DNA of 64,000 bases. Source: Octopus sinensis (taxonomy: Eukaryota). The DNA is taken from positions 84,816,001 through 84,880,000 of the forward strand of contig NC_043003.1 in NCBI RefSeq assembly GCF_006345805.1. The letters run 5' to 3'. A program made the position numbers and the translations under genes. This document shows, in pieces, positions 1 through 64,000 of the stretch (positions are counted from its first letter, which is position 1; each line of letters starts with the position of its first letter). A model generated the notes under the pieces. That model was not told where the DNA came from. It saw only the letters and a list, made by a program, of their open reading frames with translations, and did no database searches.

Positions 1-19
1 TGTGACTTTAAATCCTGTG

Positions 20-530
20 TATACTACTACTACTACGAAGTTGCATAGCATTACATTTAATTCTTTAATTTATATACCGCCTTACATAGACCAACACGTT
101 TCAATTGCACCGATTAGTAACCGTTGCAATTGCAACCCTACTACAAAACCAGTATTGTTTCTTCAGGGTCTTTATTTCATATCCTCAGATTTAGTCGCTT
201 GAAGGTTTTCTTTTATCTGCTCTGCGTTATATAATGTAGAGCTGTCCGTTAAGTTAGACGCAAACAATCTCCATTTCAAGTTTTTATTGGATAATCATTT
301 TAAGTCCATTATTTTAAAACCCTCTGTTGTTTAAATGATAATTATTCATTTATACTTGGCAAATGTGAATCTCGTCCTGTGCAAGCATCTCAATGCTTGT
401 TCCTGTCTAGAACTTATTGCATTACCCTTGGATGTAAAATTCGGGTAAAATTCTTCTGAACATAAGTCACATCTATTGGTTCAGGGCCTGTATGGTTTTG
501 CAGTACAAATTAATTCCCAATTAATAGTAT
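20..530 (-). mobile_element. Penelope-like element 3' remnant
   Basis: Minus strand near 440-525 reads AKPYRP*TNRCDLCSEE, resembling the PLE C-terminal PY..G..RC.LC..E motif. Degenerate. Confidence 0.5.
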
Positions 531-935
531 AGTCTTTGTTACTGTCCTTAAAAGAGGATATTAATTTGCTAAGACTCATTTCGAACCTTTTATTTTTTGT
601 CTTTAAATGAACTCAAATGATTTGCCAGTCTCCTCTTGAAAAGTAATGATGTCCCACCGATGTAAAAGAATCCCTTACCCTCAGATGTAACTACATCTAT
701 ATATTACATTTTCAGTCTTACACTTATTTTCTACATAACAGGATTCCCGTTTAGAACAATAAATAATGTGAGTGTATAGGGATAAAACTATCCTAGCGCG
801 TACCGTGTTAGCTCTCTGAAACACGAGTCGGTCATTGTAATCGAATAATTATGCTGTACGACAAACTATAAAATTAAAAGAAAAAAATTTGATGATGTAC
901 CTGTCTCTGTATTCTTTATAATTGTTTGAAATGTG

Positions 936-937
<2 letters not shown>

Positions 938-1031
<94 letters not shown>

Positions 1032-1236
1032 TATATGTGTATATATATATATGTGTATATATATATGTATATATATATATATGTATATATATATATGTGT
1101 ATATATATATATGTATATATATATATGTATATATATATATATGTATATATATATGTATATATATATATAGTATATATATATATGTATATATATATGTATA
1201 TATATATATGTATATATATATGTATATATATATATG

Positions 1237-1315
<79 letters not shown>

Positions 1316-1346
1316 ATATATATATATATATGTGTATATATATATA

Positions 1347-1391
<45 letters not shown>

Positions 1392-1530
1392 ATATATATA
1401 TATATATATATGTGTATATATATATATATATATGTGTGTATATATATGTATATATGTATATATATATGTATATATGTATATATATATGTATATATATATA
1501 TATACACACACATACATACATACATGTATG
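938..1530. repeat. Long (TA)n with TG interruptions. Similar tracts at about 3706-3760, 7012-7084, 10200-10500, 17760-17980 and 41690-42206
   Basis: Read directly; source of the YI/IY-repeat ORFs. Confidence 0.97.
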
Positions 1531-2588
1531 TGTGAAGAAGATGATGGAAAAAGTTGTAATACTGCTAGCGGTATTCGAACGCTTTGTCAGTTGCACACAG
1601 GATAGTAGTGGTTATCACTGCACCAAAGCATACTACAAACCTATTGACCCCGTATATTTGCACACTTAAATCAAGTAGCTACAATGACATTCTTCGCTAT
1701 ATTAGCTGTAGTTGTTTCTGCAAGTGAAAAAATAATGCTTATCCTATTTTATTCTGGTCAGAAATGGGATTGTTTAAGTTTTCACTTCCTTCCTGCTTCA
1801 AGTCCTTCTTCTTCATGAAGTTGAAGAAATAGGATCATATAAACACTGAGCATGCACTGGAACAATCTTAATGTACTGTCAGAAGCATAGCAAGTGGTGA
1901 CCGAGAAGGTGAATCAACCGTTTCCGGGTCTGGTGTGAAGGATGCAAAGTTTTCTGTGACCCATTATACCTATTTTCCATCTGCAACCTTTCTCTCACTC
2001 GAAAAACATGGATTTTGTAGGGTTTTAAATATGAGATTTTCTGCTCAAGAACTACAAAGCTATTGTGGAGTTAAGCGGAGAGAAAATGGTAACATGGCTT
2101 AGGTTGTCATCATTTCACCTATATCTTCGAGAACTTACTCTCTACTTAACCAACCTGATCAGTCGTATTAAGAATGGCGTCTATCTTTTTTCCCTTCTTT
2201 TCCATCATTCTTTCTTTTCTCCTTTCTTTTTATTTGAATATGCACACCAGATTTTGCTCTTTAACTTCAGTTCAAACCTAATCGATCAGAGATGTAGTAA
2301 TTACAATCCTCACGCTTTTTTGCCTCCCAGTGTATCTAGGGACTACGTTATGATGTATGTGTCCTTTCCTTTTTAATAATTTGGGTTTTTTTTTAATTCA
2401 AAGGAGAGACAAGTGAAAAACCCAGAAGTGCAGGTGCTGTGAGATGTAAATAAGTACTTGGCGTGTGGGACTTACATACTGTGACGTAAAAACTGTCAAT
2501 GCTCTCGGATACCGAGAGTCCTTGCCTCGCCACCGTGGAGAGTAACACTCGCCTTGAAAATAAACATCATTTTTAGATTACTCGTTAA

Positions 2589-2804
2589 GGCGGCGAGCTG
2601 ATAGCATCGTTAGCATGTTGGACGTTAATGGTATTTCCCCCGTGGCTACAAATTGAGTTCAAATTCCGCCGAGGTCGACTTTGCCTTTGCTCTTCATTAT
2701 TATGCGGTCGATAAAGTACCAGTGAAACACTGGGGTTGATGTAATCGACTAGTCCCCTCCCTACAAATTTCAGGCCTTGTGCCTTTAGTAGAAAGAATAA
2801 TTAC
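2589..2804 (+). mobile_element. Octopus-type SINE (family 1) with 12-bp target-site duplication
   Basis: Body ggcggcgagctg...gagttcaaattccgccgaggtcgactttgcc...aagtaccag...caggccttgtgcc. ATTACTCGTTAA is duplicated at 2577-2588 and 2805-2816. Confidence 0.9.
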
Positions 2805-2849
2805 ATTACTCGTTAAAATAATAAAAAAAATTTAATCCGATTGCTAGCC

Positions 2850-3580
2850 GAATTAAATACGTTTCTTCATCAACAAGAGGTAAAATCTTTGAAGAAATGG
2901 AAAGTCTTCTATTTATTTGGATTGATAGACAGAAATCGTCCAAGAGAAAGCGTCGTCTTTATTTGAGGACCTGAAGAAAAAATATCCACATGAGAAAGAT
3001 CTAGAGTTCAAGGCAAGTTAGAGATGATTTATGAGATTTAAAAACCTGAAGAAGTAAGATGAAAGCACATCAGTTGGCGAACACGCAGCAGTGGAATTTC
3101 CTGCGATCATCGAAGAAAACGAGCAACAAAATAAAGAAGAGCAAGTCGAACCTGTGCCACACTACTTCACCATTAAGAAAATGCAGCAGGTATTTGCACA
3201 CATCGAAAATGGTCTTGCTATGTTCAAAGCTGTGGATCCAAATGCTCAGCGCTTTTCCAAGTTAGCGGGGAATTGTCACGAAGCTTTTGCTACTTATAAC
3301 GCAATCTTTGACGAAAGGAAGACAGTTCAATGCACTCTTGACCAGTTTTTTTAAATGCATCGAACAGCAACGAGAACTGCTGAAATCAGCTGATGATGCT
3401 GACAACGCCGATACTCGGCTATCTGCATCTACAATGTAAACACCACCAAATTTTACGTATTGGTAAATTTAAAATACTTTATCTTTTTTTTTTACTGTAT
3501 TACAAAATAATAATTACATTTGTCAGCTTAAAATAGATTTTCATTAACCGTGTCTTATCGAAAATGCATTCATTAATAAA
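2850..3580 (+). mobile_element. Tc1/mariner-Tigger (pogo-like) transposase C-terminal remnant
   Basis: ORF 3091-3354 (FTIKKMQQVFAHIENGLAMFKAVDPNAQRFSK...YNAIFDERK...CTLDQFF) matches the typical Tigger C-terminus. Ends not defined. Confidence 0.65.
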
Positions 3581-3703
3581 GTACAGCACTGGGGAATGGC
3601 CATTAGCAGTCTAGGCAAGGATAAGCCAGGCCTAGCCTATAGACAAGCAACTCGACTTAAGTCGTGCCTCCTGGAACCAATTAACGACTTAGGTGAAATA
3701 TAG

Positions 3704-3762
<59 letters not shown>

Positions 3763-4191
3763 TACACACATCCATGAATGAGTACATGCATATATACATA
3801 TGTTCACACAACTATCATCCAAATGCTATTGGTCAACTCGGAGCTATAGTGGAAGATAGCATGCTTATAATTTCTCGCGATATGATAGTTCCATAACCTA
3901 ATTATTAACGACACGCCATCGCAATGAATGATATTTTGCTTGAAGTTGGTGTGATTGTGGTAGCTGTTGTTAGATGGATGTTGTTAGTAATGAGCATGCA
4001 GAATGGTAATTACTATAGTGGTATTTTGGTAACGCAAGACGTTTATCATTTCATAATGTAATGCTTTGATCAATGTATACAACAAACCTGCTACATTTAC
4101 TACAAGTACAGAGTCAGTAAGCATACAAAGTTTTCAGACTCGGTGATGTGTCACTATACTAAGAAATTATACATTTCTTTTCTTCTTTCAG

Positions 4192-4316
4192 AGCTATGTC
4201 ATGCTACTGGTTGATTGGAACTCTAAGTAAGGATCACATAATTAAGGTTTCAATTATTGTATCATCATTCAACTCGGCTGAAGGTTGTGAGAACTCATAC
4301 CTCAAAGCATATGACG
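4192..4316 (+). CDS. CUB-domain membrane protein, exon a (middle of CUB-A): AMSCYWLIGTLSKDHIIKVSIIVSSFNSAEGCENSYLKAYD(G)
   Basis: Acceptor tttcttttcttctttcag at 4191 and donor gtttgt at 4317. The exon is 125 nt, phase 2-1, with CUB motifs C-x-W-x-I and C...YL..YDG. Same length and phases as paralogous exon 17565-17689. Confidence 0.88.
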
Positions 4317-4576
4317 GTTTGTACATTGATATTTCATTAGCTTTTGTTAGTTTTTTTTTCTAGTTCGAAATTATAATAGAATAATGATTTCACAAGCCAC
4401 GAACGATCATAAAATCATTGTCTGAGTTAATGTACAGTAAGATAGACTTTGCTTGTTTGTTTAATTATTTATTTGTTCATTTCGTTCTTTTTCATTCTTC
4501 TTTCTTTTTTCTTTATCTTTCTCTCCCCTTCTCTGTCTCTGTCAGTCTGTCCGTCTGTTTCTGTCTGTCTGCCTCC

Positions 4577-4648
<72 letters not shown>

Positions 4649-4652
<4 letters not shown>

Positions 4653-5900
4653 GGAGTTGAACGTAGGTGTTATTCAAATTCTTTTACTTCCGACACACGT
4701 TTCGAAGATGTCACTGGTATTATTCCAAAGGAATAAAATGGTGTAAAACAATGTAATCTTCTCTTCTAGGTGTTACTCTATTATTAACTTACGCACGGTT
4801 AGGAATGGTTTTTCCAATACAAAAAATCTCTTACAAACTATCTCTTCACATAATATTAGCCTGTTAAATAATGATACATTTACTAATACTAACATTAATT
4901 TAGCTAATACCATCCATCCCCCTAGAAATATTAATGACAAGGTTAATGTATCTGAAGTCAATTACAGCAGAATCAAGTTTATGTCAAGTAACTCTAAAAT
5001 AAAAAATTCTATATACCAGTGTAAAATTACTTCTGTTAATGAAGTATTTTTTTTATATAGGCAGCTCATCTTCTCAGTTATCTAAAATAATTTTTTATCA
5101 TTGCTCTACATTTAGAGATAGGAATAACCGTAACAGTACAGGGCTTAGTAAATTAATTTGGTATCTAAAAGACCACAATAAACAATTTAATTTAGATTGG
5201 TTGATTCTCTCAATTTCGATAACTTATGATAAAGGCAAGGAATTCTGTCTTCTCTGTAGTTCTGAACTATTTTTTTTTCTAAAAGTTCCCTTGTAAACAC
5301 GGTTATAGAGCGTACATACCGATGTAAACATTGGCAGAAACACAACTTTAGTTCATATAAGTGATATCTATCATTATATATAATTTAAACATTAATTTTC
5401 TTCTTACATTTCACATTCACTAGATATATGTTTTTCCAAGACTATATGGTTTTATTTAATATACATATCGTTATATACTTCTCATTTATTTGGTTTTTCT
5501 TTCCTTTATTTCTATAAGCTACCTTTGATGTTATATCCTCTAACATTTTTTTTAAAAACAAACTCAATAGCGTTCAGTTAATCATTATACATATCCATCA
5601 TTTTCTGTTAAAATGTCTTATTGACGAATTTCATTTCTTCATTTCTCTGAAGAGAAGATTACATTGTTTTACAGCATTTTATTCCTTTGGAATAATATCA
5701 GTGATATCTTTGAAACATATGTCGGAAGTGAAAGAATTTGAATAACACCTGCGTTTAACTCCATTTATTTATATATGTTACACAAACTATTTCATGTAAA
5801 CCCGGAGTTTCTACCGTTAAAAACAAGGGGTTACAACCTTTTTACTTGTGCGATTTTCTGCTACCCTGGTAACTATCTATTTTTTCCGTGTTGTTAACAA
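4649..5900 (+). mobile_element. Penelope-like element fragment (GIY-YIG endonuclease) bracketed by inverted pseudo-LTR copies
   Basis: IYQCKITS...YIGSSS...NSTGLSKLIWYLKD...W.IL...YDKG...CLLCSSE. Segment 4649-4769 is the reverse complement of about 5648-5766. Confidence 0.85.
5638..5732 (+). ncRNA. Type I hammerhead ribozyme fold (Penelope pLTR)
   Basis: CTGAAGA core at 5647-5653, stem II GAAGAT/ATCTTT, GAAAC at 5712-5716, short stem III with ATAT loop, GTC cleavage triplet at 5721-5723, and stem I TTCATTTCT/GGAAGTGAA (9 bp with two G-U). Folded by eye. Confidence 0.72.
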
Positions 5901-5962
5901 GGGGGAGATAGATAGATAGATACATTCATACATACATACATACATATATACATACATACATA

Positions 5963-6002
<40 letters not shown>

Positions 6003-6049
6003 ACACATATATATATATATATATATTAATAATAATAATAATAATAATA

Positions 6050-6780
6050 ATAAAAATTAGGATTCAGCAAAAATTTGATTTAGAAGTTTAGAAATAGCAG
6101 CCAAAGAACCTTAGCTATTTCTTCTACCATAAGAAGAGACTCCCAGACAAAACAAAATACTCGAAATAATTCACGCACACAGAGAGAAAAAAATTATAAA
6201 ATATTGTTTAAGTTTACCGAAAAATGGTCCTTTTTCATGCCGAATTCTACTTGGTGGAATTATTAATTACTAGTTAATTAATTTTACCCTTTATTATTAT
6301 TGATAATATAATTTTCTCCCTGATAATAGACTACAGTTTTTTTCTGTAGTATTTTTACTCGATAACACACGTGGATGGGCGAGGGAAGGTGAGGAACCTC
6401 ATTCGTATGTTTTGAATTCGTTGGTACTGGACGTTGAATATGATCTGTCTGATACTGTTTTGAATTGGATAGGTATGTTCAATTTTTTCTAGTGCTCTCA
6501 AATTTAACATCGTGGAATCCTATGCTGAAGAGGAAAATGTTTGGGTGAAGTATGATTTTTACATTCTTCATACCGATCTAATTCCGAAACGCGTCCATAG
6601 GTAATCAAATACCGAGTGAATTTCGTTATTTTTCCTCTCTGTCTGCGTGTGTTATTTCGAGTATTTTGTTTTGTCCGGGAGTCTCTTATAGTAGAAGAAA
6701 TAGCTAAGGTTCTTTGGCTGCTATTTCTAAACTTCGGTATGTGGTAAAGCAAATCTTTGCTGAACCCTAATTTTAATTAT
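6050..6780. mobile_element. Non-autonomous fold-back element with about 140-bp imperfect terminal inverted repeats
   Basis: 6050-6192 (aaattaggattcagcaaa...gaaatagcagccaaagaaccttagctatttcttctac...caaaatactcgaaataa) is the reverse complement of about 6627-6780. Confidence 0.75.
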
Positions 6781-7008
6781 ACTCGTAATTATAAAATATT
6801 GTATAAATATATATATATATATTACGGAGATGTTTTTGCATAGCAAGTGACCTGATCTGAGATCGTGTGCTGGAACGAAAACAATTGCAGCCTGGATGGT
6901 GTTTATAAGCCATATAAGAAACACGCAAAAACCATTAGATTCACTTCAACATTCAAATTTAATTTGTCAAAATATTTTCGTCGCTTTGAGACCGCGACCT
7001 GTTCACTG

Positions 7009-7087
<79 letters not shown>

Positions 7088-7334
7088 CGAGTAATCGTTG
7101 GTGCCTATAAGTAACCATTAGAACAGATAGAAATAACGATTAAATCTTTCAGCGTCTTAGAAAAAGGACATACTAGATAATGCGTTATTGGTTTTCCTAC
7201 ACATAAAGCACAGCCGGCACATATATGCGCATGTGTGTGTTTATGAATATGCTTTATTCTCCAAAGTTACACTGATAGGTAAAATTAATTTCAACAAGTA
7301 AAACATGTAAAGCTCTGGTTCTCAACCAACGGGG

Positions 7335-7700
7335 AGGAGAAATACAAATATGTGTGTGTGTGTGCTTGCGTTTGTATGTCTGTTTTTATCCCCCTCCCCA
7401 CCGTCGCTTGACAACTGACGTGTTTACGTAAACTAGCGGTTCGATAAAAGAGTTTGATAGAATAAGTACTAGGCTTATAAAGAATAGGGTGCAGCGATTT
7501 GTTCGACTAAAGGTGGTGCTCCAGTATGGCTACGGTCAAATGACTGAAACAAATAAAAGAAATATAAAGTCAGTTTCCACACAGTTTCCGTGTACTAAAT
7601 TCATTCACGAAGCATCGGTTGGTATTGAGGGTATAGTAAAAGATGCCGAGCAGTGGAAGCGAACCGGAAACCAAGTAGTTGCAAAATGAGTTGCTTTACA
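7335..7700. mobile_element. Octopus-type SINE (family 2); further copies at about 12015-12330 and 55372-55780, fragment at about 17400-17450
   Basis: Shared motifs: cagtcatttgactgcggccat.ctgg, cacttgcccaag.tgccac.cagtgggactgaacccggaacc, ggggacgtaaacacacc. Confidence 0.8.
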
Positions 7701-7709
7701 TACATTAGA

Positions 7710-9700
7710 CACTATAATATATCATCTTCATATGATAGAAATATTACACAAGGTAACAAATTTTAACTTTTTTGTTACAGACACGTAAACAACTGATTCT
7801 TACCAAATTTCTTATGCTAATTTCAGATCTGACACCTAATTTCTCTATCACGTACAGATTTTGTGTAATCAAAAACCCTTATTTTCCAAATTTTTCTCAC
7901 CCGCTTCTATTACGAAAGCTGTCTATGTCACTTTTCCGTGCCACATTTTATGTTAAATATATTTAAATAATTAGTGAACAAGGATGTCTTTCCTCTCTTT
8001 TCCGGCTTACGACAGCGGAATTTCATTAAGGAGTTTTCACTCTTGCACCCAACCATCCACCCGAAACACGTTAGTATTTTGTCGTTACTATCGAAAGACA
8101 GCTTCTGCTCATAAGTGAAACTTTGGTGTTTCCTTTTCTATCACTTGTAGGATGACATGCTCTCCTTCTGCAGGACCTAACAGTGATCTCCCATTATATT
8201 TGGATTGATTACTGGTGTCTGTTTTCTATAAGTGAGATATGTTGGTTGAAGTGCTCACCATACTCGTCACTCACAGCCCTAAGATTGGCAGGGAAGAAGT
8301 CAAGATGAGAATGTAAAAAATGCACTTTCAAAGACATTCTGCATCCTATTTTTTCAGAAGATTTAAGCATGTTTTCTACAAGTTCACGGTGGTTTTCAGC
8401 TTTGTTGTTTCCAAGAAAATTTTTGACAACTTCGACGAAAGATGTCCATGTTCCTAGATTAGATGAAAACAATGAGTTGTGGATGACTCTACATATTTGT
8501 GGTCCAGTAAAAAGTCCAGCTTCTAGCTTAACATATGCCAATATTCCTTTGATTTATCCTTTGAATATTGGAAATCCATATTGATAATCCGTATCCTTCA
8601 CGAAATTTTTCATAAGGCTAAGTTTAACGTGAAGTGGTGAAAGATGTACTTTCTGAGGGTCAATGAATGCTAGATGTTTCACCTTGTGTTTACCAACTAC
8701 AAGTTTAATTCAGATGGCCAACCATGTTTTCTGTAATGGTTCTTGTCATCTTTGCCGTTCCATAGAAACAAAAGGCACATATACTTTGTGTAGCTCACCT
8801 GTAACCCAAGAAGTAATGATACAACTTTAAGGTCACCACAGATATTACTTATTATGATCCTTATATTTGATGAGTCTTAGAAGCAGTTCTATTGATTCAT
8901 AAGTCTCGTTAAGGCCAGTGGCATGTGCTATATGTATTGAATGATTTTCATTGCCATTGTGCGGTAATACAGCTTTAAGTCTGGCTTTATTAGAGTCAAG
9001 GAACGGCCTCCATTCTTTTGGAGCATAGCGAAAGCCAATACTTTCCACCAGGCCACTGGAATCGTGGCAGAAACAAACCTTTTCCTCTTGTAAGTAAAAT
9101 GATGAAAGCTGCAGCTGGCGATGGCGGAAATGGGAAACTTTGGTCTATGACTGGAGAAAATTCCATTCTTGAATTCTGGAACCAATCAACTCTGCCTTTT
9201 TTTTTTTTTTTTTTGGTAATTCCAAATCGTGCAACAAGTCATTTAACAACTGATTGACTTAACAAATGTTGGGAGCTAGTTGCACCTGGAACATACACGC
9301 CATTTTTCCTATTTCTATATCACTAGCAGAATCTTCAGATGAACTGCTGTCTTCAATGACCGCTCTACTTCACTGTCATGTAGCTACTGACCATTAGGTT
9401 GTTGCAATGCACTTGACTCAGTGTTACCAGCCCAGAATAAGTTGTATTGATCAAAATCGTTTGAATTTGTAAATAGTTGGCATACAAAAATTGCTTTAAC
9501 CTTGAAAAGCTAGTTTCATATAAAATTTAAAACAAAATCTGGACGTGTTAGGAAATTTGACTAAGTGGTTTGCATTTTACACAAAATCTAGATGTGATTG
9601 AAACAATCTAATTATAGATTTGAAATTACCATATCGAAACTAGCTAGGAACACCTATCTGGTTTTCTATAACAAATTCTTTTTCACCACGTATTATTTAA
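7710..9700 (-). mobile_element. Decayed CMC/Chapaev-like DNA transposon
   Basis: Broken ORFs EWRPFLDSNKARLKAVL.HNGN, KLEAGLF.GPQI, FLGNNKAEN and GCRMSLKVHFLHSHLDFFPANL.AVSDE.GE.F.Q. A CACT end lies at 7710. The family name is from memory of Chapaev3 transposases. Confidence 0.65.
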
Positions 9701-9702
9701 AG

Positions 9703-9938
9703 CAGTGTTTCTTAACCACTTTTTACCTTTTAACTCCTTTGATTCCTATTTTACTTAAGTAACCCTCATAGCCATTTGATATTTTAAAAATCCTGTAATA
9801 TATTTTTGTTATTAAATATCATTATAAATTGTATGGAAAAATTGTTAAAATATTTTGTGTATTGTAAAAGTAAAACCAAGTTAGTTCACATAAACCTAAA
9901 CAACAAAATCTTATATGGACCCCGGTTGAGAACCACTG
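9703..9938. mobile_element. hAT (Charlie-like) MITE
   Basis: TIRs cagtgtttcttaacc / ggttgagaaccactg, with an 8-bp TSD ATTTAAAG / ATTTAAAA (7 of 8 match). Confidence 0.85.
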
Positions 9939-10330
9939 ATTTAAAAGATGCTTTCTCAAAATATTCCCCGTCGAAAAAACTGGGTGAGTTTTATGTAGGC
10001 TACGTGGCGGCATGTATTTTTGTAAGCAATTTAGATTAATCAACCTACACATATACTCACGGTCATACACTTTCCAATGTGCACACACACTGTGAGTATG
10101 TGTGTGTGTAATATAGTAAAATGTGGTAGACATAAATGTGTATCCAGAGGCATCTGTGTATGAATGTAATGGGGATGGTGAGAATGTACACACATACGAT
10201 ATATAAACATTTTTTTACTTGTTTGTATAAATATGTATTCATTATAAATATATGTGCGTGTGTGTATGTGCATGTGTGTGTGTGTGTGTGAGTGTTTGAA
10301 TATGTGTGCATGAATATACATATATGTATG

Positions 10331-10377
<47 letters not shown>

Positions 10378-10382
10378 CTATA

Positions 10383-10421
<39 letters not shown>

Positions 10422-10445
10422 TATATATATATATATATGATATAT

Positions 10446-10495
<50 letters not shown>

Positions 10496-10796
10496 TATAC
10501 ATATAAAAAGAGAAACAGAAAATACAGACAGAAAAAGGTTGTGCCTATGTAGGTATATCACTCTATTTCTCACTTTCTGTATGTCTCTCTCTTTCTCTCT
10601 CGCTTCCTCGCTCTCTCTTTCACTCTCCCTCTCTCCACACACATACAAACACACTCACACACACACATATATGTGTGTGTATACATATGAGAAAGAGAGA
10701 GAGAAAAAAAGACCGACAGAAAGAGATTGTGCATATGTAGATATATCACTTTATTCTCCCTCTCTCTCTCTTTCTCTCTCTCCTTCTCTCTCTCTT

Positions 10797-10845
<49 letters not shown>

Positions 10846-10939
10846 TTCTCTCTTCACACACACACGTGCATGCTTACGCGTTTCATATATTCATAGACAT
10901 AATACAGACTGTTTTCTTAAATGTGTACTCCAACATTAG

Positions 10940-11086
10940 GTTCGAGCGACCAGTCACATTTGATTGGACACACCTGTGGAAACAGTACACCCACCTACAT
11001 ATCAACTGGGAACCAGATGCTGTTGACACTGAAATCAACCAATGTAATCAACGGATTCTTTCTGTCATTTACAGCTTTAACAAAAT
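10940..11086 (+). CDS. CUB-domain membrane protein, exon b (end of CUB-A): (G)SSDQSHLIGHTCGNSTPTYISTGNQMLLTLKSTNVINGFFLSFTALTK
   Basis: Acceptor cattag, donor gtacgt. The exon is 147 nt, phase 1-1, with CUB motifs LIG..CG, STGN.M and GF. It joins exon a in frame. Confidence 0.9.
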
Positions 11087-12337
11087 GTACGTATGCACCA
11101 ATTGTTTCAAACTATGACACGTCATCTCAAATTTAAAGGTTTCATTCTCTAAGCACTAGCTGATTGCTTGTGTGTAATATTAATTTTGTTCGACGCCGCC
11201 TACAGTTAGTTATATGGCTTCAGTTAATAATTTGTACATTTAAGGCAACTCAACAACAGATGACATCGGGTCAGCCAATTAGGAAGTTCGAGTTAATGGA
11301 AGATCCCTTCATGATAGCTCGACAAACTTCAAAATAACAGACAAATTTCCTTATATAATTACTGTTGAGAAAAACAAACAAAGGCGAATTGGAGCCAATT
11401 AGGAAGCCTGAGCTAATGAAACAGCCTCTTCCTAACTGCTCAATAAGGTAGAAATAGCAGCCAAATTTCTTTATATATTCACTTTCAAAAAACAAACAGA
11501 AAAAGCATTTAGTATAATGTATTCTTCGACGCACTGTGTCTGAAAAAAAATAGAAAAGACGGGAGAATTATCCCTGAAAAGCCTTTGGTCATGCCTACTC
11601 GATCATGCTTACCTGGGGCTAAACAACAACAGCAGCAGCAACACTACTTACAGCTAAAAGATGTACTGCCTCTCGATGCTACCTTTCAAATTGCTACTAA
11701 AATGCCCTCTTTTACAGAACCAGGTGCTCCTGACATATCCAACTCTAATCCTCTCGTCGCCGATACGACCGTGTCTAGACACCAGGCGCCACGCTAACTA
11801 TATTTAATATTATAGTTCCCTTTCCAAAACATTATACTTATTTTCGTTTTCATCAGCTTTAGCTGTCTAGTTAGCCTTGGCGTCGAGGAGTGGCCATGTA
11901 CGTCAATGGTTCTGTCACTTAAATCTTGGCTAAACTTGTACACAAAGTGTGAAATGGGTGATGATTTAACGGCAGAAGAGTGAGAGAGTGGAACGCATAA
12001 AATCAGCCCGGGGCTATAGCAGAAGACACTTGCCCAAGATGCCACACAGTGGGACTGAACCCGGAACCATGTGGTTGGTTAGCAAGCTACTTACCACACA
12101 GCCATCTTTCTTTTACTTGTTTCAGTCATTTGACTGCGGCCATACTGGGGCATCGTCTTGAAGAATTTTAAATCGAATGAATCGACTCCAGGATTTCTTT
12201 ATTTTTTTCAAAGCCCGGAACGTATCCTATTGGGCTCCTTTGCTGAACCGTGAAGTTGCGGGGACGTAAACACACCGACATCACTTGTCGGGTAGTGGTA
12301 GGGGACAAACACATACACAAAGACATAAAGACACACC

Positions 12338-12408
<71 letters not shown>

Positions 12409-13851
12409 TTGAAATTTGAAGAAAAACAAAAGACGAAGGCGGGTGTATAAATCGGGACGTGAAGACAATTCCGAAATAATAAAGTTTTGAGTTGAACGAG
12501 CAAAAAGCACTTCACAAACTTATATGCTCTAGACAGCTTATGGCTTGTATTAACCGAGTATCTGTTTTTCGCTGGAACAAGAGGCCAGACAATGCAAGGG
12601 CATCATCTAGATCAAAGGTTCTCAAACTCATTTTGGCCAAGACCCCCTTTTGACCCTTGGAATCACAAGGACCCCCCTCCCCGAAAATGTTTTTATTTTT
12701 CAATATACTACTTATTTTGATATCAGCAGATAATGATTGAAAAAATAAAGGACATCGTTTTACATATGCGCTTGTGCGCAGTCGGGAGTACAGATATACA
12801 AATTGAAATGCTAAAAAACGAAATAATGGATTGAAAGTTTGGTGATTGCATTTACTCCCACCACGAAACACTTATGAGATCAACCCGTTGTCTATCGAAA
12901 GAGTGCTCTTTGGTAAATGCCGATGAAATCATTTCAAACCTTTCTGGTTTCCTGGGTGACATAACTTATATGTCAGATTGTGCAACAATCTAACATTTAA
13001 GTTGTTGTCACTCCAGGAAGAGGATTTTTTATGCTCAAGAAAGAGAGTGTATTTGATAGAAATTGTTGAAATACATATGTACTTCATATGAGTAGTAAAT
13101 TGTGGAGGATGGTATTCACTGTACTTGGATCTAGTTTAGTTTGAGTCACAAAATCAGCCCCCTTTAGAATGACGTAAAAAAATCATTTCTTATTCAGGAT
13201 CTAGTTTGTTTCATGCGCAAAACCTGCATTTTTTAAAAGGAAGTAAAATATTCTGAAAATTGGTTATCTTGATGCTATTTTCCACGTTTGTTTCTATGGA
13301 GCAATAAACTTCTGAAGGAAAAATTTGACACGCACAAAATTTTTTTTCTACAAATATGCTTCAGATCATGTAGATTCCGATTAAACTGTTTAGGTTTCAT
13401 TATGAGAAATTGATCTATTCCATTTCATTCTCATTGGAAATACTGGTTCTAGATTTTCAAGTCTTAAGAAAATGAATTATTGTGAAGGTGTTTCTTTTCC
13501 CAAGGACATTAGAGGCTTACGAAAACACTTTTCAGAATTTTCATGACTGATTATCTTCAAATCAGAAGTTAGTTTCAGATTGGAGACCATGCGCCAATGA
13601 TTGAAAAATTGTGGAATCCGCTAAACCCACCCAAGGCCAAGTAATGATATTAAACCAGACGGCCGGTTGAGGCTATCACTAAGTATAACCACATATATTA
13701 GCTTTAGTTTATTTAACTGTGTATGCATGCCAATTTGCATGCATATAAGCACACTTGAAGAGTTTTCTCGCACGCTCTTACGTGCTCTCTCAAACTAATA
13801 AGCATAAACCTGCTGACTAACCAACCTCAACCTCACGTTCTAATTTTTCAG

Positions 13852-13936
13852 CCTATGAATGCACCAACGTTTTGTTAGAAAGTAAAAGAGAAAAATCTTA
13901 CTTTGCATCTCCAGATTTCTCAGCATCTTTGAAAAG
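13852..13936 (+). CDS. CUB-domain membrane protein, exon c (start of CUB-B): (S)YECTNVLLESKREKSYFASPDFSASLK(S)
   Basis: Acceptor ctaatttttcag, donor gtaaga. The exon is 85 nt, phase 1-2, exactly the phases needed between exons b and d. It supplies the first CUB cysteine and the SP motif. Confidence 0.85.
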
Positions 13937-14075
13937 GTAAGAATGTTATACACACTCTTGTTGATCATTTTTCCCTCTTCATTTTTTTTTTGTTCATTTG
14001 CTTTGTTATTCTATTCACGTGCACCAACAGTTTATGCCCTTCGTGAGGACATTTTCACCGAAGATAAATTATTCC

Positions 14076-14106
<31 letters not shown>

Positions 14107-14124
14107 TGGTGGTGGTAGTGGTGG

Positions 14125-14155
<31 letters not shown>

Positions 14156-14371
14156 AGTAGTAGTAGTTGCTATTGTTGTTGTTGTAATGGTTTTAGGGAA
14201 GGAGTTTGTTTTCTTATAAAACTGCAGAACCATAGGATCTGGATGGATACTTTCATTTATCAATCTCTGATCTGGAATTGACCAAAGAAAAATAAATATC
14301 AACATCAAGTTCGGACACCACAGCCACATACACACACATAAATATATATATATATATAATATATATATATT

Positions 14372-14850
14372 ATGTTCCAGCTAAGAGCTTGCGCCATGCT
14401 GATGCACCGCCGTTTCGCTACACTGTTATTACTAGGAGCCTCCTCTAATATGTGGCACTTGTTGAAGAATGGATTTGCACCATGCAGTGTCGTCCCGTTC
14501 TGGCATTGGTGTAGCTTTCAATGCCAAAATTTGGCACAATTCCTTCCAGGATCTTCCAGATATATATTATGCATACCTCTCCCTCTCTCTCTCCCAGGGA
14601 GTAGAGTCTTAGCTGTTTCAAACGTTTCCCAGTAGCTGAGCTGTTGCAAAGAAAGGATCTTCTTTGTGAATCTTCTCTGGATTGCTTCAACGTCCGCTGT
14701 TAATCTCACACTGGTAGGTGACCATAGCTGTGAGCAGTAATCCAGGTGGCTGAGGACGAATGTCTGCCAGAGGACCAACATGGTTTCCTTATCTCTGGTT
14801 CTGAATGTTCTTAGGTCAATTTGAGCACAATCGGATGGAGGATGCCCGAG
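14372..14850 (-). mobile_element. CR1-type LINE 3' fragment (post-RT region)
   Basis: LRTFRTRDKETMLVLWQTFVLSHLDYCSQLWSP...EAIQRRFTKKI..LQQLSYW / RLKQLRLYSL / IIYIWKILEG. Confidence 0.85.
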
Positions 14851-14875
14851 ATCCGAGAACAGACACACACGCACG

Positions 14876-14933
<58 letters not shown>

Positions 14934-15405
14934 CACACACGGATTTTATATAAGAGATATAACATAGGATTAGAGAAGAAACATTCAGATTCGGATCAAC
15001 GACTTTATATAACACCACGCTTCCATTCATTTCATCATATATAAACATTATCATGTCCTTCCTTCGACATATAAAAGGAATACATATATAAAAGCACAGA
15101 AGGTGAAAAATATATATGCACATAAAAATACAAAATATACAGAAGGGCTTGTAAAGAAAAGGTATGTACAAATCGTCTAAAATAAGTAATCAAAATGTAT
15201 TATTAAAACGTGTCAAGCGACTAAAATAACTAAAAAATACCAATCGACTAAAAAAAGTTTTACCCCTCAATTAAAAATATATCAATAGAGTTCATTTCTA
15301 AAGAACCTTGGACTTCAACCTACCATGGTTTTTCAGAAAGGAACTCTTTTGACATATGTGAGTGCGTGTGTGTTTGAAGAAAGGGTTTCTTAAAAATGTT
15401 GACTA

Positions 15406-16273
15406 TCTTTATATATATATAAAACTGAGAATGTGTGTGTGTGTGTGTGTGTGTCTGTCTGTCTGTCTGTGTGTTTACCTAAAACTTGATAACTACACAA
15501 CCGATTTCATTCAAATTTTACACATGCCTTACTTAGGGTCCGGGGAGTGTCATCGGCAAAAAAAATGTTCAACTTTTTGCCTAGGGCGAGCCCACGCAAT
15601 ATCATATCTTCTCCACTACGATTCCCTAAAACTTGAGAACTACACAACCAATTTCATTCAAATTTTACACATGCCTTACTTAGGGTCCATGTAGATTCAT
15701 GGGCAAAAATGTTCAACTTCTTGCCTAGAGCGAGCCCATAGCAATATCATATCTTCTCACTATTTCAGTATTACGTGTTAAAAGTGAAACAAAAATATTT
15801 CTCTATTTTATGTCAGATGCTTCACTTAACAATAAAATATAATAACAATTGATTATATGTAGTAAGTAATAATTAAAATCAAACTAAAGTATAATATAAT
15901 CGTAACAACAAAAACTAAAATAGAAATGGTATAACATTGTATCAATGCTTTGAATGAATGGATGAATAGGAATAAATAAAAATAAATTAGCATGCAGAAA
16001 TGGAATAGTCCAGATGGATAATAAAAATTAAATTAAAGAAAAGACTATTGTCTATAAAGTATACAATGTAGAGAAAAAAGAAAAGCTAACAATTCCAGTC
16101 TGTTATATATTTTGAGTATTGTTATCACTAGCGATATCAAGATATAACTTTGTATTTTGCATTTTAGGTGTAGATGTATATATATACATGTACATGTAAT
16201 ATGTACACATATATATACACATATATACATGCACTAGCACTATGACCCGGCAACGACGGGTCTTTAATGCTAG
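15406..16273 (+). mobile_element. Non-autonomous Helitron
   Basis: 5' A|TC-tttatatatatataaaa with internal (TG)n(TCTG)n. The 3' GC hairpin (g)acccggcaacgacgggt(c) is followed by CTAG|T. Internal tandem duplication of about 148 bp (15480-15760). Confidence 0.8.
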
Positions 16274-17564
16274 TATAAAAATAAATCACAGGGAAACAGA
16301 ATGACACGTATTTCTTGAAATGAAGTCAAACTTCCTTCCAAAGATTCGTGTCGTTCTCTTTGTGTGTGTGTGTGTGTGTGCGCGCGTGCGTGCTTGTGTG
16401 CGTGCGCGCGTGCGTTGAATCCTTGGTAGAAGAGATATATAGAGAGAAAAGCTTCACATCTGTGGATTGATTATTTTAGTTTGCGAGTAAATCACAATGT
16501 GTTAGTAATTAAAAACATTCCAACCTTTTGAACAAGGTCCAGAATATGCCGTTTTGCAGCAGCATCTTACAAGACTGTTAACATAAAGTGTATGTAAGGC
16601 TAGAGGAGGAGCTTAGTTTTCATAACATACAAAAGTACATTCGTAATTGTTGTTGTTGTTGTTGTTGCTGTTAAGCCGTAGGTAAGCTATTATCACAGGT
16701 ATTTCAACTGTAGCTACACAATACTTTGTAGCTGGTCTAGGTATTTTATGTAGCTTTTTCCTATTTAAACAGTGAGTTTAAGGAGATTCGGTTGCTATTT
16801 TGTTGTAAATTGAGCGATCGATTAGGCATTTGTACATAGATGCTCTTGATCAGCAGCAACAATAAGAACACCAGTAACACGGTGTAACATTTTTGTGTTG
16901 TTTTTTGGTCAGTAAGTGTTATTTCCTTTTTTTTTTTATTTAGAAATCAAAGGAGATGACTATTATTCCCTTCAATCTTTGCTTTTCTGACCTGGACATC
17001 AATATTTTGATAGTGACTTATTTTACATTACATTTCAGACAGATTCCGCACAGATTTGCTGAAGCAGAAGTATCGTTTTAGCAAGTATTCTGCTCAATAT
17101 CACAGATTTGCTTGCCAGTTGCTTGACCATAATCACTTGAGCGTGTTCCTTAGTGACTGACAATATGTGTATCTCTGATCATGAGCAGGAGTACTTGAGG
17201 AGCAGCATAAGCATGTGTTGAGAGAGATTCATTGAGGTTTGAATAGATATAACAAAAGCAAAGTTTGAAGGAAATATTAGTCATTTTTCATACTTTCTAG
17301 GGTTAAGCAAATATGAAATAACAGTTGATACACACGGACAAAAATCATGTTACACAATGTAATCATGTTCCACTGCTTTCATTGATCTGAAATTATTACA
17401 GGAGACACTTGCCCAAGGTGTTTATACATTGGAGATTGAAACAATGCCCTAGGTCATAAATTCCAATTTTGCTCACATTAACACACAAACAATAACGTAC
17501 ATATATTCATTTTTCTACTAACTGATTGTGTCTTTGTTGTACATTTCCTCTTTTTTTTTTGTAG

Positions 17565-17689
17565 TACTAACTCATGTTCGTGGATAGTATATACCCAAGT
17601 ACCCGGAGATAAGGTGCGACTTGAACTCGTATTCACTGACATTATGAGTGATGACAACTGCAAAGATACCTACGTGGATGTGTATGATG
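17565..17689 (+). CDS. CUB-domain membrane protein, exon d (middle of CUB-B): TNSCSWIVYTQVPGDKVRLELVFTDIMSDDNCKDTYVDVYD
   Basis: Acceptor after a T10 tract (ttttttttttgtag), donor gtatgt. The exon is 125 nt, phase 2-1, with CUB motifs CSWIV, PG..V.L and C..TYV.VYD. Confidence 0.92.
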
Positions 17690-18132
17690 GTATGTCAACT
17701 ATTTTGAAACAACTGGAAAAAAATTTCGATAGATATGACTAATAAACAGGTTACTAGTCATATATATGTATGTATATTATATGTGTATATATATATGTAT
17801 ATATTATAATATATATATGTATATATATATATATATGTATATATGTATATATATATATGTATATATTATATATATATATGTATATATGTATATGTATATA
17901 TGTATATATATATGTATATATATATATAATATATAATATATATATATATATATCTATATATATATTATATATATATATATAGCAGCAGTAGTAGCGCCAA
18001 GCAGTAATGAAGATGTAACGTACTTTAAGCTAATTAAAATATGTTTGAGACATGTTTTAACTTCTAAAGGTAAATTTACTGCAGTTACCGTGAAAATGAA
18101 AAAAAATATTTCTTATGATAAGTCTACTCAAA

Positions 18133-18332
18133 GCTTCCTCTCTAGCGGATTCCTTGACGCACGTTTCTGGCTCTTTAGACTTCCTCAATGGGAAATAATA
18201 CCGCAGAGATAACCCTGTTTTTAGATGAAGCTACAGTTTTGAATCTGCCCAGGGTTAACTCCCTTCGGTATTTTCCATTGAGGAAATCTAAAGAACTAGA
18301 GACGCGCCTCTGAGAATCCGCTAGATGGAAGC
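18133..18332. repeat. Fold-back hairpin, about 85-bp imperfect arms (Penelope-pLTR-like)
   Basis: gcttcctctctagcggattc...ttagacttcctcaatgg...taaccctg versus cagggtta...ccattgaggaaatctaa...gaatccgctagatggaagc. Confidence 0.75.
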
Positions 18333-18499
18333 ACTGGGCAGATACGATTTTTTACACCTCTTATCATAAGAAATAATTTTTTTTATTTTCATGGTAATTG
18401 CAGTAAATTTGCTTTTAGAAGTCAAACATGTCACAAATATATTTTAACTCACCTAAAGTTCGTTTATTTTTCATCTCTACTTGATTTGTGCCTACCTCT

Positions 18500-20780
18500 T
18501 ATATGACCAGTATTACATCTTGTAATCGATTATTATCACATCCTTGGTTACAGGTGAAGAGGAAATGAACTCCACAAGTGGGTAGTGAAAAACATTTTTG
18601 AACTGTTCGTTTAGTATTTAACTTATCTTCATAGGTTTTCCTGTGAGGGAGCCGTCCTTTTGGAAGAGGTGCACTATCTGAGATCGTTTTCTTGGCAAAG
18701 TTAAAGAACATTTTAGGGTATCACTTCATACTTTTATAACACAGGTCTCATTCTCTGTTCTCTCTTTTTCATAGGTTTGATGCAGGTCTTTCTCAATCTC
18801 CACCAGTGTTGATTTCAGGCAGGACTTTTCATTACTTTTGAGAAGTTTGTTCAGGTGGTTTGTAATCTTTGTTCATCATCTCATAAGATTTTCCCTCTCC
18901 CAAGAGATCTCGTTCTTGCGTGTGTTGGCTTTGTTCTCTGAGACAGATTTGACTTCCATTACGGATATAAAATATTCGAGTTTCATGTCAATGTTTGGTG
19001 TAGAGAGACATTTAAGCCAATCCCGTTTGAAGATCTTTTTCTCACTCGATTTCCATTTTGCTTTATGAAATCTCAGACTGAAGAGATTTCTGGTGCTTCG
19101 TATAGGCTCTATTTCTGCGGGATATTTTGGTTCATACATAGGCAGGTCTATTATATTATGATGTGAGACTAGTGTCGGTGCCACTTGGACATTAAGGATG
19201 ATACGCATATTGTTTGTTTAAGCAGAAAACCAGTATATTATTTGCCCGGATTTGTTACAATACAATTTGCTCCATGAATGAAGCATTAGTAAAGTTAATC
19301 AGCGACTCCACCCGTACTTGTTGGTAGTGTGTCATTCCTGCGGGCATGAGGTCCTCAGGCCAGCCTACATTGAGGAAGTTGAAGTCACTCAAAAGGAATA
19401 CACTCATGTGTAGCTCCAATTTGGTGATAACATCTATCTTTGCGAGGCAATCTTCAAACTCGCCTGTTTTGGATTATCTGGAGAGTGATATATAGTACAC
19501 ATAATATTAATTCGTCTCATGTGTTCAATATTGCTGTTACGTACTGAATTTGAATATGACAACAGGATCTGGAATGTGAGTTACTCACAGATGTATACTG
19601 CAGCTCCATCGTGTCTCCTTTCACTTCTGCCTGTTCGTATTACAACATATTTTGGTATGTTTACTTCTGCATCCCTTATATCAGGCCTAAGATACGTGTC
19701 CACAAGTGCTATGCATAGAGCTTGATTGCATGCAGCAAAGTCTTTCAGGAAGAGATTTTTGTTTTGTACTTGTAGTGCAACAGACTTCTGATGCTTAATA
19801 GAAATATTGGAGCAACGCATGTATTGGTAACAGTGATGGCTATCTTCTACCTTGTTATATGTGGTGGCCTCGTGAGGGGTGAGTGTGGTTCCCAGTATGT
19901 GCTTGACGTAGCCAGAAAAGATTTTTGTTCAGCAGCTGCTCTTTTCAGATCTGAAGAAGGCTGAGCTTTTGGAGTAGCATGCATTACGTCTGCTTATTGT
20001 ATTTTAGGAGCAGACATTGTGCGTTTTTTTTTCTTTGTTCTCCTCCTGGAAATGAGTTCTGTTGTAGGTCCATGCAGTTTAGGCAGGACTACAGATATGC
20101 AAAACAGAAGTCTATACCATCGTCATCAAGCCAGCAGTTTCCTTGCAGGTAAAATCTGCATATGTTTCTACTTTTGCTTTTGTACCCCCTATTTCTATTG
20201 CCTTCATAGTTGGAGATCTGTTTTGCTCCAAATTTTTTCTTCTTCCGTTCTTTTCTTTTCTTCTTGGCTCTTCATTGTTTCTGGGGTTTTTTGTTTTTAT
20301 CATGTTTTAGTGTTTCTTCGTCGTTAGCAGGCCTCTGAGTCGTGACTTCGGTTTTATTCTTTAATGGATCCGCTGGGTCCGAGAGACTTTTCTTTTCCTT
20401 TCCACTCTCTCTAATGGCACCTAGGATGTTGAGTGTGATATAATCGGTCATAGGAACGGGGTAATTCGAGTTTCTCCGATGTGTGCATGCTGTAGTTTGG
20501 TGAAACCAATACGCTTTAATGCTGCCGCGAAATAATGCATTCCGCAGAAGTAATTGGACTTCGTTTTAATCTTTAATGGATCCGCTGGGTCCGAGAGACT
20601 TTTCTTTCCTTTCCACTCTCTCTAAATGGCACCTAGGATGTTGATGTGTGATATAATCAGGTCATAGGAACGGGGTAATTCGAGTTTCTTCCGATGTGTG
20701 CATGCTGTAGTTCTGGTGAAACCAATACGCTTTAATGCTGCCGCGAAATAATTGCATGCTCGCAGAAGTAATTGCAGTAC
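18500..20780 (-). mobile_element. CR1-type LINE 5' fragment (5'UTR, Cys-rich ORF1 remnant, APE endonuclease)
   Basis: CIALVDTYLRPDIRDAEVNIPKYVVIRTGRSERRH.GAAVYI, SDFNFLNVGW and HHNIIDL; frameshifted FYLQGNC upstream. Many stops. Confidence 0.75.
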
Positions 20781-20829
20781 TTTGATTTTCCAATTTTGCC
20801 ACATCTTTCCTGTATATACCTTGAGAGGG

Positions 20830-20868
<39 letters not shown>

Positions 20869-22721
20869 TTGCTGTATATACCTAGAGAAAGAGAGAGAGA
20901 GTCATACACAAACATACACATATAGGGAGAGAGAGAGAAAGGTGCAGAGAATTAAAAACTTTTGTTTGTCTTACCTTGAAACTGGCCAGGTTAAAACAAA
21001 ATAAAGTGAAATTCTCCATTCTTGCACAACTCACATAGTTTCGGTGATCTTTACGTACGTGATTCGTAATCGAAACGTAAACAAGCCTTAATTTCCAGAA
21101 ATTCTTGTATTTGGTAATTGAACAATCTACGAAATTACATTGGCTCACACAAGATGAAATCTTACAACCACTGTTACTCAGAGAAGTGTACAATCAACGC
21201 AGTCAATGTTGTTTTTCAAGTCATGTTTACTCAACCATATGATGAGAAGATCTTGATTTTTTTCACGTTGGAAAATTCCTTAGAACTACGTAGACATTGA
21301 TCAAGTTAAAATATTCTTTGAATATATGTGAGTAGTGATGTATAATAATATTTAAACTGGAGACCACCCAGCTTTCAGTCTAATTCGATGTAGTTGGAGC
21401 TTTTCAATGTTTTCCAGGAGTTTCGCACGTTTAAACACGCTGGCACAATCTTACACGCGTGTGCGCGCATACACACGCGAGCACACACACACACACACAT
21501 ACTTGTATGTATGTATGTATGTATGTATGTATGTATGTATGTATGTATGTATGTATGTATGTACGTACAAAGAATTTCTCCCTTGCATCATTTCTGACTC
21601 ATGTATGAATCACAGGACAGATCAAGAGGTTAGGTTTTTCTCATAAATTTCTTGGTGCAACAGGCGAAGACGATCGTCCAAGAATTAGTGGGAAAATGTG
21701 GATTTGGTTTCGAATCCTAGCTTTGAAATTTGATAACTATTCGCTACACATTCTAAGAGGGCCGGGCTACATCCAGGTCATGATTCCTGGGTACCCTTCT
21801 GCGTACACTTTTTAACTACTTGGATATCCGAGGCTTTTGCATTTAAACAGCCTGGAGAATTCATCTAGTTTGTAACTCCTCTCCGTTGACTCAGCTTTCA
21901 AACATACAATTATATAAGAAATAACGTTGGTGAAACACCAACGCAATCACAATAACTCATTCAAGGTTATTTTCCTTAACGTTAAAACCAAAATATTGCC
22001 TTTAACCAATGGGTGACAGATACAATATGGCGTTAGACAAACTGCTTGTACGCATTACTTCTGAGTTCAAATCATGTATATTATCATTCAGACGTCGATA
22101 ATTATGGTCAATTACGTATATACTGAGTTATGTGTATTTGGTCCCTTCCCACAAAATCTTCTAGACGTGTGCCTTTGATATAAATCTCAATTTATTATTC
22201 TTATTAAACAATAGGACCAAACGATCACGGATTGTTACTGAAGAAATTCTGTGGTAGGGAAACTCCTTCCTTGAAATCTACTGGCAGCCATCTTTTCGTT
22301 CGACTCACTGGTCACATTAAACATGCAACTCGCTTCACTGCCGTTCATTATTCTGAACCGAAAGGTAAGTGGATTTTATGGAATTCTAATTAATCAGTGG
22401 TGCAGAAAAAACAGATTAAAATAGATTATTTTAAAACTCACTGCATCATGTTTTCTAGATACTTATTTACATTTCTATTTGTCTTTGTAAAGTCAGTAGC
22501 TTATATCTTATCATCCACTACCGTCATAAATCCATAGACAAGATTATTAACTTTTGACCCTTATATCTGTAAGAAAATGTCACAAGATTATATAATTCCC
22601 CACTGTAAAATACAGCTCTATAAGATACATTGACGAGTGTTTGTCAACTTGTAGTTCACGGTGGCTGGTATCTTAGTGAGAATTAAATTTGGTCCTTATC
22701 TGCTTCATATAAAGTATAATA

Positions 22722-22776
<55 letters not shown>

Positions 22777-22841
22777 TAAGAGGGAAGGCGGCTGGACGTG
22801 ACAGAGGCTGGTTTATCATAATATAATAATAAATATAATCT

Positions 22842-22872
<31 letters not shown>

Positions 22873-23869
22873 TAATAAATCAATAATAAAATAAGAGGGA
22901 AGGCGGCTGGACGTGACAGAGGCTGGACGTATTTTTTCGATGCTCTGAACTGGCAGTAGCTAACCCAGCAGGACAACTGAAAAACACAACTGTAAAAAAC
23001 TGGAAGATCTACTGTTTTCTGTGAGTAATTTGAATTTCCCTCGAAGTAAGTTAAGGAACTTACATATCTACATCTTAGGACATACAAACGAACACCTAAC
23101 AAAAAAAATTAGAAACATAAATATCTCCAATTTTGTGTGAACATTTTGTCGTCCCTTCTTCCATGACTATAAGAATGTGTAAAATTGCCTTTATTGTAAC
23201 AACACAATTAAATGCACGATAAAAAATTATGGAAGTAAGCACCTGCTAATATATACATACAGTTGAATTCAGAAATTTTTAAAATCATCGACGTGAACAT
23301 CAGATAATATGTGTGTGTGAGTATACATATACATATACATATGTATGTGGAAAGGAAGAAAATAGAAAGGAAAAAAATAAATAAATGTAAACAGGTTTGA
23401 CCTTTCCTAACCATTAATGTCCTTTGTCTCTTGGGCTATCTCTCCACCATCTGCTGAATCTATTTATAGACCCATAGAGCATGACCTCTTCAACCAACTG
23501 CTCCCCCACACAATGGCAGTAGTGGTGGTGATGGTGATAATGACAGAAACAAAAATAACAATAAGATACTGCTGTGACTACACATAAAACAATATCATTG
23601 ATGATGATGATGATGATAATGGTAATAATAATAATAATAACAATAATAACTGACAGATCCTTTTTTTCCGTATTTTATTCTCATTTTTTCGAACTAATAC
23701 AGGCAGAGTGAGCCTTTTATAAGTTTAAAAGAGGAAGGGAAAAGAAGGAAGGAAAAAGGGGAAGAAGGAGAAAGAAAAAAGAGAGAGGAAAAAGAAGAGA
23801 AGGAAAAGAAAAGGAAAAAATGTTCGGAGATAAAAATATCAACAAAATACAGACGAATACAGATCTGCT

Positions 23870-26800
23870 AGAGCCTTAAGAAGCTGCGCTACGAGCAATG
23901 CTTACGTGTAGAGAACCCTAAACTGACAGATCCATCTCTAATGTAAGAGTGGAAGCTGTCATGCTTCAATGTCAACAAACAAACTACAAACCGCAATGGT
24001 CATCGCACGGATTACAAAAGACCACGTACCCGAAAATTGACCAAATTCTGATTGAAAAATCAGCGAATGGATCAAAATCTTCCAACACACAGGAGCTGGA
24101 CGTACCCCACAACCGGAATATTCCAACAGATGGCCATCCATGCTCGTCACCAAATGATCAAAAGAAAAAGAAGGAAAAATGGTCTAGGGAAGATAATAAA
24201 GAAGTTCTTGCGGCCTTCTACCAGCCCATATATTCCCCCGCAGATAAATCTAAACACTGAACAACATACTGAAACTGGAGACAGAAACACTCTGAAGCAA
24301 GACCCTACATAGACAGTAACAACATTATAAAAAAAATTACTGACGAAGTAGAGATTGATCAAGTTAGACAAGCAGTAACGGATAAAATGAACGAAGCTGC
24401 AGCTAGAGAGATAATACAGAGGAAATATTATAGACCAGCCCAGGGCTGATATAAACGAAGTAAGGATTGAAAGAGTTAATATAAGTGATAGGCAAAGTGA
24501 ATACTCCCTGAACCAATCATAAACACTAAGACATATGAACATCAAATAGATAAAGAAAGTCACACAAATATTGACCCCCCAACAGAACTACATGAGCTAA
24601 AAAATCAAATCATGATTGAATGGCTGAAATTAAGGAAACCAGCATGGATGAACGCGATTGCACTCCCTAAAATCCGCAACTCTAACCAAAACATGAAAAT
24701 AATTGGTAAAATCCGGCTTGCACTTAAGGATATAATTTCAGCTAATGATGTGATATCACAATCTCAACCACCTATACTATGCATCCGCGAAAAATCTCAA
24801 CGATCCTATGTATGTGAAGATTAGAAAACGGCAACATTCCCACAAAAAGCCTTCTTTGCAAGAGCGTTTGCAACAACAAATTAAACTATTTAGATCTGAC
24901 ATTGAATATTGAAAAACCTTAAGGTTTCCAAGACTACCAAACCTACAAAAAACCCAAAAATTAATGAAAAAATATAATATGAAAACTATACTGTATTTGA
25001 TGCCACCATAGAAACCATCAAACAAAAGGCATCTGCCAAAGCTGCCCGCATAGCGAGGTATGGAAAAGCGTGTTAGATTTTTCAAGGACAAATGTTCAAA
25101 AATAACCCCAAAATGTTTACAGGAAGATAGGAAAAACAGCAGTTACTGTAAGGTTTGTACCATCAAAAGAAGAAGTGCAGGGATTTGGAATAAAAAGTGT
25201 CAGAAAGAAAAAGCACACAACGAAAAGGCCCCCTGGATGACAGAATATCTACAGAACTGGACTCCTTAGAAGAGCAAAAGTGGGGAGGTGTCAAGGTAGA
25301 AGATATAAGATCTGCTCTCAGGAGGTCAAGCAAATGGAAGTCTCCAGGAAAGGATAAAATTCCTAACTTCTGGCTGAATGCCTTCCCAGAGAGCCATGGA
25401 CTGCTGACAGAACTGTACAATGATGTTTTGCACACACCCTAGTAGGATACCTCCTTGGCTAGTTAATGGGTTAACATTCCTGCTTCCAAAAAGTGAAGAA
25501 AAAGAAAAGAACAAAATGAACCAAAAAAACTATAGACCCATAACCTGCTTAACAACTATGTATAACACGCAAAGTCTGTCCTGACGGAATATACTTATAG
25601 TTTTTTTAACAGACAGCAGCATATTCCCTAATGAACCGAAAGGCGTAAACGTGGACCCTCGGTTGTAAAGACCAACTACTCATCAATAAGATGATCTTAG
25701 AAGATTGTCACAAACGACACAAAAACTTGTCAATCGCCGATAGACTATAAAAAGCTTTTGATAGCCTACCACATAGCTGGATTAAGAAATGCCTGGAAAT
25801 GTATAAGATAGCACCTACTCTGTGAAACTTTTTGACTGTAAGTATGAGATCATGGAGAACCACACTAACTTTGAACAGTGACAATGAATCCCTAAATGCT
25901 GGTGATGTAAAAATTTCATGTGGCATTTTCCCAGGGTAACTTACTGTCACCACTCCTCTTTTGTTTAGCCTTAATACCTCTCTCAAAACTGCTCAATGAC
26001 GCGCAGAGTAGGGTATAAAATGTTGATAAAAATATAATCATCTCATTTACATGGATGATTTAAAGCTTTTTGCAGAAAATGACCAACAACTCAAGGGCTT
26101 ACTAGCGATAGTCAAACAATTCAGTGACGACATCAGAATGCAATTTGGCTCGATAAATGTGCAAAAGCTACCTTTATCAAAGGAAAAATGACAGAAACAT
26201 CTAACGTTAGCATTGACCAGCAGAATGTCATAAAAGAACTAGACCCAGCGGAGAGCTCAAGTACCTAGGGGTTAATTGAAGGGGATGGAATAAGGCATTC
26301 AGAGATGAAGGAAAAGATCAGGAGGGAATGTTATCGAAGAGTGAGAGCATACTCAAGACAGAGCTGAATGCAAAGAAACAGGATCGAAGCGATCAATGCA
26401 TTAGCCATACCAGTCGTGGCTTACAGTTTCCATATCGTTAACTGGTCAATTACTGAAATATGTCAGCTTGACAGAAAAATACGAAAACTGTTGACAATGC
26501 ATAGAATGCACCACCCTAAGGCAGATACAGAACGACTTTATCTGCCAAGAAAAGTAGGAGGCCGTGGTCTTTTACAACTGGCAATAACAATGAAGATTGC
26601 TACAATTGGCCTAGACACCTACCTGAAAAAGTCTGAGGACTGGATGTTAAAACTTGTCTCAAAACATGAAAACAAGAAAGCATTATACTCAGTAACAAAA
26701 CAGGCAAAGGAATATCTAAGTGAATTCCGAATACAACAAATTTCGGAATTAGAGATAGTCATACAAGAAACAAGCACACAAAAAGCTAAGCGCATGAAAA

Positions 26801-27078
26801 CCCGTGCCAAAACTGTGGCCTTAGATATTCTGAATAATGAATGGCAAGAAAAACCTCTCTATGGCAATACCCAAAGAGAGCGAATAATGCAGATATTGAC
26901 AAAGCCCTGGCCTATCAATGGCTAATGGCCTCTGGCTTAAAATCTGAAACAGAAGGGTTTATCATAGCAGCTCAAGATCAATGCCTACCAACAAGAAACT
27001 ACCAGGCCAACATATTAAAGAATGGCAGTAGCCCAACATGTCGTGTATGTCGGCAACAAAATGAAACCATTGATCATG
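23870..27078 (+). mobile_element. R4/Dong-clade non-LTR retrotransposon, copy 1 (3'-truncated, frameshifted)
   Basis: N-terminal KWSREDNKEV..AFY. RT motifs WKSPGKDKIPNFW, NYRPITCL, DYKSFDSLPHSW, HLIYMDDLKLFA and HHPKADTERLYLPRKVGGRGL. Then GLKSETEGFIIAAQDQ and CRVCRQQNETIDH, where it stops. Confidence 0.9.
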
Positions 27079-29115
27079 AGCAAGCATCTGGAAGAAAACA
27101 ATCTGTTTCCAGAAGTGCAGAAGGGATGCTGCAAGGGCTCATACGGATCAGCTACTGATCTATAAAGCCATAACTGAAGAAAGTCGCAGAAAGAAGAATG
27201 GTCTAAGTATGCCCTGGATCGATTACCAAAAGGCTTTTGATAGTATTTCCCACACACGAATCTTAGAAAAATTAGCCATGAACAAGGTGCACCAATAATC
27301 ATAAAATATATAACATATTCGATAAATAAATAGTAAACAGTGCTACAGCTCCAGACAAAAGAGTGACTCATAAAAGCCAAAGCCATCCCCATTAGAAGAA
27401 GAATATTCTAGGAAGATACACCCTCTCCACTCCTTTCCTGCTTGGCACTGACACCTTTATCTGACCAGCTAAACAGAACTGGATGTGCATACAACTGTTA
27501 CGGTAAAGCAATCAGCCACACCGTATATATGGATGATCTAAAACTGTACGCTACAAATGATAAACAGCTGGAAACATTACTACAGACAGTACATGTATTA
27601 CTACAGAAATAAACATGAAATTTGACTTAGAGAAATGTACCAAAGCAACTTTGAAGAGTGGAAAACTAGTTAAGAGTCGCAACATTACACTAGGTAATGC
27701 AAATTAAATAAGAGAATTAGATCAAAGCCAGACATACAAATACTTCGGAATCAATGAACTAGAAACGATACAACACATACAAATGAAAGAGAAGATAAAA
27801 GAATACTATAGACGAGATTTAGATTAATACAGAAAACAGAGCTCAATGCGAAAAAACAAGATAATAGTATCAACACTCTAGCCGTCCCAGTTATAAGTTA
27901 CAGCTACAATATTCTTAACTGGTCTCTAAATGAATTAATCAAAATAGACAGGAAAACAAGAAATATAATGACAGGGCTTAGGATGCACCACCCAAACTCT
28001 GACATAGAAAGGTTATATATACAACGTATGGAAGGTGGTAGATGCCTTATACAGCTAGAAAACTATTACAAAATAACCACCAAAGACCTACATCAGAAGC
28101 AAGGAAAACTAATACAAATAACCACAAAACACGAACAAAACAAAAAAACGTTTTCAGTCTTTAAAGAAGCTGACAAATACAAAACAGAAGCCATATCACC
28201 TAAAAACTATGAAGAAAAAGAAGAAACAACAAAAAATGAAACAGCAACAGATAATGATGACAAGAAATGTCCGTTCATGGCAAATGCTGGATTAAACTAA
28301 GCCTAAAAGTTGTAGGCAAGCAAAATCCCAACAATGACTGAGAAGCCCAGGACTCAAAGCAGAGACTGAGGGAGTTTTAATTGCAGCACAAGACCAAAGC
28401 CTTTCTATCAGAAATTACCAAAAACATGTAATGAAAAGAAATACAACATCTAACCGTAGAATATGTGGAGATGGACAAGAAACAATAAATCATATTGTCT
28501 CTGGTTGCCCAGCCCTTTCTATGAAGGAATATATTCACAGACACGACAGAGTTGGGACCTAAACACACCGGAAGCTGTGCCAACACTATGGAATAACAAC
28601 AGAAAAATGATGGTATAGGCACACGCCAGAAAAGGTCACAGAAAATGAGAAAGCAACCGTACTCTGAGATATGCCAATACACTCTGACAGAGAAATTAAG
28701 GCCAATAGAGATCAAGAAAAAAATGGTTAATTGATGTATCAATACCAACAGATGACAATGTTTCTCTAAAATGAAATGAGAAACTTTCAAAATACAAAGA
28801 CCTAGAAATAGAGGTAACTCGAATGTGGAGTCCAAAATCAGAAACAATTGCTATCATAGTAGGCGCATTAGATATGATTAAAAAGATATTTTGACAAATA
28901 CATAACCAAAACACCAGGATTGACAAGTATATATAACAAAAAAAATAGCACAACTTGGTACCACACACATCCTACATAAAACACTTTCAGTACAGTAAAA
29001 ATGAGAGCATCACAACCACAGTACATACCCAAGGCTCGAGTATCACAACAAATCACAGCACATACCCAAGGCACACAGAGCTGCGCTCAGTAGTGAAGTG
29101 AAAGCGCGCTATAAA
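27079..29115 (+). mobile_element. R4/Dong-clade non-LTR retrotransposon, copy 2 (5'-truncated, different subfamily), followed by (TAA)n
   Basis: Starts mid-RT (KHLEENNLFPEVQKGC; WIDYQKAFDSI; YMDDLKLY), then HHPNSDIERLYIQRMEGGR, AAQDQ, CGDGQETINHIVSGC and the RLE region (IDVSIP.DDNVS...KYKDLEIE). 3'UTR, then (TAA)n at 29116-29148. Confidence 0.88.
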
Positions 29116-29149
29116 AATAAAATAATAAAATAATAATAATAATAATAAT

Positions 29150-29370
29150 TCTTTCTACTGGAAGTACAAGATCTCAAATTTTGGGGGAAGGAATTAAGTC
29201 GATTACATCGACCCCAGTGCGTTACAGGTTCTTATGTATTCGACCCCAAAAGGATGAAAGGCAAAGTCGACCTCGGCGGAATTTGAAATCAGACAGTAGC
29301 AGCGGGCAAAATACCGTTAAGCATTTCGTCGAACGCGGTAACGATTCTGTCAGCTCTCCGACTTAATAAA

Positions 29371-29442
<72 letters not shown>

Positions 29443-29760
29443 GATAACAACAATAACAACAACAATAATCGTTTAATCCTTTCTTCTAAAAGCACAAGGT
29501 CTGAAATTTAGTGGGATGGGGCTAGACGACTGCATCGACACCAGTACTCAACTGGTACTTATTTCACCGACTTTGAAGGGATTAAACGTAAAGTCGATCT
29601 CGACGGACTTTGAACTTGGAAGGTAGCGACGATAAGCATTTCGTCCAGCATGCTAACGATTCTACCAACTCGCTGCCTTAGTAATATTAATAATAATCCT
29701 TTCTATGATAAGCACGAGGCTTGAAATATGAGGGAGGGGGATAGTCGTTACATCAACACC
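29150..29760 (-). mobile_element. Cluster of family-1 SINE copies embedded in (TAA)n. Other copies: about 35230-35780 (fragments, -), 40290-40480 (+), 44680-44810 (+), 48975-49205 (-), 52310-52510 (+), 56625-56790 (-), 56975-57165 (+), 59365-59570 (-)
   Basis: Recurring core atcgacccc.aaaggatgaaaggcaaagtcgacctcggcggaatttgaa...gaaata...gcatttcg. Confidence 0.88.
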
Positions 29761-30195
29761 AGTATTTTCCATACTTTTACAAATATTCGTAAAATTCGTA
29801 CATCCACTTTGTGAGTTTATCAACTCCTCTTCGAGTTTCTATTAGCTCCACATAAATTGGTTTATCCTCGTAAAGTTTATTAATTCCTCGTGAGTTGTCT
29901 AAATTCTTTTCGCGTTTATTAATTTGTCATGCGTTGTTTAAATCCTCGTTGCCACTCTTATATCCACTTCAGTATACAGTATACTTAGTAAGATCAGTAA
30001 AGACACGACTATCTCTGATCGCCTACTACGTACTCTGGTACTTCATGTCCTTTTTACTTATCGCATGTTATTTCATTCGTCACGTGGGAGGGATGCACCA
30101 TTATTACCAATACTCTACAAGATATCTATATATATATATATGTATATATATGTGTGTGTGTATATATGTATATATATATAAATGTGTGTGTGTGC

Positions 30196-30246
<51 letters not shown>

Positions 30247-30262
30247 TATGTGTGTGTGTGTG

Positions 30263-31410
30263 TATTAGGTTGTCCCGAAATCTCTGATAGATTTTAAGCT
30301 AAATCTTTTAACGCCTTATTGAACACACCTGAAATATAACAGTTAAAACTTTGGCGTTGCTTGATTCCGGTTACCTTTAATTGACTTGTGAAATAGATAA
30401 ATAAATTTATATTCGCGTTGTAATGCTTTTCTTTATTCAAAAGACTTACAAAAACGTTTGTGAAGTTTATGGTGATGTTGCTGTAGGTGAATCAGCTGTT
30501 CGAAGGTGGTTTGCAAAATTTAAAGCAGGAGAGTTTAGCTTGGAAGATGACAGTCGCAGTGGAAGATCTTCAAAATTGGATGAAGATATTTTGGAGGCAA
30601 AAATCGATTTGTGAACTTGCAGAGCATGAACACCTAGTGAAAAAAAGGATACATTTCTCGCTATAATGTATGTGTCCCTAACAAACTCTCAGAAAAGAAT
30701 TGCTTGGACCGGTATTCCATTTGTGATATGCTTCTGAAACGGAATGAAAGCATACCTTTTTTGAAATAACTTGTGACTGGAGATGAAAAATGGATTGTGT
30801 ACGAAAGCGTAGTGCGAAAAAGATCCTGGAGTTTGCGTAAGGATCCCTAATAACAGCAACCAAAGACGAATATCCATGCCAAAAAAGCAACGCTTTGGGT
30901 TTGGTGGGTTATAAAGGTATTATTTATTATGAGCTCCTCACACAAAACTAGACCATTAATTCTGATATGTACTGTCGGCAGTTGGCTAATTTTAACCAAA
31001 AAATCAAAGAACTGAAGCCAGAGATTACCAATAGGAAAGGAGTAGTGTTCCAGCAATGCATGTGTCGTTGGTTACCTCATCAAAGTTACATGACCTTGGC
31101 TGGAGTCTTTTACCCCCATCTATCATATTCTCCTGCTCTTGCGCCATTCGATTACCACTTGTTTTTGTCTCTACATAACTTATTGCAAGGAAAAATATTT
31201 AACGATTTAGATGGAGTCAAAATGCATCTAGATAACTTTTTTTCTTCAAAACCAGTCAAATTTTATGCTGATGGGATATTTAAATTGCCTGATAGATGAG
31301 AAAAGGTCATTAATAATAATGAAAATTGTTTCATTGCATAAAATTTATTGAAAGGTCAATTATATCCATTTTGCATATTTGAAAACGCTCAGAACTTTAG
31401 AGCCAACTTA

Positions 31411-31412
<2 letters not shown>
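30263..31412 (+). mobile_element. Mariner (DD34D) element, near full length, inactivated, inserted in a (TG)n tract
   Basis: Imperfect TIRs ta-ttaggttgtccc / gccaacttaa. Transposase remnants VRRWFAKFKAGEFSLEDDSRSGR, VTGDEKWIVY, NRKGVVFQ, YSPALAPFDYHLFLSL and FYADGIFKLPDR. Confidence 0.9.
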
Positions 31413-31488
<76 letters not shown>

Positions 31489-32539
31489 CTCTATCTTGTC
31501 TTCACTCTTTCTCCCTTTCTTTCTTTCACCCTCTCCTATTCTAGCCTTTCCACTTTCTCCTTTTTTCTCTCTTTCGCACTTTTAGCCTTTCTCCTTTCTC
31601 TTTCTTCTATTTTCTCTCTGTCGCTCTCTCTCCCTATATCTTGCCTTCTTTCTCCTCTGCTTGCTGTCTGCCCCGTGACCCGTGACCAGCTTTCCTTGTT
31701 TTCTCTCCCTTTCTCATATCTGGTCCCGTAGCTGACCAGTCACAAATTCTCTATCTCATTGCCTTCTATCCTTTAGAATTTCATCTAAGCGTTGCCAATA
31801 TTCTTGTCTTTTTTGGCCCTATGGCTATATTTTGCTCGTTTCTTATTTATTTCGTCTCATTTTTTCCCTTTCGTGTGTCCACTGTTCTGTATTGTTTTGC
31901 TTTGTTTTGTTTGCTCTCGGCCCTATATTCGCTGCAAATTTTTGCGGGTACCGCCAATATGGAAAGTTCTGTCTTATCACTAATGGTGCAAAACTGAGTA
32001 TTACCAATTTGTTGATAAATGATGAAGAATTAGGGACCTTCTGTGACTGTCTCCGGTCCGGTTGTACACTCAGTACACGTTACGTCGTTTGTTTATTTAC
32101 CATACATTTTTCATGTATTATATATATACATATGTGTGTGTGTGTTTGACTCAGTTCTAGTGCATAGAACAGACCCACCTATGAGATGTTCAGAGCTGGC
32201 GTAGTGGAAATTTTTGTAAAAAAAAACTCTAAAAAAAATGTCTTCTACATATTTCGGCCCTATTGATCAGCTTAGGTCGTGTGGGTGTTTTTACTATCAA
32301 TGCAACATCAATTATTTTATTGTTAGGTCTGAAATGGTGAGGCAGACAAGATCACTCTGTAATCTACGTTATTTAGCAATAACAGTTATTCTTTGGTTAA
32401 TGTAACCGATTTGAATTCGCGTGACCGATATAAGTCGGCCAGAGCATGTATTGTATATCTGTAGAATGTGGATCAGTAAATCCTAGGGAAGTTTATCTGG
32501 ATTACCAGCGGCCGAAGGATCGAAGGTCATTAACAGGGT

Positions 32540-32632
32540 GTGTATTTAAGGGCAGGACGTGTCTTTAAGGGCAGGGCATGTCTTTAAGGGCAGGGCGTGT
32601 CTTTAAGAGCAGAGCGTGTCTTTAAGGGCAAC
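32540..32632. repeat. 19-bp minisatellite, about 5 copies (gtgtctttaagggcagggc)
   Basis: Contiguous units without spacers, read directly. Confidence 0.9.
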
Positions 32633-32649
32633 AATAATTTAGGTTATTT

Positions 32650-33050
32650 ATCCTATTGATGGATACTGTGGGATGGTGGAGTAGTGCAGTTTCCCACAGA
32701 GACAGAGATAATAATTACATGCTCCAGGTGAGTAAGAAAGGGTCCCTTTAAAGATGCTTCGTGTGATGTTAGGTAAGTTGTTTCGATGGTTTTGGAGTCT
32801 CCAGATGAAGAGAGAGAGAGAGAAATAGATTTCCACCTCTACACCTGAAGGATTGCATATACTGCATGTATTTTCCCTGAAAGATATTGACTGTGGTGCC
32901 CATATAGTGCTATGTGGTGCCATCAGATGGTGTGACAGTAACTCTATCAGTAAAAGTCTTAGAGAGCCAGGATCATTCCGATGAAAAGCTGACAAGATTT
33001 CGCCAGTTACAGAGTTTATGATACCAACATGTAATTTGGAAATGCTTTTT
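32650..33050 (-). mobile_element. Degenerate Penelope GIY-YIG fragment
   Basis: Minus strand gives pieces FIGM..GSLR, HSQYLSG.., IWRLQ and YSPGACNYYLCLCGKL, resembling the PLE endonuclease C-terminus. Confidence 0.45.
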
Positions 33051-36000
33051 AATTAGCGTTAGGAAGCTCTTTGCTATATTGGTGGAAGCTCCTAGATGGA
33101 TGGAGGATTAAACCATATTGTTTTTCACTTTCTATCTATGTCTTGTAACTGAACCATTCCACAAGTTCGATAAAATAAGTACTAGACAGGAGTAGTCACT
33201 GGGACCGATATGACTGACTGGACACTTGAAGATGGAACATTAGAAATCAGCAAAATATTGTGTGTGTTTGTGTGTGTGTGTGCACGTGTGTGGGTACGTG
33301 CATATATATCTATGTGTATATGTGTGTGTTTGTGCGTACATATATATCTGTGTGTGTGTGTATAAATATGTGTATGTATATAGTATAAATATCTGTTTCA
33401 GTCTAAAATTTCCAGTCACAAGGCAATGATTAACCCAGATCTTATCCAAACAATTCCTTGTACAGCGAAGTTGAATCATAGATATATTCGTCATTACTAT
33501 CTTTATAGTTATATAGTCATTTTCATAATTATTATCAGTATTTTGGGAATACCGTATATGCCCACAGTGCACGCCCGTTGGGTACAATTTATGGCACATC
33601 AGAATAGATTACACAATAATTCGTTTACTTATCTCTAACTACATGCAATACCGCATTATACTGTGTTATAGAAACATTTTCAGTATTATGATATATTGGT
33701 ACTTCAAACATTTTTCCAAACTCAAATGTAATGTTTAATATTTTGACTATTTGTAGAAAATAACTGCCCTGCTCTGAAGCTTTTTCATGCCAAAAGGACA
33801 ACCCAATTCTTCAATGTAACACCATTCAGTTTTCCGGATGATGGCAGGTAATCAATGATCTGGATTATATAGTACCTACTATAACTTTGCATAATATTGG
33901 ATATCGTAAAATAGCAATAAGTTCGGCACATGCACTCTTCGTAATGTTTTTATATATATTGTTAAGTTTTCTTCGTATCTTTTGCTTAAAACCAAGAGTA
34001 TTTTTTCTGCTGGTTTCGGCAAGGTGAAAAAAAAACTGGTTAAATAATCCAACCACAATCGACATGGAGAGCACATTTTCTCTTTAATCTAAGGTTGTGC
34101 CTTCAATTTCTTTTCTTCATTAAAATTAGATATATATTCACACATGAAAGTAATTCTTTTGCTTAGGCGATGTCATATTATTGCTTGCTTATTGTCCAGC
34201 TTATGTTATCATATGGAAAACGACAACATTCAGCATATTGCTTACAATTACATGAGAAAAACTCATTTGACATATGCCGTTAAAGCTCGTAAGAAATATA
34301 CAGAATTTGTTACTTCTCATTTACATAATCGTTACCATCATCGTTACCATCTTCGTCACCACCGATATCATTATCATCATCATCATCACCTCCATCGTCA
34401 TCAATAATGCTATTATCATCACCAACATTGTATCATCACCACTGATATCATCATTAGCAGTAGCAGCTATCAACTACAAAGTACACTTGCTTTGGGTATG
34501 ATCATGAAATCGTTAAATATTCCGTTCTCTCATCAATCACTCTACCATTGTACGCCATTAAGGTCTTGATTATGATTTTGGGAGGCAATCCACAGTTCAT
34601 CCTTCCATCGGTGGATTTTTAGATGATAATTTGGCTGATGGACAACGTTGTGCGTCTTTCATTGGGTTTTAACATTAACGAAAGCTACATGTTTAATAGG
34701 GCATGTTCATGATCAATTCAGTTGATCCACTCTAGAATATTACTGCTATATATCGCATCGATGCCGGATGAATATAATGTAAAGAAATGAGACTGAATAG
34801 GAAAAAGCAGATTTGTCGTTCACAATAAATTGGTTTTGTACTAACTGCCCCTTAAATGGCTAACAATGGCATTACTTGATTGTTACATATTCTATCGATT
34901 CCCAATGGCATAAAGGGTCAAGTCAGCATCAGAGGTATTTCAACTGAGAACTTAAATAAGATATAATTAAATACCTCAAGTTATTTAAACTAACACTCCT
35001 CGGTTTCAACTACCCACCGTCCTAACTTGGACTAAATTGTTTCTAATGTAGATAAAAAGCCTGAAATTCATGAGGATTCAACTGATTATATCGAACCCTG
35101 TATTTGACTGGTATTTTTTAATTTAACGATCTCTGAGAGTTGAAAGGTGGGACTTGATCTCGTAAAGAGCCGGAACAAGTATCGCAAAGCATTTTGCATG
35201 AGGCTCTTGCGCTTCTGCCAACTCACGGCCCGATGTCAAGCTTTGAAGGAATGGTTTAGTCAATATCATTGTTCCCAGTACTTGGTTGGTGCTATATTTT
35301 ATCGATCCTGATAGAATGAAAGGCAAAGTTGACCTTGACACGGTTGTGCCACTTCACTGCCTTACCTGCACTAAATGATAGCTTCAAATTTTGTTACAAG
35401 GGCAGCAATTTTGAGGGAAGGGGGCAAGTCGGTCACATCGGCTCCAATGCTCAACTGATACTTATTTTATCGACTCCTGTATGATGGAAAGCAAAATCGA
35501 CTTCGGCGAGATTTGATCTGGTGTGCTAAGGATTCGGCAAGATTTTGTCTGGTGTGCTAAGGGTTCAGCTTGATCAGCGCCTTATCAGTTCTTCTATTGT
35601 AGACACAAGGCCTGAAATTTTGGTGGGGTTGGATTTGTAGTCTATTACATCGACCCCAGTGCTCAACTGACACTTATCTCAACTCTGAAAGGATGACTAG
35701 TAAAGTCAACCTCGGGGGAGTTTGAATACAGAACGGAAAGACAGATGAAATGCCATCAAGCATTTTGTCTGGCATGTTGATAAACTTGCACTAAATAACA
35801 AAAGATAAAATTGTGAGCCATTTGGTTTAATCTTTTTCTTATTTGGTTTTGTTTTATTCTACCTTTGTCACATCTATTGTTGCAGGACTTGTAAATGGTT
35901 TATTTCAAACGGGGGAGGAAACGACACCATTCTGCTGCAGTTTCTTTTTACGGATATGGGAGAAGAAAATGAAGACTGCCAATCAAAGTATATCGCTGTA

Positions 36001-36442
36001 TATGAAGGTAACAGTTATGTTTGAATACACAAAGATATAACTTAAGCAAAATTTAACCAAAACCATATATATAAAATGAAAATAAAATTAATCATTAGAG
36101 TAAAACATCTTGAACAAAGTCTTACAAACGCACATACACACACAACACACACACACACACACATACAACGCACACTCACACAACACACATGCAATACACA
36201 CACACACATAGTGAGTAAGAGAGTGAGAGAGAGGGGGTAAGTGTGTGTATGGATATATATTTATTAATAAATAAATATATATATATATATATTGGCCTGC
36301 TCGCTTAGCCAGCGGGGTGGCGTCATTTGAAGGCTAAAACAATGCGAACGCATTGTGACCAGCGGTGTGTAACAACATCTGATGTTCTGGTCGGTCTCGT
36401 GATCGTGATATATATATGTATATGTAAATGTGTGTATGTATA

Positions 36443-36662
36443 TACGAATGTTTGCCGAAAAGTTCCTGGTTTTAAGAGTATCGTGAAAGACCTGGCTGGA
36501 GGTCCAAACTTCCGAGGTCTTTTACGGAGCTTAGAAAAACTTAAGGACCGCTGCAATAAGTGTGTGATTTGAGAGGGGAATATGTTGAAAAAAATCATAA
36601 TTAACTGATCCTCCTGTATTATTTTTTACCCAAAACCAGGAACTTTTCAACATATATACGTG
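36443..36662. mobile_element. Internally deleted mariner (MITE)
   Basis: TIRs ta-cgaatgtttgccgaaaagttcctggtttt / aaaaccaggaacttttc. Confidence 0.7.
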
Positions 36663-37929
36663 TGTGTGTGTGTGTATGTGTGTGTGTGTGTGTGTATCAT
36701 TAACGATAACGATATACATGTGAAAGTTATAGTTGCTAAGTCAATTGATATTAAGTCACATCTATGACGAGATGTTTAATTCATATCACCACAACCCAGC
36801 TAGTTGTACTGTATATAAGTGCCAATACAGTACTGGAAATGGTGACAACACTATATAACTAACAAGTGATTTCTTTGCTTGCATGCCGGGATTTAGATTC
36901 CATTATAAGTTTGCAAAGTGCAAATGATTCAATTCCAGTGTATCTCAGAATATACTCTTGCGTGTTTTCGTCATGAACGAATACTATGTCTTAAGTAGAG
37001 TAATATAATCTCCACTTAAACGTGGGTGTTCTGTTAGAAGAAACTATACTATGGTAGATACCACGAGAGAAACTCTCATATTGGTTTTTGGTGTAAAAAT
37101 GTACACTTAGTTATATCGCTAGCAGGGAGATAACTCTCCACCACCTCCAGTGCTGCTTCAGCGGCGCTCTGTATAAACAAGGGTTGTGGTGGGAGAGGTT
37201 TAGTTTTCATGAGCACCATTACATAAAATGCATAAATATATGTTTTTTTCAGGTTCGCCAAACTCAAGAACACTTCTGAAAAAGTTTTGCAATGATGAAA
37301 ATCCGATATTCCAAACTGAAACGAAATCATTCCATGTGATGTTCTACTCCGCGCACCCTATAGTGGATGTATCATTCGTAGCAAAGTACGAACTTCTCTC
37401 ACGTAAGTCCTTATGCGGGTTGTTTTGCTGGTTTGTGTGTGTGTGTGTGTGTAAGTGTGAGCTCAATGTTTACATGAACAACACAAAAGATGCATGCATA
37501 AACGACTTTTAAATTCATTCAGCACCACATATGCACACACTAATAGAAACTCTCTCGCACGCACACACACACATACACACACACACACACACACACGTAC
37601 GCACGCACGTATGCATACACACATAAACGCTGACAGCGACTAATTTTCGCTTGACAATTTTAAAAGTCAAACAAAATTTTATAAGTTTCAGTGAAAAGGA
37701 ATTTTATAAGCATGATTCTACTGTCAATATTGTCCCCCCTCATCAGTAATGCTTTGCTGTTATATCTGGACTTGCGTTAGCATAATGACTGCCAATATAC
37801 ATCAGAAAACAGAGAGTTTGAGGGAGCCACAACTGTTGGAAGTTCGAAGTCACCGTTAAACTTTTCCTTTTCAAATATAAAATTGCTGTTCAAATATAAT
37901 ACCCTATGTAATATAACTGTACATATAAG

Positions 37930-37966
<37 letters not shown>

Positions 37967-39099
37967 TTATCGTTTCGTAACCATATTGTTGGAAACAGAT
38001 TTGCCCCGTAATCAATTGTGAGTAGTCATTAAAGTTGTGATGAACTGTTTCTTCGTCTTCTTATTTGGATTGTGTGTGTGTGTGTGTGTGTCTGTGTGTG
38101 TGTGTGTGCGCGTCTGCATGTGTATGTATATATGTATGTATGTGCGCTCGCCTATGTTTGTGTTTATTGTCTTCAGGTGTTCGTAGTGTGTTTCTTATGC
38201 TTGTATGTGCGTGTGGACACAGTGACTCGCGCATTATAGTTCGAACGTTAGGTCATATAAATATTGATATTGTTAAATTTGCAAGAAGATCGTTACCATA
38301 TGTTTATATATGTCATTGCTGAATGTATTACACAGTTTACATGCAGATGTTGAATTTTTCTCACATATAATCACTCCTTAATAACTTTTGTTTTGCTAGC
38401 GACTCTTGAGTTATATAATGATTCATATATGGTGGCTGATGATGAGAAACAGTATTTTACATCACCAGATTTTTTCAACCAAACTGACATGTAAGTATAA
38501 ATCAAATTTACGGCTCTCCACCATGACAATACAGAAATGTTACACAAACAAATATAATGTATCAAAAAATATTATTAACCATATCAATTATTAAAAGTTA
38601 AGCGGGGGGTTTGAGGTTAAAAAGTTTGTTTTGCAACTGAGGAGTTTCGTGTAAAGTCCCATGTACGATACCTTCGGCAAGTGTCTTCCATTGTACCGGG
38701 TCGACCAATACCTAGTGAGTGAATTTGGTAGCCAAAAACTGTGTGGAAGCCTGTCGTGTATTCATATCTATCTGTTTATAGTTATACTTGTCTCTCTCCC
38801 ACTCCCTAACTCTCTCTCTCTCTCTCTCTGTATATGTATATATATATATATATATTGCATCAGCATGGCCGCAGCTCTGAGCTGAAACTAGAATATATAT
38901 ATATAGTTGGAATTTACCAAAAAGAACAAAGCAAAAGACGAAGGCGGGTGTGTAAACAACAAACAGATGTATTAGTTTAACACTCGGGAAGTGAGAAAGT
39001 CTTTTACGTTTCAAGCCTACGCGCTTCAACAGGAGGGAACACAGAAAAAAGCAGAGAGAGAAAATAAGAAAGGTTTAGCGATCAATCATGGGGATCAAT

Positions 39100-40240
39100 C
39101 ACGCACACATATTTATATATGTGGAACTCGAACCTACACCTCTTTGTTTACGCGGCCAAGTGTGCTACCGATTACACTAGCGAACTAACTTGCATTTTTT
39201 GTCTAGTATGTAATAAAATGTCTAAAAGCATGGCCGGGCTTAAAAGTCATATAAGAGCATCATATGGCAACAGTCATGAATCATTTCAGTAAGTCTTCTT
39301 GACAATGGCTTTTCTCGTATAACAAGGATGCAGCTGGGGATACATGTGTGTGTGTGTGATAATAAGATCCAAACATCTAAGGGTAGGAAATGTGTAAGCT
39401 GCGAGAAAAGGATCTGCTTGCTAGGAAACATATGTAGTCTGGATTTTACCTGCCCTGCTCCCTCAATTTGGATATATGTTTATACATACATACATGTATA
39501 TATATATATTCTATAATTAATAATAATTTTATTTTATAATCTTAAAGCAATCACCGTGCAATGACTAAAGAAAATAGTCTAAGAATTGGGCATATAAACT
39601 CCACCCCCTCAACAGAAAGAAAGTAGGTTTTCCGTACGCGTGGTACTCGAACCCAGACCTCTTTGTTTACGCGGCCAAGTGTGCTACCGTTTACACTAGC
39701 GTACCAACTTGCATTTTTTTTTTATCACATTTAAGAATTATAATTAGTTCAAAGTTGTTTTTGTAAACAAACTTTCGTGTTTTTTGCTGCGAATGGCTTT
39801 TTAAGCAGTGTCGATATTTACAATTCTGTAAATAATAATAATAATACTATTTTATAAGCTTAAAGCTTATAACGATCACCGCGCAATGACCGAAGAAAAT
39901 AGTCTAATAATGGAGCATATAAGCCCCCGACAGAAAAGAGTAGGTTTTCCCTAACCGTGACTATTTTCTTTAGTCATTATGCCGTGATCGCTATAAGCGT
40001 GAAGCTTATAAAATACTATTATTATTGTTTACAGAATTGTAAAAAATCGACACTGCTTAAAAAAACCATGTGCAGTAAAATCACACGAAAGTTTATTTAC
40101 AAAAACAACTACGAACTAATTAGAGTTCTTAAATCTGACAGTAGAATTCAGGTAGGTTCACTAGTGTCATCGCTAGCACACTTGGTCTTGTAAACAAAGA
40201 GGTATGAGTTCGAGTAGCACGCGTACGGAAAACCTTCATT
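39100..40240. repeat. Tandem plus inverted amplification of a tRNA-like-containing unit (about 610-bp palindrome at 39626-40236)
   Basis: 39626-39712 pairs with 40155-40236, and 39770-39904 pairs with 39960-40110. Direct copies at 39120-39200 / 39640-39715 and 39545-39635 / 39882-39950. Confidence 0.85.
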
Positions 40241-41810
40241 TACCTTTGTGAAGAGTTACTTCAATCCTTTTAAAATATTATTATTATTAGTGCAAGTTGG
40301 CAGAATTGTATCTAGCATTTCCTGTGACTCTTTACGTTTTAGATCAAATCCCTCAGAAGTCACTCTGCTTTTCATCCCGCCTTAGGACAAAGTAAAGTGC
40401 CGGTCAAGTGCTAGGCGCGATAGTATCGACTAACGACCTACCTTCACAATTACTGGCCTTGTGCCTAAATTAGAACCTATTGCTTTTGTTGTAATTGTTC
40501 TTGTTATTGTTGTAATTGTTTTATATAGTCATTGTTGTATTTCGGAATGGTCATTTTGCCTGTTTAGCCAATAAAAACACATGCACTATATATTTGGTGT
40601 TACTCTGCTTCAGTGTTATTTATTTTTTACATTAATCTTAATCTTATTTCGGCCAGAGTTCTTTCGTCACACTCCTGTGACCACATCAGTGGTCCTTCGT
40701 TTTCTTCTCACTTATTTGTGTCTCTCCTTACTAACCGTCAGCCATTTTGTATTTCTATTGTATGTGTCTTCGTTTTATATAGTCATATTTTACATAGCCA
40801 TGTTTTACATAGTCATGTTTTGCTTTTTTGTTTAGTCCAATGAATATTCAATGGATTGTTATGGCAAAGGAAATGAATGACGTTATCGTTCTTGAGCTTG
40901 CTTACTCTGGAATGCCCCAGTCTTACAATTGCAGAGAAGCAGCCCTTCGGGTCTATGATAATGTATCAGGTAAATATCCAGCTATTCATGCACTTAAAAT
41001 ACTTAGAGACGGAGTTGTAAGGAAAATTAATAGTAAAAGAGATGCTAATATACTTGATGAAATGAATCATAATGTTGAATTTAAATAACTTGCGCCATTA
41101 GAATTTATATCTTAGTATCCACTTTACTCCGCGTCGTCCGAAGCAGACTTCGTGTTTAGAACCACTACGTTCTGAAGAAGAGAATTTGCTGTTATTTTGC
41201 TCCTCCAGCTGGTTTGATCCTCCAGCTTGTAATTCGCTGCAATCTGCATCCGATATATATTGCAAGCAGGAGAGTGGACCCCTACCATATTCCAGACACC
41301 ATACCACCAAACTGCACGTTCTCGACATTTTTGTGGTCATCCTCGGTGGTGGATACTCGTCTACTAGAGATAGCAATAGTTCACTCTTGCTCGCGTTATA
41401 CAGAAAATGAGAGACAGTCACTGATTTTGCAACAAGCAAATTATCGAGATGATAAAATCTCCTTAAGAGATAAAAGCAATAAATACGCTGAGAAGCAATG
41501 TTTATTGCCACTTAAGCATGGCTGTTTTCAGATTGCATGGAATAACCCGCTGGAGGAGGCGTCCTTCAGAGGTTAAAAAATAGCAGTAACGTCGGTTCCT
41601 ACGGAACTGTCATGTTTAAGACGTGATGAACGTTACTTCTCAGTATAGTTATTGCTTCATCTATATATAGCTAATTTCCTTGTGTGTTTATATATATATA
41701 TATATACATGTATGTATATATGTATATATATATATACATCTTTGTATATATGTATATATATATATATACATCTTTGTATATATGTATATATATATATATA
41801 CATCTTTGTA

Positions 41811-41867
<57 letters not shown>

Positions 41868-41968
41868 ATATATGTACATATATATATATATACATGTATG
41901 TATATATGTATATATATATATATACATGTATGTATATATGTATATATATATACATGTATGTATATATG

Positions 41969-41999
<31 letters not shown>

Positions 42000-42084
42000 A
42001 TATATGTATATATATATATATATATATGCATATACATATGCATGTATATATATATATATATATATATAAATATGCATATACATA

Positions 42085-42132
<48 letters not shown>

Positions 42133-42168
42133 TATATATACATATGCATATATATATATATATGCAAT

Positions 42169-42211
<43 letters not shown>

Positions 42212-42269
42212 AATGTATGTTTACATTTGACAGAAATTTTGATGGGAATATTCCACTAGTATTCCTTGA

Positions 42270-42794
42270 GTTGGTGTTTATGAATGTATTCCATAACAGG
42301 AATTTTCTACGCTTTGAGAATGGTCACTTTTTTCTTGAAGACCAGCTTCGTCCAGGAGGGACATCGACCTCCCGAACGAATGAAAACATTATGAAAACTC
42401 ATGAACTAATCTTGTAGGACCGTCACTGAACAATTGACAAACTTGTTGACACAACTGGGGCGTCCTGGAGCGCCTGCCAACGAATTTTGAACGAAAAATT
42501 GCGAATTAAAAGAGTTGCAGCAAAATTTGTGCCTCGCTTGCTCACGGAAGATCAAAAGTAGTCACGACTGAATGTGATGACGAAAGCTGGTGCTACAGAA
42601 TTTGCAGATGTGGAAGAGACTAAGAAAAAAACGACAGAGGCGTTAAACGACATCCCTTCGGAATAGGTCCAGCACTACTTCGAGGAGTAGAAAACAAATG
42701 GAGAATACTTTGAAAGCGATAAAAGTGTAAATGTAAAACTAAGTGAATAAAATAATATTTCAAAATTCCGGTTTCTTCTGGGTACCCCCTCGTA
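42270..42794 (+). mobile_element. Deleted mariner fragment with right TIR
   Basis: CQRILNEKLRIKRVAAKFVPRLLTEDQK; ends ttccggtttcttctgggtaccccctcg-TA. Confidence 0.8.
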
Positions 42795-42897
42795 TGTTTG
42801 CATTAATAATACTCGTATGGTTGTATTAATGCTCTAACAGTCTCTACATTAAACTTTATTCTTATTCTTTGCATCATTGTTGTTTTCTCATCGGCAG

Positions 42898-43047
42898 ATA
42901 TTGAAACAGATAATATGATTGGTCAATTTTGTGGACCGAAAACTGTTAGTATAGTTTCTTCTACTAACAGAATGCTGATTTGGTACTCGGCGAACTGGTC
43001 AGCTCACAGTCGGGGTTTTATGGCGGTGTATTACTCAAAACAAAAAG
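42898..43047 (+). CDS. CUB-domain membrane protein, exon e (end of CUB-B): (D)IETDNMIGQFCGPKTVSIVSSTNRMLIWYSANWSAHSRGFMAVYYSKQK
   Basis: Acceptor ttgttttctcatcggcag, donor gtaaat. The exon is 150 nt, phase 1-1, with CUB motifs IG.FCG, SSTNRM and RGF.A.Y. It completes the domain begun 25 kb upstream. Confidence 0.92.
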
Positions 43048-44849
43048 GTAAATAATATATAGTATTTTGTTTGTTTGTTTGTTTTTCAAATCTGTATACA
43101 GAGTATTTTCTGTGTATTTCCCTTAAACTAAGTGGTAAGTAATGTAGCGGTTCTTTGCTGAGATAATATTAACACTTTAAGAATTGTGCTTTCAAGATTT
43201 GAAATATTACATTCCATAAAATATGACATGTAATAGGCACTCCCCCCCCCCCCGTTCTCTGTGACATATAGAATGGAGATGATGCACATTATGAAATATC
43301 TATATAAAAAAAAACTGTTACTGAATTTTTCTAACCCTTGGCGACACAGAATTATATCATAGAAAATATGTATTGCGGATATATTTCTACTTGAAATTAT
43401 TAAGTTGACTAAACTCGATGTGAGACGTACAAAATGTTGTCACAAGTAAGATCTATTCCAACGTTGAGAAATGTGTATGAGTACGGACAAATGTATGTTC
43501 AAGTATGCATACACGAACGCATATAAACTCCTATGCAAATGTATACGTGTATGCATATCACATGCTCTGTATTCGTAACAGCGTAGGACTTTTCCTAGAA
43601 TGGAAATGTTCACATATGTAATGTTGCATTTTATATACAAAGACTAGCGAAATATTTACTACAATATTCTGTTACCCAGTAATCAAAATATGTATAATCC
43701 TCTGTTCTTCGGACAGTAATGTATGAATATTAATTTATTCTTTGGGCATCAATGTGTCAAATATTTTGGTACTGATTAGGAAAACGCGTAAAAGTACACA
43801 GAATATGAATCGTTGATTGGTTGATAAAAATCATTTTAATTAATTCACTTGTCAAAGAAATCAATGGGTCCGTGACTGCATCCTGATGAAGTCGCTCAGG
43901 CATGGTATAAAGTTCACCTTTTGCATGAAACAGTTGTTACAAAGTCATCACAGTTTCCTAAAGAAGCCTAGAATGCATTTTACATGGTGGAGGCTATCCT
44001 CAACTAAATTGTTTTGTTGACCACTGACAGGTCTCCACTCACGCTTTAAAAGTTCTACTAAATTCTGTTGTAGCTGAATTACTGAACTTACTTCTGATTC
44101 CAGTAGTCATTTCATGTTCGACATTTAGAGCAAAATAGTGAATGAAAGTTATCTTGCTTCTACATTCAAGTTCTTATTTCGATCTTATATTCCTAGATCC
44201 TATTTGAATCTTATATAACACCATCATATTGCTAGTCTTATTGGAATATGCTGTGCAAAGTCTGTCTTCTGTTTTTTTTTTTTTTTTTGGGGGGTTTTTT
44301 TCAATTTGCAATCCAGAATCCTTTGCGTTGTGATCTTAAAATATTGTATGTTCTGCTACTACACTTTCCAATCTAGATATAATCGTAATCCAATTCAATT
44401 AACAAGAAGTATATTATATCCGCGATGAGGTCTATATCTGTTGGTAAAGGCATCTCCAAATCTACGAAAGCTTTTTAAAATCAGGTTAGATTGGGTAATT
44501 CGGTCCTTGATAACCTTTGTCTGAAAATATAACAAACATAAGCTGACGGTTACAGCTGGAACACGTTTGATCATGGCTTAAATACTGTTGATCTAGTACA
44601 GCCTATAAATTTAAAATTCAACTATTTTGCATTAATTTTTTTTTTTAAATGCTTTATCATCATCATTATTATTATTATTATGGCAGGTGGCGAACTGACA
44701 GAGACGTTAGCACGCTGGACGAAATGCTTAACAGTATTTCGCCCGCCGCTACATTCGGAGTTCATATTCCACCGAGGTCGGCTTTGACTTTCATCCTTTA
44801 GGGGACTAATTATTATTATTATCATCATTATTATTGTTATTATTATATG

Positions 44850-46068
44850 TTTGATTTTTGCTTTCTATTTATACAAGTTAACTCCAACTATCACCCAGAG
44901 ACCTCAATAGACAACAAGTTAGAAGTTAAAGTTGGTGTTATGACTAGGGTGCATATATTTGGTTTTGCACAAAGTATTGTTCTAGAGAATGTTTAAGAAA
45001 ACATAAGAAAATTATAAGTTTGTTTGAAAATTTGAGTTTACATAGACAGTATTTTACGTAGCATATGGGCAATTCCCATGAGCACTATTTTTTGAATTTC
45101 AGCCATTTTGGGATTTCGTGATATCTGTGTTAGGTAGCAATCAGCTCCTTTTGCTATCATTCCTAAGGCACCTATGACAACAGGTATTGTTTTAGTCTTG
45201 AGATTCCACATTTTGCCAATTTCTATTTCAAGATCTTTATATTTGCTCAGATTTTGGTAGATTTTGACAGATACATTTATATCGAATGGAACAGTCATAT
45301 TGATGAGGAGGCATGATCTTTGTCTGAAGTCCTTCAATATAATGTCTAGCCTATTCACAGCTATCTTTCTGTCAGTTTGAACGGTGAAGTTCTAGAGGAT
45401 TGAGATGTGGTCATTTTTAAGCACTGGAAGTGGCTTGCGTTCCCATCAGTTTTTATCATGGGGCAGGTCCAAGTTTTTGCAAATTACACAGTAATATACT
45501 GTGCTGCTCTATCATGCCTGTTGAGATACTTTGTAGGCACAAGAAGACTGCAAATGGTGGCAACATGATCAATGGTTTCATTTTGTTGTTTACATACACA
45601 ACATGTTGGGTTACTGCCGTTCTTTAATATGTTGACCTGGTAGGTCTTTATCAATAGGTATTGATCTTGGGCTGCTATGATAAACCCTTCTGTCTTTGAT
45701 TTTTAAGCCAGAGAACACTAACCATTGACGGGTAAGGGCTCTGTCAACATCGGTATTATTAACTCTCTTTGGGTATTTGCTATTGAGAGATTTTCCAGTA
45801 CGTCTAATTCTGGGATTTGTTTTTTGGAATTCATTTAGATATTTCTTTGCCTGTTTTGTTACTGAGTATGATAGTTTCTTGTTTTCCTGCTTTAAAACAA
45901 GTTTTAACATCTAGTCATCAGCGTTTTTCGGGTAGATGTTTCGGTCTGTTGTGTCAATCATCGTTAATTCCAGTTGTAAAAGTCCACAACCAAGCTTTTT
46001 TCTTGGCATGTAAAGTGGTTCTATATCTGCTTTTGGGCAGTGCATTCTGTCAACAATTTGTCAACAAT
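44850..46068 (-). mobile_element. R4/Dong-clade 3' fragment in the last intron of the CUB-TM gene
   Basis: MHCPKADI, MLKLVLKQENKKLSYSVTKQAKKYL, ETIDHV, LLINMTVPFDINVSVKIYQNLSKYKDLEIEI and IPVVIGALG. Close to copy 1 and retains the 3' end that copy 1 lacks. Confidence 0.88.
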
Positions 46069-46271
46069 TTCTTCTTCTTCTTCTTCTTCTTCTTCTTCTT
46101 CTTCTTCTTCTTCTTCTTCTTCTTCTTCTTCTTCTTCTTCTTCTTCTTCTTCTTCTTCTTCTTCTTCTTCTTCTTCTTCTTCTTCTTCTTCTTTTTCTTC
46201 TTCTTCTCTTCTTCTTCTTCTTCTTCTTCTTCTTCTTCTTCTTCTTCTTCTTCTTCTTCTTCTCCTTCTTC

Positions 46272-46304
<33 letters not shown>
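46069..46304 (+). repeat. (TTC)~67 followed by (ATT)~10, immediately upstream of the last splice acceptor
   Basis: Read directly; two small interruptions near 46195-46208. Confidence 0.95.
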
Positions 46305-46312
46305 CATTGTAG

Positions 46313-46512
46313 GTACTAAAATTCCTCAGCAGTCTCTGGATCGAACTCCAATCATTTGCATCATTCTCATTGTGGCTGTGATCATATGTATTATTTATGT
46401 ATTTAACTGGTATTGGCAGTGTTGTCGACACAACAAGATAAACAGATTACACACTTGGAGGACCTCTCGAAAAAACTACCACAAATTCGACAACGATAAT
46501 ATTGAAGAGTGA
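46313..46512 (+). CDS. CUB-domain membrane protein, terminal exon f (TM helix and tail): (G)TKIPQQSLDRTP-IICIILIVAVIICIIYVFNWYW-QCCRHNKINRLHTWRTSRKNYHKFDNDNIEE*
   Basis: Acceptor cattgtag after (TTC)n(ATT)n. The phase-1 start matches exon e. It encodes a 22-residue hydrophobic segment, then a basic juxtamembrane stretch and TGA, with AATAAA 30 nt downstream. Confidence 0.82.
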
Positions 46513-46541
46513 TATTCAAAACACAAAAATATCATTTAAAA

Positions 46542-46547
46542 AATAAA
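46542..46547 (+). terminator. Candidate polyadenylation signal AATAAA of the CUB-TM gene (second one at 46623-46628)
   Basis: Hexamer 30 nt after the stop codon. AATAAA is common in AT-rich DNA, so support is positional only. Confidence 0.4.
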
Positions 46548-46811
46548 CAAGAAGAAAGCAAACAGCAGCATAAGTAATTACATGTACAGATCTATAATTT
46601 TCACAATACAATACAAAACAAAAATAAAGGATTATATATATGTGTACAAAGCTGATTAACTGAAATTTTCTGACGAAAATATTTTTGGTGTTGTTCCGAA
46701 TAGACAAAATACAATTTTTGAGAGAGAAGGGTAAAACGCAAATGAGTTAATTAAATGTATTACTGGTAATACAGTTCTGTATTTTTGAGATGAGAAACTC
46801 TGTACATTATT

Positions 46812-47043
46812 TACATTATTTACATTAGACGGAAACGTGTCCTTATCTTGTTTATTGTTACCACAACGTTTCGGCTGATTTACTCTCTAGCCTTCATCAG
46901 GTGTCGTAGTAGGATTTTGAACACTGGATTGGGTTCAAAATCCTACTAGGACACCTGATGAAGGCTGCAGAGTAAATCAGTTGCAACGTTGTGGTAACAA
47001 CAGACAGGATGAGGACACATGTCGATCTAATGTAAATAATGTA
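46812..47043. mobile_element. Penelope-derived fold-back hairpin (about 110-bp arms, 12-nt loop)
   Basis: tacattatttacattaga...tagtaggattttgaa [cactggattggg] ttcaaaatcctacta...tctaatgtaaataatgta. Confidence 0.85.
46857..46905 (-). ncRNA. Minimal hammerhead ribozyme motif (left arm of hairpin, minus strand)
   Basis: Minus strand reads acac-CTGATGA-a-ggct...agcc-GAAAC-GTT-gtg: a 3-bp stem I and palindromic AACGTT stem III, as in dimeric PLE hammerheads. Confidence 0.6.
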
Positions 47044-48049
47044 TTACTGGTGTGTGAAATGAAAGAAAGTATCTGAAGAGCGAAAGAAAGTTTCCACTCC
47101 CGCGAAAATTGCACACAAGGGACGAAACTATAAATATTGAAAGACAATAGATTAACAATTCTGTCTTATTCTTTGATTCATTGTTCTTTCCCAAAACTGG
47201 TTTTAGACTGAAATATTAACAAACAGTAGAAAAGTTTGAGTTCTACTAACTCTATAGTAATGTTTCTGTTTTCTGCTCTTCACATGCATGTGTATTTGCC
47301 AATCATCTGGTGGTGTTGTGTGTATCTGTATACATGCACACATCCGTGCATACATGTACACATGCATACACACATACAAACACACATTCATACATGCATA
47401 CATAGGAGGTATGCGTGTACGTGTTCAAACTTAAGTTTAGTAATCTGTTTAAAGGACGAAAAAAATCACCAGGAAACCATCGAAAAGTGTCAATCCACAG
47501 AGCTGTGTATAAAATAGAAATACAAATAATAATTAAGTTCTCTACTATTAATTCCGTTGTTACCGCATTGATAAATACGTTAGTTATTCACATAGATACA
47601 GAGCCACATGTGCAGTGGATTAATTTCAGCAGTTCCCGTCTGGCATTTATTTTATTGACTCCAGAAAAATGTAAGGCAAAATTAACATTGTTGGAATACA
47701 AAATCAGTACATACAGAGGAATTTAACTAAATACTGTAAGGTACTTTGGCAAAACTTGTAACGATTGTGCTAAACCAAACGACTCTGCGTTAAGGATTAT
47801 TATTAACTAAGGGTTTGACGATGAGTAAATAGAAATTATAGAGATCTTGGCTAAACATTGTATAGTGTTATACTACTTTTTCCTTTGTAGACATTGAACT
47901 CCATCCAAGATTTATTTCTGTGAAGTTCTCTAGCAGAATGAAGCATATACCATTCAAGCAGATTAATTTTGGTTCACCATTGTATTAAGAAAACCAAATA
48001 TAACACTAGTCACTCTTTCGAATCACAAAAATTACGTTCGGGAAAAATT

Positions 48050-48600
48050 ACGTGCTGAAAAAGAGTTGGGATGAGGAAGAGGGGAAGGAGGAGGGGGAGG
48101 GGGAAAGTAGAAGGTGGAGTAGGGGAAGGAGGGGGAGCAGTAGCAACAGCAGCAGGAGAAATAGGAGGATGAGAAGAAAGAAAATGAAGGGGAGGAGGAA
48201 GAGAAGAAAGATGAAGAGGAACAGAAGAAAGATGAAGAAGAAGGGGAGGAAGTGGAGGAAGAGGAGAAAGAAGCTGAAGGGAAGGAGGAGGAGGAGAAAG
48301 AAGAAGAGGAGACGACGGAGAAGGAAGAAGAAGGGTTGGAGAGGAGTAGAAGGATGAAGAAGAACGAGAGGAAGAGGGGAAGAAGAGAGAGAAGAAGGAA
48401 GAATTGAAGGAGGGGAAGAAGAAAATGGAAGGAGGAAGGGAGAAGATGAAGAAGGGGAAGAGGAGGAGGAGGAAGAAGAAGAAGGGGAGTAGGTGGGGGA
48501 AGAAGCGAGGAGGAGGAAGTTGAGGAGGGGAGGAGGTAGAGGAGGAGGAGGATGAAGAGGGAGTAGGGTGGAGGAGGAATGACGAGGAAGAGAAGATTTA
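48050..48600 (+). repeat. About 550-bp polypurine (GGA/GAA-rich) low-complexity tract
   Basis: Almost pyrimidine-free on the + strand. Its ORFs are compositional artefacts. Confidence 0.9.
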
Positions 48601-48768
48601 ATGAACGTGGAGGATGAAGACCAATATTTAAAGGTTTATTGGCTAATGTTGAATGCACAAATTGGCCAGTAGTGAATCCCAAAATTTGGAATGCCTTCTT
48701 ACGGTTGTTTTGAGGGGTCGAATCATTTGTAGTGATTAATAAAAGTTCTCGTAGATTCTGTCTCTTCC

Positions 48769-48800
<32 letters not shown>

Positions 48801-49372
48801 TACGGAGGACCTGAATGAAAACAATTGCAGCGCGGAAGGTGTTTCTAAGCCATTTAAAACACACAAAAACCCTTAGATTCATTTCAACATTTAAATTTAA
48901 TTTGTCAAAATAGTTTCGTTGCTTTGAGATCGCGACCTGTTCACTGTCAAAATTCCGTGTTATATATATATATATTTCTTTACTACCCACAAGGGGCTAA
49001 ACATAGAGGGGACAAACAAGGACAGACAAAGAGACTAAGTCGATCACATCGACACCAGTGCGTAATTGGTACTTAATTTATCGACCCCGAAAGGATGAAA
49101 GGCAAAGTCGACCTCGGCGGAATTTGAACCCAGAACATTTAACGGCAGACGAAATACGGCTACGCATTTCGGCCGACGTGCTAACGTTTCTGCCAACTCG
49201 CTGTGTTATATAGATATATTCAAATGAATATGGTACTTAAGTTGAGACACCAGAATTTAGTACGGTATTATCCATACAATTTCAAAGTAAGGTGATTTAA
49301 ATCAAAATAAGCAACAAGGATATCAAAGATATCGTACTGCATTACCTCTCGATATACTTGTTGCTTATTTTG

Positions 49373-49410
<38 letters not shown>

Positions 49411-51189
49411 TGATATTATACAATTTTTAATTTTTATATATACATTATAACATGTTTCAGTTCCTGAATTATATATATATATACTCTTTTACTCTTTTAC
49501 TTGTTTCAGCCATCCGGCTGGGGCCATTATATATATATAATTTTAACAAAGATAATTTCAGATTGAGCAGTGGACGACTTTTTCTTATTTTCCCGGTTCA
49601 ATAAAATAAGAACTCGACAAGAATTGGCGTCGTCAATTCAGTCGATGATCTTTCCCCTCGATCCAGTTTGTTACCTTCTGCCAATGTATGATATCACCAT
49701 TAACAGATGTTAATGCAATAATCGGCAGGAAATGGTATTGTATCGGACTAAATATTGCTTTGTTTCATTCCCCTACGCTTCCAGTCGAAATCCAGCCACC
49801 TTTCAGTTTGACAATCAATAACGGTAGCTATATACTCTTCGTGTTACAATAAGTCCCAGTAAAATACTGGTTTCACCTGAATATACATTTCTTCCTATCT
49901 TCCAATCTTCAAACATGTGGCGTTGTATTAAAATTAACCCAAACGTATAAACTATTTTTGCAACTTGTTTAGTTCTTTTTTAATATAAAAAAATATTGGG
50001 AGCTAGCGTGTTCTCATACTTTAATTTTGATCATTATTACAAGCAACAGAGATTCCTTAATTAAAGAGAAAACTGTAGCAAATTTTTCTGCAGAATTTTA
50101 CACGAACATTAAGAATGTTTAGCAGTTGTACAACGTTCACGATTCGTTTTATTTTTTTAAAGGTTCGTTTTGTAACACTGCATTTTATCTTAATAATACT
50201 CAAAATTAAATCACGATCTGGTGGTTTGCTTGAAGTATTGGATATATAAGCGAGTGAGAATGAAAGAATTATTTCTGGTTTTGATATGCCTAAATCATGA
50301 AATGAAAGCGAGAAAATAAGTATCAAAATTGTTTTTTTATTTGTCACACTTCTTTACCTATATGAAGAAATTAAATCAAATTAATCACAAATTACTTTGA
50401 ACAAAAGTAAGGGACATCGTGTTCTATTTCATACATATATGGGTGCAGTCTCTACTTGTGGAGATTTTAATTGGCTCGTTTGAGAGTTAAGTATCTTGAC
50501 CGAGGTTTTGTATTTATAATAGCACGATACAAAGAAAGGCAACTGTTGTGACATTTTTCAAGACTTCGGAGATGGGCGAGAGTAGGGTAGAAATCTATCC
50601 ATAAACTGGAGACTGCATGCGAATAATTGTGAAAGAGAACTTCTGATAAAAGTACCCAAATGGTAAAAGTGATGTTAAACCGAGTGGCAGATATGTAACT
50701 ACGGGAATTACTTCGCCAACACACTTCTACAGAGAATTTCAACACAGGCTTTGATTGCTCCGTTGGTAGAGTATACATATACAATGTAATATATAGGAAG
50801 ATCGGACAGTGTGAAGGAGATTTCCTAACCACAAGACCATTCCTGTACCTATTATGCTATTGAGAGAGCACTGGAAAAAGCTGACGTATCGATTATTTAA
50901 ATGATTTTCTATTAACGCGAAATTCTCAAGGTGATAGAAAACTATTTAACTGGGTTTAATGCGATCTTGTTCATTTCCACAGCTTTATCAATTACAGTCG
51001 CATATCCCAATAGCCTGCTCAATTTCTACAGCCCCTTTAATGACTTCCACATCTCTACAGTCCTTTCTCTCAATACCATGCATCTCCACCGTCTTTAACA
51101 ACTATCACCACAACATCAAAATCCAATCAATAACTGCTACACATCTAGTCTTTTCACTCTTTGTCACCCATTTTCACAATTACTTCAAT

Positions 51190-51430
51190 CAGTCATCTAT
51201 CTATCTATCCGTTCAGTCGAAGTCGACTCTCGGTTACTCGATGGATCAGTGTCCTGCAGTCAGTTCTATCCTGGGCCGCTTCTTTCAGATTGGCTATGTC
51301 CATTCCGATATCACTATTGATGATGTCAAGCCAGCGGGTTCTTGGTCGGCCTCTTCCTCTCTTGCCACTGACCATTCCGAGCATGATGTCCTTCTCCAGG
51401 GATTTTCTCCGCATAATATGACTGTGGCTT
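51190..51430 (-). mobile_element. RTE (BovB-like) LINE 3' end with (GATA)n tail
   Basis: KSLEKDIMLGMVSGKRGRGRPRTRWLD...LKEAAQDRTDCRTLIHRVTESRLRLNG*, typical of the RTE C-terminus. Confidence 0.85.
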
Positions 51431-54159
51431 CTACCACAAAATAGAACTTAACTATTATGAAGTGTAAATCAGGACAAAGCAAAGTTTGAAGGGTAAAAAT
51501 TACAGCAACAAAAAAGAAAGAATACACTCGTGAAGTGAAATAAAATATTTATTTTAATAATTATTACAACAATCATTAATTTTTAGTTCATTTAGAAATT
51601 TAGAATTATTTGACATTTTATAATTTAGTCAAATAAAATTTTCCGATCGTTGAAAAAAAATATATCAAAATCAAAAGAATTGAATATACTTAATAATTTG
51701 TAGGTATTGCTTTTTTTATTAATAGCTTCATTTGAAGAAGTGTAGTGGGAAGCCGTGACATTCGTTCAAAGGATAGTGACGCGAGGAAAATGAAATAACC
51801 ACAGCAGATGATTCAAACTAAATCGCAGAAACGTATTTGGTTTTTACTGTGAAGAAATAAAATAAATGAGGGAAACTCTACGGGACTGCTAGAAATAGCA
51901 GACCAAATCAAACTCAGACCACTTTGTAATGTCTTTAGAAAAAAGGAAGGCTACAATGAACAACATTCTTTACTTCCTTTGTTTGTTTTTGTCAGCATTA
52001 CCAAGGAGATGCCAAAGAACCGCTATCATGATTCACCGGTATTCAAAAAGTTGAGTGCTAATCTTTGGAACACATTTGACCATATGTCTTTTCCCAGCTT
52101 ATCCCAGAATAGTGTGAGGGAAGTAAAATAGATTCAACCGGTTCCGTTCAGTCAAAACCTATTTACAACTGATTTACTACAAGGTTACACATTGAGAGGG
52201 AAAGAGTAGAGTTCGAACTTTTAATATGTATTAAGTGTGGATGGATGATTGTTAAACTTGATGCGCGTGCGTGTGTGAGAACAATACTTATCCATTATTA
52301 GTAGAAAAAGAAGGGCAATGGATTGACAGAATCGTCAATGCGTCGAACAAATCCTTTGCAGGATTTGTTCCGATTTTTTATGTCTGTAACCAAGGCAAAC
52401 TTGTCTTTTCATTCCTCTAAAGTAGATAAAATAAAGAATATGTCATGTACTGACGTAATCGACTAACCTCCTTCTCTCGAAATTGCTGGCCTTGTACCTA
52501 AATTTGAAATTAATTTAGTAGATAGGAAAAACGCACCCTTGTGTTTGTAAGTGTGTCTAGTGATCAATATTAAGTTGTTGTTTCACTCCAGTTTAGAAAT
52601 GACTGAGCAGACATATGATGAAAGACGTTCCAATCTTGACCACTTAGTATAGGACCTCATTATATAATGGGTTTTGTAAGACAGTGGAACATGAAAAAAC
52701 TTGGTTGCTATTTCCAGCAAATCAAGTGACCACATAGAGTTCCCCTTTCGCCGCTGGCTCCAAAATTTGTAGTAAAAGGAACATGTTTGAGAGTAGGTCA
52801 CAGTAAACACCGAACTGGATGTTTTATTCTATATAGTTCGGTATCTCATTTCTTTTAGTTCAAAACTCTGCTGCAATAAATTTCATTTATCCTTCAGTGA
52901 GTCTGTAAAAAAAACTATCAGTAATACACTGGAGTTACTTTTACTGACTCCCTCGTCACTTCAATTCATGTCTAGCCAAATAAAATCAATATTAGAAGTA
53001 GCATATATTATTTTTTGAAAATCATAACTGATAGAAAATTAAGGATAAAATTTAAACAAAAGTTTTCTTAATGTTCTTGGTATTCTGTAAGTGTTCTTCA
53101 ATTAAAAACCAAAATCGCCGAGGTCAACAAAGCCAGAAGACTTGTCAAAGGAATTTGCACATCTAAAATGAAATAAAATAAAATTTGATACAATAATTAA
53201 ATAAAATAGAAGATATATTCATTCGCTTTACATGTAATTCAGTCAAAGCATAAAAAGGATCCGACGATAATTTATAAGATAGAGTGAGGTTTAATGAGTA
53301 AGCATTGTATTATTCAGAAACAGTGCTTCATTTATTCATTTCAAACAACTCAGAGCAAGAAATGAGGAATATCTGGGATGTTGACTGGACAAAAGACTAC
53401 TCCCAAATTACACTTTCCTTATTACAAAGCCAGAGACCTTGCTCTTGCCTGTTTCTAGAGTACTTGGCTTTGTAGGTGAGTCTTTGCGGTGTTGTGCAAG
53501 TTGTTATTGAATTTAATTTCAACACAGAAATTGCTGACATCCATTGTGCTTAAAGTCTAGGAACAAGATTAATTGTCGATGATGATCATACGATTTTACA
53601 TCCACCCTGTATGTATGTATGCATGTATGTATGTATGTATGTATGTATGTATGTATGTATGTATGTATGTATGTATGGCTGGCTTGCTGGCTGACTGGAT
53701 GGATGGATGGATGAATGGATGGTTTGCATACATTCAATCGAAACGGGCTGGTAAATATATGAAGCATGTGAACTCTCTTTCTGAGAAGGGTACGAAACAA
53801 ATATTTTTGCGTGACCAGCGCGGTCGTGTCAGCTTCTCAAAGGCAGGCCTACTCAATAACAAGTGGGATTATGAAGTTGGCCCGTCTACAAATCCATTAT
53901 GTTCTCTTGTGAACCGTCTTTAGTAGAATAAGTGGGTCAGCCAATGGACTCTATTGGATTTGTAGATCCCAACACCCATTGGTCGGGCTATTGCTAAATG
54001 GCTGACTTGTGATCGGTGAGGAATGACTTGTAGGTCTCTTGCAGGCCTTAGGAGTCATACGATACGTCATTAGCGATGGAGAGACAAAACTTAAGATATT
54101 TCTTAGACTCAAATGGGTTTAGAAAGCAGTTTTATCATGTCACGAGTCGACTTCCATAA

Positions 54160-54420
54160 TGTATGAATGTATGTATGTATGTAAGTATGTATGCATGCAT
54201 GTATGTATATATGTATGTATGTACGTATGTATGTATGTATGTATGTATGTATGTATGTATGTAGGTAGGTAGGTAGGTAGGTAGGTAGGTAGGTAGGTCG
54301 GTCGGTAGGTAGGTAGGTAGGTAGGTAGGTAGGTAGTAGGTAGGTAGGTAGGTAGGTAGGTAGGTAGGTAGGTAGGTAGGTAGGTAGGTAGGTAGGTAGA
54401 ATGAATGAATGAATGATATA
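54160..54420. repeat. Compound tetranucleotide microsatellite (ATGT)n-(AGGT)n-(ATGA)n. Others: (ATGT)n at 21505-21565 and 53610-53720; (GTA/GTG)n at 14077-14190; (TAA/ATT)n at 22720-22890, 29365-29465, 56527-56625, 56880-56974 and 57165-57250
   Basis: Read directly. Confidence 0.95.
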
Positions 54421-54698
54421 TAGGTATGCATTATGTGTATAAATAAGCAAAAGAGTTTACTCTACGTAGTTCCTAATCATAATTTTCTCGACTCTCTGTT
54501 ACCTGGTTTAGGATAAACAGCATCAATCAACATGTTGAAAAATCCTTATAATTTCAACTGCGGGATATTATAGACTGTTTCAGTATCTAGAACTTTCAAG
54601 ATAGACAAATCTTTGTTGAAATAAGTTGCAGTTGTATCAACAATATTCCAAGCTATGGTATAAATTGGTACCTGAGCCATCAGATGAACCATAATAAG

Positions 54699-54957
54699 TA
54701 TTGGGTTGGTGCGTAATTATTGCGGGGCTTTTTTCAACAAATTTTATTCAACAAAAACAATAACAACATTTAACAAAAACATCTTTAAATGATTATTCCG
54801 GAGCATATTCACCATCTACTTCAATTACTGCTTCCCGTTTGCTTGGCAGACGATCAGACCGTCATTTAAAGATGTTTTTGTTAAATATTGTTATTGTTTA
54901 TGTTGAATAAAGTTTGTTGAAAAAAAAAAACCGCAATAATTATGCACCAACCCAATA
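54699..54957. mobile_element. Palindromic mariner MITE (MADE-like) with about 95-bp TIRs
   Basis: TA-ttgggttggtgcgtaattattgcgg...catctttaaatga / tcatttaaagatg...ccgcaataattatgcaccaacccaa-TA. Confidence 0.88.
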
Positions 54958-56525
54958 GAATGTTTTTCTGTTTCTACACATAAAGGAGTAGAGGCTTGAT
55001 TGTAATGCCTCTTGAAGCTGATAACGTTGAGCTAATTATATTTTCCTTAGATAAGTGCTTGTTAGATGGTATACCTGATGTTTAGAGTATTCACTCTGAA
55101 GAGTGAATTCACTTTGATTATTAATAAACAGATGCTGGGGATGTGTATATGTGCGTTTACGACTGTTTCCTGATGGAAATTATGCTGGTTAGGCAAGATT
55201 AGATCGCTTTAATATCGTATGTATTGATGAGCTTTTTACGTTTCTACGGCGATATAAATATGGCATGTCCTTAAACAATGAAAATTCATATCTTCTATGA
55301 ATGATGTTAATTTGTCTATCTATTCAATTTTGCATATTATGACTGCAATTTGCACTGATTAATAATATTATTATTACTCTTTTACTCTTTTACTTGTTTC
55401 AGTCATTTGACTGCGGCCATGCTGGAGCACCGCCTTTAATCGAGCAACTCGACCCCGGGACTTATTCTTTGTAAGCCCAGTACTTATTCTATCGGTCTCT
55501 TTTGCCGAACCGCTAAGTAACGGGGACGTAAACACACCAGCATCGGTTGTCAAGCGATGGTGGGGGGGCAAACACAGACACACAAACATATACACACACA
55601 TACATATATATATATACATATATACGACAGGCTTCTTTCAGTTTCCGTCTACCAAATCCACTCACAAGGCTTTGGTCGACCCGAGGCTATAGCAGAAGGC
55701 ACTTGCCCAAGATGCCACGCAGTGGGACTGAACCCGGAACCATGTTGTTGGTAAACAAGCTACTTACCACACAACCAACCTGCGTAATTTTATTTTTATT
55801 TTCAAGAAATTACTATACGAATGAAAGGAGTCGATCTAAATATACACACATACAAATTATTATATCAATTAAATAGTAATAAACAATTCATAATTTTAGT
55901 AAACTGATAATACACTTATATTTCATAAGCCAGGATCTGCACTTCTTGTTATTTCTGGATGTGATATTTCCTTTGGCCTCTTAGTACTGACATATTAATA
56001 TCCTAGTCCATTTTCATTCACTTTAACATATCCTCAATGAAGGAGACTGATTTAAATGTTAAATTCAAGCTTATCGTCGACTGCTGACCAATTCATTCAC
56101 CTTACTGCAAATTCCTTACTGTGTAAAATTTTTACAATGTCAGAAATAAGTGTCCTAGGTGTTGCGATAGTAGGTCCAATGACACTCCCCTGCATATTGT
56201 AATTGAATTTACTCTATATCCTTGTTTACAATACATACTTTTTTTCACTAAATCAGTATTAGAATTAGGGGTATTAGATTGCATAGATTTTCCTAAAGCA
56301 ATTTCATTAAAGAAATAATAAAGCGTAATAATTTTTTGGACTATTTATTGATACTTACTAATACACACACACACACACATTTGTATTATATAAACTGAAC
56401 TATTAAACATTAATATATTGGAATATAGTGTGTTATCTACCCCTATAAAATTTATGCGACACTGTGAGTAATATATGGTAACATATCAAGATACATTTCC
56501 TGATATTTTTCTCTAAGACTATGTC

Positions 56526-56614
<89 letters not shown>

Positions 56615-56880
56615 AAGAAGAAGAAGGGGGATATTCGACTACATCGACCTCTGTATTCAACTGGTACTTAATTTATCGACCCCGAAAGGATGAAAGTCAA
56701 CCTCAACGGAATTTTGAGCTCAGAACGTGAGGACGGACGAAATACTGTGAAGTATTTCGCCCGGCATGTTAAGGATTGTGTTTCAATTAGTTAATTTTTA
56801 TCTGGTGGGCCTTGTAACTGACACAACAAGCTGTTGTATCGTAAAATTAACCAAAACTATATGTGCAACAAAATACACAC

Positions 56881-56965
<85 letters not shown>

Positions 56966-57170
56966 ATTATTATTCAGAAGGTGAGCTAGCAAAATCCTTA
57001 GCATGCCGGGCGAAATACTTCACAGTATTTCGTCCGTCCTCATGTTCTGAGCTCAAATTCCACCGATGTTGACTTTCATCCTTTCGGGGTCGATAAATTA
57101 AGTACCAGTTGAATACAGAGGTCGATGCAGTCGACTATCACCCTTCCCCCAATTCAGGCCTTTATTGTTG

Positions 57171-57231
<61 letters not shown>

Positions 57232-57892
57232 CATTATTATTATTATTATTGAATTAGAGAGCAGTGCATGCCAACAAAGTAACAATGTGGTAGAATATAC
57301 GAAGTCCAATATACCCATCATAAATCCCCGTCTGATAAGGGTACATGAGGCGCATGCATTACAACCATATGTCGTGCACGTGGGGCCCAGTTAGAATTTT
57401 TATAATTCTTAAAATTTCCTTTTAATCTATTATGGAGTAAATGATTTCATTGGCATTTATAGTAAACGTAAATCAAATATATTAAATGTTTCATAGTTTG
57501 AAAGGTATTTTGAGAACAAAAATCATAGAATAAGATAGTACATTTGCTGAAATCCACATTACGACTATATGCTTATTGTTCTGAAGTTAAAACATTCATT
57601 TGACCTACTCACTCATAGACCACACTTTAAATTTTAGTGCATATGAATTATTTAAAAGCTATAGATTTCTATCTATTCTGTAGACTATACTATAGGTTTA
57701 CTAAATTTTAACACGATGTAGATGTCCGAAGTTAATATCTATTAGATTCAATGAGAGTAATGTGCAACTTCCACTATTTCATATTGATATATTGCTTCAA
57801 TCAATAATTCACTATCATGTCAAGAAATTATTCTCAAAATTCTACATAATATTTTCATCAAAGCAAGTTTCAACCACATGTATATATATATA

Positions 57893-58278
57893 GTGGAGGC
57901 GCAATGGCCCAGTGGTTAGGGCAGCGGACTCGCGGTCGTATGATCGCGGTTTCGATTCCCAGACCGGGCGTTGTGAGTGTTTATTGAGCGAAAACACCTA
58001 AAGCTCCACGAGGCTCCGGCAGGGGATGGTGGTGATCTCTGCTGTACTCTTTCACCACAACTTTCTCTCACTCTTTCTTCTTGTTTCTGTTGTACCTGTA
58101 ATTTCAAAGGGCCGGCCTTGTCACTCTCTGTGTCACGCTGAATATCCCCGAGAACTACGTTAAGGGTACACGTATCTGTGGAGTGCTCAGCCACTTACAC
58201 GTTAATTTCACGAGCAGGCTGTTCCGTTGGTCGGATCAACCGGAACCCTCATCGTCGTAACCGACGGAGTGCTTCCAC
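57893..58278 (+). mobile_element. Full-length tRNA-derived SINE (family 3) inserted in a TA tract
   Basis: A-box-like tggcccagtggttagg and B-box-like ggtttcgattccc, followed by a GC-rich body sharply distinct from its AT-rich flanks. Confidence 0.8.
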
Positions 58279-58447
58279 TATATAAATAAATAGCAATAGA
58301 AGTTTTTTGTAGCAGTTACATCTAATAACATCTGATATATTTTAGTATTATTATTCAAGATATTAATGAATCCATTAACGAAATTATGAACAACACGACT
58401 GTAAGATATAAAGGATAATAGTACATGCATTTATAAGCATTACTTAC

Positions 58448-58483
58448 ATTTTGGGTTTTCAAAGCTTGCAGCAGCTCTAGACC
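58448..58483 (-). CDS. Putative 36-nt micro-exon (GLELLQALKTQN or xSRAAASFENPK)
   Basis: Minus strand reads atgtatctgcattttccag|ggtctagagctgctgcaagctttgaaaacccaaaat|gtaagta. Flanks are more distantly homologous to the other three units. Confidence 0.5.
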
Positions 58484-60849
58484 CTGGAAAATGCAGATAC
58501 ATGTTATGTTCAAACTATGAAACGCTATTTAATAAGACATATTACAAATATATATTTCTGTTTTGTCTCATAATGTTTCAGATTATATATTATACGATAA
58601 AATAATTAATTATATGTGGCAAATATACTCAAATAAGAACCATGAACAAAAACCCCGTAAATGTCCAGTCAATATTTCTAAAATGCAATATGTTACCATG
58701 AGGCCATGTACAATACGGATGATATTTAGTTTATCATATATCTAGGCGAAACACATAGAGTTAAAACAGACATGAAAATTGAGAAAGTATTGCTCCTTTC
58801 ATAATTTTTCGACCTTAAACTATACGAAAGAAATGACACACTGGTTCACCGTAAACGTAACTACCGTGTCAACTCATGCCATTATCATATGATGAATAAT
58901 TCCTCAAAATATATGACAATCCTATTCAAGGAGGAGACAGCATGAGAACGATAGAAATTTCTGATATCTCGCAATCGATCTGCATAACATATGATGAATA
59001 TTAAGACGTCCATTCGATACACAAAATATATTTAACTTGTAGTATAAATTCAATTCATCGATAGAAAGCATGTAACTTAACACAGCTGAAGACTGTGCGT
59101 ATAATGTTCCTATCATAATGTTTTGTATGACTGGATTGTAAGAATGACACTTCACACTGTTCATTCATAAACACATTTCACCAAGTCCAGACATCAGCAA
59201 AAACTGTCACTAACGGCTGATACATCCATCTTCATAAGTGATTTTGGAGGTATACCTAACTAATTCTCTTAAATTGTATTTTTGTAGTTTCAACGGAAAC
59301 GTTTCGAGAAAAGCAACCAAAACTATTCTTCTAAATATGATTGTAAAATCCGTTTGATAATTCTTCCTACTATATACACAAGGTCTGAAATTTCGGGGTT
59401 AGGGGCTAATCGATTACATCGGCCCCAGTGCGTAACTGGTACTTATTTCATCGATCCTGAAATGGATGAAATGTAATGTCGACCTTGGCGAAATTAGAGC
59501 TCAGGACGTAAGAAACACCGCTAAATATTTTCCCTGGCGTTCTAACGATTCTGCCAGCCGCCGCTTAAAATTCGCTTAATAATAATATTTATGTCTATAT
59601 AAAACATCATTACCATAATCTGCTTTATAATAAATAGTATAATTGATATTAGATGTTTTATAGTTTGAAATAGATTTTTTCACAATCAAGTAAATATATA
59701 CTACATTTTTAGACATCTATATTAATATTAAAGACCTTATGTTCAGCTGTTAAAAAATTCATTCCACCAACTAAATCCTTTCTAATATAGTTACAAGGCC
59801 TGAAATCACTTACTTTATAGAGTTCAAATGATAAGATATATAGATCAGGGATTTTGTGGTTTAAAGTAGTAGAAAGGTCTGGAGCCCCACAAAATCCCTG
59901 ATCTGTAGAACTTATCCATTCAATAGGTCCCCATGTACGGAAAATAGTTGTATAGAATATTGGATGAGACCACAGGTTAACTGCAAGTTTAGGAATATAG
60001 TATATGGCTTACGATATACTGAAGGACGGTGCAGAAACAAGACAACTACTTACATTGAAGAGACAGCATGTAGTATAGATGAGCGGGAGCTCAAAGAAGA
60101 GAAAAGCTCATCAGTGCTCTATCAAAATGCTCAAGCAGACCATAGAAGTTCGGTTAATAACATAGAGGTTAAGGTTTATTATCATTATTGGCTTTCTATT
60201 CCATTCGTTATACTATCTACTTCCAAAACTGAGACAGTATATCCATGTCAATAATAAATATTTATTTGAGGCAATGTTTGTGATGCATGTCATTTTCTAT
60301 ACCTCGAAGTATTCTCAAAGTTCAATCACTGGTTTACGATAAATTATACATCAATGTTCTGACCAATGCAACATGTAACATTCTTTAAAGTAACTTTCAG
60401 ACATGTATCAATATATAGCAATATACATCAAAACATATTGGTTGACAGCATTTCATATTTACATTCTTAAACATAAATAGTTTCGTATTTTTATAATAGT
60501 TCGTATTGAAACTATGAATTGCTTCAAATATGGGCACAGACACAGCAATTTTGTGGGATACCTGTTCAATCATTTACATGTAACCAAATAGTTGAGTACG
60601 ACTTTATTTTACCGCCTGCGACAGGAGGTAATGCAATGATAATCTCAGCAGCATTTCAACGCATACCGAAGGGAACCAAATGACGAGGAATCTTATACCT
60701 CTTAGGAATCTTATACGAGGAATCTTATACCTCTTAGGAATCTTATACATTTTAAAGATTCTGCCTCAGGAAATTATGAATAAAAACACGAATATAATAA
60801 TTACAAAATTGTTTGAGTATTAACGTAATTATATATAAGCATCCGTTAC

Positions 60850-60879
60850 CTTTTTCAGTTGTAGTAGGATTGGTTGGGC
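60850..60879 (-). CDS. Putative 30-nt micro-exon (AQPILLQLKK or xPTNPTTTEK)
   Basis: Minus strand reads atgtactttatatatttctag|gcccaaccaatcctactacaactgaaaaag|gtaacg, with homologous flanks. Confidence 0.5.
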
Positions 60880-62909
60880 CTAGAAATATATAAAGTACAT
60901 ATTATTATACAACGAAAATCTGATTACAATGTCATTTTCCATAATAGATACTATGGATACACAACATACCATTTTTATGTTTCCTCTAATAATAATTTCA
61001 ATGGCATGCACACCGAATATATTATTAGCATTTAATATACAATAAATATTGCTACTTTTGTTTATTACATATTTCGGATTATATGAAAGACACGACATCC
61101 AGTTTTAGCGTGAATTTATCAAAGTTATTTACCTTATACTACAAGGTAGATCGGTATAAGGATACACCAGTACCACTAACTGACGGTTTACGTTATGCAG
61201 GATACTCATTGCATGACTTTATCAGATATATATCGGGATTCATTGCCATCTTCTTTGCTATTCATCATACAAAGGGTCTTAATAAACGAAGATTATAGCA
61301 CTGAGATATAAAGAATGCTATTGGTATGCACAGTTTTGATGTTGTCACAGAAGGTTATGATTTGTTCAACTATTTCATATTTCCCAAACTGATGTATAAC
61401 TAACTATATCCTTTAAATTATAAAGCAATATAGTAAAACTAGGTTTTCTAAATGTAATTTTAAAAACACGTAAGTTTCAATACTATTTTTAAATTCGTAA
61501 CAATATCTAAACTTACATGCGTGTAATTTTCTAACTGCTTAAAATTCATGCGTTGAAACATTACAGTTTTCATTATAATCTCCTCTCTTGAAAACTATTT
61601 TATTGGTGATTACGGTAAGAGTTTTGATTCAATATATCGTTCATAAACGGGATTAGATTACATTACAATTTTCATTATAATCTCCTCTCTTGAAAAATAT
61701 TTTATTGGTGATTACGGTAAGAGTTTTGATTCAATATATCGTTCATAAACGGGATTAGATTTCTTCAAAGACTTTCCGGAACATTCTATATTTTACGCTA
61801 TTCATATGAACGTAAATACTTTATCATCAAAATTTCAATCAATCGTTTACTTGAAACTTTTTCGTTCTTACACAATTTCATTTCAAGTTTTGATAAATTA
61901 TCATAAATCTATTTTCATTATTGGCTTTCTATTCCATTCATTATAATAACCACTTCCGAAACTGAGACATCATATCCAGGTCAGTAATAAATATTTCTTA
62001 GAGACAATGTCCGTGAAGCACGTAATCGTCTGTTCCACGTAAATTTCCCAAAAGTTAAAACACTGATTTACAATAAGTTATACTTCAGTGTTTTAACAAA
62101 GCAACAGGTAACAGTCTTTAAAGTATGTTACAAATATGTATCAATATATAGGGAATTACAACAAATTATTTTATAATATTTACAAAATATCAGAACATAA
62201 ATATTTTCGTATTTTAATAATAGTTCGTAATGGACACATGAAGTGTTTCAAATATGAGCAGAGGTCGTGCTATTTTGTCGGAGACAAATTAAATCGATTA
62301 CATTACATATGTTTTTATCAGATATTTCTAGATATTCATTTCCATATTGTGTGCTATTTATCATACAAAAGTTATTAATAATCCAACATTAGAGCACCCA
62401 GATATAAAGAATGGTTTGATTCATAGCGATCATGTTGTCACTGAATGATACATTATTTCAACTGTTTCATATTCCTCCAAGCCAAGCATAACTATATCTA
62501 TTTCTTTTACATTATGAAACTATATACTAAAACTATGTTTGCTAACTGTAATTTATAAACACTTAAGTTTCAATACTCTTTCAAAATGTGCGACGATATC
62601 TACAATCTACACGTATATGCGTGCAACTTTCTAATTACTTAAAATTCATAATTTCTAACATTGTGATATTCATTAATATCACATCTCTTGAAAATGATAT
62701 CATTGAGGATTTTTATATTTCATGTAATTCATATAATCACAGCATTTCAACGCATACCGAAGGGAACCAAATGACGAGCTGCTTAGGAATCTTATACCTA
62801 TTAAACATTCTGTCATGTTTTTACATCAGGAAATTATGAATAAAAAGATGAATATTTCAATTATAAAACTTTTTGAGTGTTAACGTAATTATATATAAGA
62901 ATCCCTTAG

Positions 62910-62939
62910 CTGTTGAACTTGCTGAAGGATTGATTGCAG
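62910..62939 (-). pseudogene. Putative 30-nt micro-exon copy with dead donor (LQSILQQVQQ or xAINPSASST)
   Basis: Minus strand reads atgtattttatatatttctag|ctgcaatcaatccttcagcaagttcaacag|CTaagg. Homologous to 60850-60879, but the GT donor is CT. Confidence 0.45.
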
Positions 62940-63874
62940 CTAGAAATATATAAAATACATATTATTATACAAAGAATATCTGATGACAATATCATTTTCC
63001 GTAATAGATATTATGGATACACAACATATCTGTTTTATGTTTCCTCTAATAATAACATCAATAGCTCTCGATAAAATATACCTTTCACAAACTCCATCAG
63101 ATTTTTTCACTCAGAATGTTCCTGGAAATGTCTATATTTCATGTCATTCATATAATCGTAAATACTGCATCATTTTCAGAATCCTTTTTACATCCTACAC
63201 ATTTTCATTTCCTGCTCGGCTTAATTGACTAAACTCTATTATTATTTCTGGCTTTCTCTTCTGTTCATTATACTAACTACATTCGAAACCGAGACATCAT
63301 ATCCATGTCAGAAGCAAATATTTATTAGAGGTAATATTTGTAATGCATGTCATCTTTTGTTCTACATAGTTTTACCAAAGTTCAAACATTCATATACAAT
63401 GCCTCATTTTTCAGTGTTTCACCAAAGCAACAGGTAAAGTAAATTACAGATATGTATCAATATATAGCAACATACATCAATACTTATTGTTTAACATAAT
63501 TTTATAATATTTACAACGTTTCAAAACATAAATATTTTCGTATCTTTATAATAGTTCGTAACGAAAATATGAAGTGCTTCAAATATGGGCAGAGGTCGTG
63601 CAACTTTGTGGGTGATCAATTCAATCTTTTACATTAGGCCAAATTGTTGAGCGTGACTATATTTTTCCGTCTGGCACAGGAGCTAATGCATTGATAAACA
63701 TGCCGGCATTTCAATGCATACCGAAAAGGGACACATGATGGTCAACTCAGCATTTTGGCCACACGTTAAATATTCTGTCAGTTGCTTACCTCAGGAATCT
63801 ATCAATAAAGCGATGAATATTTTAATTGTAAAATTCATTGAAAATTAACTTATTTATATAAGAGCATCACTTAC

Positions 63875-63895
63875 CTGTAGAATTTGTGTCAGGGG
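63875..63895 (-). CDS. Putative 21-nt micro-exon (PLTQILQ in phase 0; xPDTNST in phase 1)
   Basis: Minus strand reads atgtattttaaatatttccag|cccctgacacaaattctacag|gtaagtg. Strong consensus splice sites, with flanks homologous to three other array units. Confidence 0.5.
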
Positions 63896-64000
63896 CTGGA
63901 AATATTTAAAATACATATTATTATACAAACAAATCTAATTGCAAATTCATATTCCGTAATAAATATTTGGAATATACTATATATCATTTTATGATTACTC

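What the first reader, a model, noticed from the sequence alone, without database searches (positions are those of the whole stretch)
57400..64000. Tandem array of duplicated intron-plus-micro-exon cassettes: candidate micro-exon gene on the minus strand
Four diverged paralogous units each contain, at the homologous position, a minus-strand pyrimidine tract plus AG, a very short block and a donor: 58448-58483 (36 nt), 60850-60879 (30 nt), 62910-62939 (30 nt, donor GT changed to CT) and 63875-63895 (21 nt). The AT-rich flanks are alignable but full of arbitrary indels, whereas all four block lengths are multiples of 3 and stop-free in phases 0 and 1. Phase 0 gives GLELLQALKTQN / AQPILLQLKK / LQSILQQVQQ / PLTQILQ (amphipathic, shared I/L-L-Q). 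Phase 1 gives Ser/Thr/Pro mucin-like peptides. Of 11 differences between the two 30-mers, only 2 fall on second codon positions in phase 0 versus 5 in phase 1, weakly favouring phase 0. Symmetric exons of 6-36 nt that can be skipped freely are the hallmark of schistosome micro-exon genes (MEGs), which make variable secreted proteins. I know of no such architecture in cephalopods. The model (a gene growing by cassette duplication, with birth and death of micro-exons) is inference, and the 5' part would lie beyond 64000.
Basis: partly seen in the sequence, partly recalled or inferred. Interest (0 to 1): 0.82.

Follow-up and report, generated by a model that had tools for sequence, protein, structure and literature searches.

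The report
Octopus micro-exon mucin-like gene
The four short blocks are real: three are exons and one a dead exon of an annotated Octopus sinensis gene for a tiny threonine-rich, mucin-like surface protein, built almost wholly from 21-36-base exons in duplicated cassettes, an architecture so far described for parasitic flatworms.

Summary
The window is Octopus sinensis chromosome CM016865.1, positions 84,816,001-84,880,000. Blocks 63875-63895, 60850-60879 and 58448-58483 (minus strand) are exons 8, 9 and 10 of RefSeq gene LOC115213828. Block 62910-62939, whose donor is CT, is in none of the four annotated isoforms.

The protein (96-110 aa) has a signal peptide, 7-aa Thr-rich modules, GPTNPTTTEK, GSRAAASFENPK and a hydrophobic tail that looks like a GPI signal.

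There are 11 coding exons. The nine internal ones are 21-36 nt, all multiples of three and all phase 1-1. They make up 67% of the coding sequence. Isoforms X1-X4 are reproduced exactly by including or skipping 21-nt exons.

The cassettes are tandem duplicates, up to 98.9% identical at an exact 1756-bp period. The exon is the most variable 21-nt stretch in them (pi 0.228 against 0.050 for the intron), and most changes alter the amino acid.

A second copy 155 kb away has nine 21-nt exons instead of six.

The gene meets published working definitions of a micro-exon gene, but has no sequence homology to the flatworm genes. I saw no transcript reads. Real exon skipping, positive selection and GPI anchoring are inferences.

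The parts
63875..63895 (-). Exon 8 (21 nt, phase 1-1), encodes (A)PDTNST. It is the last of six 21-nt heptapeptide micro-exons; the other five lie beyond the window end.
   Evidence: AG/GT flanked. Equals L001 32336-32356. Needed to rebuild all four RefSeq isoforms exactly.
62910..62939 (-). Dead cassette exon (30 nt, would encode (A)AINPSASST). The acceptor AG is intact and the donor GT has changed to CT.
   Evidence: it is in no isoform. The homologous cassette in the second gene copy has a GT donor, and its peptide ATINPSASVT is in XP_036360301.1.
60850..60879 (-). Exon 9 (30 nt, phase 1-1), encodes (G)PTNPTTTEK.
   Evidence: Identical in the second gene copy.
58448..58483 (-). Exon 10 (36 nt, phase 1-1), encodes (G)SRAAASFENPK. 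The AAAS run is the likely GPI attachment region (inferred).
   Evidence: Two amino-acid-changing differences from the second copy against 0.6% in the flanks.
53098..53162 (-). Coding part of the last exon (65 nt including the TGA stop), encodes (Y)VQIPLTSLLALLTSAILVFN, the hydrophobic C-terminal tail.
   Evidence: Identical in the second copy. Hydropathy.
60100..64000 (.). In-window part of the tandem cassette array: three diverged units made of shared segments, roughly 60109-60683 / 61842-62305 / 63169-63738 and 60741-61005 / 62801-63065 / 63766-64000. The array continues upstream for about 8 kb with younger 1756-bp units.
   Evidence: Direct-repeat families D4, D6-D9 and D15-D16, alignments, and matches of the cassette intron only inside this array within the window.
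53163..58447 (-). Intron 10 (5.3 kb), not part of the cassette array. It carries (ATT)n/(ATA)n tracts and dispersed SINE-like repeat copies (56623-56780, 56985-57170), plus a 390-nt GC-rich insert at 57885-58275.
59375..59585 (.). SINE-like dispersed repeat inserted in intron 9, between exons 9 and 10. It helps explain why the 58448 unit aligns poorly with the others.
   Evidence: At least 6 related copies in the window.

Best explanation
The region is the 3' third of a 33-kb protein-coding gene on the minus strand, Octopus sinensis LOC115213828.

**The product.** It is a 96-110-aa orphan protein. It has an N-terminal signal peptide, a stalk of about 60 residues that is 60% Thr/Ser/Pro, and a C-terminal hydrophobic tail. 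The stalk is presumably O-glycosylated and carries an N-glycosylation sequon in the in-window exon 8. The tail is preceded by small residues (AAAS) and an 8-9-residue spacer, as in a GPI-attachment signal. The protein is most likely a small membrane-tethered or secreted mucin-like glycopeptide.

**The architecture.** Each stalk module has its own micro-exon: six of 21 nt, two of 30 nt and one of 36 nt. All are phase 1-1, so any subset can be spliced together without changing frame. The micro-exons sit in tandemly duplicated cassettes of about 1-2.4 kb.

**How it evolves (inferred).**
- The array grows and shrinks by unequal recombination between cassettes.
- Units die by splice-site mutation.
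- Surviving exons diverge by amino-acid-changing substitutions much faster than the surrounding introns.
- Exon skipping adds further product variety.

**Shown here:** the exon map, the phases, exact reconstruction of four annotated isoforms, cassette homology and the excess of exon over intron diversity.

**Inferred:** transcription and skipping (from the RefSeq models only), diversifying selection, glycosylation, GPI anchoring and biological role.
For: - **Database match.** A query joining both candidate frames hit only Octopus sinensis proteins, and only through the Ser/Thr/Pro frame. Accessions are XP_029638584.1, XP_029638585.1, XP_036360759.1 and XP_036360760.1.
- **Locus identity.** The gene locus L001 is identical to the window (L001 position = 96231 minus window position).
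- **Exon map.** There are eleven coding exons of 46, 30, 6x21, 30, 36 and 65 nt. Every intron is GT-AG. The four isoforms are rebuilt exactly as all exons, minus E3, minus E3 and E5, and minus E3 and E6. None uses the CT-donor unit.
- **Micro-exon share.** Micro-exons make up 222 of 333 coding nt.
- **Young cassettes.** Units E4/E5 and E5/E6 are 98.9% and 97.3% identical at an exact 1756-bp spacing.
- **Exon hypervariability.** Across 15 21-nt cassettes from both gene copies, exon pi is 0.228 and intron pi 0.050. None of 820 intronic 21-nt windows reaches the exon value, and the 12 nt on either side are nearly invariant.
- **Pairwise tests.** Exon versus intron differences are 2/21 vs 17/1730, 3/21 vs 44/1730 and 5/21 vs 55/1730 (Fisher p 0.02, 0.02, 0.0005).
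- **Codon changes.** pN/pS is 1.6 over all pairs and 2.6 within this gene.
- **Between the two copies.** Non-repeat exons differ at 7/207 sites against 21/3581 in the flanks (p 0.0006).
- **Copy-number change and exon death.** The second copy has nine 21-nt exons instead of six and keeps a GT donor on the cassette that is dead here. A second dead cassette, 29 nt with an AT donor, lies upstream at L001 21659-21687.
- **Protein features.** Both ends are hydrophobic and the middle is 60% S/T/P.
Against: - I could not inspect any RNA reads. Transcription and splicing rest on RefSeq models, which are predictions, even though multiple isoforms normally need transcript support.
- No independent transcript-derived copy of the protein was found in the 15-billion-protein collection.
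- The apparent skipping isoforms could be transcripts of alleles with fewer cassettes, or mis-alignment of short reads among near-identical 21-nt exons.
- The two 'paralogues' are collinear at 95-99% identity over more than 50 kb. They might be uncollapsed haplotypes.
- The pN/pS estimate rests on 7 codons and about 6 synonymous sites. pS also exceeds intron diversity.
- GPI anchoring and glycosylation were judged by rule of thumb, not by a predictor or experiment.
Confidence: 0.85

Rival explanations
1. The gene is real, but product variety is not made by alternative splicing. All intact micro-exons are constitutive, and isoforms X2-X4 reflect allelic copy-number differences in the cassette array, or read mis-assignment among near-identical exons. 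On this view it is a mucin-like gene that happens to have one exon per repeat.
For: - The youngest cassettes are 97-99% identical at a fixed 1756-bp period, which is the ideal substrate for unequal crossing-over.
- The second copy differs in cassette number, 9 against 6.
- The two copies could be haplotypes.
- The skipped exons (E3, E5, E6) all lie in the youngest part of the array.
Against: - Symmetric phase 1-1 exons, strong uniform splice signals and several RefSeq isoforms are what genuine cassette skipping would give.
- X3 and X4 skip different single exons of the same reference array. That would need at least two further alleles.
Confidence: 0.3
2. The exon-versus-intron contrast is not diversifying selection. 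It is a by-product of concerted evolution: gene conversion or unequal exchange keeps homogenising the cassettes, while the short exons are older patches, or the sample is too small to trust.
For: - pS among exons (0.10-0.17) also exceeds intron diversity of 0.05.
- There are only about 6 synonymous sites.
- Four consecutive cassettes of the second copy have identical exons, which shows recent wholesale duplication.
Against: - Conversion tracts that spare exactly 21 nt while keeping the adjacent 12 nt on both sides nearly invariant would themselves need selection to keep exon differences.
- The single-copy exons E1, E2 and E10 show the same excess between gene copies: 7/207 against 0.6%, with 6 of the 7 changes altering an amino acid (my reading of the exon pairs printed; test).
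Confidence: 0.2
3. There is no functional gene. The blocks are chance AG...GT pairs in a neutral tandem repeat, and the RefSeq models are annotation artefacts.
For: - The loose splice-like pattern occurs at chance frequency in the window.
- I saw no reads.
- There is no Pfam family above threshold and no homologue outside O. sinensis.
Against: - Eleven GT-AG-linked exons assemble into one open frame. It begins with a textbook signal peptide and ends with a stop after a hydrophobic tail.
- All nine internal exons are 3n, while the two units with broken donors include the only non-3n length, 29 nt.
- GC-rich exon islands, nearly invariant splice flanks and hypervariable exon cores are not expected of neutral DNA.
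Confidence: 0.04

Closest known systems
Schistosome micro-exon genes with Thr/Ser/Pro-rich products (MEG-4, MEG-8, MEG-14, MEG-15, MEG-29, MEG-32 types; PMC4671649, PMC4350168)
   Same: - Longer 5' and 3' flanking exons, with the signal peptide in the 5' exon.
- A central coding part made of symmetric micro-exons of 36 nt or less.
- Small, disordered, TSP-rich products predicted to be O-glycosylated.
- Some members have a hydrophobic C-terminus or membrane anchor.
- Isoforms differ by a few residues through exon skipping.
- Evolution of the mature part is accelerated.
- No homologues outside a narrow taxon.
   Different: - No sequence homology.
- The host is a free-living cephalopod mollusc, not a parasitic flatworm, so immune evasion in a vertebrate host cannot be the driver.
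- The micro-exons here are mostly one repeated 21-nt module in very young tandem cassettes (up to 98.9% identical). They are not a string of unrelated micro-exons, which in S. mansoni are most often 15 nt (PMC10526429).
- Tissue and secretion are unknown.
Tandemly repeated exons encoding 81-base repeats in Schistosoma mansoni transcripts (Davis et al. 1988, cited as ref. 10 in PMC10526429)
   Same: Repeat units of a protein are each encoded by their own tandemly duplicated exon, giving multiple transcripts.
   Different: - The exons there are 81 nt against 21-36 nt here.
- I know that work only from the citation, not from its text.
Small GPI-anchored mucin-like glycoproteins (Trypanosoma cruzi mucins, Pfam PF01456; vertebrate CD24/CD52-type; endomucin)
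   Same: The protein plan is the same: signal peptide, short Thr-rich O-glycosylation stalk, and a C-terminal hydrophobic GPI-type signal. PF01456 and Endomucin give sub-threshold compositional matches to the second copy.
   Different: - All matches are below the Pfam cut-offs, so the gene is not a member.
- T. cruzi mucin genes are intronless, and classical mucins encode their repeats in one large exon (my own knowledge). Here every repeat has its own exon.
Ordinary tandem exon duplication (e.g. mutually exclusive duplicated exons, PMC9741552)
   Same: New exons arise by tandem duplication of an exon with its flanking intron.
   Different: Those events typically give pairs of substituting exons of normal size in conserved proteins. 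Here the result is an additive array of nine micro-exons that forms most of the coding sequence.

Membership tests
Micro-exon gene, working definition of Olson et al. 2020 (PMC7653826) | Micro-exons are exons shorter than 70 nt with length divisible by three | tested here: met
   The nine internal coding exons are 30, 21x6, 30 and 36 nt.
Micro-exon gene, working definition of Olson et al. 2020 (PMC7653826) | [quoted passage not shown] | tested here: met
   There are 11 coding exons, 9 of them micro-exons, all nine consecutive.
Schistosome-type MEG (PMC4671649, PMC4350168) | Two longer flanking exons; central coding part mostly micro-exons (<36 bp in that paper); most of the coding region in very small symmetric exons | tested here: met
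   Flanking coding parts are 46 and 65 nt. 222 of 333 coding nt (67%) lie in exons of 21-36 nt, all symmetric and phase 1-1. The largest is exactly 36 nt. UTR lengths of the flanking exons are not known to me.
Schistosome-type MEG (PMC4671649) | Signal peptide encoded mostly or wholly by the 5' flanking exon | tested here: met
   Exon 1 encodes MKTIYLLIVVVAIVS(C). The hydrophobic core was seen by hydropathy. No dedicated signal-peptide predictor was available.
Schistosome-type MEG (PMC4350168, PMC7653826) | Protein variants differing by a few residues, made by skipping symmetric micro-exons | tested here: inconclusive
   Four RefSeq isoforms differ by 7 or 14 aa and equal exact exon-skipping products. 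No reads were seen, and allelic copy-number variation is an alternative.
Schistosome-type MEG (PMC4350168) | Secreted, or expressed in glands or epithelia facing the environment | not testable with these tools
   No expression data were available. No paper mentions LOC115213828.
Schistosome-type MEG (PMC4350168) | Accelerated evolution of the mature-protein part | tested here: inconclusive
   Exon pi is 4.5 times intron pi. pN/pS is 1.6-2.6. Exon excess between copies has p = 0.0006. The data come from paralogous units within one genome and very few sites.
Schistosome-type MEG as a homologous gene family | Sequence similarity to one of the described flatworm MEG families | tested here: not met
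   Only O. sinensis proteins and unrelated low-complexity Thr-rich proteins were found among 5.8 billion clusters and 1.84 billion representatives. No Pfam family is above cut-off. The resemblance is in architecture, not descent.
Mucin-like glycoprotein of T. cruzi (Pfam PF01456) | Score above the Pfam gathering cut-off (34.7 bits) | tested here: not met
   8.9 bits for XP_029638584.1 and 25.1 bits for the second copy.
GPI-anchored protein | C-terminal signal: small residues at the attachment site and two residues after it, a polar spacer of about 8-10 residues, then a 15-20-residue hydrophobic end | tested here: inconclusive
   The sequence ...GSRAAAS-FENPKYVQ-IPLTSLLALLTSAILVFN fits by eye and by hydropathy. 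No GPI predictor or experiment was available.

The most novel reading that the evidence does not exclude
A free-living cephalopod has independently evolved the micro-exon-gene strategy thought to be restricted to parasitic flatworms. A cassette array turns over fast enough to change exon number between near-identical copies. With free exon skipping and selection for amino-acid and glycosylation-site change, it produces a hypervariable surface or secreted mucin-like glycopeptide. That would separate the architecture from host immune evasion. It would point instead to a general way of diversifying glycoprotein coats, for example at skin, sucker, gut or egg surfaces facing microbes or conspecifics.
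Probability: 0.35. Interest if true: 0.75.

Novelty: new member of a known kind. Interest (0 to 1): 0.62.

Why it matters
Micro-exon genes are described as apparently restricted to platyhelminths (PMC4350168). They are usually explained as a parasite's way of varying secreted antigens.

A clear case in a free-living mollusc has the same exon plan, the same kind of Thr/Ser/Pro-rich product and the same fast exon evolution, but no shared ancestry. This shows that the architecture can arise by simple tandem duplication of an intron-plus-exon cassette.

Its cassettes are up to 98.9% identical, and one exon has visibly died, so the growth process can be studied directly.

It also shows that a gene of this kind can sit in RefSeq under generic 'mucin-like' or 'autotransporter adhesin-like' names. 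I found no counterpart from another cephalopod in the protein collections searched, possibly because annotators miss such genes. A systematic scan for runs of symmetric micro-exons outside flatworms would be worthwhile.

Tried and rejected
The query carried both frames and only the Ser/Thr/Pro frame matched.
- **Splice-like pattern as evidence on its own.** Rejected: it occurs at chance frequency.
- **Cassette as a dispersed transposable element.** The 1.7-kb cassette intron matches only the array itself within the 64-kb window.
- **Homologues elsewhere.** Word-indexed and exhaustive HMMER searches gave only the two O. sinensis genes plus low-complexity Thr-rich proteins. Pfam gave nothing above cut-off.
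- **Structured RNA or tRNA in 53000-64000.** None found.
- **Literature.**
  - 'Micro-exon gene' together with 'cephalopod' returned one paper, an aquaculture vaccination review that from its title and abstract is unrelated to this gene.
  - A broader search adding mollusc and Octopus terms listed no relevant paper among the 25 shown.
  - 'Micro-exon gene' together with 'Lophotrochozoa' gave only a tapeworm genome paper.
  - LOC115213828 appears in no paper.
  - DeMarco et al. 2010 and the S. mansoni genome paper were not in the library, so definitions were taken from PMC4350168, PMC4671649, PMC7653826 and PMC10526429.
- **Large ORFs in the window.** These are microsatellite read-throughs or look like transposon remnants. 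None belongs to this gene.
- **Structure prediction.** Not attempted, because the product is short and of low complexity.


Full report
**1. The observation**

Reading 57000-64000 directly and extracting the four blocks on the minus strand confirms every stated coordinate, length, splice dinucleotide and translation.
- 58448-58483 is 36 nt: ccag|GGTCTAGAG...AAAAT|gtaagt.
- 60850-60879 is 30 nt: ctag|...|gtaacg.
- 62910-62939 is 30 nt: ctag|...|ctaagg.
- 63875-63895 is 21 nt: ccag|...|gtaagt.

The flanks are homologous (direct-repeat families D4-D16; alignment A1). The blocks are GC-rich islands, 0.43-0.48 against 0.27-0.29.

A generic pattern of pyrimidine-AG, a 3n block and GTAAG is not rare. 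It occurs 20 times in the window against 24 +/- 6 in first-order Markov simulations of the window. So the splice-like look alone proves nothing.

**2. What it is**

I joined the phase-0 and the other stop-free translations into one query. It hit only four Octopus sinensis proteins, and only through the Ser/Thr/Pro frame. They are isoforms X1-X4 of LOC115213828: XP_029638584.1, XP_029638585.1, XP_036360759.1 and XP_036360760.1. They are 96-110 aa and named 'integumentary mucin C.1-like', 'mucin-2-like' or 'uncharacterized'.

All four contain PDTNST-G-PTNPTTTEK-G-SRAAASFENPK. That is 63875-63895 + 60850-60879 + 58448-58483, with codons split 1/2 across each junction.

The genomic locus fetched for X1 (L001) is base-for-base the window. 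L001 position equals 96231 minus window position. The window is therefore CM016865.1:84,816,001-84,880,000 of assembly GCA_006345805.1.

**3. Gene anatomy**

The coding sequence has 11 exons over 33 kb.

| Exon | Length (nt) | Encodes | L001 position | Window position |
|---|---|---|---|---|
| E1 | 46 | signal peptide MKTIYLLIVVVAIVS | 10001-10046 | beyond window |
| E2 | 30 | CVTSTNGLPN | 19823-19852 | beyond window |
| E3-E8 | 21 each | VHTTSTT, VPTTSTT, VPTTKTT, APTKKTT, APDTKST, APDTNST | starts 24401, 26157, 27913, 29669, 31412, 32336 | only E8 is in the window (63875-63895) |
| E9 | 30 | GPTNPTTTEK | 35352-35381 | 60850-60879 |
| E10 | 36 | GSRAAASFENPK | 37748-37783 | 58448-58483 |
| E11 | 65 with stop | YVQIPLTSLLALLTSAILVFN | 43069-43133 | 53098-53162 |

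- Every intron is GT-AG, and every internal exon is a multiple of three and phase 1-1.
- Micro-exons supply 222 of 333 coding nt.
- A brute-force search over exon subsets rebuilds the four isoforms exactly: X1 has all exons, X2 lacks E3, X3 lacks E3 and E5, and X4 lacks E3 and E6.
- The CT-donor unit (62910-62939) is in none of them.

**4. The cassettes**

Upstream of the window the units are very young. E4/E5 and E5/E6 are 98.9% and 97.3% identical without gaps at an exact 1756-bp spacing. The in-window units are older and rearranged, with spacings of 924, 956, 2060 and 2396 bp, extra internal tandem duplications and a SINE-like insertion. Within the window the cassette intron matches only the array, so it is not a dispersed repeat.

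There are two dead units. One is the in-window 30-nt unit with donor CT. The other lies upstream: 29 nt, donor AT, at L001 21659-21687. The only non-3n length belongs to a unit with a broken donor.

**5. A second copy**

A full-length search found one more protein, XP_036360301.1. It is encoded 155 kb away in the same orientation and is likewise followed by a CUB-domain gene.
- It has nine 21-nt exons (PGTNTT, TTAKTT x5, PVTNTT, PGTNTT x2). Its E9 and E11 are identical to those here, and E10 differs by two amino acids.
- Its homologue of the dead unit has a GT donor, and the peptide ATINPSASVT is in the RefSeq protein. So that cassette was once, or is elsewhere, a working exon.
- Oddly, its acceptor reads AC instead of AG. 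I cannot explain this.
- Its annotated start lacks a signal peptide, but a near-perfect copy of exon 1 lies 5 kb upstream.
- The two loci are collinear at 95-99% identity over more than 50 kb. I cannot tell a recent segmental duplication from uncollapsed haplotypes.

**6. Exons evolve faster than introns**

- Among 15 21-nt cassettes aligned with 430-nt flanks, exon nucleotide diversity is 0.228 against 0.050 for introns. No intronic 21-nt window out of 820 reaches the exon value (maximum 0.170). The 12 nt on each side of the exon are almost invariant.
- In the youngest units, exon versus intron differences are 2/21 vs 17/1730, 3/21 vs 44/1730 and 5/21 vs 55/1730 (Fisher p 0.02, 0.02, 0.0005).
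- The in-window pair 60850/62910 shows the same thing: 11/30 in the block against 10/105 upstream. One partner of that pair is a dead exon.
- Proportions of differences per site give pN/pS of 1.6 overall and 2.6 within this gene.
- Between the two gene copies, the non-repeat exons differ at 7/207 sites against 21/3581 in the flanks (p 0.0006). By my reading of the exon pairs, six of the seven change an amino acid.
- Several changes create or remove N-x-S/T sequons, for example K to N in exon 8, and four NTT in the second copy.

I read this as diversifying selection on the peptide modules, with caveats. The sites are very few. pS is also above intron diversity. Concerted evolution of the introns may contribute.

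**7. The product**

Hydropathy shows two hydrophobic ends. The middle 60 residues are 60% Ser/Thr/Pro, with 23 Thr. No Pfam family passes its cut-off. The best hits are compositional: T. cruzi Mucin, Endomucin and New_glue. An exhaustive HMMER search of 1.84 billion representatives finds nothing but the two octopus genes and unrelated Thr-rich repeats.

The tail AAAS-FENPKYVQ-IPLTSLLALLTSAILVFN fits the usual rules for a GPI signal: small residues, a polar spacer and a terminal hydrophobic stretch with nothing after it. This is my inference from general knowledge, not a predictor result.

**8. Comparison with the known**

Published descriptions of micro-exon genes say the following.
[quoted passage not shown] Many products have a Thr/Ser/Pro-rich, O-glycosylated disordered region. 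Some have a hydrophobic C-terminus or membrane anchor and are proposed to form a protective O-glycan coat (PMC4671649).
- A working rule: at least 7 exons, at least half shorter than 70 nt and divisible by three, and at least 4 in a row (PMC7653826).

The octopus gene meets the architectural criteria and the working rule. It fails any test of homology. It works like a micro-exon gene and is a new, independent member of that architectural class. It is not a relative of the flatworm families.

I found no paper linking micro-exon genes to cephalopods or naming this locus.

**9. Verdict**

The gene model already exists in RefSeq under uninformative names. What appears new is the recognition that it is a micro-exon gene with a live, fast-turning cassette array in a free-living mollusc.

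My confidence by claim:
- Real spliced gene: about 0.9.
- Real exon skipping: about 0.6.
- Diversifying selection: about 0.6.
- GPI anchor: about 0.5.

Noticed in passing
L002 36483-36512 (second gene copy, CM016865.1 about 85.03 Mb): The homologue of the window's dead cassette has a GT donor but AC where the acceptor AG should be (ctag changed to gtac). Its peptide ATINPSASVT is nevertheless in RefSeq XP_036360301.1. This could be a non-canonical splice, an assembly error or a model artefact.
   Followed up: partly
L002 4847-4892 versus the annotated start at L002 10001: The RefSeq model of the second copy starts with MGQERN... and has no signal peptide. A near-identical copy of the signal-peptide exon (2 of 46 nt differ) lies 5 kb upstream and would give a 141-aa protein with the same plan as LOC115213828. 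The annotated N-terminus is probably wrong.
   Followed up: partly
L001 and L002 as wholes (155 kb apart on CM016865.1): The two loci are collinear at 95-99% identity over more than 50 kb, including the neighbouring CUB-domain gene. They are either a recent segmental duplication or two haplotypes assembled side by side.
   Followed up: partly
L001 21659-21687 (would be window coordinate 74544-74572, beyond the window): A second dead cassette: typical acceptor flank, 29 nt (not a multiple of three), donor AT. The same remnant exists in the second copy at L002 16670-16698.
   Followed up: partly
L002 17884-17913: A 30-nt block with cassette-type flanks and AG/GT sites (frame-2 TGPTSGRAR) that is not used in the RefSeq model. 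It may be an unannotated or nascent micro-exon.
   Followed up: no
window 43098-46512 (+), equal to L001 49719-53133 (-): The neighbouring gene encodes a multi-CUB-domain protein of 1066 aa, running off the locus. The same neighbour follows the second copy.
   Followed up: no
window 59375-59585, also 56623-56780, 56985-57170, 49035-49195, 29166-29616, 2654-2781: A dispersed SINE-like repeat of about 150-200 nt with at least six copies in the window. One copy sits in the intron between exons 9 and 10.
   Followed up: partly
window 57885-58275: A 390-nt GC-rich insert just downstream of exon 10 whose start looks tRNA-like by eye. ARAGORN and Rfam find nothing, and it has no other copy in the window.
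   Followed up: partly
window 61558-61761 and 60683-60748: Very recent small tandem duplications inside the cassette introns: 102 nt x2 at 98% identity, and 32 nt x2 at 100%.
   Followed up: no
window 8209-8541 (-), 26368-27158 (+), 30967-31299 (+), 45038-45910 (-): Open reading frames that look like transposon remnants by eye: transposase-like, reverse-transcriptase-like and mariner-like. The AT-skewed stretch 24000-30000 probably belongs to one such element.
   Followed up: no
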